Below, one piece after another: positions 1 through 64,000 of a stretch of 64,000 nucleotides of DNA (positions within the stretch are counted from its first letter, which is position 1; every line of letters starts with the position of its first letter). Origin of the DNA: a virus. Where the stretch lies: the IMG/VR virus record IMGVR_UViG_3300030106_006238, positions 5,736 to 69,735 of that record; one strand, 5' to 3'. The position numbers and the translations under genes were made by a program. The notes beneath the pieces are model-generated. The model searched no databases. It worked only from the letters and a program-made list of their open reading frames with translations, and was not told where the DNA came from.

Positions 1-101
1 CCAAGGCGGCACAAGTGGTTGCTGCCAAAGAAACCGCGACTAAATCTACTGAAACTGACAATCCGTCAGAAGATGATTTTGTAATCAACCCAGACAGATA
101 A
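1..101 (+). CDS. partial CDS (3' end), hypothetical
   Basis: Open frame from position 3 (KAAQVVAAKETATKSTETDNPSEDDFVINPDR) ends at TAA 99-101, just before the AGGA RBS of the next gene. Confidence 0.5.
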   Translation, partial: KAAQVVAAKETATKSTETDNPSEDDFVINPDR

Positions 102-110
102 GGAACCCTA

Positions 111-755
111 ATGTCTCTATTGAAAGAAATTGAAAACGAACGCCTTGGCGTTTTTGGCAAACAAAAGAAAGAAGCAGAAGAAAACAAAGAAGACGCAATG
201 GTTATTTCTTCTACTGAATTTATGAACATTGCACGCCAGGTTTATACTAGAAACTGCATTGACAAGAAGACGTACTCAAAGATGAAGAGTCATCGGTTTC
301 GTCTTCATTCATTCAACTGGCATTTCACCAGCCTGATTGGCAGTATTACAGCAGCTAATTTTGAAGAAACATGCCAAAGAAGCATTGAAGCTGGATTGAA
401 AACAATTCGCCATTCACAAGGAAATGGAGACTGGAAGCTTGCAGAATATGAAGTCGCAACAGACAAGGATCGCGACAACAATGAGTTGTTGGTTATTGCA
501 GCTCGTTACATCGATGTTCTGAATAAGGAAGACCTTCAGTATGTGAACGGCATTCCTGCATCCAACGTCAACGTAAACGTTAAATCACCGGCTATTCCTA
601 AAGAGGTCTTGTCTGCTCTTGGTGAGCGGGGAACGGACGACGATGAGCTCAAGGTGCTTCTTAAGCAATTGATTACAGTGATGGCTTCTGACGCTACGCC
701 AACAACAGATACGAAAACACTGCCTCAGGGAGAGGAAGGCGTTGAAATGACTTGA
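111..755 (+). CDS. hypothetical phage protein (214 aa)
   Basis: ORF with AAGGA RBS, converging on a terminator at 769-843. Confidence 0.75.
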   Translation: MSLLKEIENERLGVFGKQKKEAEENKEDAMVISSTEFMNIARQVYTRNCIDKKTYSKMKSHRFRLHSFNWHFTSLIGSITAANFEETCQRSIEAGLKTIRHSQGNGDWKLAEYEVATDKDRDNNELLVIAARYIDVLNKEDLQYVNGIPASNVNVNVKSPAIPKEVLSALGERGTDDDELKVLLKQLITVMASDATPTTDTKTLPQGEEGVEMT

Positions 756-768
756 GCGTTTCAATGCC

Positions 769-843
769 AAAAAAAGTAGGGGCGGTCACGTCGGGAATGC
801 TTGCTGTAGGGTTCTGCAAGCGACCGTGACCGCCCCCTTTATT
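769..843. terminator. bidirectional intrinsic terminator between convergent operons
   Basis: 12-bp stem GGGGCGGTCACG (779-790) / CGTGACCGCCCC (825-836), inner GCTTGC/GCAAGC stem, A7 run on the left and T-rich sequence on the right. Confidence 0.75.
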
Positions 844-1082
844 TATACAGGAGCCGCTTCTTCTGAAGCTTCCTCTGCGGGTGCCTCTTCTGCGGGTGCC
901 TCTTCTGCGGGTGCTTCTTCTGCAGGAGCTTCCTCTGCAGGAGCCTCTTCTGCCGCATCAGGGGCTTTATCACCGTCATCCATAAGATGACAAGTACCCA
1001 TGCTTGTTGAAATAACTACAACCCCTCCAATCAGAGCAACCTTTGGATTGAGTTTCTTCCAGAGTTCTTTTAGCTTTTCCAT
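843..1082 (-). CDS. small membrane-anchored or possible lipoprotein with acidic EEAPA repeats (possible lysis accessory)
   Basis: Basic N-terminus, hydrophobic stretch VALIGGVVVISTSMGTC, then EEAPA repeats; coupled to the endolysin stop (TAATG). Confidence 0.65.
   Translation of the reverse strand: MEKLKELWKKLNPKVALIGGVVVISTSMGTCHLMDDGDKAPDAAEEAPAEEAPAEEAPAEEAPAEEAPAEEASEEAAPV
853..955 (-). repeat. 15-bp coding tandem repeat (EEAPA, about 6-7 copies)
   Basis: Variants of gcctcttctgcgggt in tandem. Confidence 0.85.
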
Positions 1083-1897
1083 TATGTCTCCTCAGACAGG
1101 TCGTCTTCGGTAATGAGTGTATATGTGAAAACCTCAGCACCTGACGCCTTCCAAATACTAACCGCTTCCTTCCAGTCTGCGATTCGGGCAAACACCTGGC
1201 AGCCAGCCGACCACTTATCTACTCGCGTTGAGTTCTCCCCGGCATGATGCAGATTCACGCCGTACCACCCCTCGATTCCAGGGTCGTCGTCATGACCAAA
1301 CGACAAAATGTTATTCCGATCATTGTCACGCCAGACGCGGATGGGCGCTGCCCGTTGACATAAAGTTAGGTACTTTCCACGGTGCATATCCCACTTGTAG
1401 GCACGGTAGGAACCAGGCACCATGATGGCTGTACCAGCGGAACTTCCATAGACTTCAGGATGCTCTAAGCAATAAGCCCCTGGGTCCGTGGTTATTCTGT
1501 ACTTCTTGTGTTGCCACAATCCGTTGTTCACCCACACCAAGTGCATCTCATCGTCAAAGCTATTGGAGATCGTGTTGTTTGATCTGACGCCAATAATGTT
1601 GATTTGACCATCGGTATAAACCTCGTAGTCTTTTTTCTTCAACACATTGATGATAGGTGGTGGCTCATCAGACACTTCGGGCTGCTTTGGCTCCTCAGCG
1701 GCTTGTAAAGCCTTTAGGGTGTTAGGCCCTACGATTCCGTCTGCTGATAGTCCTGACGCCTTCTGGAAGCGCTTTACGGCCTTTTCTGTGCCTCGGCCAA
1801 AGATTCCGTCTACACCAATCTGGCCATAGCCTTTGTCGTTCAAAGCCTTTTGAATGTCTTTGACTTCATCTCCACGGGATCCGACTTTGATTAGCAC
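1082..1897 (-). CDS. endolysin: N-terminal peptidoglycan-binding domain plus YkuD/L,D-transpeptidase-like catalytic domain
   Basis: PG_binding_1 signature (GSRGDEVKDIQKAL..VDGIFGRGTEKAVKRFQ..L.ADGIVGPNT); C-terminal GVNLHHAG..WSAGCQV His/Cys motif. Confidence 0.8.
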   Translation of the reverse strand: MLIKVGSRGDEVKDIQKALNDKGYGQIGVDGIFGRGTEKAVKRFQKASGLSADGIVGPNTLKALQAAEEPKQPEVSDEPPPIINVLKKKDYEVYTDGQINIIGVRSNNTISNSFDDEMHLVWVNNGLWQHKKYRITTDPGAYCLEHPEVYGSSAGTAIMVPGSYRAYKWDMHRGKYLTLCQRAAPIRVWRDNDRNNILSFGHDDDPGIEGWYGVNLHHAGENSTRVDKWSAGCQVFARIADWKEAVSIWKASGAEVFTYTLITEDDLSEET

Positions 1898-1904
1898 AGC
1901 TCAT

Positions 1905-2312
1905 TTACCCCATGTCTTTAATACCAACACGAACAATCACATCAGAAGTTGGTGAGGTTGGGCTTACGCTAATAGCTCCTGCCTCAATAACGCCAGCAAT
2001 TGCAAGATTGCCAAATGTCGTACTGCTTGGTGCGCCGCTGTTAATAATGCCAATAAACTGTCGGGTTACTCCGCCCTGAACTCGCAACAACAAGTCTGGA
2101 TCATCAACACCTACATTAACGTCTGACCCATCGTTGTATAGAGCGGCGTGTACGGCATCGCTGCTGTTCTGTGTATTGTCCACCTCAACAATCATAATGC
2201 CAAGGTTAGCAACAGCACCGCTAATGTCCTGCGCTTCAGTCGTTGTAGCGTCAGTTTCTGTAGCGACATAATCAATTAGCTTTGCTCTTTTAGTAGTAAA
2301 ACTGGCTGCCAT
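1905..2312 (-). CDS. small virion/decoration-like protein, paralogue of 2315..2683
   Basis: Thr/Ala/Ser-rich, beta-rich composition; ALYND..VNVG..PD.LL matches LKLFDS..ITPG..PN.IL. Confidence 0.65.
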   Translation of the reverse strand: MAASFTTKRAKLIDYVATETDATTTEAQDISGAVANLGIMIVEVDNTQNSSDAVHAALYNDGSDVNVGVDDPDLLLRVQGGVTRQFIGIINSGAPSSTTFGNLAIAGVIEAGAISVSPTSPTSDVIVRVGIKDMG

Positions 2313-2314
2313 TT

Positions 2315-2683
2315 TTAACTCCGCTTCAGAATGATAGTGAGTTTGTTGGTTCCCGATGGACCAGTGCTTGCTTCCTTTCCATTCTCTTCAGACACAAAGT
2401 AGCTGAGACCATTAGAAAACGTCACACCATCAGGAACGGTCCAAACAGTAGTATCGTTTGGCTTCATTTGAAGAATCCAGTTTGGCTGTGTTGTTCCTGG
2501 TGTAATGTCAGCCGAATCAAACAACTTGAGGTAAGCAGTGTTGGCGTCTCCACTTACATAAACAATTGTGTACCAAGTGCCCCCCCCGCCAGCCACGTCT
2601 TCAACAGCAGTAAGGCCAGGACCAGTATCATGAATGATGTCTGCGCCTAACGAAAGCGTTTGATTGGTTGCTGTAATAGCCAT
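2315..2683 (-). CDS. small virion/decoration-like protein
   Basis: TAYLKLFDSA..PGTT.P..GVTFSNGLSY pattern typical of small phage structural proteins; tightly coupled in the operon. Confidence 0.65.
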   Translation of the reverse strand: MAITATNQTLSLGADIIHDTGPGLTAVEDVAGGGGTWYTIVYVSGDANTAYLKLFDSADITPGTTQPNWILQMKPNDTTVWTVPDGVTFSNGLSYFVSEENGKEASTGPSGTNKLTIILKRS

Positions 2684-3321
2684 TAGCTACCTCGACCGGA
2701 AGGAGTAGGAGCAGGAGGATTAGGATTCGCAGCAGGAGCAGCGGCAGGTTTTTCCGCAATCGCAGACTGCACAATATCAAGGCATCGTTTGAGGCCCTCA
2801 GGCATTCCGTCATCACGAGCAAGAACCTTAACGTTGTACTTCGCGGAGTTGTCGGAAGTCCGAGTATTCTCGCTCTTTGCAGAAATAGAGCCGTGGATCT
2901 TCACGTCTACGCTAACTGGACCCCAGCCCGCTTTGACCTCAGTATCCATTGTCGCTTCGTAATCGCGACTAGATTTGGATGAAGTGCTAGACTTCACTTC
3001 CATAGTGAATTCAACTTCCACCTCTTTCACCGCCAATGAAGGAGTGTTTAGAATCGCAAGAATCGGAACATCAAGCTGATTCGTGACTTCAGTGTATCCA
3101 CCAGCCCCGTCGTTCACGGGCTTAGAATAGGTAAAGTCCACCGTCCTCGCCTTCATCAGGCCATTGGCGTCAGTCTCCAAACCAACGGTTTGAATAAAAT
3201 CCGCAGTAGCTTTAGCGAGCTGAACCTGGGAGTTACAAGCAGCCGCCAGCGGACCACCGATAAGTTGATCCATTGGAAGACCACCAAACTGGTCGGACAT
3301 TTTTACGAGGCCATCAGCCAT
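2683..3321 (-). CDS. DUF2589-like protein (copy A)
   Basis: FGGLPMDQLIGGPLAAACNSQVQLAKAT..VPILAILNTPSL.V.EV.VEF.MEVKS..NTRTSDNSAKYNV.V.A..MPEGL.RCLD; GGAG RBS. Confidence 0.85.
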   Translation of the reverse strand: MADGLVKMSDQFGGLPMDQLIGGPLAAACNSQVQLAKATADFIQTVGLETDANGLMKARTVDFTYSKPVNDGAGGYTEVTNQLDVPILAILNTPSLAVKEVEVEFTMEVKSSTSSKSSRDYEATMDTEVKAGWGPVSVDVKIHGSISAKSENTRTSDNSAKYNVKVLARDDGMPEGLKRCLDIVQSAIAEKPAAAPAANPNPPAPTPSGRGS

Positions 3322-3336
3322 TACAAGCTCCTAAGT

Positions 3337-3477
3337 CTATTTCTTTTTTCGTGTTGAGGTTTTTTTCGAACCAAGACCTTTCGCTACTTTTTTTACGGCT
3401 TTCGATTGCCGCGCATGCATCTTCGAGGCTTTCTTCAGCTCTTTACTAATCTTCGAAAGTTTTTTCTGTACAGGCAA
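3337..3477 (-). CDS. 46-aa Lys-rich basic mini-protein (not in ORF track)
   Basis: TTG start after AGGGG; MPVQKKLSKISKELKKASKMHARQSKAVKKVAKGLGSKKTSTRKKK fills the operon gap. Confidence 0.65.
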   Translation of the reverse strand: MPVQKKLSKISKELKKASKMHARQSKAVKKVAKGLGSKKTSTRKKK

Positions 3478-3486
3478 AACGCACCC

Positions 3487-3633
3487 CTACTTCTTCTTCT
3501 TGGCTTTGAATGAGCCTGTTTTCTTCTTCATCTTACTGTAAGTCTTCGACGAGATGGTCGAGTTTGACTTGGAACGACTTGTCCCTGCTTTCTTACGCTT
3601 ATTGATGTTTCCATACAAACTGTTTTTAGCCAT
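3487..3633 (-). CDS. 48-aa Lys/Ser-rich basic mini-protein (not in ORF track)
   Basis: MAKNSLYGNINKRKKAGTSRSKSNSTISSKTYSKMKKKTGSFKAKKKK; ATG 3633, TAG 3487. Confidence 0.7.
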   Translation of the reverse strand: MAKNSLYGNINKRKKAGTSRSKSNSTISSKTYSKMKKKTGSFKAKKKK

Positions 3634-3638
3634 GTGTT

Positions 3639-3893
3639 CTACTTCATGCTCTTAGTGCCTTTGCACTTCCAGCGTTTTCTCGAAAGATTGTTTGGGGTGT
3701 TTGGGTCGTTCTGTTTTTTCTTAGAAAGCCGCTTCTTAATTCCAGAAGAGCGAGCGCAATAAGCATCACCTTTCGATGTGCCAGGCTTTACACGACGACC
3801 GCCGCCTTTGGCTTTGCCAGCTTGGCCATAAGAAACTCTTTTGCCTGAAGCAGTAACTTTGACTTTCGCTTTTCCTTTTGCTGGTTTGGCCAT
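3639..3893 (-). CDS. 84-aa basic protein (YCARS..WKC motif)
   Basis: Very Lys/Arg-rich; GDAYCARS..DPNTPNNLSRKRWKC pattern of small basic phage proteins. Confidence 0.75.
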   Translation of the reverse strand: MAKPAKGKAKVKVTASGKRVSYGQAGKAKGGGRRVKPGTSKGDAYCARSSGIKKRLSKKKQNDPNTPNNLSRKRWKCKGTKSMK

Positions 3894-3898
3894 GTTTT

Positions 3899-4387
3899 TT
3901 ACGGGAGCAGTTTAATAAGTTGATTGTCGATTCGAGCATAACCTTCAGGAGGCTCTTGCCCTTTAAAAGTTATGGAAATCTTAGCAGTATTTCGTTTTTT
4001 AGCAAACCATCCATTGCCACCTACAGACGGATTTATTTTTAGCTTGCGATGAGTACAGCCAATGTCAGCGCCATCTTGCATGCCTTGAAGTTCAATATCC
4101 ATTTCCACAGTAAGGGCTTCGATTGCTAAAGATTGTCCGGTAACAAGTGTTTGCATCGGGATTTGAATGTCCCGTTCAATTTGCTTTCCTTCCTCCCACA
4201 CAGGAAGACGAACAGTCACCATTCTTGGTTTGTATATTGGGCTTCCGTCAGAAGTTTTTTCGCCTGTATCAATCCAATATTCTTCTTGCTGAATGTGATT
4301 CAGTTCGTGCTGTTCAGCGATATCTGTTGATTTAATTACGGCTTCTTGAATTGCTCCAACAAACTCATCTAACGAGAAGTGCGCCAT
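3899..4387 (-). CDS. DUF2589-like protein (copy B)
   Basis: LDEFVGAIQEAV..QIPMQTLV..SLAIEAL.VEMDIEL..AKISITFKGQEPPEGYARI. Confidence 0.8.
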   Translation of the reverse strand: MAHFSLDEFVGAIQEAVIKSTDIAEQHELNHIQQEEYWIDTGEKTSDGSPIYKPRMVTVRLPVWEEGKQIERDIQIPMQTLVTGQSLAIEALTVEMDIELQGMQDGADIGCTHRKLKINPSVGGNGWFAKKRNTAKISITFKGQEPPEGYARIDNQLIKLLP

Positions 4388-4628
4388 CGTCCTTTTCCCT
4401 TATTTGGACTTTTCTACAAAAATCACACTGGCATACTAATGGCTTTGGTTGTTTTGCTTCTTGATGCCCAGCACACCAAGCTTCATACATATAAAGCACT
4501 GCACCGCCGGTTAAGAAAGGGTAAACCTTATCTTCTCGAAGCTCTGCATATCGCTGTTCTAAAAGCCACTGAACAAAAGACTCATTGTCTTGCCATCGAT
4601 TCTTATTAATCGGTGATTCTGTTGACAT
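4365..4628 (-). CDS. hypothetical protein with CxCxxC (start uncertain)
   Basis: Fills the gap between two operon genes; VCQCDFC motif. Confidence 0.45.
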   Translation of the reverse strand: MSTESPINKNRWQDNESFVQWLLEQRYAELREDKVYPFLTGGAVLYMYEAWCAGHQEAKQPKPLVCQCDFCRKVQIREKDDGALLVR

Positions 4629-4992
4629 AACCAACCACGTTGATTTTGTTCGCAGTGTCGGCAATAGCAGCGATTCTCCTGGCAGCGCTTCCAGTCCCAC
4701 GAACAGAATGTCCAGAAAGCACAAGCATCAACCCTGTTTGGGGAGGAACTTTGAACATCACTTTTTCAGCGTTTGCTGCAGACGCGCTGCTTACATAGCC
4801 AATGTGTAGAGTTACTAAAATAGAAGCTGTATCAATATTGGTCATCCACAACCAAACTTCATCTCGAATGTTTGGAGACGTTCCTGTGTCGTGAATAAAG
4901 GAACCGTTTCCGGCGGTATCCGTGATAGGAATCGGGTTTCCGTCTCCTTCTGTTCCACCAGGTGACAGGTTAATTTTTGCATAGGTTGCCAT
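4606..4992 (-). CDS. small virion protein, paralogue of 6638..7015
   Basis: Shared MAT..K..LS..T.G..I.IT.TA..IH..DEVWL..N..NRI.D layout. Confidence 0.75.
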   Translation of the reverse strand: MATYAKINLSPGGTEGDGNPIPITDTAGNGSFIHDTGTSPNIRDEVWLWMTNIDTASILVTLHIGYVSSASAANAEKVMFKVPPQTGLMLVLSGHSVRGTGSAARRIAAIADTANKINVVGYVNRITD

Positions 4993-5153
4993 CAGTCACG
5001 TTCTCTCTTTAGTACTCGCTCAAAAAGCTCTTCATACTTTCGAGTCATTTTTGTGAGCTGGCGGCCCATCCGCCGGTTTTGATTGATGAGGTAGCCAATA
5101 AATCCCATGGTCATACCCAGGTCCAGGTACTGAGCTACAACATCTCCTTCCAC
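4992..5153 (-). CDS. 53-aa holin-like peptide (not in ORF track)
   Basis: GTG start after GGAGGG; MEGDVVAQYLDLGMTMGFIGYLINQNRRMGRQLTKMTRKYEELFERVLKRERD has an N-terminal hydrophobic helix and charged tail; TGATG coupling. Confidence 0.55.
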   Translation of the reverse strand: MEGDVVAQYLDLGMTMGFIGYLINQNRRMGRQLTKMTRKYEELFERVLKRERD

Positions 5154-5345
5154 TTACCCCTCCATAAAAATCGCAATGCACTGCATGATGACGATAGTTG
5201 CGAGAATCAGCCCTTGGGCTTTGTGGATTTCCTTCTTAATGCCTTGAATATCAACACGAATTGCAGACACTTCAGCCTCCGTAGTATCAACGCGCTGACC
5301 TAATACAGCAACATCAGTTTCAAGTTTTCGAACACGTTGTTCCAT
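5154..5345 (-). CDS. coiled-coil plus C-terminal TM protein (XhlA/holin-like)
   Basis: Heptad coil followed by GLILATIVIMQCIAIF. Confidence 0.65.
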   Translation of the reverse strand: MEQRVRKLETDVAVLGQRVDTTEAEVSAIRVDIQGIKKEIHKAQGLILATIVIMQCIAIFMEG

Positions 5346-5355
5346 CTAAGGCCCC

Positions 5356-5646
5356 CTAGTCGGCTATAACGCCTCGTAAGTACCACATTTTCCCCATAAC
5401 GTCAGCGTCTGTAAAAGACTCTGGATGAGAAGTGAAGGCGCTAACTGAAATATCCTCGCGGTCATAGTCACCGACAACAATGTTGTCTGCTCTTGTATCA
5501 GTGCATTCGACAAGAGCCCATCGACTGTATGAGGCAGCTTTTGAGGTTGTTCCCATGCTGACTGAAAACAAAGTGCCTGCTTGTACATCCGACGCAATCG
5601 ACGATGCTGTCTCTGACGTGTTGCAATAGAAAAGGAGGAACGCCAT
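5356..5646 (-). CDS. hypothetical protein (possible tail fibre accessory)
   Basis: Coupled ORF downstream of 5646..6638. Confidence 0.6.
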   Translation of the reverse strand: MAFLLFYCNTSETASSIASDVQAGTLFSVSMGTTSKAASYSRWALVECTDTRADNIVVGDYDREDISVSAFTSHPESFTDADVMGKMWYLRGVIAD

Positions 5647-6638
5647 TAGAGTGCCGCCCGGTGCTGTAGCGGCTGAATCAACATGCGAATGCGCTTAATC
5701 CTGATCTGGCCCCTAGTTGCTGAGGTAGAAACACCCCCAATAAACAAAGCAGGGTGAAGGTAGTGATCTTGCAGTGTCTGAGTGAATGTATCGCTCCACG
5801 CAAAAGTAGATGAATACAACTGACCAAAGGGATCGCCAGTAGAGTATGCTCCTCCAGTAAAAGCTATCTTGCCATTTGATGCTTCAGCAGAAGTCCTAAG
5901 AGGAACAGTCGCAAGACAAATGGCGTCAAGGTCAGTCGATGCAGAAGAGTTCTGTCCTCGCCACTTCAGGCCACCGGCATTCACTCCGTTTGTCCAGTAC
6001 GACCGAAAGCCACTCTTGTACAGATTCACATTCGTGCTGCTCGATGGCAAGGCATTTAAGTTCTTGAAGACGTAAGCGCCACCCCAAGTCGTATCCGTTC
6101 CGCCCGTTGTGGGGTCACCAGATTGGTCGGAATCAAACGCCTGAAACCCCACACAGACGGACAAAGCGGTTCCATTTGGCCCCGCTCCGTTTGATGCCAG
6201 ACCAATAGGCCCATTGGTCTGATCGAACAGGACCTCGATCTTGAACTGGATCGCCTCGGGTTGCAGCCCGTATGCTGTCTTGCCGGAAGGAACACTAAGT
6301 CCAGCTTCAGCCCACCAATTGATGTGCGTCTTTTTGACGATGGTCACGCCATGATGTTCGGAGCCCTGGATTCGATGGTTCGTATTGCTTGAGCCACCAA
6401 AGTCAATACGCATGTGGTCGCTGTTCAAGTCAACCGTGGTATCGGCGGTGTTCGCGTTTCCCATCTTCATGACCTTCCAATAATTATTACTGGGATCAAT
6501 AGGAAGCTCCACCCAATTTGCATAAGGATCCCCGCCCCCTGCACTTGGAGTTCGAGGACCACGGTTTGGGATGTGATCTGCGCGTCTTGTCACTCTTGGG
6601 GCGTAAAGCCCAACGTCGTCTCGGCTTCGCCTACTCAT
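5646..6638 (-). CDS. putative tail/receptor-binding or virion surface protein
   Basis: 330 aa, Gly/Ser/Thr-rich, beta-rich, within the tail gene cluster. Confidence 0.6.
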   Translation of the reverse strand: MSRRSRDDVGLYAPRVTRRADHIPNRGPRTPSAGGGDPYANWVELPIDPSNNYWKVMKMGNANTADTTVDLNSDHMRIDFGGSSNTNHRIQGSEHHGVTIVKKTHINWWAEAGLSVPSGKTAYGLQPEAIQFKIEVLFDQTNGPIGLASNGAGPNGTALSVCVGFQAFDSDQSGDPTTGGTDTTWGGAYVFKNLNALPSSSTNVNLYKSGFRSYWTNGVNAGGLKWRGQNSSASTDLDAICLATVPLRTSAEASNGKIAFTGGAYSTGDPFGQLYSSTFAWSDTFTQTLQDHYLHPALFIGGVSTSATRGQIRIKRIRMLIQPLQHRAAL

Positions 6639-7015
6639 TAGTAATCAATCCTGTTTACAAAACCTGAAATGGCAACAACATTTGCAGTCGCAGCAAAGCA
6701 TCGTATTTCAAGGCTGTTTTGAATAATAAGGCCAGGAATGACCTGAACTAAGCCAGCGTCCTCGTCAAGATTTACTTTGATAACTTTGTTGGCGGTTGTC
6801 TCCCCCCACTCGATTGTCAGCATTACATCACCACTGTGGGTGTTCTTAGCGTAAAGCCAGACTTCGTCCCAGTCCGTAGCGTTAGCAACAGCAGTGTGAA
6901 TCACATTGGCCGTGCCGAGCCCCGCGTCACCAGTTCCATCACTCGCGGTTGTAGTGATAAGGATTGACTTACCGTTTGTTGATCCGCTTAGTTTTTCTTT
7001 AGTAATGGTAGCCAT
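6638..7015 (-). CDS. small virion protein, paralogue of 4606..4992
   Basis: WDEVWLYAKN..LTIEWG..GLVQVIPGL..FAATANVV.ISGFVNRI. Confidence 0.75.
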   Translation of the reverse strand: MATITKEKLSGSTNGKSILITTTASDGTGDAGLGTANVIHTAVANATDWDEVWLYAKNTHSGDVMLTIEWGETTANKVIKVNLDEDAGLVQVIPGLIIQNSLEIRCFAATANVVAISGFVNRIDY

Positions 7016-7024
7016 TTAGTAGTC

Positions 7025-8734
7025 CTATGAGAAAACTTGCATGTGAAGAATAAGGCTTGCATCATCACGATCAAGATCTTCTTCCCAAGATAAGTTGCCG
7101 GATGAATCTGATTGAAGAATCTTTGGTGAAGCAGGAGGGGCGGCCGGAAATGTATAAGTGTGGTTAGACGCGATGTTCGCGGCTGCCTGGAACTTCATAA
7201 AGTTTGTACCGTTGTCCGAATCCTCGTTGAAAAGAAGAGATGCCGCAGCAGTAGTAGACCCAAAGATCCGCACACCGCCAGTTCCTTTGGGCTTCAAAGA
7301 CATCGTAATGTTGGTTGAATCTCCCAGCACGCTGATTGCAGGAGCAGTACCGTCTGCTGCGTTTTCAACCTCAACGTAGTTTACTGCGTTGCTAACGGAA
7401 CAGAACTTCAAAAGCTTGTTGTTGTTCTCGTCATTAACCGCACTGCTGTCCGTCATGTTGACATCGCCAGGAACGGTAATGTCTCCGTCCGACTCGACAG
7501 TAAACTTGGTTCCAAGAGTTCCGTTTTGTGAAAGTTGCAGCTCAAACTTGGCGTCTTGAGTGCTTGCTGTATTCGTAAATGCAGCTTCTTTAGAAACCAA
7601 GAACTTAGCAGCATCCACAGCGTTTCCGCTGGTGTCTTCAAGGTCAAACTGAAGACTGACTTTTCCAGTCGTATCGTTAGCGTCAGACTCATTGCCAAGC
7701 TTCAACGCTACAAACTCTGCATCTGAATCTGTAGAAATGTGAAGAGCGTTGGTGGGAGCAGCCGTTCCAATACCAACATTTCCATCAGTGTGGATTCGCA
7801 TGCGTTCGGCAACATCATCAGTACCGCTAACCTTTGTCCTAAACTGCATGCTTGCGGTGCCGGTGCCATCTCCTTGCCCAGTAGACAAGATCAAGTCACC
7901 ACCGTTAATGTTGTTGGCCCCGCCCATGACGCCGCTTCCAGCGCTGATAGACAAGTTCTTTCCTGCGGTGGTGCCTGAGTCTTGATTGCGAGCAGAAAGG
8001 ACCGTTAAGTTTGCGTTCCCTGCTGTGCCTAAAATAAGGTCGGCAGTAGTGCCGGTAATCATGGCACCATAGTTTGAGTCTGCCCCGCTAGCGCTAATGT
8101 CTAAACCAATGTTGGTTTGTGTTCCAGAAGTTCCACCAACCAAATCAACATCAATACCCGTATTGATAACAGTACCAACCATGGTTGGTGAATCTGAGTT
8201 GATTTCTAAATCAAGACCAATGTTTTGTCCTGTTTGGCCTGTAGCAATGATTCCCGTAGCGTCGTAATCAATCTTTGCAGCAACGGTTGTGTGGTTGCTT
8301 GTTGCTGTAACATTGGTGTCCACAACAAGGTTGCCGCCACCGACATGTAGATCACCAGCAAGTGTTGTGTCCTGGGTGTCATCAATAGTCAAAGCAGCAA
8401 TAAGCGATGACCCTGTATGTGTGGACAGGATCATCTTGCCTTTGGTGTCATCAGAATCGCCGTTATGGCTTACCTCAATCTGTCCAAGAGCAACATCGGC
8501 GTGGTCTTCAAAAATCAACTTTGATTCACAACCACCATTTGAGTTCTCGGATGTTGAGTTCTTCAGAGTGACATACGGAGCGTTGTCTTCAACCTGTAGC
8601 TTTGTCCCAGGAGAGGCCGTACCAATACCAACACGATCATTGGTTTCATCAACTACAACAGTTGGGCTATCGACCTCAAGGTCGGTAAGGATCTGTGATC
8701 CACCACTGCTGTTAAAGGCACTATTGAAACCCAT
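7025..8734 (-). CDS. tail fibre protein
   Basis: RVGIGTASP and ERMRIHTDGNVGIGTAAP fibre repeats; C-terminal TYTFP..LQSDSSGNLSW motif. Confidence 0.8.
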   Translation of the reverse strand: MGFNSAFNSSGGSQILTDLEVDSPTVVVDETNDRVGIGTASPGTKLQVEDNAPYVTLKNSTSENSNGGCESKLIFEDHADVALGQIEVSHNGDSDDTKGKMILSTHTGSSLIAALTIDDTQDTTLAGDLHVGGGNLVVDTNVTATSNHTTVAAKIDYDATGIIATGQTGQNIGLDLEINSDSPTMVGTVINTGIDVDLVGGTSGTQTNIGLDISASGADSNYGAMITGTTADLILGTAGNANLTVLSARNQDSGTTAGKNLSISAGSGVMGGANNINGGDLILSTGQGDGTGTASMQFRTKVSGTDDVAERMRIHTDGNVGIGTAAPTNALHISTDSDAEFVALKLGNESDANDTTGKVSLQFDLEDTSGNAVDAAKFLVSKEAAFTNTASTQDAKFELQLSQNGTLGTKFTVESDGDITVPGDVNMTDSSAVNDENNNKLLKFCSVSNAVNYVEVENAADGTAPAISVLGDSTNITMSLKPKGTGGVRIFGSTTAAASLLFNEDSDNGTNFMKFQAAANIASNHTYTFPAAPPASPKILQSDSSGNLSWEEDLDRDDASLILHMQVFS

Positions 8735-8742
8735 GCTACCCC

Positions 8743-9174
8743 CTAGTGGTTACCTGCTTTTGAATCAACCCAATGCAGCCTGGCTGTAGCGACCTCTGGG
8801 CTTCCTGTTGCATCATCAACCAAAACCCAAAGATAGCACGCCCCGGCAGTTGTCTGCGCGGTAGGCGCAGTCACTACAGCATCCAGCGCAATCGAGACAT
8901 GCTTGAGGTTTCCTGTGCTTCCAGCCTGAAGCTTCTGACCTGTAGCCTCACCAGTCATCGGATGATCCCTGCCGCTGTCCCAAGTCAGAAAACAAGAGAC
9001 AGTCGCGGCAGAGTTCGCGTTTGTAAGCGAAATATCAACATGTGACAGGTAACAAGCTTGAGGCATCGCCTTCGACTTAGGGTCAACAGCAGAATCTTCG
9101 TGAAGAAGAAGACCGTTTCCGTAACTGCCGGTAATTTCAGTTGTAGCGTTGTCGTTGCAAATGAAGCCCTGCAT
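8743..9174 (-). CDS. hypothetical virion protein
   Basis: AGGAGG RBS; 143 aa in the tail operon. Confidence 0.7.
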   Translation of the reverse strand: MQGFICNDNATTEITGSYGNGLLLHEDSAVDPKSKAMPQACYLSHVDISLTNANSAATVSCFLTWDSGRDHPMTGEATGQKLQAGSTGNLKHVSIALDAVVTAPTAQTTAGACYLWVLVDDATGSPEVATARLHWVDSKAGNH

Positions 9175-9203
9175 TCCGGCCTCCTAGTTAGAAGGTGGAA
9201 GAA

Positions 9204-9659
9204 TCAGGTTGCGCCGCCAACAAGTCCACGCCATGTGGTGCCATCGCAATAAACCAAACATTGTTCGGCTTCCTCAATAGTAGCAATTGTGGCTGCAGCG
9301 TCATTACGAAGTGTAATGGTCTCAGAAGAACTTCCGGTGGCATTGTTCATAATGAGAAGAAGGAGTCCAGTGCAAAGAGCCTCAGCCGGAAGATCCAGGT
9401 TCCTGTTACCAGTAGGGTCAACAATCAAAAAGTTAGATGTGATGACAGTCTGGTTTGCAGCAGCGGTTCCCGTAACCAACAAGGTATGAGTCGCAGCCGC
9501 AATAGTGATGGCTTCGCCCCTGAACGACAGAAGGCTTGTTGCGCCGCTAAGAGCAGTCAACAAAGGGGTCTGCCCTTTGACCTTCAAGCCAAAGCCAGGC
9601 TCAACGGGAATATCGTGATTGAGAGCGTTACCGTTCATCATTTCGGGAATTTGGGACAT
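9204..9659 (-). CDS. small virion/fibre-domain protein
   Basis: AGGAG RBS; RNLDLPA..GLLLLIMN..CDGTTW resembles fibre knob modules and the C-terminus of 26258..26956. Confidence 0.7.
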   Translation of the reverse strand: MSQIPEMMNGNALNHDIPVEPGFGLKVKGQTPLLTALSGATSLLSFRGEAITIAAATHTLLVTGTAAANQTVITSNFLIVDPTGNRNLDLPAEALCTGLLLLIMNNATGSSSETITLRNDAAATIATIEEAEQCLVYCDGTTWRGLVGGAT

Positions 9660-9750
9660 TGTAGTGGTCTCCTAGTAGGGTAGAGGGATCTTAAAAAAAT
9701 AATAGCACGTTGCGATTAATCAGCGAATACCAAAGTGATAGGGCCTTGTT

Positions 9751-12700
9751 TTACCATTCTTCATAGTTTAGTCCCTGCCTAAATCTGGAGCCACGACGAA
9801 CTCTTTCTTCTTCAGCCTGTAATTGAGCTTCTTCAAGCGCTTCTTTCTTTTCTGCAGAGTACGTCTGTTCAACGTTTGGATCAATACTAAGGGCTGCTTG
9901 GCGCTCTTGCATAAGCATTCTGTTCTTAGCTCTTGTCTGAGACCTGGCTCTCACAGTGCTTCGTGTTGGAAGATAAACTGGCTTCATTCCAAACATTCCA
10001 GCAAGCTCTGACAAACTAAATGCTGTTGCTTGTTTTTCCATCAACAATGTAATGACATCATTCAAGTGAATTTTATATTCGCCTTCTGTGTTTTTCATCC
10101 AAACGTCTTTTACACCAACCGATGCTGCTTTAGAGCGAACTTCATCTTCACTCATGTCGCTTGTAAGAGTCAGCTCCATCATGTTCATTCGAGGATGAAG
10201 TTGTCTCATCGGCCTATCTAAAGTATGCCGGGCTGACATTGGATCTCCATAACTGTCAACATACGCTGTTGGATCGGCCCTCATTTCAGACCATGTTGGA
10301 CCAAACGGCTTGAGAATAGGTCTGTCTAACTTACGAGATGCGGATCTTGTTGCAGCAACAAACGCTTCTAAAATACCCGTGTTGGCCCTATCCAACCAAT
10401 TGAAGGTATCCATTGACCTACCGCCACCAGGGGTTTGCATAAGATTGCGCCAAATCCACCAAGCTTTTCCGTTTTTAGCGTGGAACCATCCCTGTTCTGG
10501 CAAACCAATTTGGTCTGCTTTAGTAGCATCCAAATGACTTCTGGGCGTAATGTTAAACGCTCCATCAACAATCATTCCGCCAGTTATTGCTCTGTCGAGC
10601 TCAACAAGCCAAGGCGGAACTTTATTGTAGTCATCAAGAGATCTGTTGTAGAAAATATCTTGACCTGTTGCCAAGACAGGAAGGGCTTGAATGTGTGGCA
10701 TAAATCGTGACGCCAAACCACGAAGAGCATCTTCTCTGGTGGTTTTTCCTCTCAACGGACCAGCAGCATCCACAATGTCTACATACAAGTTCAAAGCATC
10801 CATCATTGGAAGCGGCGGCGTAATGTAGGCTATTTGTGCATTTCTTTGCGTGTTTATCTGCGTGTTTCTAATAAACACGGGAAGCCTATTGATCTGATAC
10901 TCCTTCATCATGATCTCTGGGTCATCACTAAGGTAGACCTGCTGCACACCACGAACCAATCTAATCTGACCAATGAGTCGGGCTGGGTTGGTAAGCAATG
11001 TTTCCCAGAAATGATCCAGGTTCTTTCTCATGTAGGAATAGAACATGATCAAGTTGCGGCCAACCGACTTTTCGGCTTCGCTTAGATCGGCGTAATCATA
11101 CAGAAACTTTCTTGCTCGTTCTGCCGCATGAGCTGGAGTAAATCCTCTTTCAAGGTAATCAAGAAAAATGCTTACGCGATAGAAATTGTCCATCGCGGTG
11201 GCTGTTTCAATAAGAGTCCTTTGCCATTCACGACCTCCACGACCAACAGTTTTTGCCCATACTGGTTTTCCTGAAAACATTCTTTCAAGGTCTTTAGTTA
11301 AAGCCTGAATTGTTTCAGCATGAATAAAGCTTGATTTTAGTCCAGCGTTTTCAGTCAACCGAATAAGTTGTTCCGTTGAATAGACCATTCCATGTCTGGT
11401 CACTAACGGTGGAGCATCAGGAGAATAATCAATAGACATTCTACGGCCATTCTTTGTAAGACCGTCTTTATACAATGCCACCACAACCGCTTTCGTTTGA
11501 CTGGCGTTTCTAAACAAAGCTCTAATTGTTCCAGTAATGCCCATTCCTTGGTACATCTGGAAGAACCCGCCCATTCCAACACCCATATAGTAAGCAGGGT
11601 TTGGAATACCGATTCCGGTAGTTACGCCCATTCGAACGTTTCGAAAGGTCATGGGAAACAAAGCGGCAAGAGTTTGGGCTGCTTCGTTAACAGCCATTCC
11701 AACTCGAACATTTAGATCTCTTTCTTGAATCCTTTCCGAAACGCTTTGAGTCAATCTGTCTGTGTTTGGTGTAGCAGCCCTTGGACCATAGGCGGAACCA
11801 ACTCGAGATACCCGGTCATAAGCGTTTTCAATTTCCATAACCACAGCAGAGGGCATAAACATTTCTTGCCCATCAGGAGTGACGTATCTTTCGAATCCTC
11901 TTTTCGATGGCTCTATGCCAAGACGATCAAGAATATCCATTGCGGCTTCATAAGCCATCATGTCGTGGACGTTATCGAGAGTGTCTCTTGGAAAAAAGTT
12001 GTCTGCTGCTTTAGTAATTTCGTCAGAAGGAAAGATGCCTTCCGTTGTAGTGTCTTGTCGCGGTGCGTCTGGAAACTCTTGGTATTGATACTCTACTTCT
12101 CCGCTTTCTACTTTTTTGAAATAGACTCTTCTTGCTAACAAATAATGTTGTTCTTGATTTAGATAAAAAAGAACTCTTTGGTAGTAAAGATCCTCATTAA
12201 TACCAACATGTTCAGCACCTTCTGGTCCTTGTTCAAGAATCTTGCCTCGCCCGGATCTGGCAATGTCCCATGTGCTAAGACCGATTCCTGATCTAAGAAG
12301 AGTCTTGTTCAACCCTTCAACCAAGTCCATGCACCGAAGCCGAACCATGACTTCCATCATTGCAAGGCCGGGGTTGAAGTTGGGCATTTGATCGGGTCTT
12401 GTACCAACCTTGGTCTTAAAGTTGTTGGACACATAAGCCATCAACTCATCGAGCTTTCCTGTATAGAACAAACTGTAGACAGCCCCCAAATCAACGTCTG
12501 GGACTCTCTTAGTTAGCTCAACACCCATTCCACCAACAAATGCTCCAAGAATGATTCGACCGCGCTGTATTACCGCTTCTTCTTTTTCTTTTACGCTTTT
12601 TCGCAAACGATAAAGGGCGTCTCCCATGGCTCGACGGTCTGCTTCAGAGAAGTCTGGAGTTTTTCCTTCTTCAAAAGCCTTGTACGCTTTTCGTCTATAA

Positions 12701-15700
12701 AGGCCAAGGATTCTTAAGGCTTCTCGTTCTTGTTCTCTAAGTCGTCGTTTTTGAGGCCCTCCCTTTCCGGTCAAGTCTCGAGTCGTAATGATGTCTTGAA
12801 GCTCTTCTAAGCTATCAAGAATCTCAATGAGCATAGAGCCTTGCTCAATATCAACATCCATTCCATCTATAGGATCTACAGCATCTTTGGGGTTTTGCGG
12901 AATGTATGAATCGCTATCAATGTCAGCATTTCTAAGTTCTTGAACAAACGAGTCAAACCGCTCTCTAAATGGTTGAACAAATTCAATTCCCTTGTCTTTG
13001 TTCTTTCTGGAACCAAGAAGCCTTGTAACTTTTGCAGGATCCACTGGCGCTTGAAACATGTGCTCGAAAAAAGCAAACAACTCGCCTTCATCAATTTCTA
13101 CATTAGAACGCATTGCTCGAACAATAAGAGCCCTAAAATCTTTATCTACGTTTCCAATTTGAGCGATGATTTCGTTAAGAGCTTCAACTGCTTCTGGATT
13201 CAAATCTCCACCAGCGAACTGCTCTTTTTTAAGCGAAGAAAGCACAGACCTAAACCTGGTCATTACGTTGTCGCCTGAGTCTGGACCAAATTTCTCAAGG
13301 GCTGCTGACCCACCTTGTTTAAGAGCGTTCCACCAAGCATACCCAAGTGATTTTGGTATCTTGTGTGTATAGCTAGTCTGACGAGCTGCGGGGCCAGCAA
13401 GGACATCTACTGTTGCTGTTTGAATCGCATTCCATTCATCTGCAGTTACCGTAGTTAGGTCTCTGTCCCAATCGGTAATGTGCCTTCCAGTTCCTGCAGG
13501 AATAGCCTCTAAGGTTGCAGCACCAAGAGGTTCTCTTGCAAGAGATCGGATGTGAATCCTTAGACCTTCTGCCTCGAAATCGTTGAATGTAAAAGTGTTG
13601 GTAGATGGGTCATAGTTCTTGGTTGCATCGTTGTGTCCAAAGATTTCTCCGAACATTTCATCTACAGCTTTTTGGATTTCTTTAACCCTGTTTCTTGGAA
13701 CAATGCTTTTGGTTGTCATTGGAACCATATCCATTGGATGGCCAAATGTTTTCCGTGCATGTTCTCCGCTTACATAGCCAAGAATCCTTGCAAACAGATC
13801 CACAGGATCAACTTCGGCTTCTCCTGGTCTGTATCCAATTGCTTGTAGAACGTTCTCAAGCCTTCTATCTACCTGATAAAAGGTTCTTTTTTGAGCTTGT
13901 GCAATAGCCGATTCTTCTTCCAGAGCTTTTTCTGTTTCAAGCCTAATCTTGTCGCCAGGAAAAGTTCGACCCAACTTAGAAGTCATGTCGGAAACGTCTC
14001 TTCTAAGAGCCTCTTCTGGCCGCAAAAACCTATCCCAGAATGCGCGACTCTTTGGACTGATTGTAGACAAACCACGCTGGCGATGCTTGATCCAAAAATC
14101 TTGCATGCTTCTATACAGATCGTCCATGGCTCGAGGACTGATTCCGTCTGGAGTTTCAAGCGTATTGACGTAGTTCTCAAACACATCCGCAGCATGAGCT
14201 GCACCAGATGGGGTCAACACTGGAGAAGTCTTTCCTGAATGGTCAAAGTTTTTAGCAAACGCTTTGTACCAGGTTTCGCCCATAAGTCTTGCTATGAGCC
14301 TTCCGTTTGCTGAAAACAGCTTTCTAAAATCACCAGTCTGAAACAACTCTGTAAGATGAAAAACATCTTCATTGGTCATCAGCAATTCATCTAAGACATC
14401 ATCAGGGTTGCTGTACCTGACCTCATATCTGGAGGTTTTTCTGGGAACCTTGTCAACGTCACTTCTGTATGTAGAAAACAAATATGGTTCAATGTCTCTT
14501 GGAACAGATCCGGTTTTCCCGCCAGAAATAATATACTTTCTAAAATCTTGAGTAGACCACAGTCTTTCATTTAGTTTGTATTGTTTGATAACCGCATCAG
14601 CCAAATTCAGTTTTTCAATCAACGGAAGATCGTCAACCGATTGAATCCAATCAGGAGCGATTCTTTCGTTTGTTCGCAGTGGACCAAACAACTCTAAACG
14701 CAGGTCTGCGTTTCGCCACGAAACATTAAGCCTATCAACATTGCCAAGGCCAAGCACTGATGCATCAGCTCCACTTGGACGACCCATTACTGCAACAAAG
14801 GAAACAGCAGTTTCGAAATCATGACCAAAGGCCATAAACTCGCCTACTTCAGAAAGAACCTCATTGATGACCTTCTGCGACGACTCATTCTCTGAAAAGT
14901 CAAACCTTCCTTCTCTGATCTTGTTTTGAAGAACTTCAAAGATTCTTTGGTTGTTTTTAGAAATGCTTTCAGGGGTGTTCTTGATTGGTCCAGAAACCGC
15001 TGAAGACATTTCTGCCACAATAAAATCAAGAGCAGCTTGCCTTCGAAACAGAGCTTCTCTTTCCGCAAAAGATACATCAGAACCAATGTTTATTTTGCCT
15101 TCAATAAGTCTTTCTGAAATGTCCAAAATTTCTGGTGGAAACTCTTCAGAAACCTTGTCGTTTCTAATGTATTTCATCAAGGCTTTAAACTTCTTAACGA
15201 AAGCGTCGAATGTTCTTTTCCAATAAGTTTTGTTTTCTGCAAACTCTTTTTGAGCCATCAAAGACTTAGGAAGTTCTTTAGTAATCAAATAGTCAGACAA
15301 GGTATCAGCAAGCCACTCTGAAAAAGTAGCTTCAGTACCATACCTTCCTTTGAAATCAAGAGACCTTGACCAGTCTGGAAATCCTTTTGAGGCTTCACGC
15401 AAATATGCCGTTCTTAGGGCTCTAATGTCTGTTTCTGGAAGGAAGCTGGCATGAAGAGCATGAACTAATTCATGAATGAAAGTTGAAGCTCTCGTTTCTG
15501 AATCGGAAAGAGCCAGCATTTCATTCTTAGTCAAACTGGCAATTGTTTCGTTTATTACCTCAGAAGTTTTGATTCCTATCGAATCTTTTCCTGGGGCATT
15601 CCATTTTTTGCTAATCTTCCCAACACTCAAGGTCATTTGCGATGCAAGGGCTAATATAATTTTTTCTTCTTGACCTGCAGCGCCAGGACCAAAAACCCTT

Positions 15701-18700
15701 TCCATGACTTGTTGAGCTGAATGAGAAATGTGTCTTCCCAATTTCTCTTTCAATATTTCTTTGATTCTTCTTCCAATTTCTAATCTTGACTTATGGCTTT
15801 TGGCATCCATCATGGCTTGAGTCAAAACCGAAACTTGATCAAATACTTTATCGACTTCTTCGGCAAACAACTCACCGAATTGTTTAAAGTCAATATCTGC
15901 AAACTCTTCAATCGGGCCTTCGTTTAAAGGCTTGGCGAAGTTCATTTTAATTTCGCCAGTTCTAACGTTGTAGAAGCCTAAATCGGAAACACCAGCGTCC
16001 AGGTCTAAAGAACCGGAATCCGACAGGAAAACTTTCCTAAACAATTGATCAGGAAGAATGTCAACAAAAGCCATCGTCAACAAGTAGTTGGGCTCATCAA
16101 TAAAGCCTTCCTCATGCCAAATTGTCAGCTTTTCTTCGAACTCCCTTCTTTGTTTTTCGTATTTTTTAGTAGGGCCAGCGTCCATCAATGAGTCAGCGTC
16201 ATCGGCCTTTACAACCCTAAGCCTCTTTACAGCCACTCCGCTAACGTCTTCAACCTCGGCTGATTCAACTACAGAATAAGGCGCTTTAGGTTTTTTCAGC
16301 ACGTCTTTGAATTTGTTCTGAAACTGAGCAGACAACTCAACATCAGAAAAAACAATCGCTGCATCAATGTCTGGAAAGGAATCAACCATCAACTCGATTT
16401 GAGCAAGAATAGAATCCAGGGTGACATCTGCAACACTGAAACCTTTGCCCTCAAAAAGAGGCTTGGCGTCTGTTCCTTCTAAGGTTCTGATTTTAAAAGT
16501 AAGCCTATGATTTGGCCCGCCTTTATCAGTCTGCTCCATAAAAACAGCAATGACTGGTTTTCCGTCAGGACCATCGATAACAACAAAGAGATCCATTGAT
16601 TCTGGTACTGGGGCTTCACCTTCTTTTAGTCGCCAAGGACCATCAGCTTCTCCTCGCATTACCTCTTTTAGGACAGGATCTACTTCACCATTTTTTCGAA
16701 TGACGCTTCTGCGCAAAGGCCGTTCTGTATATCCTTTGCTGTTTGCTTTTGGAGAAAACTCAATTGGCTTTCCTAAACCAAGATCAAAATCAATCCAAAC
16801 GCCGACATTGCCCAAATCAGGCTCAAACTTTCTTGGACCAAAATCGGTTTCAATAGTGGTCGGCCTACCGGAATGAGTTGGTGGCGGAGCCGTTGGTGTT
16901 TCTCCTGCTTCTGGATCAACATCAACATCAGGGTCGGCCTTCTTAGGCTCAAAGCCGTCTCTTTCAAACTTAATACTGACGTATTCAAAGAACTCAATGG
17001 GATCGTAGATTCGATCTTCCATTGCATATCGCCAAGCTTGTTTCTCAAGACTTGTAAGAATCGTTGGAATCTCTGCCCGATCAATAAACCCTTTGTCGGC
17101 AGCGTTATACAAATCAGTTTCTACACGCTTATATGCATCTGATTGACGTGTATTAATAATGTTTGGGTCGCCGTAAGTAAGCAAGTGCTCAATAGTTTTG
17201 AGCGCTACATCTTTTCTTTTTGCGGCAGTGTTCTTGAGATTCTTTAAAATCGTTTGTCTTGGAGTGCCGGTAACGATTTCATAAATAGTTAGAACTTCAT
17301 TTAGAACGTGACTTGGAACGGTTTCAAGAAATTTTTCCGCCTCAATGCTGTTGAGAGAACCATGAGCCATAAGCTCAATCCCTCTTGAGGCCAAGGCATA
17401 AATATCGTTGTGCTTAATCTCAGGGATTGAGTTTATTGAATCTCCAAAACCCTCCCCGGTTTCTTTCATTCGAGAAACTACAGCATCTAAAACTCTTCGC
17501 TCATGCACACCAAGCCGGTCATCGTCAGAACGACTAAGCCTTTCTAAAGCTTCAACATTGTCTAAATCAGCGTCACCAACAATGTCTCGAATATGATTTA
17601 CAGCCCGAGTGACTTCTAAATCTACACTAAACCGTTTAGACCTAAGCCTCGGAAACATTGAAGACAGTGTGGCGTCTAATCTAAACGCTACCGTGGGTTT
17701 CTTTTTGGCATCAAGAGCAACACCACTCGCGTCGTCTTCCCAAAAACCCTTTCTTCCTGTTGGGTGGCTCCAATAACTCCATGTGTTCCAGCCTCTATGG
17801 GCGGTTCTATAAACTTGACCAGTAGCCCAAAGAGGCGGCGCTTCCCAAGGAACCAACCAATCTGCAAGGATTCCGACGTTACCCCAGAACAGAAACTCTC
17901 CAGAGTTTCTATCAACACCCTTGGCATACATAAGGTCGGTCATGTGCCTAGAAAGACCCATCTCGCCAGTGTAAATGTTGGCAAGAACACGAGCTAAATA
18001 AGACGTGTTTGGATCTCTTACTCGCTTGTTTGGAGACCGGGCAAAGTCGATTCCTGCTGGAGTAAATGGAAGAGGAGCCTCCATAAAGACTTCTTGAAAT
18101 CCACCAACGACTCGCATGATTCTGCCGATGCTGCTTTCTTGAATAACGATTTCGCCATTTTCAATGGCGGTTTCCATAAAAATCGTTCCAAATGCTCTTG
18201 CTGCGGGAACCGTTGTTCTGCCGCCACTCGTAAAGATTGCATCTATGTCCGCACCAGCCGCAAGCAAAATGGAGTCCATAAAGCTTTGTTCAGACGGAAT
18301 AAGGTTGTCTAAAAGCTCAGGGAAATACTTTGCAATCAAACCAATCGGAACAGCACGAAGGTGCCTACGAATTTCGTGGTCAGTAAGTTCGTTGTTCTCA
18401 ACAGCTATAAGAATCGTTCGAATCGCTGGAGGAACATCCGATTGAGTGAGCTCATCGTACTTTTGCTGGCCGAGAAGCTTAAACTTAGCAAGGTCTAATC
18501 TGCCTCGAATAACGTGCTCAGGCATTTCTGAAATAGTAAGACCAAGGATAAGGTGTCGAACAGCGTTCTTTACATCTTCATCTTTAGATGCTTGTTCAAC
18601 AGACATTCCATTGTCTAAATATACACGAACAGATTCGATTACCCTGTTCCAAGTCTCCGCTGGCCTCGACCTATTAATCTCGAGCTGAAGACGCCTAGCA

Positions 18701-20124
18701 TCTTCTTTATTGTCAGCGAAAAAAGGAATGTATTGATCAGCGATGCCGGTAAGGATTTGAAACCGCGTTGATAAGTCTACAAGACCTTGTGGTGCTTTGA
18801 TTTGAGCAAGGAGGCCATCTCTTCCCATTGGAATGCCTCTCCAGAAATCTGGAGTGTTTCTTGATGTCCTTGACAATCCGTAGCCAATAAAACCAAACAG
18901 TAGAGCCGAGCCAGTAATTTTTAAAGCGCCACCGCCAGAAAACTTTCTAAGTCCTTTAAATCCTGGGTATTTTTTACCGCCAGGATCCGGTGCAAGAAAA
19001 TAATCAGCAGGCCCCACTCTCGGAGGAAGCTTGCCTTGATACTTGTGCCCTTCTGGAAGAAGAACAGTTGCTTTGACTTCTGGATAAAGCCATTGACCAA
19101 GACGGGTTTGAGCAGGCCCTTTTACTTTTCCGCTGGGAGCAACCGCCTCAACGGCCTTGGATGCTGTGTAGCTAAAAGGGCTTCTTGTAAACGGGTTGGC
19201 TTTAACTGATGGAATAAAGTACGGAGTGCCCGTAACTTTTGTTGCTGCCCAAGCTTGTGGTCTTCCTGTGACCAATGACGCGCCAATAATACCAGCACCA
19301 ACTCCGACTGTTCTATCAATCCAGTCTGCACCGTTTTGAATCGCGTCAATATCAAAACCTAAGTTTTGAGCCTCCTCTCCAGTCATCATGGTCTGACGAC
19401 CCATCGCCATAGCAAATGCTGGGAGAATGCCCTCGGCTCTCATTGCGGTATCGATGTCTCGAGCCAATTGGCGACGATTTTCAAACCTTGCTTGAGGTGT
19501 TGGGGTTGCTTCAGCAATATCAATTGTTCGATAATTGAAGATCCCTGAAGCCATAGTAAGCGTGCTTACATTGTTTTTTAGAGTTGATGGAATCAGGCTG
19601 GCATCGATGTCATCAATCATAGACTCGATTTCGCTGTCTTCAGCTCCAGCATCTATTGCATCATAAATTCCAAAGACAGCGCTGTCAGGATTGGTAGTAA
19701 GCCTCAACCCCTCACGCCTTTCTCCATATCTATTTTTAAAATCTGAAAGACTGGGCTTTGTTCTTTCTGGTATTCCGTGCAGGTTTCCAGAAAACTCTTC
19801 GTTGCCGACATGGGCAAATTGAAGTTTTCTCCTTGCTAATTTAAGTGCGTCTTCTCGACTAAGATTGTCGTCGATTCTCATCGATTCATCAGCAAGCGTT
19901 CTAATCGTCTCCTCTGCCTGGTTCGACATCTCAAGAGGAGTGACACCAGGAAGCGCAGGAGATGAAACCTCACCGGCAATTTCTATCTCTGACGCGGTTA
20001 CTGACCTGCCGGTGCCTTCAGAACCTTCACCTTCTTCTGGCTCTCCAAGAAGCCGTGTTTCTGCTCTTCGCTCTTGCCGCTCTCTCCATACTCGAGCCCG
20101 TCTTTCTTCTGTAGTTTCGGCCAT
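9751..20124 (-). CDS. giant (3457 aa) putative internal virion/ejection protein with a zincin-like metallopeptidase motif
   Basis: Last and largest gene of the internal-protein block; TFIHELVHALH..SEWLAD near 15300-15480; C-terminal AAERARKFLYDYADLS..NLIMFYSY..KN pattern of large phage ejection proteins. Confidence 0.75.
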   Translation of the reverse strand: MAETTEERRARVWRERQERRAETRLLGEPEEGEGSEGTGRSVTASEIEIAGEVSSPALPGVTPLEMSNQAEETIRTLADESMRIDDNLSREDALKLARRKLQFAHVGNEEFSGNLHGIPERTKPSLSDFKNRYGERREGLRLTTNPDSAVFGIYDAIDAGAEDSEIESMIDDIDASLIPSTLKNNVSTLTMASGIFNYRTIDIAEATPTPQARFENRRQLARDIDTAMRAEGILPAFAMAMGRQTMMTGEEAQNLGFDIDAIQNGADWIDRTVGVGAGIIGASLVTGRPQAWAATKVTGTPYFIPSVKANPFTRSPFSYTASKAVEAVAPSGKVKGPAQTRLGQWLYPEVKATVLLPEGHKYQGKLPPRVGPADYFLAPDPGGKKYPGFKGLRKFSGGGALKITGSALLFGFIGYGLSRTSRNTPDFWRGIPMGRDGLLAQIKAPQGLVDLSTRFQILTGIADQYIPFFADNKEDARRLQLEINRSRPAETWNRVIESVRVYLDNGMSVEQASKDEDVKNAVRHLILGLTISEMPEHVIRGRLDLAKFKLLGQQKYDELTQSDVPPAIRTILIAVENNELTDHEIRRHLRAVPIGLIAKYFPELLDNLIPSEQSFMDSILLAAGADIDAIFTSGGRTTVPAARAFGTIFMETAIENGEIVIQESSIGRIMRVVGGFQEVFMEAPLPFTPAGIDFARSPNKRVRDPNTSYLARVLANIYTGEMGLSRHMTDLMYAKGVDRNSGEFLFWGNVGILADWLVPWEAPPLWATGQVYRTAHRGWNTWSYWSHPTGRKGFWEDDASGVALDAKKKPTVAFRLDATLSSMFPRLRSKRFSVDLEVTRAVNHIRDIVGDADLDNVEALERLSRSDDDRLGVHERRVLDAVVSRMKETGEGFGDSINSIPEIKHNDIYALASRGIELMAHGSLNSIEAEKFLETVPSHVLNEVLTIYEIVTGTPRQTILKNLKNTAAKRKDVALKTIEHLLTYGDPNIINTRQSDAYKRVETDLYNAADKGFIDRAEIPTILTSLEKQAWRYAMEDRIYDPIEFFEYVSIKFERDGFEPKKADPDVDVDPEAGETPTAPPPTHSGRPTTIETDFGPRKFEPDLGNVGVWIDFDLGLGKPIEFSPKANSKGYTERPLRRSVIRKNGEVDPVLKEVMRGEADGPWRLKEGEAPVPESMDLFVVIDGPDGKPVIAVFMEQTDKGGPNHRLTFKIRTLEGTDAKPLFEGKGFSVADVTLDSILAQIELMVDSFPDIDAAIVFSDVELSAQFQNKFKDVLKKPKAPYSVVESAEVEDVSGVAVKRLRVVKADDADSLMDAGPTKKYEKQRREFEEKLTIWHEEGFIDEPNYLLTMAFVDILPDQLFRKVFLSDSGSLDLDAGVSDLGFYNVRTGEIKMNFAKPLNEGPIEEFADIDFKQFGELFAEEVDKVFDQVSVLTQAMMDAKSHKSRLEIGRRIKEILKEKLGRHISHSAQQVMERVFGPGAAGQEEKIILALASQMTLSVGKISKKWNAPGKDSIGIKTSEVINETIASLTKNEMLALSDSETRASTFIHELVHALHASFLPETDIRALRTAYLREASKGFPDWSRSLDFKGRYGTEATFSEWLADTLSDYLITKELPKSLMAQKEFAENKTYWKRTFDAFVKKFKALMKYIRNDKVSEEFPPEILDISERLIEGKINIGSDVSFAEREALFRRQAALDFIVAEMSSAVSGPIKNTPESISKNNQRIFEVLQNKIREGRFDFSENESSQKVINEVLSEVGEFMAFGHDFETAVSFVAVMGRPSGADASVLGLGNVDRLNVSWRNADLRLELFGPLRTNERIAPDWIQSVDDLPLIEKLNLADAVIKQYKLNERLWSTQDFRKYIISGGKTGSVPRDIEPYLFSTYRSDVDKVPRKTSRYEVRYSNPDDVLDELLMTNEDVFHLTELFQTGDFRKLFSANGRLIARLMGETWYKAFAKNFDHSGKTSPVLTPSGAAHAADVFENYVNTLETPDGISPRAMDDLYRSMQDFWIKHRQRGLSTISPKSRAFWDRFLRPEEALRRDVSDMTSKLGRTFPGDKIRLETEKALEEESAIAQAQKRTFYQVDRRLENVLQAIGYRPGEAEVDPVDLFARILGYVSGEHARKTFGHPMDMVPMTTKSIVPRNRVKEIQKAVDEMFGEIFGHNDATKNYDPSTNTFTFNDFEAEGLRIHIRSLAREPLGAATLEAIPAGTGRHITDWDRDLTTVTADEWNAIQTATVDVLAGPAARQTSYTHKIPKSLGYAWWNALKQGGSAALEKFGPDSGDNVMTRFRSVLSSLKKEQFAGGDLNPEAVEALNEIIAQIGNVDKDFRALIVRAMRSNVEIDEGELFAFFEHMFQAPVDPAKVTRLLGSRKNKDKGIEFVQPFRERFDSFVQELRNADIDSDSYIPQNPKDAVDPIDGMDVDIEQGSMLIEILDSLEELQDIITTRDLTGKGGPQKRRLREQEREALRILGLYRRKAYKAFEEGKTPDFSEADRRAMGDALYRLRKSVKEKEEAVIQRGRIILGAFVGGMGVELTKRVPDVDLGAVYSLFYTGKLDELMAYVSNNFKTKVGTRPDQMPNFNPGLAMMEVMVRLRCMDLVEGLNKTLLRSGIGLSTWDIARSGRGKILEQGPEGAEHVGINEDLYYQRVLFYLNQEQHYLLARRVYFKKVESGEVEYQYQEFPDAPRQDTTTEGIFPSDEITKAADNFFPRDTLDNVHDMMAYEAAMDILDRLGIEPSKRGFERYVTPDGQEMFMPSAVVMEIENAYDRVSRVGSAYGPRAATPNTDRLTQSVSERIQERDLNVRVGMAVNEAAQTLAALFPMTFRNVRMGVTTGIGIPNPAYYMGVGMGGFFQMYQGMGITGTIRALFRNASQTKAVVVALYKDGLTKNGRRMSIDYSPDAPPLVTRHGMVYSTEQLIRLTENAGLKSSFIHAETIQALTKDLERMFSGKPVWAKTVGRGGREWQRTLIETATAMDNFYRVSIFLDYLERGFTPAHAAERARKFLYDYADLSEAEKSVGRNLIMFYSYMRKNLDHFWETLLTNPARLIGQIRLVRGVQQVYLSDDPEIMMKEYQINRLPVFIRNTQINTQRNAQIAYITPPLPMMDALNLYVDIVDAAGPLRGKTTREDALRGLASRFMPHIQALPVLATGQDIFYNRSLDDYNKVPPWLVELDRAITGGMIVDGAFNITPRSHLDATKADQIGLPEQGWFHAKNGKAWWIWRNLMQTPGGGRSMDTFNWLDRANTGILEAFVAATRSASRKLDRPILKPFGPTWSEMRADPTAYVDSYGDPMSARHTLDRPMRQLHPRMNMMELTLTSDMSEDEVRSKAASVGVKDVWMKNTEGEYKIHLNDVITLLMEKQATAFSLSELAGMFGMKPVYLPTRSTVRARSQTRAKNRMLMQERQAALSIDPNVEQTYSAEKKEALEEAQLQAEEERVRRGSRFRQGLNYEEW

Positions 20125-20137
20125 TTTTATTCCAAGG

Positions 20138-22948
20138 TTACCGAGATTCTAACAACGGAGAATATGGTTGAGAAGTTCCCATCAAAAACTGATTCATTCT
20201 TTCAATCGAAGACGGTCGCGCATCATACCCACCAACAGCTTGAATAATAACCCTTAAGGTCTGAAGATCAGAAGAATAAGCGTTGCGATACATTTCCATT
20301 ACAGACCGTGTAGCGCCAGGCATTGTGTTTGAGGCTCTGCCCAACAAACTCATTCTGCGATGAGAAGCAATTTTCCATGATTCTCTTAGGGAATTTAGAA
20401 GCTCCGAGCGCTCGTTTGGAGAAAGCTCTCTTGCGCGTTCTGCAATATTTCCAACGTCATCGTTTGGACCAACAATCATTCCCCATGAATGAGCCTCAGA
20501 AACCCTGCTGTGCTCGGCTTTTTGCCAGGGCCTTAGTCCTTCTGGCTGGGCTTTCCCATATCCAAAACTAGCCACATCATATCCACCCTCTTGAGGGTCG
20601 TACTGATAATAATCTTCTTGAAAAGTAGGAAGCCAGTCGTCTTCTAATTTCTGATTTATATCAGCAACTAAGCCCGAAAAAACTGTTCCTTGCCCAACAA
20701 AAGGTGGCCTGTTTGATTCATTGGTTAGTTGTTCTTCTAAAGAAGCAAGCGGGCTAAGAACAGCTTTTCTTGACCATTTGCCTTGCATATACGCATCAGC
20801 AATAAGGCTTGGGGCTCCATCAACATTCTGCAGACCTAAGGTGGTGACGTATTCTTGCTGAACAGGAACCCCGAACTGTTCAGTTGGAAGAGCTGCTACT
20901 TCTTCTGGAGAAAGACGTTCACCAGTTGGGCTAAACACCTCTCGTAAATTTCTATCGTCTTTATGTTGCCCCGGCCCATCATACTGATCATGGAACCCAG
21001 CGCCTGGCGCTTGATAAACAGGGTTCAATAGCTCATCAAACCCCATGCCCGGCTGAAGCGTTCCTTTGTGGGTGTCCAAAGTACCAGATGTTCCGGTTTG
21101 ATAATGCGAAAGATAAGAGCCTATTGTTCTTTGAACTTCCTGATAAATCTGCCCGTTTATAAAGCTGACTTGCATTTTGCGCCTGATTTCTTCTTCTCCG
21201 CCAGGCTCTAATGCTGAAGCTAAATCAAAGTACTGACCTTGTTGCTGCGCTAAGTGAAAAGACAAACCCTCTGCCCCTACCGGCGTGACACCCCCCATTT
21301 GAAGAGCAGCATCAAGGTCTTGGTCTTTTAAGTTGGGAATCAAAGAGTTTATTGTGTCCCGAAGCATCTCAAAGCCTGTAGCTGCGGCTGGTGCTGGGCC
21401 ATCAATGGTGTCATACATTTGATTGATATCAAAATCGAAACTAAACCCGCCTTCATTTACAGCTTTAATAAACTGAATCCCCATAAGGATGTGTTGCTGT
21501 TCCCTGGAGTCTCTCAAGTGGCTTCCTACTTGTTCTCCAATTGCAGTGTCTAATTCTAATAGTCGTTCAATAAAAAGTTCAGGTGTTTCGGATTCTTCTC
21601 GAAGATTTTCTACATACATCCATATGTTGGACCGAGTGTTGTTTAGAAGATCTTCATCTATGTCTCCTGGGGTAGGGACATACCAAGAAATGTGTGACCC
21701 CACACCGTCCACTTCTCTCCAAAGGTCTCGCGATCTTTGAATGTCGATGGCCCGCATTCTCTCACCAAAAGGCAACTTCCATCCTGCCATATCAGAATAA
21801 AAGTAAGGAAGATATCCTTCTCTTGGCCCTGTTGGTCTTTCGTAGGGGTTTACAGAAGCGATTGAGCCTTGCCTGCTAAAGTTTCCTAAAAAATATTCTT
21901 TATGCCATGGGTCTAATGGCATTGTGAATGGAATCCCTAAAACAGGTGAGCTGGATGCAGTTGCTGTAAAAGGCAAAGCACCAGTCTGTGCTAAAGCCGA
22001 TGTTTGAGCATATCTCTGAACCTTCTGTAATTTTGCAGCGCCAGTAGCAAACCCAATGCCGCTAAGAATAGGTTTTCCAAACCCGTACCAAAGCGAGGCT
22101 ACATCTAAAGCCATTTGTGCGGTGGCAGCAAGCTTCCCCACAGTGCCTTCATCAGGCAACACTGGGTTTAGTCCAGCCACCCCAAGAGAGTGATCAAGGA
22201 CTGTTTTAACAAACCCAGTTGGAGGAGTATGATAGGTCGAATCTTTCCAGACCGAATCATACATCATGTTGGCCCATTGGTTTATTTGGCCCCTTTGATC
22301 GTCTTCGAGCATCATCCATGTTGGTGATTTCAAATAATCGGCACGATTCTCTTCAAAGTGCTCAGCAAGTTCTTGTGCGGCTTGCTCTCCGCCTCCTTGG
22401 GCTTCTTCTAATCTAGCAACCTGCTGTACTTGCTCTACTACAAACCTATCGAAAAGTTCTGCTTCGTTTATGTCTGTTGAAGGATCGTCTTCCATCCAAG
22501 AACTTTGAGAGACAAACCGATGCGTAACGTCTCCTTGACTAAGAGCCTCCAAAGCGTTTTCTGGCTCTGTTTTAGCCATCAAGTCGCTTTTTAATTCATC
22601 TTCTTGTCTCCACAATTCATCAGCTTCTCTGTGGCTTAATGCGGTGTTAACTTGGTCAATATAATTAAGAACTGCCTGTCGAGCTTTTTCAGCATCGCCA
22701 TATGATTGAAGAGCTCCAGGGAAAAGTTCAGCCAAGTGCTCATCATCGGTTTTTGAATTCCATTCTTCAATAAAAACTTCTTCTTCTGCTTCCTGTTGAC
22801 TCCTGACTTCTTCAAGAACCTCAGATTCAGACTTCCGCGTTTTGGGCGCAAGCTGCAAAGAACCCGACAGTTCGGCGTCTTCAGGAGCGACTGGAGCTGT
22901 CGGCTCAGGCGTCACGTCCAATCTGGGTTTGGTAGAAAACCTACCCAT
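20138..22948 (-). CDS. putative internal virion protein (936 aa)
   Basis: Acidic and helical, with a hydrophobic Gly/Ala segment (LAATAQMALDVASLWYGFGKPILSGIGFATGAA); position in the ejection block. Confidence 0.65.
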   Translation of the reverse strand: MGRFSTKPRLDVTPEPTAPVAPEDAELSGSLQLAPKTRKSESEVLEEVRSQQEAEEEVFIEEWNSKTDDEHLAELFPGALQSYGDAEKARQAVLNYIDQVNTALSHREADELWRQEDELKSDLMAKTEPENALEALSQGDVTHRFVSQSSWMEDDPSTDINEAELFDRFVVEQVQQVARLEEAQGGGEQAAQELAEHFEENRADYLKSPTWMMLEDDQRGQINQWANMMYDSVWKDSTYHTPPTGFVKTVLDHSLGVAGLNPVLPDEGTVGKLAATAQMALDVASLWYGFGKPILSGIGFATGAAKLQKVQRYAQTSALAQTGALPFTATASSSPVLGIPFTMPLDPWHKEYFLGNFSRQGSIASVNPYERPTGPREGYLPYFYSDMAGWKLPFGERMRAIDIQRSRDLWREVDGVGSHISWYVPTPGDIDEDLLNNTRSNIWMYVENLREESETPELFIERLLELDTAIGEQVGSHLRDSREQQHILMGIQFIKAVNEGGFSFDFDINQMYDTIDGPAPAAATGFEMLRDTINSLIPNLKDQDLDAALQMGGVTPVGAEGLSFHLAQQQGQYFDLASALEPGGEEEIRRKMQVSFINGQIYQEVQRTIGSYLSHYQTGTSGTLDTHKGTLQPGMGFDELLNPVYQAPGAGFHDQYDGPGQHKDDRNLREVFSPTGERLSPEEVAALPTEQFGVPVQQEYVTTLGLQNVDGAPSLIADAYMQGKWSRKAVLSPLASLEEQLTNESNRPPFVGQGTVFSGLVADINQKLEDDWLPTFQEDYYQYDPQEGGYDVASFGYGKAQPEGLRPWQKAEHSRVSEAHSWGMIVGPNDDVGNIAERARELSPNERSELLNSLRESWKIASHRRMSLLGRASNTMPGATRSVMEMYRNAYSSDLQTLRVIIQAVGGYDARPSSIERMNQFLMGTSQPYSPLLESR

Positions 22949-22949
22949 T

Positions 22950-25900
22950 TTATTGGTCCGATTCTTGAGCTTGTTGTACTGCTTGTTTTAAGTCTCTAAA
23001 TTCTATAGAGCTTGAATCGATTTCTTGGAAGTTGTTTTCAACCGGCTGGTCGCCCATTTGCCTTTGAAACTGTTGCTGACGAATAGGGCTGCCTTCTTGA
23101 ACAATCATCTTGATTGCTCTCGCTGGTAATCTCTGTTCAGGCTGATCAAAGTAGTATCGATAATAAAAACCATGATGCATGCCGTCTTCTGGAGCGCTGT
23201 CCCATCTCACATAGTCCATATATTTGCCACCAAAGGAATCTTGCCCTTGAGAGTTTAAATAATAAGTACCTTGGTTCCTTTGTCCCTGGGTAAGGTTTGG
23301 AACCTGACCAGTTGTAATGTCAGGCTCGCTTCTGGAACCACCGCCAAGGCGTGGAAGAGTAACTTGCAAACTTGGAATTTTTAAGAAATCAAACCTCCCA
23401 CGTCTACGACGCCTTGTAGTCTTTGGTTTTTCAGTTGGGTCCGCATCTTGTTTTGACTCTTCTAAAGTATATGTAGGATCAGGAGTGATAGTGGTAACCT
23501 CGCTTTCAGGTTCGCCTTCTTCCTTAGGCTTTGGTTTTTCTTCTTCTACATCCGGCACAGTTTCTTCAAAAAGATCACGGTCAGGTTCGTCTTCTATCTT
23601 TGGCTCAGGGACGATTCGTCGCACTTCACCAATTTCTCCAGTCACACCTGGTGTCGGAGCTTCAGGGACGATTCGTCGCACTTCACCAATTTCTCCAGTC
23701 ACACCTGGTGTCGGGGCTTCAGGGACGATTGGTTTCCTGGTTACTTCAGCAAAACCACCTCCCTCTGTTTCAGTAGGCTCTAAAGGATCACCTGTTTCAG
23801 TCTGCTCAATCTTAATCTCAGGCTCAGGCTCAGGCTCAGGCGTAGGCGGAGGCTCAGGCGTAGGCGGAGGCTCAGGCGTAGGCGGAGGCTCAGGCGTAGG
23901 CGGAGTTACAGGCTCTTGTGCCATTCCTTCTGAAAGCTGTCCCGCCAGCCTGGAAATACGATGTTCAAACAACGTAGGTCTGGCCCCTTCCTTAAGGTTT
24001 CCTTGTTCGTCAAACGTTCTGGCAATCTCTCGTAGGGCCTCAGTTCCTGCTGCACCTCTTTGCTCTGCAGGCAAAGCCATAAGAAACGACTGTAGTTCGT
24101 CTAGTTGGGCCTCATAGCTGACGCCTCTGTTGATAGCGCCCTCAATGCTCATCAGCTTATCAAGAAGGTTTCCTCGAATGTCTCGTTCAGCCTTCATTTT
24201 AGAAAAGCTATCTTCTCTTGCACCAGGGGCTGATCTTGCAGATTTATCAGCAGAAGCGAAGACCCTGTCTGTAACATCAGAAGATACGTCTTCAGAAAGA
24301 AGCTTCAAGATATTAGAAGGCTGTCCACCGATCTTCTGAATGTCTTCGTCAGTTAGACCTGGAAACTTTTCTTTTAGCTTGGCTGCGTCATCCAAAATTT
24401 CTGGGTTTGCTACAGCCTGATCATAAAAACTAAGAGCGCCTTTTACTTCATCAATCGTGTCTTGATTAAAAATAGCGCCAGCATCTGATCCGCTTGCCCT
24501 TAAGTTTTCAGCCCGAGAAAGAAAAGTCGCAAACCTATCTCTGCTCTGTTGTGCAATATCGGCATTTTCTTCGGCACTAAGATCGGGGTTGTACCCAAAA
24601 GCAGTCCCGCCTTGAGGCATAATCGAAGACATTACGCTTCCAACAACGTCTCCTTCTGAAAAAGACAAGTTGCCTCCTTCGTCTATTCCTGAAGAAAGAA
24701 GATACGGATCTGGATCTTCAGGAATCTGAGGAGTCTCTCCAAAAGGTTCTGGATATCTTTGTCTAAACCTGTTTGGATCAGCATCTAGTTCAGTTTGAAG
24801 GCGAGCTCGAATCTCTGCTACTTTGTTGAGCTGGCTTTGTGATGCCCACTCTGGAGCTGAAGCAAGACGTTCGTCCAATCCTTCTCGGGCCAACTCATGT
24901 CGAAGAGCAACATCTACAGGCTCTTGGCTGCCAAAAACGGTTTCTTCATAAATATCAGAAACGTATTCAGCGTCTGGACGAGGCTTGATTGCCTGAAAAA
25001 GAGAATCAAGACGACCCCGTCTTTCGCCTTCTGGAGAAATTACTTCTCTGTTGGCGCGATATCTGTCAGCAACACTCTCCATTTCCTTCTGTTCGTTTGT
25101 TTCCATCTGACGAACGATTCTGTCAACCGCATCAGGATCAACCTCTCTCAGCATCCTGGTTCTTCTTACAGCGCTAAAAGCAGGGCTTGTAAACTGAGAA
25201 AGAGATTGGGTGGCCATATTAATGCCGCCCATCGTGTTCATAAGTGAATCGTACTGCTGATCCGCGATCTCTTGACGATCATAAAGATTGTCTACTTTGT
25301 TTTGAAGCCGCTCAATGTGCCTATCAATACGACTAAAATCAACCGGCTGATTGAAGTAGGAGTTCTCGTCAGTAGGTAAAACAGAACGAACCTGAGGAGC
25401 CGTGCCTCCCGCTCTCAATCTATCGTAATGTTCCTCAGAAACATCTCCATAGTTGTTCGCCATCCACAAATTCATAAAGTCAGAAAGCTTATCGTCAGGG
25501 ATTGTTTGCGAAACCCCAGGGCTTGCGTTTGGATCTTGCCCAAGCATTCCTCCGCTATACAGCATTCCAGCAAGATCGTTACTGACAGTTGGGCTGCTTC
25601 CTCTTGAGATCACGTTCGTGTCTACGCCAGTAAATGAATTAATAATAAAGCGAGCGCCAGCGGGATCGCCTGAATCTAAGGCTCTTTGAACTAAAGCTTG
25701 TGCAACTGCGGCTCTTCGGATTGAGCTTGGATTTCGAACAACACCGGCTGCTGCGTCTCCACCAAGCTTCGTCATTGCTTCTTGGTATTTTCCGCCCCAA
25801 TATTCGGAGGCGCTTTGGGCATTGTTTCCTTGCGCTCTTTGTGCGCCTTCAATTACTGCAGTCACGTTTTCTGGAAGAACTTTTTGGGCATTGTAGTCCT

Positions 25901-26258
25901 GCCGAGCTTTGAGTTCTGCTTCCCTAAGTCTTGACTGCGCAGTAATGCTGGTAGTCAAAACGTCTTTCTGCATCTCAGCATTCTTTCGAGCAGTCTCTTC
26001 AAACTCCTGCATCAATTGGAATTTTCGCTCAGCATCAGCACCACGCATCTCTTCACGAAGCTTTTCAAGCTCAGTAATCTGCTCTTGGTACGCCAAGATA
26101 AGCTTGCTTCTTTGAGACGGGCTCGCATCGTTGAGCATCATCTCCCAGCGCTTCAAATTAAACTTTGTTCGAACGCCTAAGAACTTTGAGAAAAACGCAG
26201 AGAACGCTGGAGTGCCAGCATCAAAGCTTGAGTTGAAGTATTCTTGTACTACGGCCAT
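22950..26258 (-). CDS. putative internal virion protein (~1102 aa) with Pro/Thr/Glu-rich linker
   Basis: Likely start MAVVQEYF at 26258 (TAATG coupling, GGAG upstream); coiled coils and PPTPE repeats. Confidence 0.7.
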   Translation of the reverse strand: MAVVQEYFNSSFDAGTPAFSAFFSKFLGVRTKFNLKRWEMMLNDASPSQRSKLILAYQEQITELEKLREEMRGADAERKFQLMQEFEETARKNAEMQKDVLTTSITAQSRLREAELKARQDYNAQKVLPENVTAVIEGAQRAQGNNAQSASEYWGGKYQEAMTKLGGDAAAGVVRNPSSIRRAAVAQALVQRALDSGDPAGARFIINSFTGVDTNVISRGSSPTVSNDLAGMLYSGGMLGQDPNASPGVSQTIPDDKLSDFMNLWMANNYGDVSEEHYDRLRAGGTAPQVRSVLPTDENSYFNQPVDFSRIDRHIERLQNKVDNLYDRQEIADQQYDSLMNTMGGINMATQSLSQFTSPAFSAVRRTRMLREVDPDAVDRIVRQMETNEQKEMESVADRYRANREVISPEGERRGRLDSLFQAIKPRPDAEYVSDIYEETVFGSQEPVDVALRHELAREGLDERLASAPEWASQSQLNKVAEIRARLQTELDADPNRFRQRYPEPFGETPQIPEDPDPYLLSSGIDEGGNLSFSEGDVVGSVMSSIMPQGGTAFGYNPDLSAEENADIAQQSRDRFATFLSRAENLRASGSDAGAIFNQDTIDEVKGALSFYDQAVANPEILDDAAKLKEKFPGLTDEDIQKIGGQPSNILKLLSEDVSSDVTDRVFASADKSARSAPGAREDSFSKMKAERDIRGNLLDKLMSIEGAINRGVSYEAQLDELQSFLMALPAEQRGAAGTEALREIARTFDEQGNLKEGARPTLFEHRISRLAGQLSEGMAQEPVTPPTPEPPPTPEPPPTPEPPPTPEPEPEPEIKIEQTETGDPLEPTETEGGGFAEVTRKPIVPEAPTPGVTGEIGEVRRIVPEAPTPGVTGEIGEVRRIVPEPKIEDEPDRDLFEETVPDVEEEKPKPKEEGEPESEVTTITPDPTYTLEESKQDADPTEKPKTTRRRRRGRFDFLKIPSLQVTLPRLGGGSRSEPDITTGQVPNLTQGQRNQGTYYLNSQGQDSFGGKYMDYVRWDSAPEDGMHHGFYYRYYFDQPEQRLPARAIKMIVQEGSPIRQQQFQRQMGDQPVENNFQEIDSSSIEFRDLKQAVQQAQESDQ
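23605..23730 (-). repeat. 57-bp coding tandem duplication (IVPEAPTPGVTGEIGEVRR x2.2)
   Basis: tcagggacgatt recurs at 23605, 23662 and 23719. Confidence 0.9.
23818..23905 (-). repeat. 18-bp (PPPTPE) and 6-bp (PE) coding tandem repeats
   Basis: ggctcaggcgtaggcgga x4, preceded on the + strand by ggctca repeats. Confidence 0.9.
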
Positions 26259-26956
26259 TAGTCCAACTCTCCAATGATGGACCACCCGGTCCCATTTGAT
26301 ATAATTGTAATGGAGTGAAATTGAGAACCGAGAGACTTGGTGGCGGAACCATCAATTGCCTCCGATGCGTTGCCATCAATAATAACAGCGTTCCCGCTTG
26401 GGTCTTGCTTCTTGAACGTAAGAACTAAGCCCACACAAGCTGCACATGGAGGCAAGGTGAAAGTAACAGCGCCGCTAGCAGCATTGCCGATATAAACAGA
26501 CCCTTCTCCCTGAACAACAGTGTAGTCTGCTGTTTTGCTCACAATAGTTTTCTGAAACGTGTTTGCGCTTACAATCGTAAACTTTGGAAGACCATCGTTA
26601 GGAACACCGTTTCTGGCTATTTGTTCGACGTTCTGTATTTTCTGTTCAAGCTCGGAAAGGCTTCGTTTTAGCTCTTCGATTTGGAGCAAAGCGGCATATC
26701 CCGCGTTCTTCATTCTTATTTGATCTTCAACAACTCTTAGCTTTCTTTTGAGTTCTTCCGTTTCCGCGTAAGCAGAAAGCCCCGCATTTGGGTTGATGAT
26801 TACGTCATCAACATTTCTGCTTGTAGTGCTTGTAGTGTTTGCCGTGACATCGTCAGACACACTTCGTATTTGCTGAGTAATATCGAGGTTTTCGGTGTTT
26901 CTTTCAATAGAAGGAACTTCCCGCACCCTTCTTGTTCCGTAAGGGATGCTGGGCAT
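26258..26956 (-). CDS. coiled-coil plus fibre-knob protein (possible tail needle/plug)
   Basis: Long heptad coil, then SKTADYTV..ASGAVTFTLP..LTFKKQD..VIIDG..IDG..NGTGWSI. Confidence 0.6.
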   Translation of the reverse strand: MPSIPYGTRRVREVPSIERNTENLDITQQIRSVSDDVTANTTSTTSRNVDDVIINPNAGLSAYAETEELKRKLRVVEDQIRMKNAGYAALLQIEELKRSLSELEQKIQNVEQIARNGVPNDGLPKFTIVSANTFQKTIVSKTADYTVVQGEGSVYIGNAASGAVTFTLPPCAACVGLVLTFKKQDPSGNAVIIDGNASEAIDGSATKSLGSQFHSITIISNGTGWSIIGELD

Positions 26957-26958
26957 GA

Positions 26959-28299
26959 TTACTGTCCTTGAGCTGCTTGTGTTTGGTCCTCAAGCAGTTC
27001 AAAAGACAACCAGACCCTTCCCGCAGAGTTTCCGTCAATGTCGTATTCCCATGCTTTTGCCATAGAACTGTTTGGCGATGAGCCAATAATAATCGCGTCT
27101 GAATAGTTTTCTTCTTCAATCTTGTCGCTATCGTCCAACCTTAGGGTTGAAGCAGCGTCTGAATAGTTTTCGTTAAACCAGTCCCTAAAATCTAAAGCCA
27201 TTTCTTTGCCGTCATTACGATCAATGATTGCTTTTTGCAAACCAGTGTCTTCTTCAGGCAAATCATTTAGCGCTTCAAGAAATTGTTCCTGAGTTCTTGG
27301 GGCTTGTGCTTCTGCTTCGCCCTGGCCTTGTTCTTCTTCTTGTTCTCCCGCCTCTTCTGCAGTAGTGGCCTCTGCCCTTCCAGGGTCAAGAAGGCTTGTC
27401 AATTTACCAGACTCAAGTTCTCTTTCTACTTCTAGCTCTGCTAAATACTTACGCCGCTGTTTTGGGCTCATTCTCCTGAGCTCTCCAATAATCATTACCC
27501 TTTCAGGGCCTGAAAATGCAGCCATCATTTGCCCAGGATTGTCTGGATCAGGCATCTCCATTTCTCGAAGTTCATTGACCAATTGGCCAACGTTCTCACC
27601 AGGAGCAAAGGCCCGGATTGTTCCGTAAGCCTCAGCGGCAGAGCCTATGCCTTGAGCTGTAGTTTCAAGCAAACCGCGAACACGCCCAGTTGCAGTTTCC
27701 TTAAGCTGGTCGTATTGCTGCAGCTTTTCTCTGGTAGCCTGAAGGTTCGCAGAAGTAATAGCCTTGCCCGCTTCTTTGGCGGCTTCAAACTGCCTTCCTT
27801 CTTTGACCCTGGCGGCTTCTCTCATGGTTTCTACACCGCCCTGTCCTGTAACTGCGGTGCCCCCAACACTACCAGCCAAAGCCTCCATTCTGGCCTGCTC
27901 TTCTTCCGCCAGAGTTCCGGCCTGACCCATGAACGCTTGTTCAGTTGCCTGTCTTTCAGCAGGATCAAGGAAATCACGAGTCTTCATCTGTTGTTCAATT
28001 TGACCAGCCAACTCTCTTTCTCTTCGGGCTGAAGGGCTTGCGTACATCAATGCTTGTGCTCCAAGCTGAGCGCCACTAAGCGCAGTAGCCCTCAAAGCCT
28101 CCCTGCCAAGCTCTCGTCGCTCAATGTCCTGCATCATCATCTGCTCTTCTGCACTGAATTCGCTGCGGCCAAAAGGCCCGCCCATCACGGCAAGCTTTCG
28201 CTGCATTCCTGGCTCAAGGCTTTCCCACTCCTCTTCGGTAAACTGGGACATGTAAGAACCAGTAGGAGCGTTTGAGTCGTATCTATTTCGTCGTGCCAT
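26959..28299 (-). CDS. putative ejection protein (446 aa)
   Basis: Ala/Gln/Glu-rich helical protein directly after the small hydrophobic pilot-like gene. Confidence 0.65.
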   Translation of the reverse strand: MARRNRYDSNAPTGSYMSQFTEEEWESLEPGMQRKLAVMGGPFGRSEFSAEEQMMMQDIERRELGREALRATALSGAQLGAQALMYASPSARRERELAGQIEQQMKTRDFLDPAERQATEQAFMGQAGTLAEEEQARMEALAGSVGGTAVTGQGGVETMREAARVKEGRQFEAAKEAGKAITSANLQATREKLQQYDQLKETATGRVRGLLETTAQGIGSAAEAYGTIRAFAPGENVGQLVNELREMEMPDPDNPGQMMAAFSGPERVMIIGELRRMSPKQRRKYLAELEVERELESGKLTSLLDPGRAEATTAEEAGEQEEEQGQGEAEAQAPRTQEQFLEALNDLPEEDTGLQKAIIDRNDGKEMALDFRDWFNENYSDAASTLRLDDSDKIEEENYSDAIIIGSSPNSSMAKAWEYDIDGNSAGRVWLSFELLEDQTQAAQGQ

Positions 28300-28308
28300 A
28301 TCTAAATC

Positions 28309-28785
28309 CTAACCCATGTTCCTTGAAAGAAAATCGTCGTACCCACTGCCTCCACCAGAATACTGAACAGAAGAAACTGACGGATCCTGTCCGGCGTCGT
28401 ATCGCGGACTTCGTGTGGCTGCTGCCCTGGATTTGCTGGCTCTAGCCTTGGCTTTCTGATCTTGCCGTGCTTCTGATGCTTCTTTAGCTGCAACCTTTTG
28501 AGCGTCATAAGCTTCTACTTGCGCTTTTTTTTCTGAACCAGCCTTGTAGGCCGCAGCCCCACCTGCCGCAAGAGCGCCAGTAGCTAGAATGCCCCATCCA
28601 ACAGGACCAAGAGCAGCAAGAGCAGCAGTGCCGCCCGCACCCATTATAGAACCAACAGATCCAAGCGCGGTTGTTGTGGCTGTAATTCCGCCAGAAAGAG
28701 CACCCGTTTTCGCGCCCTTAGAGGCCGCGCTCTCGGTATCCGTTCGTTCTACTTCTTCGTCTTGATAATACTGTTGTCTGGCCAC
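28309..28785 (-). CDS. small Gly/Ala-rich ejection (pilot-like) protein
   Basis: GSIMGAGGTAALAALGPVGWGILATGALAAGGAAAY hydrophobic segment plus coil, as in P22 gp7/T7 gp14-type proteins. Confidence 0.7.
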   Translation of the reverse strand: MARQQYYQDEEVERTDTESAASKGAKTGALSGGITATTTALGSVGSIMGAGGTAALAALGPVGWGILATGALAAGGAAAYKAGSEKKAQVEAYDAQKVAAKEASEARQDQKAKARASKSRAAATRSPRYDAGQDPSVSSVQYSGGGSGYDDFLSRNMG

Positions 28786-28787
28786 AA

Positions 28788-29672
28788 CTATCTCCTATCT
28801 ACATGCACAACGAGGTTTCTTCCAGCAACAAAAACATGCTTCCAACTACCCGCAACAAAATCTGGAGTAACATTTGGAGAGTCTCTACCAAAGCTTATGG
28901 CGCTTCCGTTTGGATAGTATTCGCCCATGCTGCTTTGCAGTGTTTTCATTTTTACTCGAATACCAATGTTGTGCACACCAATGGGCAATTTAACGTTTTT
29001 CATTATTGAAAACTGTTTTCTGGCACCAATCCAGTTTCGTCGTGTGCCGGTATACAAATACCTATCGGTGCTTTCCAATCTGTTGTCGTTTACAAACAGA
29101 GCAAATTCAGCAGCAAGAGTGTTTTCGTAAGTGCCGTTTTGATGCCTAACGTCTGAACTGTCGTCTTTTCCAGTAAGAGAGCCTTCAACATTCTCTCCAT
29201 ATTCACTACCAGAACCACCCATATCAAACGCATAGAAGCTGGCTAAAATAGTAGCGATATGATCTTCTGAAACAAACCTTGATTCAACCTTGGCGTTGTT
29301 AACTGCTCGTTCGAATGGTGGTGTGACTTTCACAGTTGATACAAGACCTGGAACCCAAACCCAATCGTCTTGTGTTGCTTGTGAATGGTGAATAGAGCGC
29401 TTTTCGGTTCCATGGTCTACATGTCGATGATAAACCAAACAACTGACCCCTTCCATTCTTGGAGAAGGGGCTCCATAAAACTCAGACTTAAATATGTGCT
29501 GTGTCTTCACCCATCTCTTGTCAGATGAACTGGCCGAAGTTCCTGTGCCCTGAAGATCAGACGATTCGATGCCATAGTTGACATAGTTTTGCATGCCATC
29601 GTAAGCATCATCAAAGTACCCAACATCTACCTGATCTCCGCTTACTGGGTCGTTTGGAAAGTACTTTGGCAT
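28788..29672 (-). CDS. tail-associated protein (paralogue trio member)
   Basis: N-terminal SGD.V....N..I...DL and C-terminal beta-sandwich ending LVVHVDRR, similar to neighbours. Confidence 0.7.
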   Translation of the reverse strand: MPKYFPNDPVSGDQVDVGYFDDAYDGMQNYVNYGIESSDLQGTGTSASSSDKRWVKTQHIFKSEFYGAPSPRMEGVSCLVYHRHVDHGTEKRSIHHSQATQDDWVWVPGLVSTVKVTPPFERAVNNAKVESRFVSEDHIATILASFYAFDMGGSGSEYGENVEGSLTGKDDSSDVRHQNGTYENTLAAEFALFVNDNRLESTDRYLYTGTRRNWIGARKQFSIMKNVKLPIGVHNIGIRVKMKTLQSSMGEYYPNGSAISFGRDSPNVTPDFVAGSWKHVFVAGRNLVVHVDRR

Positions 29673-29674
29673 AC

Positions 29675-30339
29675 CTATCTCTTGTAGTGGGCGCAGTTAA
29701 GATTAGCGTTTCTAATCGTAAAGTAACATTGGTTGTTTCTAAAAAACCTGGTGTCTCCTTCGTATTCGTAGACTCTAAACTGAACACCAATCCAAATAGA
29801 ATCACCAGGCGAGGGTTTTGGCCACGCTCTTCCGTCACGGCCAGTAGAAGAATCGTTTAGAACAAGTGTGGTGCAAATGTTGTTCTTGTACCGTGAGCTG
29901 CCGATAGCTTGCCTAGGATATGCAGATAAAGCCTGTACCCCATTGTCATTTTACCAAACTTGGGTACTGCTTTATGGCCGTTTACATCAGTAGGCATAAT
30001 GAGCCCGGCATTAAATCTTACTACAACAGTAGATTCAGTTGTGTTGTATTTAATTGGGCCAATAACAGAAGGAACGTTGCCTCCACTTGTGTACCAAACG
30101 ACACGCCATTCATCTTTGTAGTCTGGGGCATATTTTTGAATACTGCCGCCGTACTGCCATTCATGAAACTCGCTTGTAATTGCAGCAGTTTGAGGAGCAA
30201 ACATTCGCTCATCAAGGCCTTCGTCGCGAACATTAGAGCCATTCACCGTAGAAGATTTCCAAGAATCTACAGTGTCAGTCACATCTGAAGGGTTCATTGT
30301 AGACCCTTCTGTGATGTCTGTAATCGTAATCTTACTCAT
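29675..30339 (-). CDS. tail-associated protein interrupted by a -1 frameshift (about 221 aa if joined)
   Basis: Zero frame stops at 29857; the -1 frame is open from ~29949 to TAG 29675 (..IWIGVQFRVYE..NANLNCAHYKR), 2 nt before the next ATG, ending like its paralogues. Confidence 0.65.
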
Positions 30340-30341
30340 AG

Positions 30342-31301
30342 CTATCGATACCTCGCATGAATAATGAGCTCACGATCATACATAACAACTGGCTTTTTTA
30401 GGTTTAGTGTGAAGATGCCTGGTTCATCGTTAGAAACAAACGCTTTTCTAACCTCAACAACAACCTCATGAAGTCCTGCATCAACAGGGATAGCGCCCAC
30501 TAAATACACGTTTTCTTTTTGGCGGTGGTCACTAAACCATCCACTTTCACAAACAGTAGTTCCGTCTACAACTACACGAAAAGCACACGCCCCATATAGA
30601 GCGCTTGGGCCAATCACAAAAGCTTCTCGTGTTTTTACAGTGTCACTTCTTAGGCGATCAGTATCCTGATAAACCGAGCTTTCATGAATCGCTGTTCCAT
30701 CATAGGTAGCATTGATAGAACCATGAGACCCTGTGGCTTTAAAAAACCCGTAACCATTTTTAAGATGAGTGTTTCCGTTTCCCTGGTAATCGATGGCTTC
30801 ACACAGATAAAACAATTCGTTATCTGGATGTTCAGGCGTAGCAACACCCGTAGGCTCACTGTTCGTATCAAACGGAACCCAGTTGTGTTCTGTTCCTTTC
30901 AGTCTGTCTACAGGGTTCCATTCAAAATGACAGCTAAACTCAATAGATAAAAGAGCTTCTGATTCAAGGTCTATAGTGGTTCTGGCATATTCTTGGTTTG
31001 TCTGAGTTGCGTTTTCAAATCCCAGACTATGCCAGCCAGATGAGTCGTTATCAAAAGTAGTAAACTGACTACAGTATTCACTATTAAACTGGTTTTTAAA
31101 AAACTGATTGAAAGCATTGTGAGCAACAAGAGGAGCGTTGTCCTCAAGGCTTCTTTCAACAGAAAAAGCCTCTTCCCTAAAGTTGTCCCGATCCAAATAG
31201 CCATTGAACTCAGAAGCCACCTCTTGATTGTTTAATTCCCAATCTCTTGGATAAACGGTGTCTCCAGAGGCTGGCTTGAACTGTTTATATCGCCACGCCA
31301 T
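30342..31301 (-). CDS. tail-associated protein (paralogue trio member)
   Basis: SGDTV..EFNGYLDRDNF N-terminus; AFRVVVDG..AGLHEVVVEVR..RELIIHARYR. Confidence 0.7.
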   Translation of the reverse strand: MAWRYKQFKPASGDTVYPRDWELNNQEVASEFNGYLDRDNFREEAFSVERSLEDNAPLVAHNAFNQFFKNQFNSEYCSQFTTFDNDSSGWHSLGFENATQTNQEYARTTIDLESEALLSIEFSCHFEWNPVDRLKGTEHNWVPFDTNSEPTGVATPEHPDNELFYLCEAIDYQGNGNTHLKNGYGFFKATGSHGSINATYDGTAIHESSVYQDTDRLRSDTVKTREAFVIGPSALYGACAFRVVVDGTTVCESGWFSDHRQKENVYLVGAIPVDAGLHEVVVEVRKAFVSNDEPGIFTLNLKKPVVMYDRELIIHARYR

Positions 31302-31303
31302 GT

Positions 31304-33775
31304 TTATCTCCTAGATGGTGCAAGGGCTTCGTTGAGAGGCTTAATGTTTCTTTGCTCACCCATCTTTGCTTCGATGTCATAACCAACGATTTCAATTCTA
31401 CGCGATTCGCTTGTAATCTCAATTTGTAATTCTCGAGCTGGACCTTTTTCTGCAGCACTTACATCGAAACGAACAACAGTTGGCCGGACTTTACCCCAAA
31501 CACCAGTTCCCCAAAGAGCATCGTTATACACAGACATTCTGTCATTAGGGTCTTGCTGGTCTGCGCCTTGAACAGAAGACCTTACCGTAGATAAAGACCT
31601 GTTTACGTTGTAGTTCAACTGCATGTTGTTGTTTCCGTTTGAAATCGCGTAAACAAAAACATGAGCCGGTTGAATCGAGTGATAGACGCTTCCAAAGTCT
31701 AAAGACACAGTTTTAAAAGAAGGAGTAATCGAAGCGCTTCCTTTGGAAGAAAACCCACGAGAATAAGCATACAACCCAGGATAATCAGGATCGTTGCTTC
31801 CAAAATATACATAGCCGCGATGATCTCTGGTTTCGATCATGCACTGAATGGGAAAGTTCTCCCTTTTACTCCAAGAGCCAGATGCATAATGATAAACAAG
31901 AACAGTATCGTTTTCTTCACTGTCTCCATATGGCACAGCCAGCCAAAACTCTTTGTCTCTGTGGTAGATAGTTGCGCAGGCTCCAACCGCAGAAGACAGG
32001 TTGATTTGTTCAATCTCGTTTGGAATCGGGGTTGAAAGTTGAACAAGCCTGGTAGGCGTTCCTGTGTTTTCAAGAGCGCCTTCAAGAATCCAAACCCCGT
32101 CTGTTCCAAGAAACGCCAATCCTAAACTTGGAATTTCTGCCAAACTTTTTGGGGCCATACACCCAACATCTCGACTGAGCGTTTCAGCATAAAACCCATC
32201 AGAAGGATTTCCTTTTAGCAAATAAACGCCACGGCTCTTTAGTACAACAAGAGCGTTTTTGGTAGCATACAACCCTGTGATCTGACCCCCATCAGCATCA
32301 CCAATGTTGATTACGTTAGCAGGCGGAAAAACCTCTGGATACAAAGGCGCACTGTATCGAAGAGTGTTGTCATTCTCTCCCGCAACAAACATTGTGTTTT
32401 TGAAAACAGCCAAGTATTTTGAGCCTCTTGGAAACTCTCCAAAAGAATCTTCTACTAACAAAGAGCCAAGAAAAGCATCTGGTCTTCCGTCTTCAAATCT
32501 TGAAGTAGCGTTGTCTTGGATTTCAGTAAGAAAGAAATAATCTTCACCGTATCCAAGGTTGTGAAGGTTTCCGCTTGAAGCAATCATGTTGCGCGTTCTG
32601 TAGACTCGACGAGCAACAACTTCTGGACCGCCAACAGGAACATCAAGAAGAATAAAGGTTCTTCCATCTTCATTGACTTGCGACCAACCGTCGTCACTTT
32701 TGGTTTCAACGTCATAGGCCATCCATCCATTTTCAAAAAATATGGTTTCAGATGGAGCCGAAGCAGGAGATTCTTGACCTCGCTCGTTTACAAAAGTAAC
32801 GACATACCGATATGCGTTTCGCCGCTTGTTGTCTTCTCTTTCAGTGTCTGTGTTTAGATTAGCTTCGACATAAGCGTTTTGTGAACCAACACCAAGAACT
32901 GGAAGTTCCTTGTATAGCTTCGCTTGATCACCCAAAGCACCGTTATGTGATGGAATTCTAAACATAGATGCGTGACATGCCATTTCAGATCCAACTTCAC
33001 TAAGAGGCGTTCCTTGTGGTGTGCCGGGTGGTGTTTGAAATCCGGCAATCTCTGCCTTCGAGCCATCAAAAACAATGGGAGCATCATACCCATTGACAAT
33101 GTAAATTCGATTTCCCCATGTTTGAGAATGACTTCCAGCAGACGGCCCATCGATAACAGTCCTGCCCGTCACTGCCAAAGGAACGTTCGAGGCGAGAGAG
33201 TTGTCGTAATAACGATCTCGATCAGACTTCTGTAGTTTGTATACCGGGCTCCAGGGATCCAAAGATGATGCTTCTGAAACTCTTGAACCATTGAAATAGT
33301 ACAAGCCACCCAGCTCGTCTTCCCAAAGAGTCCATTGTCGAGCCCCGTTGTGCTGAGCAAACCAATGAAGACTAATGATGTCTTTAGTGCCGCTCGCCCA
33401 AGGGTTTACCCTGGTAAAAGAAGACCAACCAGATGATGCCGCTGTCCAGGCTTTAGCTGCTCCATATGAGCTTGCCTGTGGATACGATGTTCCAAACCCG
33501 GCTTCTACATCTTTGTTTACTCGTTTTTGAGAATCATCGGTTCTGTCTACATACCTTCCGTAGTCATTATCATCAGGAACCGAGCGAGTTTTTTCTGAAT
33601 CTGGTGGCTCTTTGTATTCAACATGGTTTACCGACAAACCCCAACCACCAGAGTCCTTCCATGAATCCTTGGGACTCCATGTCATGTCAGTAATTGTTTC
33701 AGCCTGTGTAGCATTGGCTTGCCAACGCTGATCCATTCCGCGAAGACTTTTTACTGAGAATGTTTGAGTCTTCAC
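31304..33775 (-). CDS. tail nozzle/stabilisation protein (P22 gp10 / T7 gp12-like beta-propeller)
   Basis: 823 aa after the adaptor; RIYIVNG.D.P..FDG, LRYS.P..PE.F, DVGCMA..S, FLG.DGVW and LVY.Y..GSWS blade-like motifs. Confidence 0.75.
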   Translation of the reverse strand: MKTQTFSVKSLRGMDQRWQANATQAETITDMTWSPKDSWKDSGGWGLSVNHVEYKEPPDSEKTRSVPDDNDYGRYVDRTDDSQKRVNKDVEAGFGTSYPQASSYGAAKAWTAASSGWSSFTRVNPWASGTKDIISLHWFAQHNGARQWTLWEDELGGLYYFNGSRVSEASSLDPWSPVYKLQKSDRDRYYDNSLASNVPLAVTGRTVIDGPSAGSHSQTWGNRIYIVNGYDAPIVFDGSKAEIAGFQTPPGTPQGTPLSEVGSEMACHASMFRIPSHNGALGDQAKLYKELPVLGVGSQNAYVEANLNTDTEREDNKRRNAYRYVVTFVNERGQESPASAPSETIFFENGWMAYDVETKSDDGWSQVNEDGRTFILLDVPVGGPEVVARRVYRTRNMIASSGNLHNLGYGEDYFFLTEIQDNATSRFEDGRPDAFLGSLLVEDSFGEFPRGSKYLAVFKNTMFVAGENDNTLRYSAPLYPEVFPPANVINIGDADGGQITGLYATKNALVVLKSRGVYLLKGNPSDGFYAETLSRDVGCMAPKSLAEIPSLGLAFLGTDGVWILEGALENTGTPTRLVQLSTPIPNEIEQINLSSAVGACATIYHRDKEFWLAVPYGDSEENDTVLVYHYASGSWSKRENFPIQCMIETRDHRGYVYFGSNDPDYPGLYAYSRGFSSKGSASITPSFKTVSLDFGSVYHSIQPAHVFVYAISNGNNNMQLNYNVNRSLSTVRSSVQGADQQDPNDRMSVYNDALWGTGVWGKVRPTVVRFDVSAAEKGPARELQIEITSESRRIEIVGYDIEAKMGEQRNIKPLNEALAPSRR

Positions 33776-33777
33776 GA

Positions 33778-35118
33778 CTACCCCGTTTTAGATGGTATTC
33801 CCCACCGTTCGCGTTCATACAGTTGTTTATCAAATCCTCTTCGAACCAAGATTCTTTCGTTTCTGGCCAAATATTTAGCCTTCATTTGGTTCAATAGAAT
33901 ATTTGCTCTGCCTTCAAAGATTCCAGCTTGCTGAGCCATTCCGTTCATAAGACAGATGTCTTGAAGCGATCTGTATACAAGCAAGGAGTGATAGGCGGCA
34001 GGCCATTCTGGAACATCTTGATCAGCGTGCAAGCGTCTCATTCCAATAAGATATCGAACCTCAACATCCATATCAGAGCCTGGTGTATACCAAAACCTCA
34101 TGTATGGACGAGGCTGTTGAAAATCTAAAATCAGATAATCGCCGTAGTTGTATGCTGTAGATGTTCCGTTTTCTGAACTAAAAGCCGTAAAGAGCTCATC
34201 ATCAACATACGTTTGATCTGTAGAAGGCATTTCTGCAATTCTAAACCAAGCTCCGTTGTTGGTTTTATCTCTTCGATAGATATTGCTTGTGACTCCAGAA
34301 TCCTGCCATGACGCAGCGGCTACAGTGTTTCTAAACTGAACATTGTCAAGACCACTGATAGTAATCTGAGGCTCTCCTGAAGACGCAGTGGTCACAGAAG
34401 AAACCAAAGAAGGAGGAGTCTCTCGCCCTTCCCGAGTATGCGTATAGCAGTACTGGTATTCAGTACTATTCAAAAGAGGATTAGTAGCAGCAGCGCCTTG
34501 AGTTGTAGCAGACAAAGTTAGAGCAATCTCAGGAGGACGGTCAATAATGAACTCATCTTCAATATAGATCGTGGCATCCCCTGTGATGTCTTTGTCTAAG
34601 AAATGCTCTTCTTCTTTTCTCCTGTCGATGTACATAAGACGACCACGATCATCGTGTCTTGACATGACGCCAAGAACCTCTGTAGCCAAATCTGGAAGAG
34701 GATAGCGTCTAAACTCAACGCTCCAGGTGGTGCTTGCATTAAACCTGGCTGTGGGCGTAGTAGACAAAATTACTTGAGTGCCGCTGATATACTGTTGAAT
34801 TGTATATTCTGAGGCACCATCAACAAGCGTTTGTCCTTCCATCTCTTCAGTAAAAGCCGACGTAGAACAAGTTACAAGCCGCCAGTTCTGGCCAGCGTCT
34901 GTTAGCGCTGGAGTTGTGATCGTTGAGGTGGAAGAACCACTAACAGTTCCCTTTAGACTAAGAGTCGTCACCTTCTGCAAGAAAAGCCAAGGAAACTGTG
35001 TACTGATGTGTTGGTAATGGCGGTTTACAACACGAGAAACTTGGTCACGATACGCAGCCAAATCAGGGTTGTAATCAAGAGCTGAAAAGATCTCTTGTCT
35101 TATTTCTTTGAAGTTCAT
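33778..35118 (-). CDS. head-tail adaptor (tail tubular protein A-like) with inserted domain
   Basis: MNFKEIRQEI..VNRHY..FPWLFLQK N-terminus and DQDVPEWPAAYHSLLVY C-terminus; YQYCYT..GRET.PS insert. Confidence 0.7.
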   Translation of the reverse strand: MNFKEIRQEIFSALDYNPDLAAYRDQVSRVVNRHYQHISTQFPWLFLQKVTTLSLKGTVSGSSTSTITTPALTDAGQNWRLVTCSTSAFTEEMEGQTLVDGASEYTIQQYISGTQVILSTTPTARFNASTTWSVEFRRYPLPDLATEVLGVMSRHDDRGRLMYIDRRKEEEHFLDKDITGDATIYIEDEFIIDRPPEIALTLSATTQGAAATNPLLNSTEYQYCYTHTREGRETPPSLVSSVTTASSGEPQITISGLDNVQFRNTVAAASWQDSGVTSNIYRRDKTNNGAWFRIAEMPSTDQTYVDDELFTAFSSENGTSTAYNYGDYLILDFQQPRPYMRFWYTPGSDMDVEVRYLIGMRRLHADQDVPEWPAAYHSLLVYRSLQDICLMNGMAQQAGIFEGRANILLNQMKAKYLARNERILVRRGFDKQLYERERWGIPSKTG

Positions 35119-35129
35119 AGGCAGCTCCT

Positions 35130-35173
35130 AAAAAAGAACCGGCGACCAAGGTGAGTCTACCCCAGTCGCCGGT
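35130..35173 (-). terminator. intrinsic terminator after the capsid genes
   Basis: ACCGGCGAC/GTCGCCGGT stem followed by a U-tract on the minus strand. Confidence 0.7.
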
Positions 35174-35210
35174 CATGGGGTAAGGGAAACCCCGTGTGGG
35201 AGGCTATTGC

Positions 35211-35657
35211 CTAGAAGTAGCCCTGGTTGATGATCATGACATCCGCCAAGTTGGCGGTATCGTCCTCAAGAGCGATTCCGCAAATGGGGGCAAGGTCACT
35301 AGCAACATAGATCTGTCCGCGACCAGCAGCACCAGTTCCTGCGTTGGAAACCACAATGCTTGACCCAGCGGCCATGGTGGCATCAACGGCAGCATTTTCA
35401 TACTTGCCAGCAATCTGGACCACAACAGGTCCAGCCGCCGTAGTCGTTGTCGCAGCAACGCCAAGAACAAGCTGCTCGCCGTTTGCGGTGTTGGCTGCCG
35501 TCACAACAGAACCACCGAGACCATTGGTCGTATCAGTGATGTCAAACATCACCCAGTTGCCTGCAGTGATTGCTGCCGTGCCATGCAAGGTCACAAACTT
35601 TTTAGGGAAATGAGGGTTTTGACCACCAGGGCCACCATCAATCTTATGTACTGCCAT
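35211..35657 (-). CDS. capsid decoration/cement protein
   Basis: 148 aa, Ala/Thr/Gly-rich, AITAG.WV..LGVA..V.VQI.G..GIALE pattern, directly after the MCP; GGAGG RBS. Confidence 0.75.
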   Translation of the reverse strand: MAVHKIDGGPGGQNPHFPKKFVTLHGTAAITAGNWVMFDITDTTNGLGGSVVTAANTANGEQLVLGVAATTTTAAGPVVVQIAGKYENAAVDATMAAGSSIVVSNAGTGAAGRGQIYVASDLAPICGIALEDDTANLADVMIINQGYF

Positions 35658-35700
35658 TTTTCAATCCTCCACTCTTTCGATTGGTTTGACTGTTGATAAA

Positions 35701-35730
35701 TGGCGGGGGCCACCATGACCCCCGCCAAAA
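35701..35730 (-). terminator. hairpin between MCP and decoration gene (attenuating or stabilising)
   Basis: TGGCGGGGG / CCCCCGCCA stem. Confidence 0.5.
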
Positions 35731-35739
35731 GATTAGAAC

Positions 35740-36798
35740 CTAGAAGGTTTCCATGTCGAATGCGACACCGCTCGAGCCAAGGTGCTTGGCAATGAGCTGT
35801 CCACGGCAACGGAGTTTCGCGGCACGAACGTCGTACTCACCAGACACCGTCTCGAAGTCCGAGAGGTCAAAGTATCCCTCTGGATCCCACAGACAGTGAA
35901 TGTCATTCATGTTCAAGAAGTAGAAGCTGGCTGGATCTGCGGTCGTACCAGGAGTACCACCAGCAGTTGGCATGTTGTACTCGACATCAATCTGGATGCC
36001 GTCCCACAACTGAACCATACGGCCACCGTCAATCGCGCTTTGATCAACGTAGCGCTCCTGTGCCGAGAGAGCTCGCTTGAGGTTCTTGAATCCAGCACGG
36101 GAAGCAAGAATCACATTGGGCGGGCCAGACGGGCTCACAGAGTTGATTTCAACGAGAAGGTCATAAAGACCAGCCAATCCGTTCGCATTGAACGAGGCGG
36201 CTCCATCGAAAGATTGGTTCTGCCAACCAGTCTTGTCCTGATGGTTTGTCTTGTTGACGCCACCAACAGCGTTGGTTTGCTGACCTGCACCCAATTCCTC
36301 AAGGAAACCGTTTGCAACACCAAAGTTGTTATCGATACCGTTGAGAGTGTTCCAGTCTTCCCAGCCGGTAACGCTTCCCTGCACGATTTGTTTTACAAAA
36401 TCACGCTTGAGAGCGTTTGCAGTCATCTTGACGCGAGACTCAAGAATAGAAAGAACCGCAGATTCGCCCTGGTTAATAAACTCTTCTTCTGCCGAAATGG
36501 CCACTGGGCGCACAACGTGACCCCAAGTGTACACTGCAGGCACGAAGACATCGCTCACAGACAGATCGATTCGTTCGAAACCAGTCTGAATACGAGTGGT
36601 GCTGGAATGCTCACCAAATCCGAGGGGAACCACAATCTGAGTTCCACCTGCTTGAACAGGGTTGCCTGCTCCATGCACGCGCTCAGCAGCGTCAAGAAAC
36701 GCAACAGACTCATGTACGTTGTCACGAAACTCCTTCATAAGGACGTGCATTGTCGTAGAGAGTAGTTCATTACCGAGGGTAAGTTGGGTAGTTGCCAT
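35740..36798 (-). CDS. major capsid protein (HK97 fold)
   Basis: 352 aa after the scaffold; LLSTT..DNV..GGTQIVVPL..S.EE..N.GES.VLSILE..YFLN; strong codon bias. Confidence 0.85.
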   Translation of the reverse strand: MATTQLTLGNELLSTTMHVLMKEFRDNVHESVAFLDAAERVHGAGNPVQAGGTQIVVPLGFGEHSSTTRIQTGFERIDLSVSDVFVPAVYTWGHVVRPVAISAEEEFINQGESAVLSILESRVKMTANALKRDFVKQIVQGSVTGWEDWNTLNGIDNNFGVANGFLEELGAGQQTNAVGGVNKTNHQDKTGWQNQSFDGAASFNANGLAGLYDLLVEINSVSPSGPPNVILASRAGFKNLKRALSAQERYVDQSAIDGGRMVQLWDGIQIDVEYNMPTAGGTPGTTADPASFYFLNMNDIHCLWDPEGYFDLSDFETVSGEYDVRAAKLRCRGQLIAKHLGSSGVAFDMETF

Positions 36799-36818
36799 TT
36801 TCGGGTCTCCGTAGGATT

Positions 36819-37832
36819 TTACCTAAGCTGGTTTGAGATTTTTTTAGCTGCTTCGGGGTGACTTTGAAGCCATTTAGCAATTGCTGCCGCTCCACCCTTT
36901 CTAACATCAGGTGGAATGGTAGTCGCGCTAGGGCTCCCGCTCGACGTTGCTGCACGAATCTGACGAGCAGACTGTGCTCGGGCTCGACTTTCTTGTTGAG
37001 CCCTTTGTTGTCTTTGCGCTAAAACCCTACGCGCTTTGACCAGTTGATAGGCATCCTGAGTCGTAATGGGATTTCCCGATCCCTTCCTCGTCGATACAAG
37101 ACGATGAACCTCACCTTTAAATGAAGCGTCTCGCATTTCAGGGTGCTTGTTAATAAACTCTAAATATTTGGACTGCCTGGCTTTATCAGCGGCAGCGTGC
37201 TGCATTGGCTCAAGAACCCGGCGCATGCCCATTGCAATGCCGCGCTCGATACGGGCTTGAATTCCTTCTTCCGTGTAGATGTCTGGAAGGTTTTCTTCAG
37301 GCATGTTCAGGATTTCTTGAACACGAGGATCCTCAGAAACTGCAGCAAACTCAGCCTGACGCCTTGCGAAGTCTCTTTCAAGCTTCTCAAGATGCGTCTT
37401 GCGATCAGTCATTTGGCTTTCAAGCTCACGCACTTGTTTGGCGTGATCGCGCTTCATTACTTCTCGGTCTACACGAAAGTTATGAAGAATCCGGCGAGCT
37501 GTTGAAGGAAGATCCTTGATGTGAGACTCGTCAATCTTGTCCCAAAAACCGTCATGCTTAAGTTCCTCAATGTCACCAAGCTCAGCTTCGAGCGCATTGA
37601 AAACACGCTGAGCGTCAGCAACATTAAGATCTTGTTTTTTTGCAATCTGGCTAAGGTCTGCTTTCGGTACTTCCGCTGGAGCCGTTGAAGCTGGAATATC
37701 TACAAGGTCAACAAGAGCATCAGTTCGAGCGTTCACGTCAAGTGATGGCTCGGGCGAAGATACAGGTACGGGTTCAGAAACCTGTACAGGTTCTTGAATC
37801 AATGGTGCTGTTTGTTCTGCTGGTGTACTCAC
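36819..37832 (-). CDS. capsid scaffolding protein
   Basis: Disordered N-terminus, coiled coils, F..KHPE..QDAYQLVK; immediately upstream of the MCP. Confidence 0.75.
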   Translation of the reverse strand: MSTPAEQTAPLIQEPVQVSEPVPVSSPEPSLDVNARTDALVDLVDIPASTAPAEVPKADLSQIAKKQDLNVADAQRVFNALEAELGDIEELKHDGFWDKIDESHIKDLPSTARRILHNFRVDREVMKRDHAKQVRELESQMTDRKTHLEKLERDFARRQAEFAAVSEDPRVQEILNMPEENLPDIYTEEGIQARIERGIAMGMRRVLEPMQHAAADKARQSKYLEFINKHPEMRDASFKGEVHRLVSTRKGSGNPITTQDAYQLVKARRVLAQRQQRAQQESRARAQSARQIRAATSSGSPSATTIPPDVRKGGAAAIAKWLQSHPEAAKKISNQLR

Positions 37833-37856
37833 AAATGTTTCCCTATTTGTAAAACA

Positions 37857-37886
37857 ATCCTATCACTGCGATTTCACGCTGGGCAA
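37857..37886 (-). promoter_or_regulatory. putative promoter for scaffold-capsid genes
   Basis: Minus strand TTGCCC-N18-TAGGAT with an extended TG. Confidence 0.4.
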
Positions 37887-37898
37887 GGTTTGTCAACA

Positions 37899-38528
37899 TT
37901 ATTCCATATTTTCCATAAGTTCTTGATCTTCATCTTCCATTGCATCTGGTGCTGGCGGAGGAGCTTCTTCTCCACCCTCTTCGCTTGGCAACTCACCGAT
38001 AGGCTGTTGCATTGCTTCCATAAGCTTTTTGTCTTTAGCCATTTTACCCAAAGACGCTGTAACTTTACGAATAGAGTTGTTGTCACTTAACTCGGTGGCT
38101 TCAAAACCGTACTTATCAAAAAACTCTCCGCCGCCAATCATTTTTAATGCTTCATTTAGAGCAACAAGCGGAACAAAGATTTCGGGAGGAAGCGGGGCGT
38201 TGATCTTGTTTTCACCTTCTGGAAGAGGAACCTCAACATCTGGAAGATCTGTTCCACCAAGAGAGTCTACAGTTTCGTTAAACTGATCCACAAGACCTTC
38301 AACAGCACGAACATCAAAAGGCTCGGTAGGCTGAGGAGCCATTTCAGCAATCGCTTGAGCGCGTGCCTGGGCTTCATCCTGCATTGATTGTTCAACGTCT
38401 TGAGGCGACGGGCCACCTTCCATTGGCGCACCCTCAGGTCCGCCTGGAGGCATTGGTGGGGCGTCGGGTGGAGCACCTGGTTCGCCAGCATAAGGAAGTT
38501 GTTCACCAGTTTGTGGATCAATGGGCAT
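37899..38528 (-). CDS. acidic Pro-rich hypothetical head-module protein
   Basis: AGGAG RBS; 209 aa between the FmdB-like gene and the scaffold. Confidence 0.7.
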   Translation of the reverse strand: MPIDPQTGEQLPYAGEPGAPPDAPPMPPGGPEGAPMEGGPSPQDVEQSMQDEAQARAQAIAEMAPQPTEPFDVRAVEGLVDQFNETVDSLGGTDLPDVEVPLPEGENKINAPLPPEIFVPLVALNEALKMIGGGEFFDKYGFEATELSDNNSIRKVTASLGKMAKDKKLMEAMQQPIGELPSEEGGEEAPPPAPDAMEDEDQELMENME

Positions 38529-38537
38529 GTGGAACTC

Positions 38538-39125
38538 CTAAATCAGTCCAAGGTCTTGTTGTTTTCTATAATCTTTATAAGCTGGATGATTATCGAGCAT
38601 ATCGCAGTATTCATCGTATTCAGCCGTTTCTTGTTCAACCTGACTATCCCACTTTGAATATTGTGATTCAAGGTCGTAGTCACCCTCAACAGGAGTCAAT
38701 CCTCTTGTTTTGCAGATATCTCTTCGATGCTGTTTGCTTTGAAGCATTACACCAAGCCCCCTGTCATAGTACGGAAACTGCTCGCTAAATCTATCGATTC
38801 TGCAAGAGGGCTGCCAAACAGCGTGCGCACCACATTCTACGCAGTCACGCCCATCTTGTGGTGGAGCATCCTCATCCCGGTCAACAACCTCTGCCCATTT
38901 CGTGTTGCATTCTCTGCAAACAAAAGAATGGGTGGTGAGTTTAATTGGTTTAATGTCCTCCCATTTCTTCAACTGTTTTGGCTTAGGCTTAAAAGACGGA
39001 GTAAACGCAAACTTCGCAAGAGCGCCGCATTCTTTACAATCAACAGTTTCTGTCTTTGAAGACATGTGACTAAAAACTTCGGTCACACAATCACACTCTG
39101 TGCATTGGTAATCATACAGCGGCAA
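38538..39125 (-). CDS. FmdB-family zinc-ribbon protein (two CxxC pairs)
   Basis: MPLYDYQCTECD..CKECG and CREC..CVECG. Confidence 0.8.
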   Translation of the reverse strand: MPLYDYQCTECDCVTEVFSHMSSKTETVDCKECGALAKFAFTPSFKPKPKQLKKWEDIKPIKLTTHSFVCRECNTKWAEVVDRDEDAPPQDGRDCVECGAHAVWQPSCRIDRFSEQFPYYDRGLGVMLQSKQHRRDICKTRGLTPVEGDYDLESQYSKWDSQVEQETAEYDEYCDMLDNHPAYKDYRKQQDLGLI

Positions 39126-41463
39126 CGTCTACTCCAAGCGCTTCAGCGAACATAACTAGAGCCTCAGCTTGTTGTTCTGGTGGAAGTTGTTCGATTTGAT
39201 CAATCGCCTCAATCATAGCTGGATCTTCTGCAAACAAAGTCCTAAGGGCATCCAGGGCTTCTTCAGGTGGAAGCTTTAGAATCTCAATTAAAACGGCTTG
39301 TACTTCTTCTGGCGGCGTTCCTTCAGGAGGAGCAGCTTGAGCTGGATCGGCTCCCTGAGGGGGCGCTCCCTGAGGAGGTGCTGCTTCAGGAGGCATTCCT
39401 GGGGCTCCGCCTGGTTCTGCTCCCGGTGGCATCCCTGGGGCTCCCGGTGGCATCCCTGGGGCTCCTGGCGGCATCCCTGGGGCTCCCGGCGGCATTCCAG
39501 GGGCTCCCGGCGGTGGCGCAGCGGGGGCCTCTCCAGATTGTTCAGCCTGTTTAGCCTCATCCTCAACAGCCATTTCTAATTCATCAGGGTGTAAGTCTCT
39601 TGGCAAATCAAACCGTTCAGCAATCGTTTTCATGTAGGCCCTGGCAAGAGGTGCCATAGGTCCACCACCATTCACGGCCTCCCAAAGCTGTGAATAGGGC
39701 TGAAGAAGACCAACAAGGTTTTGTTGCATCGATGCATCATCAAGAGGACGACGACCGCCCTCTACAAAACTAATCTCAAAGTCTGCGTCTAAATCTTCGA
39801 CATAAATCTCAACCATGTCGTTTCTGTCGCGCAACATAATGCTTGGGGCAACGATTTCGGATTGATCTTCATCAATCTCTAATGAGCCGATTTCTTCAAA
39901 TGCGTCTTCATCTACAAAAGGAGTCTGAACACTGCCCTGCTCGTCTTCTTCAAGCTGGCTCTCTTGGGTCTCGATTTCTTCTTCACTGTCTTGAGGAGTG
40001 TCATCTTTGATTGCACCAACCTCTGCAAGCTCGACATCTTGTTCATCATATGCACCAGCAGAGTCTCCTCTGTCCTGCATTGCTGCGATGAACGCCCTCA
40101 AGACCACACGAATCACAGAAGAAAGCCATTCGTCTTTAATAGACGCATGCATTCCAAAATCAGACTCAGTGTATTGCTGTACAGTCTGCATCTCAAAGGC
40201 GGTTGCTTTAGTAACAATGCCTCGAGCATTAGGAGACGAACCAATGGTTCTTTCTAAATCGCTCTCGACTGTTGCCATGTAACGGTCAATATTTCCAGAG
40301 ATTGGTGCGTTTAGAATGGGCCTAATTGCATCATCAAGAGAACCATTAAACTCAGCATCAACTTCAAGAATCAATCCATCATACCCTTCTGTAAGCTGAG
40401 TCAGTTCCTCTGCGTTGAAGGTGCCAGCCCGAGTAACATACTGACGGGTGTCTTTTCGCGTAGCCATGGCCATGTAGGATCGGTACGCATTCAACTCTTG
40501 AATCTGCGGAATAATACGACGCGCATGAGCAAGACCCTTCAAAGGAAACTCAGGCTCGTGGTTGAAGATAAGCGGAATAATGTGAGGCAGTGGACTTCCG
40601 TCTGGCCCTGCAAATGGAAGCGGACCCATCCAAACCGGAGTCTTAGAAGTCGCGCCTTGGCCGAGAATATAGATTTCGAGGCGGCCCTGATATGTAATCT
40701 CGGGATCGTTCTCGTCCTGAAAGGTATCTTTTAGATTGCAAAGCTCTAAGACACGAACAAAGTTTGAACGGTCTGCGTTTTCGCCTTCCTTTGTTTTGTT
40801 CTTTCCAGAACCAAACTCGCTGCTGTCATCCATGTAAGCATCGAGAAAGTCAACGCGAGAAGTGCCAGACAAGTCTTCAAGACCATATTCGTCTTCAACT
40901 TCTTGTACTGGTCGATAGTAGAGGTGTCCTCGAAAGCGCTCATCGTCTGCGTCACTAACGTCAGTGTCCAGAAACATCTCCCACCAAGGAATGACGCGCA
41001 TAAAGCATCTGTCCAGTGGGTTTCCGTGTCCTGGGTGATAACCAATCTTTGCCCCAGAGCCTGGATACAAAAGCGCCTGGCGAAGCGTAGACATGATTCT
41101 GCTGTGAATGCGCTGCGAAGAAAGCCATCTGTTGGCCGCAAGCTCAGACTTGAATGGCTCACCCTGTCCGGCAGGGTCGGGGCCAAGCACAGTGCGATTA
41201 GCGCGAGGGTAAAGCGATGCGAGATACTGACCAATCACACCCCAAAGGCGATTGACTTCAACGTTAATGTTGAAACCATATTCATCAAACGCCCCGTCTT
41301 CTCCGCGAACATGGTCCCAATAGTTGGTTGTGTAACAAGCCTTGGTCAGCGCCCAGTTTTTACGTCCACTCTTCATTGTTTGATCGTGGCGACGAACCAT
41401 TTGTTCTATAAAATCAGGATTAATCTGATCAGTAGAAAAGTCGCGTTCTTCGTAATTGGCCAT
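39112..41463 (-). CDS. portal protein (783 aa) with acidic insertion and Pro-rich C-terminal extension
   Basis: Directly after TerL; VEVNRL..LASLY..ALLY..KIG..TKATAFE pattern. Confidence 0.8.
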   Translation of the reverse strand: MANYEERDFSTDQINPDFIEQMVRRHDQTMKSGRKNWALTKACYTTNYWDHVRGEDGAFDEYGFNINVEVNRLWGVIGQYLASLYPRANRTVLGPDPAGQGEPFKSELAANRWLSSQRIHSRIMSTLRQALLYPGSGAKIGYHPGHGNPLDRCFMRVIPWWEMFLDTDVSDADDERFRGHLYYRPVQEVEDEYGLEDLSGTSRVDFLDAYMDDSSEFGSGKNKTKEGENADRSNFVRVLELCNLKDTFQDENDPEITYQGRLEIYILGQGATSKTPVWMGPLPFAGPDGSPLPHIIPLIFNHEPEFPLKGLAHARRIIPQIQELNAYRSYMAMATRKDTRQYVTRAGTFNAEELTQLTEGYDGLILEVDAEFNGSLDDAIRPILNAPISGNIDRYMATVESDLERTIGSSPNARGIVTKATAFEMQTVQQYTESDFGMHASIKDEWLSSVIRVVLRAFIAAMQDRGDSAGAYDEQDVELAEVGAIKDDTPQDSEEEIETQESQLEEDEQGSVQTPFVDEDAFEEIGSLEIDEDQSEIVAPSIMLRDRNDMVEIYVEDLDADFEISFVEGGRRPLDDASMQQNLVGLLQPYSQLWEAVNGGGPMAPLARAYMKTIAERFDLPRDLHPDELEMAVEDEAKQAEQSGEAPAAPPPGAPGMPPGAPGMPPGAPGMPPGAPGMPPGAEPGGAPGMPPEAAPPQGAPPQGADPAQAAPPEGTPPEEVQAVLIEILKLPPEEALDALRTLFAEDPAMIEAIDQIEQLPPEQQAEALVMFAEALGVDVAAV
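39392..39512 (-). repeat. 21-bp coding tandem repeat (PGAPGMP)
   Basis: Variants of gctcccggtggcatccctggg, 4-5 copies. Confidence 0.85.
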
Positions 41464-41470
41464 AAGTTGT

Positions 41471-43030
41471 TTAACTTCCAGCAGAGAATGGGTGCTTTAT
41501 TGCTGTATAACGTCGTCTATTGGGGTTGGTGGGCAGTGCTTTGGCTTCAGGCATATCTCGACGGTTCCATTCGGCCAGCATTAGAGCATCTGCGTGATCA
41601 TCATGGTAGCCATCTTGACCTTCAATCTTTCCGCCCTCTTCTCGAATGTGCATAAGTTCCTGCACAGTAGTCATATCATTTAAAGTCAAAGCATCACCAT
41701 TTACCATTTGGCGAAGGTGCGCGTAACCATGTTCCTTGGATCCTCTAGATGTTGTCCAGTATCGTGGTCTCTTGGATGCTTTTTGACCAGGCTCCGATGG
41801 TTTAGTCCAAAGGGGCATTCCGCATTTTATGAACTCTCTAATAATAACTGTGCCCGCTCCGCCTGGGTTTGATTCAATCAGTGCGCGAGCCTTGTTGAAG
41901 TGCTGTGCCAGCTCAATCACTTTTTGCGCAAACAGCAACTCTCCCCCCTGATTCATAGACAATGTTGCAACCTGACGTCCATCTGCAGACAAAACCTGAG
42001 CAACAGCGTAGTCGCCACCATTGCACCATGACGGGTCAATACCTATTGAATAGTTCAAACCAGGATAAGGTCTTTCAAAGATTCTCAGTTCCTTATTAGT
42101 CTGAGGAAGAGAAGAAAGAACCTCATTGAGGTAGTCTCCGTCAAACCAGGCACCATCAAATACAGCAAACCCATCTTCAAGGGTAAGCGGATACTCACGA
42201 CGGAACTTGTGAAGTCCAACACCGTTGACGCCATTAATCTTCTGATGACGCCAATAAAGCTGTGCTGGACTTAGACGGTGGACTTGTGCTAACTCATATT
42301 CCTCTTGATCTGGTTCCCAATCACTTGGAGGAAGTGCCGCATACGCTGGATGGTCGCACCAGCGGAAGAAACGAAAGACGACTGAGTCGTCGCCAGATTG
42401 GATAGCGCGTTGCGCAGATAATACTTTTTCATGGAACAAATTCCCTGGTCCGTTTGCAGTTGAAAGAATGATGACCTTACGATGCGGACCCTCATGCATA
42501 GTAGAGGTAACAGATGCCCAGACTTCTTCCGCGTTTGGCCAATAAGCTAGCTCGTCGGCGTGCAAACGCTGAAAGGTCCAAGCGCGTGCTCCGCCCTTAC
42601 CGCCAGCCGTCATACAACGGAATCCGGCATTTGTATCATCAAAGATCAATTCTTTTCGTGAAGATCGTAGTGTTGGCCGCTTTAACAATGTCGGCAGCGT
42701 GCGATAGAAGTACTGCAACTTATCAAAAATAGCATCAGTTGCATCGTAAGTATGCGCAACTACTAATGTTTTTACTGGATCCTTTGCCCAGTAGGTATAG
42801 TCAAAGTTGTACGCGCAAGCGACAGTGGTATCTCCAATCTGTCGAGGCTTGTAATGAACAATCGTTTTAGCCTGGGGATTTAAGAAATCATCAAGTGCAA
42901 GAACCTGCTCAGGGAAAGGATTGTTAAAATACGCATCCATCCCCTTCTCATCGACCAGACGGAGCCGTGAGATAAACTCGGCGGGATCACCAGCGAGAGC
43001 GTTTAGCTTTGCATCAAGTGAAGCAGACAC
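41471..43030 (-). CDS. terL: terminase large subunit
   Basis: KPRQIGDTT Walker A, LHADELAYW Walker B, STANG motif III, SIGIDPS and HDDHADAL nuclease motifs. Confidence 0.92.
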   Translation of the reverse strand: MSASLDAKLNALAGDPAEFISRLRLVDEKGMDAYFNNPFPEQVLALDDFLNPQAKTIVHYKPRQIGDTTVACAYNFDYTYWAKDPVKTLVVAHTYDATDAIFDKLQYFYRTLPTLLKRPTLRSSRKELIFDDTNAGFRCMTAGGKGGARAWTFQRLHADELAYWPNAEEVWASVTSTMHEGPHRKVIILSTANGPGNLFHEKVLSAQRAIQSGDDSVVFRFFRWCDHPAYAALPPSDWEPDQEEYELAQVHRLSPAQLYWRHQKINGVNGVGLHKFRREYPLTLEDGFAVFDGAWFDGDYLNEVLSSLPQTNKELRIFERPYPGLNYSIGIDPSWCNGGDYAVAQVLSADGRQVATLSMNQGGELLFAQKVIELAQHFNKARALIESNPGGAGTVIIREFIKCGMPLWTKPSEPGQKASKRPRYWTTSRGSKEHGYAHLRQMVNGDALTLNDMTTVQELMHIREEGGKIEGQDGYHDDHADALMLAEWNRRDMPEAKALPTNPNRRRYTAIKHPFSAGS

Positions 43031-43554
43031 TACGCCTCAGCAGAAGGCAGTCGCCACTTTGAACCAGAGGATCCTTTACCAAGGTAATCTTTCAACTCGG
43101 ACATCTCTGCAGATGCTTGCTGAGCTTCTTGTTTAGCAAACCGAACCTTAGCGTATTTGTCGAACGCCCAAGACTCTCCTTCGTTCATTCCGTTGCTTAC
43201 GCCCTGCCACCACTGCCTGTCCAGCATGCGCAGCTCTTCTTCACTTACTGGCTCAACCTCTGGAAAGTCCTCGTAGAACCAAGTTCCGAACCGAGCCTCT
43301 TTGCACCACTTCCGCCATTCCTTTGGATTGACAGGGTGTCCCTTTAAAACTTCAGATTCAGAACGATTAGACTCCTGATACCAAGAAGTCTTGAGAAAAC
43401 AGCCATTGCTAACCATTCTCCTCGCGATTCTACGAAAAGCCTTTTGTCGTGCCGTAGGCTTAAACCCAAGCTTTTCAGGATTGATCCACTGGACCAACTC
43501 GCCCTTAAAGCCTTGCCCATTCCCATCGTTACCGTTCGAGCCATCTGAGGACAT
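43030..43554 (-). CDS. probable terminase small subunit
   Basis: 174 aa coupled upstream of TerL; GGAG RBS; assignment by position only. Confidence 0.5.
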   Translation of the reverse strand: MSSDGSNGNDGNGQGFKGELVQWINPEKLGFKPTARQKAFRRIARRMVSNGCFLKTSWYQESNRSESEVLKGHPVNPKEWRKWCKEARFGTWFYEDFPEVEPVSEEELRMLDRQWWQGVSNGMNEGESWAFDKYAKVRFAKQEAQQASAEMSELKDYLGKGSSGSKWRLPSAEA

Positions 43555-43583
43555 GTTCTACTCCATATGATACTATACTAAGC

Positions 43584-43772
43584 ATGGAAAACGATGAGAA
43601 CAAGACAGAGATTGAAGAACCTTGGATTCCTCACTCTGAAATCGTTGAAAAAATGATGAAGGAAAACCCTGATGTGCTTAGAATGGATGCGACAGATAAA
43701 GCAAGATTCTTGGTCAATGCAACTAAGCTATTTTCTGCGAAATACGCTGAGCTCAATCGCACTAAAGACTAA
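43584..43772 (+). CDS. 62-aa hypothetical protein on the opposite strand
   Basis: Fills an otherwise empty gap; TATACT lies 4 nt before the ATG (possibly leaderless). Confidence 0.55.
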   Translation: MENDENKTEIEEPWIPHSEIVEKMMKENPDVLRMDATDKARFLVNATKLFSAKYAELNRTKD

Positions 43773-43868
43773 ATCCAGCAGGTGGTGACCCGCTCGGCAT
43801 AGCTTGACCTACAGCGGCGGACACATTCGGTACAGCCTCAACCGGACTTAGTGGTAGGCAGGAGGCAT

Positions 43869-44726
43869 TTATTTTCCATTCATGTCTTTCAACACTTGCG
43901 CCCTGATTGACTCGTAAAGAGGATCGCCTGGTTTTACTTGAGGTTGTTGAGGTTTCCCGTCTGGACCATAGACTTGAAAAAGATCCCCTGGAGGAACTTC
44001 ACCTGGACCATAAACTCCAAACTTATCATCTGGCGCAGGCATTTCACCTGGACCATAGACCCCAAACTCATCTCGAGGGGGAATCATCTGCTCTCGAGGA
44101 GGCATTGGCATTGGCCTACGAGGCATCCGTTCTTGTGGAGGCATTGGCATTGGTGCCCGAGGACCACGCTCTTGAGGCATTGGCGGGGGGCCAGGATCTA
44201 AATCACGTTGGCGCTGACGCCTACGAAAAACATCCATGACATTAGGTCGCTGTTCCATCTCAGAACCTAAACCAGAATCAGTATCAGTATCTAAATCTTG
44301 TTCAGGGTCAGCTCCCTCTTGAGGCCCACCCGAATCCGACTCTCTCAAATCGGGACCGCGCATCGCGCCCAAAAGTTCAGAAAGACCCAACTGCTCCAAA
44401 ACGTTTGCAATCTGACCAGACCCCCTGTTCTCATCCATGCCTTCTGCTAAGTCTCGGTCTTCACGGCTTCGTGTTTCAGGTTTTCTTGTTGTTTTTTCAG
44501 CCCGTGCCATTGGCTTGGCTCCTTTCTCGCGGTTCGTCGTTCGACTTACGGCCCGTAGGTTTGATTTAGAATTATTATTTGGGTTTCCGTCTTTGTGATC
44601 AACTTCTCGAGAATCACCGTTCTTCAACCCAACCTTTCGACGAGCCTTGTTACGATTGTTTCTCGCATCTTTTTGCTTTCGAGTTCCGTGGTACTCGTCG
44701 TATTCTTTGCGGTAATCACGAGCCAT
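43869..44726 (-). CDS. HNH endonuclease domain fused to a long disordered Pro-rich tail
   Basis: RDYRKEY..RNKARR..EVDHKDGNPNNNSKSNLRAVSRTTNR; tail with PMPMPP and F(G/Q)VYGP repeats. Confidence 0.75.
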   Translation of the reverse strand: MARDYRKEYDEYHGTRKQKDARNNRNKARRKVGLKNGDSREVDHKDGNPNNNSKSNLRAVSRTTNREKGAKPMARAEKTTRKPETRSREDRDLAEGMDENRGSGQIANVLEQLGLSELLGAMRGPDLRESDSGGPQEGADPEQDLDTDTDSGLGSEMEQRPNVMDVFRRRQRQRDLDPGPPPMPQERGPRAPMPMPPQERMPRRPMPMPPREQMIPPRDEFGVYGPGEMPAPDDKFGVYGPGEVPPGDLFQVYGPDGKPQQPQVKPGDPLYESIRAQVLKDMNGK

Positions 44727-45004
44727 CAGGACTTGTCCGTCTTGATTCCGTTGTAGGCCCCGTTGACACCAACACCAATAGGCTGATGCTCAGGCTTCAG
44801 CTTATTAAACTCGGTGTTTAGCGCGTCATCCAACTTGGAAGACCAGTCTTTACCGTTTTGATCAAGTAGCCCACTTCGAGCTTTATCAGCAGCATCAGAA
44901 TAAACGCCATCGGGCAATACACCATCACCAAATACATCTTTAAAAGACTGGACATACTTGCCTGCTGCTAAAAGTTGAGCACCACTAAGTTTTGGTTTGG
45001 CCAT
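44726..45004 (-). CDS. hypothetical protein
   Basis: Coupled ORF with GGAG upstream. Confidence 0.65.
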   Translation of the reverse strand: MAKPKLSGAQLLAAGKYVQSFKDVFGDGVLPDGVYSDAADKARSGLLDQNGKDWSSKLDDALNTEFNKLKPEHQPIGVGVNGAYNGIKTDKS

Positions 45005-45006
45005 AA

Positions 45007-45189
45007 CTAACTCCGCTTTTTCCTTCGAACACCAAAGCTATTCATCAAATCAACGTCTTCTTCAGCCTTCTTGTATTCTTCTTTGCTCGGAACAGGCGCT
45101 TCTTCTTGTACTCCAACCAAATATCCATCAGGATGACCTAAGGTTTGGAACAAGCGGCTGCGGTGCGAAAGACGTTTTTTCTCGCTCAT
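45007..45189 (-). CDS. hypothetical protein (60 aa)
   Basis: ATGA overlap with the upstream gene; AGGAAGG RBS. Confidence 0.6.
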   Translation of the reverse strand: MSEKKRLSHRSRLFQTLGHPDGYLVGVQEEAPVPSKEEYKKAEEDVDLMNSFGVRRKKRS

Positions 45190-46274
45190 GCCTTCCTCTC
45201 AACCTGCATGCGCTCAGCTAAATCTGGAAAGTCAGGCTGATATTTGAAGTGATACTTGCCCATTTGTGGGTGACCAACCTCATACACATACTGACGAAGA
45301 CCGTTCTCATACTTCCGGCCAATCAACTCGATAACGTATTCGTCAGCAGGACGATGAGCATTCGACTCCAGCATCATGCGGGCTACCGAGAGTCCCTCGG
45401 CAACAGACGACAGCTCAACATCATCAAGAGTACCAAACTCATCAAGCGTGTTGATTAAGTCCGTGTCCTCAAGATTAAGATCATCCATCGCTTCCGTGTA
45501 GTCCATCGTCGTGTCGTATGGAGACTCCATCGAACCCGCAGTCATCCCTCCACCTTCAAGCGCTGCCATCTCAGCATCACTCATACTAAGAGAAGAAACC
45601 CTCGCAGCCTCATCACGAACCTTGCCGCCAATCTTGCCAGAATGAATGTTCGAAAGCGTGTCGTATGAAACATCTCCAATGTCGCCACCATACTTGCCAG
45701 CAATGCCCCGAGTAAGATCAACGTCGCTACCATCCATGAAATTGGAATAAAGCTCGTCCTCCTCAATAGGCATCATGACCGTCTGACCCTTCGGATCAAT
45801 AATCTCCAGAAACTTACCGCTACCCGTAATGTCGTGGCTGCGCTGAATCTCACCCAAATCAGGAATCGTCATCATAGAAGTAGAAGTGTCCAGAGGAAGG
45901 TAGTGCATGTCACCACTTTCTAAATCAATAATGATCATCTCGCCCTGGACAGAAGTAACGCCCTCGTCAGTCATGACCTCACTAGGCAAGCCCAGCTCAG
46001 CACGAAACCGACCAGAAGCCTTCGGCGCATTCCTCTTGTCATCACGAGTCTTCAAAGGACTCTCCAAAGACATGTCCATCGGACCCATGTCGTCAAAGAA
46101 CTGCTCAACACCCGAAAGATCTTTACTAAACGGACGACGAAAACCAGTACCAGACGGACCAGACTCTTTCGCGTATCCCTTCAAGTCATGAGCCATACGA
46201 GTAGCCTCTTTTTCAAAAGGCCCAAGACTCATAGTATTCCGCCTGTTCTTAATAAGATCATCAAACGTCATCAT
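45186..46274 (-). CDS. acidic Met/Asp-rich hypothetical protein (362 aa)
   Basis: GGAGG RBS; long ORF. Confidence 0.75.
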   Translation of the reverse strand: MMTFDDLIKNRRNTMSLGPFEKEATRMAHDLKGYAKESGPSGTGFRRPFSKDLSGVEQFFDDMGPMDMSLESPLKTRDDKRNAPKASGRFRAELGLPSEVMTDEGVTSVQGEMIIIDLESGDMHYLPLDTSTSMMTIPDLGEIQRSHDITGSGKFLEIIDPKGQTVMMPIEEDELYSNFMDGSDVDLTRGIAGKYGGDIGDVSYDTLSNIHSGKIGGKVRDEAARVSSLSMSDAEMAALEGGGMTAGSMESPYDTTMDYTEAMDDLNLEDTDLINTLDEFGTLDDVELSSVAEGLSVARMMLESNAHRPADEYVIELIGRKYENGLRQYVYEVGHPQMGKYHFKYQPDFPDLAERMQVERKA

Positions 46275-46316
46275 GCCTCCGTTCTACCAATACCAAATCT
46301 TAGCATCTCAAGCATG

Positions 46317-46351
46317 AAAAAACCCCCCGGCGAAGGACACACCGGAGGGTT
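46317..46351 (-). terminator. intrinsic terminator after rusA
   Basis: Minus strand AACCCTCCGG..CCGGGGGGTT followed by TTTT. Confidence 0.6.
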
Positions 46352-46467
46352 CGGAACACAACAATGAGTCGTTGCATGAAACCCAGCTACTCTACTGCCG
46401 CTGGACACCACACCCAACGACTTCGCTAAGAATCATTAAAACACCTTATCAGTACAACGTTTCAACG

Positions 46468-46929
46468 TCAATCGAACCAACGACAATCATCTGCAACAGA
46501 AGAATCAACACGGCGCAAACGGAAATAAACACTCGGTCCCTCTACCTTAGAAGAGTACCTCTTTTTTTTTCGCACATCACAAACAGTCTTGTCGTCTCGC
46601 AACACACCAGCCATCACCAAAGCATCCAGCAAACACTTCTCAATGTTGTCTATGTCTGGCTTGGCTGTGTGAAGCAATCGACCCTCAGGATCTTTCTTGC
46701 GCAACAAACGCTTTGGCCTTGGAAATACAGCAACAAACTCAACCTCTACTGGCTCCTCAATCGGAGCACCACTCCACTGACTCCTTACTACAAACGCACA
46801 TGAACGCTCCCAGTCTGCTGTCTTCTTCGGCGTGTACAACTTGATGAAACCACCCTGAGTTGTACCCCTTGGTCTTCCCTTACCAATCGGTGGACCTGGC
46901 ACGTCACACTCAAACAACCAATCACTCAT
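46468..46929 (-). CDS. rusA: RusA-family Holliday junction resolvase
   Basis: PGPPIGKGRPR..YTPKKT..KPDIDNIEKCLLDAL..G.LRDD; likely start MSDWLFE after GGAG. Confidence 0.85.
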   Translation of the reverse strand: MSDWLFECDVPGPPIGKGRPRGTTQGGFIKLYTPKKTADWERSCAFVVRSQWSGAPIEEPVEVEFVAVFPRPKRLLRKKDPEGRLLHTAKPDIDNIEKCLLDALVMAGVLRDDKTVCDVRKKKRYSSKVEGPSVYFRLRRVDSSVADDCRWFD

Positions 46930-47335
46930 TGCAAACCATCTCCTCAAACTCAACAACCATTTCATACAAACGCATAGAATCCGGTGACTCATCAACCTTC
47001 TCAGCACTCGTATGAATGTTCCAAATTGTCTGACACACAGCTCTCAAATCCATCGGTGAATCCCACCAACCCTCACGATTCATAATCAAACAAATCGTAG
47101 ACAACTCCTTTGGAACTCTCTGCTCCCACCAATCAACGTTCATCCATTGATCAATATAAATCGCCTTAGATGACAAGTACGAATACCACTCGCTGAGAAA
47201 CTCATGGCTCAATCTTCGAATATGACCAGCCCTTCTCTCAACATCACTAATGCCACTTCTGGCCAGTTCGTACTCTTCCCTCTTCTTTGACTTTGAATGG
47301 CGCTCTACCTTCTGTCCACTCTTTCCAAAAAGCAT
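46922..47335 (-). CDS. hypothetical protein (start uncertain)
   Basis: GAGGAG 10 nt upstream of the ATG; overlaps the upstream ORF by 89 nt. Confidence 0.5.
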   Translation of the reverse strand: MLFGKSGQKVERHSKSKKREEYELARSGISDVERRAGHIRRLSHEFLSEWYSYLSSKAIYIDQWMNVDWWEQRVPKELSTICLIMNREGWWDSPMDLRAVCQTIWNIHTSAEKVDESPDSMRLYEMVVEFEEMVCNE

Positions 47336-48221
47336 ATGACAACGACTCCTCTACATCTCTCACACTTACCATTACCCAACGCAAACTTGGATGTTCCATT
47401 CTCATTCTCAATGGATACGGTAGAGACGCACCGTCTTCCCATGATTCTTTCAAACGTTCCCACCAAGCAGAACAAGATGGAGCATGAGACACTCGCATCT
47501 TCAATAGCCTGTCGTTGTATCCAATAGATTTAGATAACGATGACCTTATCTCAAACACTTGATCTGCAAGCAATGTCAATGCATCCCAATCAACAGAACC
47601 TTCTTTGTCTTGCATCTCAAACGCTCGACCATGAATAGCTTTGATTGCTAACCAACCAGCAACTTCTAAATCTACATCTGGTCTACACAATCTTGAACAC
47701 AAAGCTCTGTCTAGAATCTTACGCCATCTCTTCATTACAAATGTTTCTACAATGATCAATGCTCTACCAAATGGATCAATGATCACAAGCTGACCACGAC
47801 GAGCATTCAACTTCTTTCGATCAATAGTCCACTTGTTTCTTTCTATAGATGAACGACGACTCAACTCTATAGAATCATAATCAATCAATGACTTACTGTT
47901 TCTTTCAAGAAACCAAACGTCATCTACAAGACGAACAATGTCAGACAATGGTTCATCAATAGATGAGTAACGACAAACAACATCACCTTGAAGAAACCAT
48001 TTACTCGCTCTTCCATTACAACGTTGTATTGATGACAACTGAATAGATGATGAATCTTCTACATCAAGTTCATTCAATACTTCTTGATATGTCTCATCAT
48101 CAACTGATGTTTCTGAAACACCAATCAATCCTTCTGTTGGAAACAACTGACCAAGAACAATCCATCTTCTTAATGAATCGTCTCTTCCATCCAACGCCAA
48201 TGACCTAGACCAACCCGACAT
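47247..48221 (-). CDS. hypothetical protein (324 aa)
   Basis: Long ORF; no family recognised. Confidence 0.65.
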   Translation of the reverse strand: MSGWSRSLALDGRDDSLRRWIVLGQLFPTEGLIGVSETSVDDETYQEVLNELDVEDSSSIQLSSIQRCNGRASKWFLQGDVVCRYSSIDEPLSDIVRLVDDVWFLERNSKSLIDYDSIELSRRSSIERNKWTIDRKKLNARRGQLVIIDPFGRALIIVETFVMKRWRKILDRALCSRLCRPDVDLEVAGWLAIKAIHGRAFEMQDKEGSVDWDALTLLADQVFEIRSSLSKSIGYNDRLLKMRVSHAPSCSAWWERLKESWEDGASLPYPLRMRMEHPSLRWVMVSVRDVEESLSYAFWKEWTEGRAPFKVKEEGRVRTGQKWH

Positions 48222-48454
48222 ACTTCCAACTTAATCGAAAGATGATCATTGATTTTCATTGGCAAGTAAACACACATGTCTCCATCATCATCTATTGAAA
48301 CTTTCTCTGGAAAGACCTCAACAACTTTGAAGTCTTCTTGAACCTTAGAAATGATCAACATCAAATGGTTCTCATAGATATCTCTTGCTGCTACTGAAAG
48401 CTCAACACCTTCAATAGATTCAAACTCAATGTCATCAGATTCACATTGCATCAA
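48170..48454 (-). CDS. hypothetical protein (94 aa)
   Basis: Overlaps the MTase stop; acidic. Confidence 0.55.
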   Translation of the reverse strand: MMQCESDDIEFESIEGVELSVAARDIYENHLMLIISKVQEDFKVVEVFPEKVSIDDDGDMCVYLPMKINDHLSIKLEVCRVGLGHWRWMEETIH

Positions 48455-49442
48455 TCACTGCCTTACCAAGAACTTCAGATACTTGTGGACATACAGCATT
48501 ACCTACTTGCCTGTATAAACTCTTCTTTGTCTTACCTTGAAATGGATGATTATCTGGAAAGCCCTGAAGCTTTGCGCATTCTCTCCATGTCAATCGTCTA
48601 AGCTTAGACAATGAATCTAATGATAGTTCATCATCTGGCTCTGCAACAAACGGTCCTGCATTACCAATCTGTACAGCAGCTACTGTAGTAGATGGTTCAT
48701 CACTAATGTTCCTATAAGTTCTCTTCTCTCTTTCTTCTGATGTTCTTGGATTCGTACCACCACCAAGAAACTGACCAGAACCTAATGCATCACTAATAGT
48801 GTTCCATGGTTTCAATCGTGAACTAAACATTGTTCCTTGTAGTGTAGAACTCAATGAACCATGTGTAGCTTCTGGCCATCTAATCTGTTGAGCACCAGCA
48901 ACTAAGAAGACACGACGCCTATGCTGTGGCACTCCATAATCAGAAGCATTCATCATGATGTGTCCTACCCAATCAAACCTCTTCTGAAACTCTGGAACAA
49001 TCCAATCTTCCCAGTAGCAACCTGGACATTTATTAGCATCGCCAGAACAATCAGCAGAATGATACGTCAACCCTGGTACGTTCTCACAGATGACATAGCG
49101 TGGACCTATGCCTCTTTCTATAAAGTGGTCAATGATGTTGAGAGTCCATGGCCAACCGTTCCTCTCGTCTAATGCTCCGAGTCTACTACCCGCAGTAGAG
49201 AATGCCTGACATGGTGGTGATGCCCAAAGCAAATCAACACGCTCTATATCTTTATACAAAGACAAGTCTCTTACATCTCCGCATGTACCTGGAAAGCCAG
49301 CAGCAACTAAAGTCTCCGCTGCATCAGCATCCCATTCAACACACAGCTTGTGATCAAAGCCTGCTCTTCTCAATCCAACAGAAGCACCACCTGCTCCTGC
49401 GAATAGATCGACACTAACAAAGTCCTTCAAGTGTCCTCCCAA
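48441..49442 (-). CDS. DNA (cytosine-5) methyltransferase
   Basis: DLFAGAGG (I), SPPCQAFS (IV), ENV (VI), QHRRRVF (VIII), RRLTWRECAKLQGFP (IX), YRQVGNAV (X). Confidence 0.93.
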   Translation of the reverse strand: MGGHLKDFVSVDLFAGAGGASVGLRRAGFDHKLCVEWDADAAETLVAAGFPGTCGDVRDLSLYKDIERVDLLWASPPCQAFSTAGSRLGALDERNGWPWTLNIIDHFIERGIGPRYVICENVPGLTYHSADCSGDANKCPGCYWEDWIVPEFQKRFDWVGHIMMNASDYGVPQHRRRVFLVAGAQQIRWPEATHGSLSSTLQGTMFSSRLKPWNTISDALGSGQFLGGGTNPRTSEEREKRTYRNISDEPSTTVAAVQIGNAGPFVAEPDDELSLDSLSKLRRLTWRECAKLQGFPDNHPFQGKTKKSLYRQVGNAVCPQVSEVLGKAVIDAM

Positions 49443-49503
49443 TGTGGTGTGTCTACTACCTTATCAATACGATGCTTTGTTGCCAAGAAGCTCGCAGCTC
49501 GTG

Positions 49504-49640
49504 TGGGGGTTACTCGCTGCATGGGGGGTTGTGGGGGTATCCCCCTTCGTAAGTGATAGTGTGGGGGTTGACGTGTCAAGGCATAGGCCCGAAAGCTCAT
49601 TAGGGGGGGGTGTGGGGGGTGTGGGGGGTGACAAGTCAAG
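49504..49640 (+). other. G-run cluster at the transcription divergence point
   Basis: G4, G6, G5, G5, then G8-TGT-G6-TGT-G6 (49603-49628). Confidence 0.7.
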
Positions 49641-49696
49641 AGACCCTATAGAACGGGGATCAAAGGTATAGCTAAGAGAAGATTTTGGGGTTCAAA

Positions 49697-49768
49697 TGTC
49701 AAGGAAATGTCAAGAGGTGTGTATTTTATGGTTTCAACGTTGACAACACGGGGGGCACGGGTGAAGAT
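49697..49768 (+). promoter_or_regulatory. early promoter P1 with upstream TGTCAAGGAAATGTCAAG box
   Basis: Box at 49697-49714; TTGACA(49740)-N17-GAAGAT; hairpin TCATCGG/CCGATGA at the start site. Confidence 0.65.
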
Positions 49769-49808
49769 GGATCATCGGAATCAACCGATGACCAAACGGA
49801 GCAACACA

Positions 49809-50426
49809 ATGCAAACCACACCAAACACCATCGCCCTCCCTACCAACCTCGAGCAAGCCTTCTCGCTGACCAGAGGCGGCCAGTTCTGCTTCCTCGCCGA
49901 GCACGAGAACAAGGACGGATTCAAGTGCGCCAGCCGCCTTTACCAGACCGGCTTCAGCTACAAGGCTCTTTTGCAAGAGGCCCTCGCCGACTTGGCCAAC
50001 TTGACCGCGAACCAGGTGATGGCTCAGTGCCGACACTGCGATACTCAGGCCCTCGCTCAGACTGCTATCGACCAACAGAAGGCATCCTGGGAGCGCTCGC
50101 TGGACAAGATCGCTAAAGGCACCCTCGAGTCTAACTACACCGAGGCGACTCCTGGCGTGCTCGTCAACGCGAACAATCCCGGCAGGCTCTACGTTCGTGG
50201 CCTCCTGGTGCGGGAGCAAGTCATCTGGCGCAAGGATCGCCCAGCGACCAAACACCGTAGCCCGCTGACCCCTACCAAGGCATGGATCAAGAATCAGTCT
50301 CGCATCAGCGACTACAAAAACTTCAGCCTCACCCCTGAGTCTAACTTCAAACACTTGGCGCTGGGTGGTCGTATCATCACCCCCGCCGATATCACCCGAT
50401 ACCTGGAGGATGTGTTGGGGGCGTAA
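49809..50426 (+). CDS. early hypothetical protein (205 aa)
   Basis: ACGGAGCAACACAATG leader fixes the start at MQTTPN. Confidence 0.8.
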   Translation: MQTTPNTIALPTNLEQAFSLTRGGQFCFLAEHENKDGFKCASRLYQTGFSYKALLQEALADLANLTANQVMAQCRHCDTQALAQTAIDQQKASWERSLDKIAKGTLESNYTEATPGVLVNANNPGRLYVRGLLVREQVIWRKDRPATKHRSPLTPTKAWIKNQSRISDYKNFSLTPESNFKHLALGGRIITPADITRYLEDVLGA

Positions 50427-50540
50427 GCCCCTGGGGGTGGGGGCCTGGTAACCTCCACCCCCTCCGTCCGAGGCTGTACCGCCTCGCTGATGAGACTCAT
50501 GGAGAGTCGAAACGGAAACTCCAAACGGAAACACAACACA

Positions 50541-50759
50541 ATGCAACCACATATCAAACAACTGATCTCAGAAGGTAAAGTACAACAGAGCAAACAGCTC
50601 TGCGCAGAGGAAGGATGCCAAGAACCTCTCTACGAGTTCACCGTCCCGATGTCTGAACCTCTCGTAATCAACGCAACACGGAGCCACCCTTTCGGCTACA
50701 TCTGCGACAAGTGCGACAATAAGCGAACCCAAAAAAGATTCTTCGCTATTACTCGATAA
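50541..50759 (+). CDS. small early protein with Cys pairs
   Basis: ACGGAAACACAACACAATG leader; CAEEGC..CDKC. Confidence 0.65.
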   Translation: MQPHIKQLISEGKVQQSKQLCAEEGCQEPLYEFTVPMSEPLVINATRSHPFGYICDKCDNKRTQKRFFAITR

Positions 50760-50805
50760 CAACACCGCCCCCCTTCGGGGGGGCACTTACACGGAGCACA
50801 ACACC

Positions 50806-51204
50806 ATGCACACAAGAAAAGAATACATGTCCGGCGACTGCACACACCAACAGTTCTATGAGCAGATGGTGACCGATGAAATCAAGGAAGGGGTTCGAAA
50901 GAGTATCGGCCTGGGCCGCATCATGCACTCAACGTGCGAACACTTCAACGATATACCTCTTAGCTTCTGGGATACCTTGGGCTGGAATCTAAGCGGTGCG
51001 ATTGACCCTCAAATCAAAGCGGCATCTGACCACCCATCCCTTGCCGGTAGGGTGTGTGTGGTGAAGGCAGCAGCAAAAATGCTGAAGCGGGAAGAAGAGG
51101 ATTTGACACCTTACGAGGTTCTCAAACGCATGAGACGGATGCATGCGATAGCTGCGGTTGATCGTTCGAATGCTTGGCTACGGGAAAAAGAAGGGGGTGA
51201 GTAA
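50806..51204 (+). CDS. early hypothetical protein
   Basis: Hairpin plus ACGGAGCACAACACCATG leader. Confidence 0.8.
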   Translation: MHTRKEYMSGDCTHQQFYEQMVTDEIKEGVRKSIGLGRIMHSTCEHFNDIPLSFWDTLGWNLSGAIDPQIKAASDHPSLAGRVCVVKAAAKMLKREEEDLTPYEVLKRMRRMHAIAAVDRSNAWLREKEGGE

Positions 51205-51281
51205 TGGATCCTCAGTTCTGGATTGAATGGCTCTTCTTGGTCAGCCTACTGTTCGCCGGATGGTGGGTGCTACCAAACTAA
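51204..51281 (+). CDS. 25-aa transmembrane peptide (not in ORF track)
   Basis: TAATG coupling; MDPQFWIEWLFLVSLLFAGWWVLPN; followed by a terminator. Confidence 0.5.
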   Translation: MDPQFWIEWLFLVSLLFAGWWVLPN

Positions 51282-51288
51282 AACAGAG

Positions 51289-51315
51289 GCCCTGAGCTCA
51301 GCTCGGGGCTTTCTT
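51289..51315 (+). terminator. intrinsic terminator before repeat cluster A
   Basis: GCCCTGAGC-TCA-GCTCGGGGC-TTTCTT. Confidence 0.75.
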
Positions 51316-51343
51316 GCGTCTGGGGCAGCTCAACCTATCACTT

Positions 51344-51368
51344 GTCAGAAAACGGTCCAAGTCGCGCC
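51344..51368 (+). repeat. 25-bp element, cluster A (1 copy)
   Basis: GTCAGAAAACGGTCCAAGTCGCGCC. Confidence 0.85.
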
Positions 51369-51439
51369 AGCTCAAAAAAACAAAACTTTTTTGTCCGCCT
51401 AAATCATGCGAGCTCGTCTTGTATTGTAGGAGAACAACA

Positions 51440-51670
51440 ATGAGTAAGTTTGAAGAGAGAGAAGACGAAAACCGCGACCTAGCAAAAAGCTTTATTGGCC
51501 TATTCGCTAAGAAGTTGAGTGAAGAGCTAATCGAGATGCGTGATGCTGGTGTCGATGCTGGAGAAGAGCATGTGCAAGAGATGATTGGTCTCCTGCATGG
51601 ACTCAACGTCATTGCAATAGAGCAAGAGCTTGGTGAAGCAATGAAGAAAAGCATGGAGGCAATTACATGA
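51440..51670 (+). CDS. small acidic early protein
   Basis: AGGAGAACAACAATG leader; MSKFEERE. Confidence 0.75.
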   Translation: MSKFEEREDENRDLAKSFIGLFAKKLSEELIEMRDAGVDAGEEHVQEMIGLLHGLNVIAIEQELGEAMKKSMEAIT

Positions 51671-51686
51671 ACCCCCCTCCGTAACC

Positions 51687-51767
51687 GTCAGAAGACGTAC
51701 CAGGTCGCACCATCGTTAGGGGACGTACCAGGTCGCACCATCGCTAAAAGACAAAAGACTTCGCACG
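51687..51767 (+). repeat. 25-bp element, cluster B (2 copies plus 1 degenerate, period 28)
   Basis: Units start at 51687, 51715 and 51743 (degenerate). Confidence 0.9.
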
Positions 51768-51775
51768 GGTCGAGT

Positions 51776-51837
51776 TGTCAAGGAAATGTCAAGGGTGTGT
51801 TTTAGGTGTTGCCAACTCCGATACCACGTGGCATATT
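51776..51837 (+). promoter_or_regulatory. early promoter with TGTCAAGGAAATGTCAAG box
   Basis: Box at 51776-51793; TTGCCA(51809)-N17-CATATT with extended TG. Confidence 0.7.
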
Positions 51838-51879
51838 GTGAGAGTAGCAAGGACGCTACAACAACACGGAGCAAAAACA

Positions 51880-52119
51880 ATGAGTCAAAAACCACAACGC
51901 CCAATCAACGTAATCGCAAAGGAAATCGTCGCTGATTGGAAAGTCGTAAACTATGCCGCCGTTCCATATCTGGAAGCAATGTTTTCACTCGATAGCATTG
52001 ACGACAACTTCCACTATGACTCCGGCAAGTCTGTAGTCCGCTACTTCCTTGCCAATGCGCAAGGGTGGCGAGGCGAGAAAGCACGAAGCATCAAAGCTGA
52101 ACTCAAGAGCATGATGTAA
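51880..52119 (+). CDS. early hypothetical protein (79 aa)
   Basis: ACGGAGCAAAAACAATG leader; MSQKPQRP..YAAVPYL.AM..YFLANA.GWRGE. Confidence 0.8.
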   Translation: MSQKPQRPINVIAKEIVADWKVVNYAAVPYLEAMFSLDSIDDNFHYDSGKSVVRYFLANAQGWRGEKARSIKAELKSMM

Positions 52120-52166
52120 ACCTCAACGGGGGGCGCAAGCCCCCCACCACACCACGGAGAAAAACA

Positions 52167-52478
52167 ATGACATTCGAAACACACAATGAGACCACAGTAC
52201 TTAGCGGCGGAACATGCTTGCAAGGCTACATCACGATTGACTTTGATAAACTGGTAGCTGTATTCGGAGAGCCTTGCGAAGGCGATCAATACAAAGTCGA
52301 TTGGGAATGGGAAATCGAGTTTGATGACGGTACGGTTGCAACTGTCTACAACTGGAAGAACGGACCCAGCTATTGTGGAGAGCAAGGTTTGAACCAATAT
52401 CAGATCAAAGAATGGCACGTTGGAGGCCGTTCCCGCACTGCAGTCAATCTTGTAGAGAACGCACTAAACATCGCATAA
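52167..52478 (+). CDS. early hypothetical protein
   Basis: GTCLQGYI..LVAVFGEP..KVDWEW..ATVYNWK..WHVGG; hairpin plus GGAG leader. Confidence 0.85.
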   Translation: MTFETHNETTVLSGGTCLQGYITIDFDKLVAVFGEPCEGDQYKVDWEWEIEFDDGTVATVYNWKNGPSYCGEQGLNQYQIKEWHVGGRSRTAVNLVENALNIA

Positions 52479-52536
52479 CCGTGGTGGGGTGGCGGGTAGC
52501 CCGCAAGGGTCCGCCACCCCTATTGGAGCAAGGAAA

Positions 52537-52650
52537 ATGGAAGAGCAAGAATGGTTAGCAGAGGTCTGCAGGAAATTTAGCGAGCAAGACTTAGCATTCA
52601 CTTTATGGCATCGCGTGTTTGTGTCGTATCAAACCCCAGCGATAGCTTAG
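52537..52650 (+). CDS. 37-aa hypothetical peptide
   Basis: Hairpin plus GGAGCAAGGAAAATG leader. Confidence 0.4.
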   Translation: MEEQEWLAEVCRKFSEQDLAFTLWHRVFVSYQTPAIA

Positions 52651-52764
52651 AAAGCATGCGCTATTGGATGTGCTTCTAGTGCAGGAAGTAAATGATCTTC
52701 TCCATTGTAGGGTCGCGCCCATGAATGGCACGAAGAACAGCTAAGAAAATCACCAATAGTGGCG

Positions 52765-52801
52765 GCCCGATCATCGTGCACAGATGATCGGGTTTTCTTT
52801 T
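52765..52801 (+). terminator. intrinsic terminator before cluster C
   Basis: GCCCGATCATC/GATGATCGGGT followed by TTTCTTTT. Confidence 0.8.
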
Positions 52802-52820
52802 GAGCTGCAGTACTATCACT

Positions 52821-52901
52821 GTTTGGGGACGTACCAGGTCGCGCCGTCGTTAGGGGACGGTCCAAGTCGCACCGTCGTTGGGGGACGTACCAAGTCGCAC
52901 C
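52821..52901 (+). repeat. 25-bp element, cluster C (3 copies, period 28)
   Basis: Units start at 52821, 52849 and 52877. Confidence 0.92.
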
Positions 52902-52941
52902 AGCTCAACAAATCACCAGCTCCTTTTTTCTGGTGCCAAGG

Positions 52942-52970
52942 TTGACAACGGGGGTGAGAAATGCGACATT
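52942..52970 (+). promoter_or_regulatory. sigma70-like early promoter
   Basis: TTGACA-N17-GACATT with extended TG. Confidence 0.6.
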
Positions 52971-53015
52971 GGGGGTGGGAGAGGACGGTCTTCTCTCAAT
53001 CACCACGGAGCACCA

Positions 53016-53291
53016 ATGAGTAGTCAAAACACAATCATTTCAAACCCAGAGTTCTACACTCCACTTTCTGAGTTGCGCCAGTACTCCGACAAGTACTTAG
53101 CAGAGGCCATCAAATGGGAGCCACTCTACAAAGGCTGGACCGTATACGGAGACGCCACATTGTACGAATGCCACATCCAAGGCGACGAGAACACCATTGT
53201 AATGGTCATTGGCGGTAAGGCTTATGACACAGGGCATTGGGAAATCTCAGATCTCCGAGAGCACGAACCAATCCAAATCAACTTCTTTTAG
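53016..53291 (+). CDS. early hypothetical protein
   Basis: CACCACGGAGCACCAATG leader; MSSQNTII. Confidence 0.75.
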   Translation: MSSQNTIISNPEFYTPLSELRQYSDKYLAEAIKWEPLYKGWTVYGDATLYECHIQGDENTIVMVIGGKAYDTGHWEISDLREHEPIQINFF

Positions 53292-53344
53292 AACTACAAA
53301 CCAACCAGGGGGGCGCAAGCCCCCAACACCACGGAGCACAAAAA

Positions 53345-53608
53345 ATGAAATGGTCTTATCAAAGTCAAAGCCTTCACTACACGTCGATTCACTCTTCGGA
53401 CCCGGATCCCGCAAAATGCATTTGTAAGGGTAGCGGTTGGTGGCTTTCCAACTATGACACCTGGGAGCAGTGCAGCTACACCGCTCATCGCAAGGGTAAC
53501 GAACGTCATCCAGAAGACGTAGCATACGAAGAGTCCATGAATGAATGGGCGGCTGAATGGGAAGCTGAGAAAGCAATGGAAGCCGAACAAAACAAAGGAG
53601 GTGAATAA
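53345..53608 (+). CDS. early protein with CxC.G.G..C..H motif
   Basis: Hairpin plus ACGGAGCACAAAAAATG leader; CICKGSGW..WEQC. Confidence 0.75.
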   Translation: MKWSYQSQSLHYTSIHSSDPDPAKCICKGSGWWLSNYDTWEQCSYTAHRKGNERHPEDVAYEESMNEWAAEWEAEKAMEAEQNKGGE

Positions 53609-53862
53609 TGGAAACCATGCAAGCGCTAGTAGTGAGCGTTGTAGACGCGATTGGAAACGATCCTAAACCAGACTGGAAAGATTCTTTGATTGATGCATGC
53701 GATGCTGTAGAAGCGGAGTTTGATGAGATGAAAGAAGCACTAAAAAAGCAGAAAGCCTGCACAGAAAGCACTGAAACAATGTTCGAAGCTTTCGATGAGG
53801 AAACAGGGGAGACCTGGGCATTGTGTTGGCATCTCGTCAAAGAGAAAGGGGGTGATGGATGA
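53608..53862 (+). CDS. small acidic early protein
   Basis: GGAGG RBS, TAATG coupling. Confidence 0.7.
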   Translation: METMQALVVSVVDAIGNDPKPDWKDSLIDACDAVEAEFDEMKEALKKQKACTESTETMFEAFDEETGETWALCWHLVKEKGGDG

Positions 53863-53884
53863 GCAGCTCGCTTTCGATTCAACA

Positions 53885-53987
53885 GCAGCGCGACGGTCCA
53901 AGTCGCACCGTTGAAAGCCGTACCAAGTCGCACCGTTAGGGGCCGTACCAAGTCGCACCACAGTTAGGGGACGGTCCAAGTCGCATC
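53885..53987 (+). repeat. 25-bp element, cluster D (4 copies; periods 25, 25, 28)
   Basis: Units start at 53885, 53910, 53935 and 53963. Confidence 0.92.
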
Positions 53988-53990
53988 GAA

Positions 53991-54050
53991 TGTCAAGGAA
54001 ATGTCAAGGGCAAAATAAGTGTTGCCAAGACTGATAACAGCAGCTAAGAT
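53991..54050 (+). promoter_or_regulatory. early promoter with TGTCAAGGAAATGTCAAG box
   Basis: Box at 53991-54008; TTGCCA(54022)-N17-TAAGAT. Confidence 0.75.
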
Positions 54051-54078
54051 AAAGACACCACAACAAAGGACACCACAA

Positions 54079-54819
54079 ATGAGAAGAATTGTTTTATACG
54101 AAGGACCATCAGCCATTGACGGCGCACCAATTGTCGCATTGACAGCAGACATTGATCGCAAGTCTAAAAACGTGAAAACTGCAGACGAAGTCCAGACTTA
54201 TATCCTGCGCCAGGATGTCAAGCCTAACGCGGCGATCAAGTCAGGAGAGGACACGTCAATTTGTGGCGGATGCGCACACCGATCAGAGGCATCGGGCGGA
54301 TCGGGCGCATGCTATGTGATCGCCTTTCGTGGCCCGCTCGCAGTGTGGTCCGCTTACAAGCGAGGCAATGTGATCAGGCCATCGGATGCTTTGATCTCCG
54401 CTATGGTAGCAGACCGGACGATCCGTCTTGGATCCTATGGCAATCCGTCTGCTATCCCTGCGGATCGTTGGGAGGTCTTGCTTGCACAGTCGAAGGGCCA
54501 CACAGGATATGATCACAGGTGGCGCGATATTGACCCTGCAGTGTGGGCACACCTTGTTATGGCAAGCGTTGACACGCCGGAAGAAGCACACGAAGCGATC
54601 GCGATGGGATACCGGACGTTTCGAACCCGTTTACCTGACGAAGTATTGATGCCACACGAGCGAGTGTGTCCTGCCTCTCATGAGTTTGGGCAAGTGTTGA
54701 CTTGCGAGCAGTGCAGGGGATGTGACGGCACACGACGCGGACAAAAACGAAAGTCCTACGCCATCATAGCCCATGGCCCTATGGCAAAAAGATACGAAAA
54801 GTGGAGGGCAAGCCTGTAA
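54079..54819 (+). CDS. Cys-rich phage protein, GP88-like (possible Fe-S / radical-SAM-like)
   Basis: N.KT..VQTYI..ICGGCAHR..ACYV..RLGSYGNP..HTGY.H.W..MASVD..CPA..TCEQCRGC. Confidence 0.7.
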   Translation: MRRIVLYEGPSAIDGAPIVALTADIDRKSKNVKTADEVQTYILRQDVKPNAAIKSGEDTSICGGCAHRSEASGGSGACYVIAFRGPLAVWSAYKRGNVIRPSDALISAMVADRTIRLGSYGNPSAIPADRWEVLLAQSKGHTGYDHRWRDIDPAVWAHLVMASVDTPEEAHEAIAMGYRTFRTRLPDEVLMPHERVCPASHEFGQVLTCEQCRGCDGTRRGQKRKSYAIIAHGPMAKRYEKWRASL

Positions 54820-54825
54820 TCGGGT

Positions 54826-54854
54826 TTGACACCACACAGAACACAAGCTAAGAT
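54826..54854 (+). promoter_or_regulatory. sigma70-like early promoter
   Basis: TTGACA-N17-TAAGAT, then the GTAGG-ATGAA-CCTAC leader hairpin. Confidence 0.8.
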
Positions 54855-54893
54855 TCAAAAGTAGGATGAACCTACACACCACAAGGAGCAACA

Positions 54894-55184
54894 ATGTCAT
54901 TCGACCCACACAAATCAGCATACGTTTTCTATTCGGACCCTGGTCACGAATGGTTAGCAGTGCCTTTCAGCGCATTGAAAGACTTGGACATTGAGCAGGA
55001 GATCTCATCCTACTCATACACCAACAAGCACAAAACCGTCGCATATCTGGAGGGGGACTGCGATGCAGCAGTGTTCCTGAAAGCCTTCCAAGAGAAGTAT
55101 GGCTTTCGTCCTAAGTGGATTGACAGTAGCACTAACGGTCAATCACACGTCCGCCGCATGCCACACTACATTCAGCCACAATAA
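54894..55184 (+). CDS. early hypothetical protein (DPGH.WL.V..ISSYSY..YLE.DCD motif)
   Basis: AAGGAG RBS; motif familiar from phage and mobile-element small proteins. Confidence 0.8.
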   Translation: MSFDPHKSAYVFYSDPGHEWLAVPFSALKDLDIEQEISSYSYTNKHKTVAYLEGDCDAAVFLKAFQEKYGFRPKWIDSSTNGQSHVRRMPHYIQPQ

Positions 55185-55193
55185 GGAGAGATC

Positions 55194-55598
55194 ATGGGAT
55201 ACTGTATCTTTCAAAGAGATGGAAAGTTCAAAATTGCCTCCGCCGACAAGGCGGGGGCGCTATCGGCCCTCAAAAAACTATCCAAAGGCGATTATGCATG
55301 GGTAGATCACTTGGGATTGGAGCAAGCAGACACACTGGAGCAAGCGATTAGGGCATGGCGATGGCATGCCACGACGGATGAACAGGGAAACATTGACGAT
55401 CTGTATTTCAACGGAGAAAAATACGGAGACGAAGAGGTTTTGCTCAAAGTGCTCGCACTCTACGCCGAAAGTGGCTCGTGGGTAGAAATGCAAGGCGAAG
55501 ACGGCGAACGATGGATGTGGAAGTTCGAAAGGAGACAGCTTGTAACCTACAACGCAAAGATCACCTTTGATGAACCGTCATACAGCTACGAAACATAA
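55194..55598 (+). CDS. early hypothetical protein
   Basis: AAGGAG RBS; MGY..GEK..GSWVEMQGEDGERW. Confidence 0.8.
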   Translation: MGYCIFQRDGKFKIASADKAGALSALKKLSKGDYAWVDHLGLEQADTLEQAIRAWRWHATTDEQGNIDDLYFNGEKYGDEEVLLKVLALYAESGSWVEMQGEDGERWMWKFERRQLVTYNAKITFDEPSYSYET

Positions 55599-55611
55599 AA
55601 GGCATGCTCCG

Positions 55612-55644
55612 AGGGGTCAGGATTTCGGTCCTGGCCCCTTTTTT
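55612..55644 (+). terminator. intrinsic terminator before cluster E
   Basis: AGGGGTCAGGAT-TTCG-GTCCTGGCCCCT followed by T5. Confidence 0.85.
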
Positions 55645-55692
55645 CGGCGCGAAATCCGGCCCTCAGCTCAAGATGTGAAGTAAGCAGTGATA

Positions 55693-55834
55693 GTTTACAT
55701 TCGGACGCGGTTGCGCCAGCTCCGTTAGGGGTCGGGCCAGGTCGCATCACCATAGTTGGGGGGCGGGCCAGGTCGCATCATGTTCCAATAACATGCATTA
55801 TGTTCAATGGTTGGGGGGCGGTCCAAGTCGCACC
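55693..55834 (+). repeat. 25-bp element, cluster E (1 degenerate plus 3 copies; periods 31, 31, 55)
   Basis: Units start at 55693 (degenerate), 55724, 55755 and 55810. Confidence 0.9.
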
Positions 55835-55878
55835 AAACGATGGACGGGAAACTATTTTGGCTAATACTGTTATCTTCC

Positions 55879-55930
55879 TTGACTACTCAAATGAATCAAT
55901 GTTATGGATATGGGGTAGGATGAACCTACA
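55879..55930 (+). promoter_or_regulatory. putative early promoter with leader hairpin
   Basis: TTGACT at 55879 with a weak -10; GTAGGATGAACCTACA (55915-55930) identical to 54861-54876. Confidence 0.55.
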
Positions 55931-55951
55931 AACAACAAGTGAGACACCACA

Positions 55952-56248
55952 ATGGAATTCGAAAGATTCAACCACTGCCCAGGCAACATGACCCGATACG
56001 ATTTGCTGTTCGCGAAGAACGGGAACGGAGGGTTCATCCTTGTCTGGCTGAACCGAAGCGGGATTAGCGGCCCAGCGATCAACTACGACGGTGGAGGCAT
56101 GGTTACTCCTGGCTACCTCGAGGCGAAGCTTGATCATCCTGAAGGCTTGAGGGGAGACATGAATGCACTGTGTGCCTTCCTGGCCTCGAAGGGCGTTCAC
56201 GCAGAAGTGACCGGAGGCTTCAAGGCTGACGGTACATACCGACGATAA
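55952..56248 (+). CDS. early hypothetical protein
   Basis: ACACCACAATG leader. Confidence 0.7.
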   Translation: MEFERFNHCPGNMTRYDLLFAKNGNGGFILVWLNRSGISGPAINYDGGGMVTPGYLEAKLDHPEGLRGDMNALCAFLASKGVHAEVTGGFKADGTYRR

Positions 56249-56296
56249 ACTCTAACGGGGGGCGCAAGTCCCCCATCACCACATAAGGACACCACA

Positions 56297-57091
56297 ATGG
56301 AAAACAGACGATACTTTATCTTCAAGGACGGAGAACTCTTTGGTTTCTCCGTAGACATCGAGGGGGCACACAAGATTCTCCTCGGCCAACTAACCAAGTC
56401 GAGCGGTAACTTCGCAATCATGTACATGAGCGAAGAAGACTACAGAAGAATCGGTGACTTCGATTACAGATGCGCCGAGTCGATTCGACTGACACACGAC
56501 AGCGAAGTACTGTCAACAACCCAACCACTCTGGAGTGAAGAGAAGATCCAGAAGTGGTACGGCAAACAACCTGGGACAGCTAAGTTCAAAGCAAAGCCGG
56601 TCTGGTTTTCAATCGATGATCTCTTCGAGGTGGAAGGATACTCGATTGGACAGACTTGGAATGGATGGGCGGTGCCTTACTTCACCAAGAGCCAAGTAGA
56701 GAAGGTCAAAGAGGCGTTGACTAAGTCCGGCGTTACTCCTTGGGTACGATGGAAGACAGAGGAAGACGGGACCATCGTTGTTCAAAGCACATCTCCCTAT
56801 GATGATGAGCCCGACGACATCTGGTCGCCCCAAACAATCGATGGCGTTGACGAACCTGTCTGGTGCATCGGTGGCTTTGCCTGGGTTTGGGAGGCATTCG
56901 AACACAAGCGGTGTGAATCCTGCGGAGTCGATGTGCCAGAGGATGAGCACTGCGGCAACGACAATCCCGATGGAAGCGCCGAGTACTTGTGCTCCGACTG
57001 CTTCACTCCCGAAGAGGAAGAGGAGTCCATCATGGACATCGTTGTCAACATGAAGCGACTGGCCGACGAAATCATGGGAGGTGGACTATGA
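56297..57091 (+). CDS. early protein with WNGW..P.F motif and C-terminal zinc finger
   Basis: Hairpin plus AAGGACACCACAATG leader; CESC..LCSDC. Confidence 0.8.
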   Translation: MENRRYFIFKDGELFGFSVDIEGAHKILLGQLTKSSGNFAIMYMSEEDYRRIGDFDYRCAESIRLTHDSEVLSTTQPLWSEEKIQKWYGKQPGTAKFKAKPVWFSIDDLFEVEGYSIGQTWNGWAVPYFTKSQVEKVKEALTKSGVTPWVRWKTEEDGTIVVQSTSPYDDEPDDIWSPQTIDGVDEPVWCIGGFAWVWEAFEHKRCESCGVDVPEDEHCGNDNPDGSAEYLCSDCFTPEEEEESIMDIVVNMKRLADEIMGGGL

Positions 57092-57315
57092 TTTCGAAGG
57101 AATGCTTTCGACTCGTAGACGAACTCTGGGCCCAGGTCAACGAAGCGCATCAGAAAAGTGACGAGGGCGAAATATCCTCCGAACTTGCCGCACAGAGATG
57201 TAGAAAAGCCTGCAGCGAGTTCGTGCATTCGCACATGATGATGATGGATACCCCTCGTTTTTTCAACGGGCGCTGGTACTTTCCGGCCCGGTGGAACCTT
57301 GAGGAAAACGAATGA
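57088..57315 (+). CDS. small hypothetical protein
   Basis: GGAGG RBS, ATGA coupling; MISKECFRL. Confidence 0.65.
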   Translation: MISKECFRLVDELWAQVNEAHQKSDEGEISSELAAQRCRKACSEFVHSHMMMMDTPRFFNGRWYFPARWNLEENE

Positions 57316-57336
57316 ACAAACAGGAGCTGAGCTCCG

Positions 57337-57375
57337 CCTGTCGGTGTGATGTGGTGTCCGCCGACAGGTTTGTTT
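57337..57375 (+). terminator. intrinsic terminator before cluster F
   Basis: CCTGTCGGTG/CGCCGACAGG followed by TTTGTTT. Confidence 0.7.
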
Positions 57376-57584
57376 GGGGTCGAACCAAGTCGCACCGATC
57401 TTCTGGTAGAAAGTCGGGCCAAGTCGCACCGGCCAAGTTCGGGGTCGGGCGAAGTCGCACCGATGCCATATGGAAACAGCTCAAACCAACCAGCTCAAGT
57501 TGGGGGTCGAACCAAGTCGCATCGATGTGTGGTGTCAAGTAGAGAACAACAAGGGGTTACTTGCTGAGCGGGCCGGGTCGCACC
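57372..57584 (+). repeat. 25-bp element, cluster F (5 copies; periods 34, 31, 62, 61)
   Basis: Units start at 57372, 57406, 57437, 57499 and 57560. Confidence 0.9.
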
Positions 57585-57885
57585 GCCGGATGGGCTAACC
57601 GGACTCTCGACTGCCCAGACTACCTGTTATCAAGCCGAGAACACGCTGCCTATACCGCTGTTTGGCCTTGCTTTCGGGTTCAAGGCGCTTTTTTTGGGCG
57701 ATTTTGGCCCGTAAACCATTGAAATAGCTCGTTTTTTTGCTAAAACGGTGCCATGCGGCATGAATCGAGGATGCAGGCACGCCTTCGAGGGCCGCCGGAG
57801 CACTATTTCCACACATCCCACTGACCCTGGCTACCCATCCATCCTTTGCCTGTGGGACAATATGTAGGTATTGGGGTTCTTTCAA

Positions 57886-58350
57886 ATGCAACATTATCAT
57901 CTCCGAATCCGTCGTTTATCAGCGCCTCCTTCATCTTACCGTCGTTTGAGCGAGTCTGAGTTGGAAGATTTGGTATCTGATTGTGAAGCTGCACTGACTG
58001 GAGATCATTGGCGTGATGAGATTCAGGCATGTTCGATTCGCATATGGAGATTGTTCCGCACATTAGACATTGAGTACGGTGGTAGTGGAAAGTTCGCGAG
58101 GTTTGCACGAGCGATAGACGAGTCACCTACAGCGATTGCTGCATACTTTCTTGGTAAGGACAAGCCTACTCGGTACAACACAGATGTTCTTCACAGGTGG
58201 TGTTGTGGCATCAGCTCACTATGGCTTGAGGAGTTTGGTGGACCTCAGGTTGATCTACATTTGCGTGCTGACGGAGTTGTTCGTCCCTTCTTAGTTCACA
58301 TGAGTCCGTTAGGTGTTATCAAGAACACGGGCGAGCCACAGCTAAAGTAG
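57886..58350 (+). CDS. putative XRE/Cro-like HTH DNA-binding protein
   Basis: FARFARAIDESPTAIAAYFLGKDKP matches the LA..G.S..AI..Y..GK..P HTH pattern; start uncertain. Confidence 0.55.
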   Translation: MQHYHLRIRRLSAPPSSYRRLSESELEDLVSDCEAALTGDHWRDEIQACSIRIWRLFRTLDIEYGGSGKFARFARAIDESPTAIAAYFLGKDKPTRYNTDVLHRWCCGISSLWLEEFGGPQVDLHLRADGVVRPFLVHMSPLGVIKNTGEPQLK

Positions 58351-58636
58351 TGATATTAGTAAGGAATCCAGACAAGAAACCCTTGCTGCCCATATCTGCC
58401 CCACCTTTTCTTAACCTTTTATTAGCCCTCTCTATTGCCTGACCACTACTCCTCTATACCATTTACTTTTTTTTATAGGAAAAGGGGATATAAGGGAGGC
58501 AATGGTAAATAACTGAAGCATTCTAACTATTTACCGCTGACCATGTTGTAGCCACGACTGACTATAAATGGGGCGGCATTGTATAAAAACCCCCCAATAA
58601 CCCTGGAATATGCCTGACCTTTGGCCCAAACATGAC

Positions 58637-58665
58637 TTGACCGCCACATCCCCATACCTTATGAC
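58637..58665 (+). promoter_or_regulatory. putative promoter
   Basis: TTGACC-N17-TATGAC upstream of the MTase. Confidence 0.4.
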
Positions 58666-58726
58666 TTAGTACACCATTGGGTGACACTTAGTCCCCAAGA
58701 GGTTACCAAACACCACAGAGGACACA

Positions 58727-59146
58727 ATGAGCGTACATTTTAGTAGTAAGACCGATCAGTGGTCTACACCCCAGGATTTGTTCGATAGCTATGACAAACT
58801 GTGGGGATTTGAACTGGATGTTTGTGCTCTACCAAGCAATGCCAAATGCCGGAAATACTTCACACCGGAAGACGATGGGCTTGCTCAACAGTGGTCTGGT
58901 GTGTGCTGGATGAATCCACCGTATGGAAGAGAGATCAAGAAGTGGATGAAGAAAGCCTACGAAGAATCCCAACGTGGATGCACAGTGGTTTGCCTGGTTC
59001 CTTCTAGAACAGACACCGCTTGGTGGCATGACTACGCAATGAAAGGACAAGTGATCTTTCTAAGGGGAAGGCTCAAGTTCGGTGACGCTAAGAACTCTGC
59101 ACCCTTCCCGTCAGCAATTGTGATCTTCAAAGGAGACAACAAGTGA
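58727..59146 (+). CDS. phage DNA N6-adenine methyltransferase (Dam family)
   Basis: W.TPQDLFD..F.LDVCA..DGL.Q.W..WMNPPY..LVPSRTDT.WWH..GRLKF..APFPS. Confidence 0.92.
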   Translation: MSVHFSSKTDQWSTPQDLFDSYDKLWGFELDVCALPSNAKCRKYFTPEDDGLAQQWSGVCWMNPPYGREIKKWMKKAYEESQRGCTVVCLVPSRTDTAWWHDYAMKGQVIFLRGRLKFGDAKNSAPFPSAIVIFKGDNK

Positions 59147-59889
59147 ACGAACAAACCTCAACCATGATCAAGAAAGCAATCGGAAGCCATGCTGTCTTCT
59201 TAGCAGTGCGGCACGACCCTGAACTCGTAGGGAGATTTAAGAAGACTGAAGCTGGAACCCTCTTCATGGATGGAGACAAGATCAATAAAGCCAAACTGGC
59301 TTCTGTCCTCATCTACCTGACGGGCAAGTGGGGCATGCGGCCTACCGAGTTTGAGTTGTACACAGGGATTCTGGGTGCCTCTCAAGAAGTAAAGGTCGAA
59401 CGCAAGAAGAACTCACTGCCTGAAAGAGAAGTGCAGTGGGCCAAAGAAAAGCTGAACAGGGATCACGTTGCCATGTCTACAACTGACATCATCGATCAAC
59501 TGCCCGCAGGAATGCTGATGCAAGGACGGAGCGGTGAGATGAGACTGGCTCGTATCCTCGATGAACTGGGCTGGGAGCGAAAGAGAACCATGATCCACAA
59601 CATCAGAGCCTATCGATGGTATCCACCAGAAGACTGGGTGTTTCCAGATGTAGAGGCTCCTCAAGCAAAGAACCTTGAGAACGTCGTGGATTACTTTGAC
59701 CACATCGAAGACGAAAGCATTGTGCTCCCTGAAATGGAAGTAAGGCAAACAGATGGTCGATGGACACATCCAGTAGCTGAAGACGATGAGTCGGAACACA
59801 AGGTTGAGCTGGACCCATGGGGAGATCCCGTGGTCGTCATTAAAGAAGCAAAAGAAATCAAACACTTCTACGAAGAGGATGAGGAATGA
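59143..59889 (+). CDS. VapE-like protein lacking the central ATPase domain
   Basis: N-terminal RHDPELVGR..IYL..KWG and C-terminal STTDII..RSGEMRLARILDELGWERKR..RW resemble VapE termini; no Walker A. Confidence 0.6.
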   Translation: MNEQTSTMIKKAIGSHAVFLAVRHDPELVGRFKKTEAGTLFMDGDKINKAKLASVLIYLTGKWGMRPTEFELYTGILGASQEVKVERKKNSLPEREVQWAKEKLNRDHVAMSTTDIIDQLPAGMLMQGRSGEMRLARILDELGWERKRTMIHNIRAYRWYPPEDWVFPDVEAPQAKNLENVVDYFDHIEDESIVLPEMEVRQTDGRWTHPVAEDDESEHKVELDPWGDPVVVIKEAKEIKHFYEEDEE

Positions 59890-59987
59890 ACAAGAACGAT
59901 TACGACATGGCTGATATAGCCCTGGGTGTCATAGCCCTCGGTGTGCTCACATGGGTTTTAGGCTCAGCGCTTATCTCTTTGTTGTAA
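59886..59987 (+). CDS. 33-aa membrane peptide (not in ORF track)
   Basis: ATGA coupling; MNKNDYDMADIALGVIALGVLTWVLGSALISLL. Confidence 0.5.
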   Translation: MNKNDYDMADIALGVIALGVLTWVLGSALISLL

Positions 59988-60029
59988 GATACAAATGACT
60001 TGCACACGGTAAGGAAGCATATTTCAACT

Positions 60030-60254
60030 GGGTTGTGCTTCTGAGTGTGAAGACGGCGGCGCAGGGAGGCATGGCCGTGGTCAAACAGATGCCTCAACTT
60101 TTATGAGCCACTGCCTTACGAACCGAAATCTAATGACGATTAGGTGGGCGGCAAGTTTGTGGTGGCTCACCCTTTTCCAGAGGCGACGGGATTAACTAAA
60201 CACTGGAATCAGCCAGGGTTTTTGTACCAGGGTCTCGTCGTCTCTATCTTTTTC
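60030..60254 (+). ncRNA. candidate structured non-coding RNA
   Basis: Three consecutive stems with G-U pairs, separated by short U-tracts; candidate promoter ATGACT(59995)-N17-CATATT; no credible ORF. Confidence 0.4.
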
Positions 60255-60266
60255 ATGTTATCTCTA

Positions 60267-60295
60267 TTGACAACACAAAAAGCACAGACTATTCT
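60267..60295 (+). promoter_or_regulatory. sigma70-like promoter for the helicase/SSB operon
   Basis: TTGACA-N17-TATTCT. Confidence 0.75.
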
Positions 60296-60321
60296 CTCTA
60301 AACACCACAATAGGAGGACGC

Positions 60322-60597
60322 TTGAAACACGGAGAAGTTCGAAACAGAAGGATGGTTTGCCACTCAAAGCCGAGAGAAATCTCGGTGTGGTTCGCCAAAA
60401 ACTGTGAGTCAACAAATGATGTTCAACCTGCATGGTCAGGATTCTTAGAACAGACATACGCAGAGATTTACTGTGCGTTCTGTGACGAATGGATCAAATG
60501 CAGGGGGGTTGGAGGAACCCTCAAATGGGTAGCTGTTCATAGTGACGGCGGCTGCAGAAAGAACAAAGAACACAACACCACACTGGAGATCACATGA
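60322..60597 (+). CDS. Cys/His-containing hypothetical protein
   Basis: AGGAGG RBS with TTG start; YCAFC..H....C. Confidence 0.65.
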   Translation: MKHGEVRNRRMVCHSKPREISVWFAKNCESTNDVQPAWSGFLEQTYAEIYCAFCDEWIKCRGVGGTLKWVAVHSDGGCRKNKEHNTTLEIT

Positions 60598-61037
60598 TCG
60601 AGATTACAAATGAGCAAGACATTACGTTCAACGTGAGAGTCGTTTATCGAGGGGATTCATACGGACTGAACGACAAACTTATCTACCAAAGCGATGAGCC
60701 ACTCGTAGAGTTCTACGACACCAGGTACAAACAACCGGACACGGACTGTGGCTACCGTGGTCAGTTTATTTGCCGATACATGCTGACAACATTGCAAGAC
60801 CACATGGACAAGTGGCCTGAGACTACCGCGCTGGGACTTATGGGCGGTGAGCCACAATGGTCGGTCACTGGCGAGAATGTGCGTGAAGCTGTGAAGTATG
60901 CGCTCAAAGGAATGCTGGTTGTAAGAGAGTCGGAGTCGGAAGAACGAAGACTCCGCAGGATGCTCAAGTCAGCACTAAACAAGATCGATTCGCTCGAGGC
61001 TGAGATTCAGCAGCTCAAGACGATGGGAGGTGAGTGA
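60594..61037 (+). CDS. hypothetical phage protein
   Basis: FNVRVV..GD.YG..EPLVEFYD.RY..GQF..RY; GGAG RBS. Confidence 0.8.
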   Translation: MIEITNEQDITFNVRVVYRGDSYGLNDKLIYQSDEPLVEFYDTRYKQPDTDCGYRGQFICRYMLTTLQDHMDKWPETTALGLMGGEPQWSVTGENVREAVKYALKGMLVVRESESEERRLRRMLKSALNKIDSLEAEIQQLKTMGGE

Positions 61038-62458
61038 TGACTATGGCGCATGCCAAGGTGGTTGGGGGTGGGCAATACCTGCACCCCGACTGCCCCGTTC
61101 TCGATGAGATTGTGGATCGATTCAAGATGCGCAATCCTGAGTATGGGCGTGCGCAGTCTTTAATCAGGAGCGGCAAGTATGTAGACCTACCAGAGGAATA
61201 CATCTACGCTGCCCGTGAACTGCCTTACTCCCACCCATGGGCAGGCGGCCTTCAGGTTCCAAGGTGCGTTGACTTGAGAAGCTATGGCTTCGAGAACCAC
61301 GTTCGAACCAGCTACCCAGCAGCTAGAAAGGTCAACCTCGAGCCCCACATCAAACTGAGAGACTACCAGTATCTGGCGATTAAGAAGTTCGTCGAGGTAG
61401 ATAGCCATGCGCGAGACGCAGTGGTCGTAGCACCATGCGGTGCCGGAAAGACAACTATCGGCATTGGAACCATTGCTGCTGTGTCATCGCCAGCGCTTGT
61501 GCTTGTTCACACGTTGGACTTGGCTACACAGTGGGTGACTCGATGCAGACAACAACTGGGAGAGGAGGCTCTTCTGATTGGTGGAGGCAACAGTTCATCT
61601 AAGAAAGACTGGGACAGCCAAGAGAAAGATGCACGCATCGTCGTTGCAACCTTCCAGACAATGTACAAATGGACGTGGGAGGAGAGATACAACTTCGGCA
61701 AGCACTTTGGCTTGGTCATTGTAGACGAGGCTCATCACGTCCCAGCCAACACATTCACTGAGATTCTGATGACGTTAGGCGCTCGGTTTAGGCTTGGACT
61801 AACCGCTACTCCTGAGCGGGCTGATGGCCTGACCAACATGCTTCATTGGAGTCTTGGAGAAATCATTCACGAGGTAACTACTCCTGAGCTGATTGAGCGA
61901 GGGCTGGTCTTGGCTCCTCGAGTGGTGAACCTGAACACAGGATGGAAGCCACCACAAAAGGAAATGGAGTACACCAAGATGATTAGCGCCATGTGCGGTA
62001 ATGAGGATCGTACTCAACTGATACTCGACACTGCTCGACGCGCCGTGAACAACGGACGCCAGGTTCTGGTTCTTTCAGACCGAGTCCAACACTGCATCGA
62101 CATGGCAGAGAAGATGAGTTCTGTCTGCATCAGCGCTGCGCTAGTTGGAAAGGTCAGCAAGAAGAAGAGAGAAGAGATTCTAAAGAAAGCAGATGAAGGA
62201 GAGATTCGAGCCCTGTTTGCTACGACAGTAGCTGATGAGGGCCTTGACCTTCCAGGCTTAGACACAGTCATACTGACATCACCGAGCAGTGCGATGGGAC
62301 GCATCCAACAACGCATTGGTCGAATCATGAGAACTAAAGAAGGCAAGCAAGAGCCACTCGTTATCGACCTGGTTGACGACGGTGGACGATTCCATGGCGC
62401 GGCTAAGAAAAGGCGGCGGCTGTATTCAAGCCTTGGATGCAAGATGGGGGTTAGCTAA
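61034..62458 (+). CDS. SF2 DEAD/DEAH-box helicase
   Basis: LRDYQ, PCGAGKT, DEAHH, GLTAT, EGLDLP and QRIGRIMR motifs. Confidence 0.93.
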   Translation: MMTMAHAKVVGGGQYLHPDCPVLDEIVDRFKMRNPEYGRAQSLIRSGKYVDLPEEYIYAARELPYSHPWAGGLQVPRCVDLRSYGFENHVRTSYPAARKVNLEPHIKLRDYQYLAIKKFVEVDSHARDAVVVAPCGAGKTTIGIGTIAAVSSPALVLVHTLDLATQWVTRCRQQLGEEALLIGGGNSSSKKDWDSQEKDARIVVATFQTMYKWTWEERYNFGKHFGLVIVDEAHHVPANTFTEILMTLGARFRLGLTATPERADGLTNMLHWSLGEIIHEVTTPELIERGLVLAPRVVNLNTGWKPPQKEMEYTKMISAMCGNEDRTQLILDTARRAVNNGRQVLVLSDRVQHCIDMAEKMSSVCISAALVGKVSKKKREEILKKADEGEIRALFATTVADEGLDLPGLDTVILTSPSSAMGRIQQRIGRIMRTKEGKQEPLVIDLVDDGGRFHGAAKKRRRLYSSLGCKMGVS

Positions 62459-62592
62459 TGGGATGTTTTGAAATGCATGAAGGGATGCAAGGATTCTTAC
62501 TTTACATGGGCATCTACACCGCTTGGTGCATGGTGTTCGATTCACATTGATGCAAGCACGCAATCAATATTGTTCTTAGGAGGACAAACACA

Positions 62593-62991
62593 ATGGTCAA
62601 CAAAGTAGTACTCATAGGCAATCTGGGTCAGGATCCAGAAGCCCGTCAGACCAACTCAGGCACGACGGTTACCAACTTTCGCTTGGCAACCAACGAGCGA
62701 CGGAAGGTAAACGACGAATGGACAGACCATACTGAATGGCATTCAGTTGTCTGCTTTGGCAAGACGGCAGAGAATGTCGCTAAGTATTGCAGGCGAGGCA
62801 AACAGGTCTACATCATGGGCCGGATTCAAACTCGTAAGTGGCAAGACAAGGAAGGCAATGATCGCTACAGCACTGAGATTGTAGCCGACGACATCAAGTT
62901 CCTTGGTGGCCGAGACGAGGCTGCTTCTACAAATGGAAGAGCACCAGCTCAACAGTCCCAGTCTGTAAACCTGGACGACATTCCATTCTAA
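62593..62991 (+). CDS. ssb: single-stranded DNA-binding protein
   Basis: NKVVLIGNLGQDPE..TEWH..GRIQTRKW..DDIPF. Confidence 0.95.
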   Translation: MVNKVVLIGNLGQDPEARQTNSGTTVTNFRLATNERRKVNDEWTDHTEWHSVVCFGKTAENVAKYCRRGKQVYIMGRIQTRKWQDKEGNDRYSTEIVADDIKFLGGRDEAASTNGRAPAQQSQSVNLDDIPF

Positions 62992-63001
62992 ATAAAAACG
63001 C

Positions 63002-63074
63002 TGGGGTGTAGTTCAATTGGCAGAACGCCTGACTGTTAATCAGGAGGTTGCAGGTTCGAGTCCTGCTGCCCCAG
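63002..63074 (+). tRNA. tRNA-Asn (GTT)
   Basis: Acceptor TGGGGTG/TGCCCCA, D-arm GTTC/GAAC, anticodon arm CCTGA-CTGTTAA-TCAGG, T-arm GCAGG-TTCGAGT-CCTGC; followed by CCT, so no encoded CCA. Confidence 0.92.
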
Positions 63075-63090
63075 CCTCTTTGGAGAGACG

Positions 63091-63441
63091 ATGATGTTGT
63101 ACAAATATCTCTTAGTAGGCATGCTTTTCACATGTTCCTGTGCGCCGAAGCATACAAACTACGGTGCGCTTGAAGGTCTTGCTGGAGACTACTTAGAGAA
63201 CCAACGCATCTCTTCTGAAATGCTTTTGGTCGCAGCCAAGAACGCACCATACCAAGACGAATGTAGAAGGTTTGCTGGCGCTGCATTTTGGTTGAGAGCA
63301 ATCGCGAAAGCTGAAACTGAATACCAGCTTTGGCTCTTTCACCCACATCGTTTTCTGTTGGAAGAACCAGACCCAACACCAAGACCTGAGTCGTCTTACG
63401 ACTTTTGTATCAAACATGACTTGCGCGAAACAAGTCTGTAG
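63091..63441 (+). CDS. putative lipoprotein
   Basis: GGAG RBS; MMLYKYLLVGMLFTCSC signal/lipobox-like N-terminus. Confidence 0.6.
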   Translation: MMLYKYLLVGMLFTCSCAPKHTNYGALEGLAGDYLENQRISSEMLLVAAKNAPYQDECRRFAGAAFWLRAIAKAETEYQLWLFHPHRFLLEEPDPTPRPESSYDFCIKHDLRETSL

Positions 63442-63477
63442 CCTACATTGACAACACCACACCACAAGGAAGGACAA

Positions 63478-63918
63478 ATGGAAAGAAAGATTAACCCTAA
63501 GAGGGTCATCCAGATTGACTATGACTCAAGGTATCAAGAGATGCTTTGGGAGATGATCAAGGATGAACTAGAAGACATTCTCAATAGAGAGCCATACCGG
63601 ATGGAAGACCACGGTGTTGGAGCCTATGAGTACTGGGGCTTTACTGGATGCGACACCAAGATGGTTCCAGTCATTGAACTCAACCAAGACATTATTGAGC
63701 TGTGGGTTCCTAAGAATGTTGTCGATGAGCTGGGGGGAGAAGATGAAGTATCGGACATGTTCACCGATGGAACGGATGAGATGACAGCTATGACCGATAT
63801 CGAGAACTACGAGATTACTGTTGTGGCCAAGTTCAACGAGGCCCGGTGGGAAAACCATTCTCCGAGCGGCAGCAGGTCTAAATATTACGTTGGCAATTAC
63901 AGCTTGCGGCAGGAGTGA
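63478..63918 (+). CDS. acidic hypothetical protein (G.YEYWG..G.D motif)
   Basis: AAGGA RBS before MERKINP. Confidence 0.7.
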   Translation: MERKINPKRVIQIDYDSRYQEMLWEMIKDELEDILNREPYRMEDHGVGAYEYWGFTGCDTKMVPVIELNQDIIELWVPKNVVDELGGEDEVSDMFTDGTDEMTAMTDIENYEITVVAKFNEARWENHSPSGSRSKYYVGNYSLRQE

Positions 63919-63921
63919 TAG

Positions 63922-64000
63922 ATGCGCATCAATACGATTGAAGTAGTTAGAGAGTTAGTAGAAAAACTCGGTGGTGGATACAGGCCGTGTGCTCGCATTC
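63922..64000 (+). CDS. partial CDS, possible Cro-like HTH
   Basis: AGGAG RBS; MRINTIEVVRELVEKLGGGYRPCARI runs off the window. Confidence 0.45.
   Translation, partial: MRINTIEVVRELVEKLGGGYRPCARI

Follow-up and report, generated by a model that had tools for sequence, protein, structure and literature searches.

The early region of this uncultured marine phage raises the question of what a short, polar and repeated DNA element does between genes. The genome of 69,735 bp (69.7 kb) contains 18 intact copies of a 25-bp motif and two decayed ones. We analysed a 64-kb stretch of it, hereafter the window, to which all positions refer. The first-pass annotation had reported about 20 polar copies in six intergenic clusters, all on the + strand and not noticed elsewhere in the window. 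A PWM of the 25-bp unit was scanned across the whole genome on both strands. The 18 units scored between 22.7 and 39.9, values that are high by construction since the PWM was made from the same 18 units. The scan is informative for what it returned elsewhere: the best score was 11.3 outside the units and 19.1 among 50 shuffles. When the window was searched with the core CCARGTCGCRYC at up to one mismatch, 19 matches were found where 1.6 were expected; 18 lie at 51357-57584, on the + strand throughout, and the 19th is isolated at position 6084 with one mismatch. All array units are intergenic, on the + strand and confined to 51344-57584. They occupy six of the 11 + strand gaps of at least 60 bp in the window, and the strand-switch, middle and late regions are without them. 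The reported distribution was thus confirmed, as were the 18 unit starts listed without reservation. The two starts given in brackets, 51743 and 55693, failed by PWM and stood as decayed copies aligned in gapless repeat families (Table 1). Copy number had also been said to rise with distance from the strand switch. The strict counts for clusters A-F are 1, 2, 3, 4, 3 and 5, so that the rise holds overall (Spearman 0.90, p 0.015, n = 6) but is not monotonic. The 12-mers of the unit had no match in the searched literature, in agreement with the annotation, which had not recognised the element as a described one.

The surroundings of the clusters were examined for terminators and promoters. Folding gave a hairpin with a U-run (z -2.1 to -4.1) before clusters A, C, E and F, exactly where terminators had been annotated. 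None comparable was found by folding upstream of cluster B (z -0.9) or D (z +0.5), which begin 16-22 nt past a stop codon. The first unit of cluster F overlaps the U-run of its terminator. Of the four sigma70-like promoters claimed downstream of B, C, D and E, those after B and D were returned by the scanner; those after C and E fall under its threshold and were recognised by eye only. The region's best sigma70 match, at 54826, has neither a terminator before it nor an array, and an array is likewise absent from the first + strand promoter of the divergent region. The distance from array to promoter is 34-69 bp here and 17, 43 and ~60 bp in relatives, and that from array to terminator ranges from 0 to ~110 bp. 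Such variable distances argue against a precise promoter-proximal operator. Since the genes of the region all share the + strand, polarity of the units toward transcription is inseparable from polarity toward replication or DNA entry, or from inheritance by duplication.

Table 1 Arrays, flanking signals and candidate binder genes, in window coordinates.
Feature	Position	Strand	Remarks
Hairpin before cluster A	51288..51316	+	intrinsic-terminator-like, with U-run; -20.6 kcal/mol, z -2.1
Cluster A	51344..51368	+	1 unit; PWM 28.3 plus core match; 3' of hairpin 51288-51316
Cluster B	51687..51739	+	2 units (51687, 51715); PWM 32.8 and 38.8; upstream hairpin absent
Cluster B, decayed third copy	~51743-51767	+	PWM <8; aligned in gapless repeat family D2
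Promoter after cluster B	51809..51837	+	sigma70-like, TTGCCA-17-CATATT; scanner; 69 bp past last unit
Terminator before cluster C	52764..52803	+	intrinsic; -20.6 kcal/mol, z -3.8
Cluster C	52821..52901	+	3 units (52821, 52849, 52877); 28-bp period; 5 in relative L004
Promoter after cluster C	52942..52970	+	sigma70-like, TTGACA-17-GACATT, weak -10; by eye; 40 bp past last unit
Cluster D	53885..53987	+	4 units (53885, 53910, 53935, 53963); periods 25, 25, 28
Promoter after cluster D	54022..54050	+	sigma70-like, TTGCCA-17-TAAGAT; scanner; 34 bp past last unit
Terminator before cluster E	55613..55645	+	intrinsic; -26.8 kcal/mol, z -3.9
Cluster E, decayed copy	~55693-55717	+	PWM <8; aligned in gapless repeat family D4
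Cluster E	55724..55834	+	3 units (55724, 55755, 55810); periods 31, 55
Promoter after cluster E	55879..55907	+	sigma70-like, TTGACT-17-TTATGG; by eye; 44 bp past last unit
Terminator before cluster F	57336..57377	+	intrinsic; -29.6 kcal/mol, z -4.1
Cluster F	57372..57584	+	5 units (57372, 57406, 57437, 57499, 57560); periods 34, 31, 62, 61
Candidate binder, 154-aa protein	57886..58350	+	first gene after cluster F; lead only
Candidate binder, 248-aa protein	59143..59889	+	winged-helix-like topology at residues 88-174; acidic tail; lead only

The unit itself consists of two head-to-tail 10-bp half-sites spaced one helical turn apart. Self-similarity within units was maximal at lag 10 (0.507 versus 0.256 +/- 0.079 for column-permuted units), a level reached by 6 of 2000 permutations, and the remaining lags gave 0.15-0.34. 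Among 43 distinct units from the window and its relatives, G1, T2 and C10 (40/43 each) and G11 (43/43) are near-invariant, all at positions that the search pattern left free; positions 4, 9, 12 and 13 vary freely. The spacing of 25, 28, 31 or 34 bp is irregular, so the units look independent rather than parts of a single phased filament. A protein that binds DNA head-to-tail is what the internal two-half-site structure most directly suggests. No Rfam family was returned for the units at E up to 1, and folding of either strand gave z values of -1.4 to +0.9 with no structured-RNA signal. These results support the view, already taken in the annotation, that the units behave as DNA-level sites of uniform orientation and not as structured RNA. 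The annotation had overlooked the two half-sites; its description of how the 5' half drifts from clusters A-D to E-F holds.

The relatives, all of them assembled contigs, keep the motif with the same polarity, a point that had been singled out for checking: each of two close relatives carries 15 of 15 cores on one strand. The diverged relatives L205 and L155 retain CCARGTCGCRYC as well as the order of terminator, array and sigma70 promoter, in a setting where the single aligned neighbouring protein is 38% identical and other intergenic DNA is past alignment. The hairpin and first unit of cluster F are kept in L205 (84.5% over 71 nt). Between the window and L003, 5 of 216 core positions differ, all at degenerate positions 17, 23 or 24, and 18 of 234 differ in the 5' half, 14 of them at positions 4, 9, 12 or 13. 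The 5' half turns over faster than the core, and its divergence of 7.7% compares with 2.1% for other intergenic DNA. Arrays also win and shed whole units between relatives, and copy number varies between near-identical strains; cluster D of L004, for instance, has 5 units, with a 28-bp unit inserted in run X13. The early region is mosaic among close relatives, and its reliably placed cassette junctions fall at GNRA-hairpin/RBS-leader repeats or within genes, outside the arrays. One joint, 52521 to 52853 (short side 23), touches cluster C and does not pass the reliability rule of the tool. The half-site structure, the gain and loss of whole units and the restriction of core changes to degenerate positions are new.

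We tentatively propose that the units are duplex sites for a head-to-tail DNA-binding protein and separate early transcription units as polar boundary or shut-off elements. We infer the protein binding, the identity of the binder and its effect on transcription as follows. Each unit would be a double-stranded binding site of ~20-25 bp, read as a GTTRG lead-in, a weak half-site GGnCGnnCCA and then a strong half-site RGTCGCAYC. Its occupant would be one sequence-specific protein, which either dimerises head-to-tail in tandem or reads the DNA with two domains of the same chain. The phage would be transcribed from host sigma70-type promoters; no phage RNA polymerase is recognisable in the genome. 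With units placed in series at what would be six borders of successive co-directional early transcription units, the bound protein may stop transcription coming from the upstream unit or strengthen its stop, and/or silence the early promoter that lies 34-69 bp further downstream. An effect multiplied by several independent units in a row would account for the tandem copies, the irregular spacing and the copy-number turnover. Such an action resembles those of L5 stoperators, 186 Apl and D29 Gp36. In the available part of PMC9283540, asymmetric intergenic sites of one orientation block elongation in only one orientation; the protein on them is a monomer whose two DNA-binding domains occupy successive major grooves. 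Excerpts of two further reports describe direct repeats one turn apart that are bound head-to-tail with repression of early promoters (PMC7498355), and, in a lytic phage, repression of downstream genes by a protein bound to GC-rich direct repeats (PMC12266134).

Two genes downstream of the arrays are candidates for encoding the binder. The 248-aa protein gene lies in the replication module, 1.5 kb past cluster F. Its model has pLDDT 70-83 across residues 88-174, and the VIA Z of at most 6.3 is middling by the tool's grading. Foldseek gave no match at E 0.001 or better, and the weak viral-structure matches (E 0.003-0.15) include VirE/COG5545, 'replisome organizer' and primase proteins. In the 154-aa protein, an HTH_3 match at 58102-58170 stays below threshold (E 0.013; 12.4 bits, cut-off 23); no more than 4 homologues were found, and the fold model is unusable (pLDDT 39.9). 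HTH_17 and MerR_1 domains were absent from a six-frame search at E up to 10, and none of the small early ORFs gave anything convincing against Pfam and PHROGs, which weighs against the proposed reading.

The alternative that survives best, although we consider it unlikely, is that the units are iterons, sites for a replication initiator that mark one or more origins or form copy-control/handcuffing clusters. Tandem same-orientation repeats of ~25 bp, in several clusters of varying copy number, would fit. The phage encodes a primase, a DnaB-like helicase and an SSB but no recognised DNA polymerase or replication initiator, and so needs an origin and an origin binder; the weakly winged-helix-like 248-aa protein, with its replication-related structure matches, could be that binder. 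By analogy only, unrelated contigs carry 10-bp-period arrays of the same 8-mer in or near DUF6291 genes, and in L259 such an array lies directly upstream of a DnaB-like helicase gene. However, likeness to L255 and L259-L264 is at background (the real 8-mer in 8 contigs versus 5 for a permuted control), and DUF6291 is absent from the genome at E up to 10. Six clusters across 6 kb of early ORFans, each set between a terminator or stop codon and a promoter, are not origin-like, and the spacing is irregular where two helical turns are usual. The window has 2 DnaA-box-like sites in all where 6.6 would be expected, with none near the arrays.

Of the functions listed in the annotation, a centromere-like array, ratchet or nicking sites and decoys are retained as rival readings. 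Rather improbable is a polar signal for an enzyme that tracks or cuts one strand, such as a Chi-like sequence disarming a host RecBCD/AddAB-type nuclease, a strand-specific nick site or a pause/ratchet site for genome entry. Probabilistic reading by a translocating enzyme would suit the single-strand polarity, irregular tandem spacing and copy turnover, and the part of the genome that carries the arrays is the one expected to come into play earliest in infection. Known Chi sequences are G-rich, and so is the core when read as its reverse complement. Half-sites one turn apart within a conserved unit of 16-25 bp nevertheless fit a duplex better than a single-strand signal of 5-8 nt. The phage also has its own RecE/RecT, and serial terminators along the early region argue against transcription-driven entry.

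That the arrays are decoys, titrating a host regulator or defence protein or a phage regulator to set a threshold or delay with no local action, is less probable again. The sites are many and high-affinity-looking with a strongly conserved core, no phage-encoded binder was recognised in the Pfam, PHROGs and HTH_17/MerR_1 searches, and copy number differences among near-identical strains are what dosage tuning predicts. Against this, the steady placement at unit boundaries in diverged relatives suggests local action. Likewise, among the matches listed, no prokaryote genome locus held the element in multiple copies, although this leaves room for a host operator.

We give still less weight to a recombination substrate or selfish minisatellite kept by unequal crossover, serving at most as homology for cassette shuffling. 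Gain and loss of whole units and the mosaic region would agree with it, and the excess divergence of the 5' half over other intergenic DNA indicates unit exchange. Yet the core is unchanged in relatives as diverged as L205 and L155, apart from degenerate positions it resists substitution, and the placement of the reliable junctions outside the arrays lends no support to the earlier suggestion of recombination handles.

It is very improbable that the units are promoters read by an RNA polymerase or sigma factor specific to the phage. A non-palindromic, intergenic motif of ~25 bp co-oriented with the genes is what such promoters could look like, and the phage is reminiscent of N4-like phages in its genome size, its gene layout and the presence of a giant ORF; the 3,457-aa virion-size protein might be an injected polymerase (N4-like/crAss-like). 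This ORF, however, had no PHROG, Pfam or PDB-sequence match, a pattern search found neither T7-like nor double-psi-barrel catalytic motifs in it, and its weak atlas leads are to polyvalent-protein domains (scores at most 0.85). The units lack the N4-type hairpin, and phage polymerase promoters are not known to come in arrays of up to five at 25-34 bp, with a separate sigma70-type promoter after each array. Least probable of all is an RNA-level element acting as protein sponge, stabiliser or processing site in read-through transcripts, since, although clusters B and D without a preceding terminator are probably transcribed as 3' UTR, the Rfam and folding results were null, four of the six arrays lie past strong terminators and half-sites recurring every 10 bp are a feature of duplex DNA.

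Several known systems invite comparison with the proposed boundary sites. Iterons of plasmid and phage origins, including lambda O/ori, are tandem same-orientation repeats of ~17-25 bp in several clusters of variable copy number, as here, and their binding proteins contain a single winged-helix domain or two; further examples are RK2 oriV and the P4 pair of ori and crr, and plasmid Rep iterons and SPP1 G38P boxes would be comparable under that reading. The units, by contrast, lie away from replication genes, lack DnaA boxes, and form six irregularly spaced clusters at transcription-unit boundaries. In T4-type phages, promoter-early stem-loops (PeSLs) are repeated regulatory DNA at the boundaries of small cassettes of early ORFans, within a hyperplastic region shuffled among relatives. 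A PeSL is the promoter and terminator themselves, whereas the unit is a separate repeated element between the two, with shuffling junctions elsewhere. The 21-nt intergenic repeats of T1-like phages such as TLS are alike in their ~18 copies, all along transcription, in a phage that has no RNA polymerase of its own. Those of TLS differ in being single, AT-rich, ~76 nt upstream of start codons and genome-wide, where the units are GC-rich, stand in tandem and keep to the early region. In the available part of that report the authors assign them no function (PMC11447400).

Closer in anatomy are the sites of lambda Xis, P2 Cox, 186 Apl, BldC and D29 Gp36, which in the accessible sections of PMC7498355 and PMC12266134 are direct-repeat half-sites one helical turn apart, as here. 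These head-to-tail winged-helix binders, lytic-phage Gp36 included, repress phage genes from GC-rich direct repeats, and their sites, like the units, adjoin early promoters. They show low sequence specificity and bind cooperatively to 3-7 contiguous phased sites, whereas each unit has two half-sites, phasing between units is absent, and Apl and Xis sites are far less specific than the near-invariant 12-bp core. HTH_17 and MerR_1 domains were also absent here from the six-frame search. The stoperators of mycobacteriophage cluster A (L5, TipsytheTRex), with similar sites in Rhodococcus cluster CA phages, as the available portions of PMC9283540 and PMC5721134 present them, are single 13-bp sites of temperate phages, bound by the immunity repressor in early and late operons. 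The units differ in sequence, in their length of 25 bp, in their tandem arrays of 1-5 in the early ORFan region only and in belonging to a phage without a recognised integrase or repressor, and they are known from sequence alone. Both elements are nevertheless asymmetric, numerous per genome, intergenic and of a single orientation relative to transcription, in phages where host RNA polymerase performs, or here would perform, all transcription. Two DNA-reading modules on successive major grooves, as described for stoperators, are what we propose for the units.

The virus record is a single contig of 69,735 bp, estimated by CheckV to be 97% complete, and the window covers its bases 5736-69735. 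Although classed as linear, the record has ends that overlap by about 100 bp, with the first 40 nt recurring at genome position 69636. A circular or terminally redundant assembly is therefore probable, with the replication module continuing across the contig ends. A minus-strand block of structural and lysis genes is followed by a plus-strand block that runs, in order, through about 17 small ORFans, a 154-aa protein, Dam, a 248-aa protein, an SF2 helicase, SSB and tRNA-Asn, the sole tRNA; across the contig ends, the block goes on with a primase, a DnaB-like helicase, RecE and RecT. RNA polymerase, DNA polymerase and integrase genes were not recognised in the genome. At the DNA level it resembles no isolated phage, and its terminase shares 25.7% identity with the best match. 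Marine metagenomes from eight named studies contain DNA of this phage or of variants.

Features of the phage genome and of related or compared contigs. Positions are those of the window unless a contig or the genome is named.
Feature	Position	Strand	Remarks
Overlapping contig ends	genome 1-100 and 69636-69735
Structural and lysis genes	1082-49442	-	Endolysin, 3,457-aa ORF, internal virion proteins, major head protein, large terminase, HNH endonuclease, DNA methyltransferase
3,457-aa ORF	9751-20124	-
Divergent region	49443-49808		Start of the plus-strand block
G-run repeats	49501-49628	+	GTGTGGGGG(G)T, strand-switch region
TGTCAAGGAAATGTCAAG, copy 1	49697-49714		Promoter -35 at 49740 (+)
TGTCAAGGAAATGTCAAG, copy 2	51776-51793		Promoter -35 at 51809 (+)
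TGTCAAGGAAATGTCAAG, copy 3	53991-54008		Promoter -35 at 54022 (+)
Cluster A, first unit	51344	+
Cluster B, first unit	51687	+
Cluster C, first unit	52821	+
Cluster D, first unit	53885	+
Cluster E, first unit	55724	+
Cluster F, first unit	57372	+
GNRA-tetraloop hairpin	52117-52150		GGGGGGC-GCAA-GCCCCCC
GNRA-tetraloop hairpin	53297-53330		GGGGGGC-GCAA-GCCCCCC
GNRA-tetraloop hairpin	56246-56279		GGGGGGC-GCAA-GCCCCCC
Cassette joins	53326/56277 and 56283/53007		Hairpin/leader
Cassette join	57222/57303		Inside genes
Insertion in run X13	53862/53864		233 nt, after the stop codon of gene 53608-53862 and before cluster D
Diverged segment, runs X4 and X19	54568-55529		Genes 54894-55598
75-aa ORF	57088-57315
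Conserved region after cluster F	57585-57885		Counterpart in L205 at 3130-3346
248-aa ORF	59143-59889
tRNA-Asn	63002-63076
GTCGCRYC array, L255	7805-7975	-	Terminator, array, then promoter/operator region
GTCGCRYC array, L259	4781-4808		Inside a DUF6291 gene
GTCGCRYC array, L262	1508-1784		Inside a DUF6291 gene
GTCGCRYC array, L260	8339-8376		DUF6291 gene 0.85 kb away

The conserved 12-bp core of the repeat unit, CCARGTCGCRYC, matched the window 19 times with at most one mismatch, against 1.6 matches expected, and 18 of these matches fall within 51357-57584, all on the plus strand. The first-pass annotation had described the 25-bp unit as always intergenic, always on the plus strand and not noticed elsewhere in the window. 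All 18 units indeed lie in intergenic DNA on that strand, and a scan of the whole genome with a position weight matrix (PWM) of the unit, on both strands, gave nothing above 11.3 outside the arrays, the best score in shuffled sequences being 19.1; as the matrix was built from the 18 units, their own high scores follow by construction. Two additional degenerate copies (51743 and 55693) were aligned as decayed units by the repeat families D2 and D4, yet both fail the PWM. The copy numbers of 1, 3, 3, 4, 4 and 5 in clusters A to F, which had included them, become 1, 2, 3, 4, 3 and 5 in a strict count.

The units occupy six of the 11 plus-strand intergenic gaps of at least 60 bp in the window. As the first-pass annotation had it, terminators precede A, C, E and F, where a stable hairpin is followed by a U-run. 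No such structure stands before B and D, yet these two boundaries have arrays, which begin 16-22 nt past the stop codon. Promoters had been placed after B to E; those after B and D were flagged by a scanner, while those after C and E are sigma70-like by eye. The first plus-strand promoter, in the divergent region, has no array, and the best sigma70 match of the region (54826) has neither a preceding terminator nor an array. The arrays mark the boundaries of successive co-directional units and not promoters as such.

Within the unit, self-similarity has a sharp maximum at a 10-bp lag (0.507, compared with 0.256 ± 0.079 for column-permuted units), 0.507 being reached by 6 of 2000 permutations. 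The unit can therefore be divided into GTTRG and two half-sites, GGnCGnnCCA (weak) and RGTCGCAYC (strong), which lie head to tail one helical turn apart. Among 43 distinct units from the window and its relatives, G1, T2, C10 and G11, which are not forced by the search pattern, are conserved in 40-43, and positions 4, 9, 12 and 13 vary freely. The invariance of positions 14-25 in these units is not independent evidence since the pattern partly fixes them. Some units of the diverged relative L205 lack the GTT-G-run lead-in yet retain CGnnCCARGTYGCRCC, so that the two half-sites are the minimal element. Units follow one another at 25, 28, 31 or 34 bp or, where one copy has apparently decayed, at 55-62 bp, with no helical phasing. 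As far as sequence can tell, the near-invariant 12-bp core argues for high binding specificity, in contrast to the cooperative, spreading and low-specificity binding typical of RDF/Xis/Cox/Apl/Gp36-type proteins. Separately, the window contains GTKKGGGG 25 times where 5.8 are expected, chiefly in the G-run cluster of the strand-switch region and in the units' 5' parts; the lead-in with its G-run may be an element separable from the rest.

Two IMG/VR contigs with 91-98% identity, L003 and L004, share all six clusters. In the whole record of each, 15 of 15 cores lie on one strand, and a reversed-pattern control gave 0 matches. The motif is thus neither missing nor randomly oriented in close relatives, the outcomes which the first-pass annotation had held would speak against it. 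Array length differs among these genomes: cluster C has three units in the window and five in L004, and cluster D has four and five, an extra 28-bp unit being also present in a contig from marine run X13. Population variants in marine runs further include the X13 insertion listed in the table and, in X4 and X19, a strongly diverged version of the genes of the listed segment, which has about 150 differences per 960 nt. When the window is aligned with L003, 5 of 216 core positions differ (2.3%), all of them at the degenerate positions 17, 23 or 24. In other intergenic DNA, 29 of 1411 positions differ (2.1%). In the 5' half, the count is 18 of 234 (7.7%; Fisher p 0.01 in comparison with the core), and positions 4, 9, 12 and 13 account for 14 of these differences. 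The excess in the 5' half is more in keeping with whole unit variants being exchanged than with point drift.

Two short metagenome contigs, L205 (3.3 kb) and L155 (1.2 kb), are true diverged relatives. Their proteins are about 34-56% identical to those of the window in the longer tblastx segments and 38% in one aligned protein, and their intergenic DNA is no longer alignable to that of the window except for the units and one terminator hairpin. In both, tandem clusters on one strand retain the core, and the 5' half is a different one, GTTTGGGCACG or GTGTGGGCACG. The order of elements is likewise kept: gene, hairpin with T-run, units, near-consensus sigma70 promoter (TTGACA-17-TACAAT, TTGACA-17-TATACT or TTGACA-17-TATGGT), leader, gene. 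Protein-anchored scans for more relatives returned the two close ones and one unrelated helicase locus of 20% identity (L012), and the unit pattern of the diverged lineage had no match in viral contigs. Two loci with unrelated coding repeats of 15-bp period (L163, L187) and eight with single chance matches (L002, L005, L006, L008, L009, L254, L256, L257) were rejected.

The identity of the unit was also sought outside these phages. In a scan of 185,579 species genomes for unit doublets, where recurrence would point to a host REP-type repeat or operator, the matches listed were single ones only, mostly in GC-rich genomes, and among 239 listed loci numbered L015 or higher, at least three PWM hits occurred solely in L155 and L205. 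Two 12-mers of the unit appear in no paper of the literature searched; matches to 10-mers were unrelated primers. Readings of the unit as a sigma54, ECF-sigma or Pho-box site were dropped by eye, as the spacings do not agree with the consensus sequences.

Other sequence elements were observed near the arrays. The three exact copies of TGTCAAGGAAATGTCAAG (0.1 expected) form a TGTCAAG direct repeat of 11-bp period and lie 13-26 bp upstream of plus-strand promoter -35 elements; the reverse complement of the -35 consensus reads TGTCAA. The spacing of this repeat resembles that of a Pho box, and it may be the site of a second regulator for a subset of early promoters. The 300 bp between cluster F and the 154-aa gene hold no convincing ORF and are conserved in L205 (tblastx 50% over 50 codons); with a weak hairpin and T-run at about 57665-57700 and promoter-like sites on the minus strand, this stretch could be a small RNA or regulatory region. 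AGCTCAA occurs six times in 51200-57700 against 1.7 expected if uniform (for example at 51369, 52902, 57478 and 57492), often adjoining the last unit of a cluster or within terminator stems, and the units of L205 are likewise flanked by GAGCTC/GAGCTG.

We examined the early genes for proteins that might bind the units. For the small early ORFs, Pfam and PHROGs yielded nothing except a sub-threshold HTH match in one of 75 aa (E 0.0019; 18.9 bits, the cut-off being 27). HTH_17 (PF12728) and MerR_1 (PF13411) had 0 matches at E ≤10 in six frames, though a highly diverged member is still possible. Pfam identified no clear HTH protein. The 154-aa ORF after cluster F shows a sub-threshold HTH_3 match (E 0.013); it has four homologues and an AlphaFold model that is unusable (pLDDT 39.9). 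The 248-aa ORF has six homologues and a model of moderate quality (pLDDT 70-83 over residues ~20-70 and 90-170). Contigs of roughly 71 kb encode a homologue of the 154-aa protein at 83% identity (P0004) and one of the 248-aa protein at 52% (P0009). Its residues 88-174 align with winged-helix domains of the PadR, MarR, Fur and RAP30 kind (VIA-align, Z 5.0-6.3, rated middling), and Foldseek found nothing at E ≤0.001, with best values of 0.05 in the PDB and 0.003 among weak viral matches in BFVD. The 154-aa and 248-aa proteins are leads only as candidate binders.

Taken together, the unit is a genuine and conserved cis-element that has so far not been described; its internal architecture is clear, and in the genome it consistently marks boundaries. 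Its function we infer. We consider it likely that a protein binds the units as duplex DNA, whatever their function. More tentatively, we propose that, with protein bound, they may serve in early transcription as polar boundary or shut-off elements. Independent sites would then act in series at each boundary, which the irregular spacing and the turnover in copy number fit. A fuller scenario, doubtful in its entirety, is that a virulent marine phage dependent on host polymerase splits its early region into separately controlled cassettes by tandem polar "boundary arrays", serial orientation-specific protein roadblocks after each unit; this would be a tandem stoperator system outside actinophages, with a new head-to-tail binder and array length tuned by unit gain and loss.

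To our knowledge, almost nothing is known of regulation in uncultured marine phages. Here, a conserved and easily recognised DNA signal stands at six early-unit boundaries of a phage that probably relies on host RNA polymerase throughout. Should the units prove to be polar insulators or shut-off sites, they would reveal how the expression of fast-evolving early, host-takeover genes is timed and separated, carry the stoperator idea beyond actinophages and provide synthetic biology with a compact, tunable and orientation-specific transcription block. They also offer a way to find the cognate protein among the ORFans and a means of locating the early region in viral contigs related to this one. 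With a core that stays fixed, a 5' half that can be exchanged and whole units gained or lost, the motif is a clean natural case of concerted evolution in binding-site arrays.

Among the other explanations, we regard iterons as unlikely. The units are tandem, same-orientation repeats as are iterons, which are 17-25 bp long. However, of the origin features that adjoin iterons, no DnaA-box site (TTWTNCACA) lies in the region, with 2 in the window against 6.6 expected, and whereas iterons adjoin or lie in an initiator gene, the arrays are among early ORFans, at least 1.5 kb from the replication module. The search for an initiator yielded the 248-aa protein, winged-helix-like at Z ≤6.3 with weak viral matches, and no DUF6291 (PF19808) at E ≤10 in the genome. 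This domain drew attention through eight unrelated viral contigs in which GTCGCRYC is repeated head to tail every 10 bp, in 3 to about 17 copies; in three of the eight, a DUF6291 gene lies over or near the array. In L259 this gene is directly upstream of a DnaB-like helicase gene, with an AT-rich stretch after the array, an arrangement similar to lambda O/ori. DUF6291 may be an origin-binding domain; the literature searched does not mention it. A permuted control 8-mer of the same period was found in five contigs, and given this result and the absence of DUF6291 from our genome, we rejected the same system in the eight contigs and keep them solely as an illustration of initiators using 10-bp-period repeats.

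A signal for a moving or nicking enzyme seems quite unlikely; in a bolder variant of the boundary-array scenario, the arrays would be polar signals for a moving enzyme, such as Chi-like anti-nuclease or entry-ratchet sites, concentrated in the first-acting DNA. That the units are decoys for a host defence or regulatory protein we hold to be improbable. Very improbable, in our estimate, is a functionless minisatellite or recombination substrate. The first-pass annotation had suggested recombination handles, but the cassette joins in relatives fall at GGGGGGCGCAAGCCCCCC hairpins, at ACGGAGCA leaders or inside genes, outside the arrays, and do not support this. The GNRA-tetraloop hairpins between cistrons lack U-runs, and each is followed by a common leader (CACCACGGAGCA...) ahead of the next start codon; cassette relocations join exactly there. 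Promoters for a phage polymerase are a most improbable reading. PHROGs, Pfam, PDB sequences, motif patterns and the atlas revealed no such enzyme, and folds of the DNA-equivalent RNA on both strands gave no signal (z -1.4 to +0.9) of an N4-type promoter hairpin of 5-7 bp. The unassigned 3,457-aa ORF, considered as a polymerase, has no PHROG, Pfam, PDB-sequence or motif-pattern match; its weak atlas leads (at most 0.85) are to "large polyvalent protein" domains (LPD39, MuF_C), and its product may be an injected multi-domain virion protein. An RNA element is hardly credible, since Rfam 15 gave 0 matches at E ≤1 (49000-59000, both strands) and the folding range just given holds for the units on either strand, which excludes a known RNA family or structured RNA.

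Returning to polar boundary or shut-off elements, we compared the units with systems of known mechanism. Like L5-type stoperators, they are asymmetric, intergenic and in a single orientation; unlike those, which are single sites dispersed over early and late operons, they are mostly tandem and confined to 51344-57584. Stoperators also have a cognate immunity repressor with an HTH and a stoperator domain, and here Pfam showed no clear HTH protein. The binders of the RDF/Xis/Cox/Apl/Gp36 group use direct repeats about one helical turn apart, a spacing that the units share with two half-sites only, and these systems encode a small excisionase- or MerR-like winged-helix protein, which the PF12728 and PF13411 searches did not find here. 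Membership of the stoperator, RDF or iteron class is not established; for each, at least one defining feature did not hold here. At stoperators, a two-domain monomer on asymmetric sites blocks elongation in a polar way (PMC9283540). Apl (PMC7498355) and D29 Gp36 (PMC12266134) bind direct repeats head to tail and repress early promoters. A set of intergenic repeats in one orientation, presented as unexplained, occurs in T1-like phages (PMC11447400). By analogy, the closest documented mechanisms for the units would be the polar blocks of stoperators and the promoter repression of Apl and Gp36.
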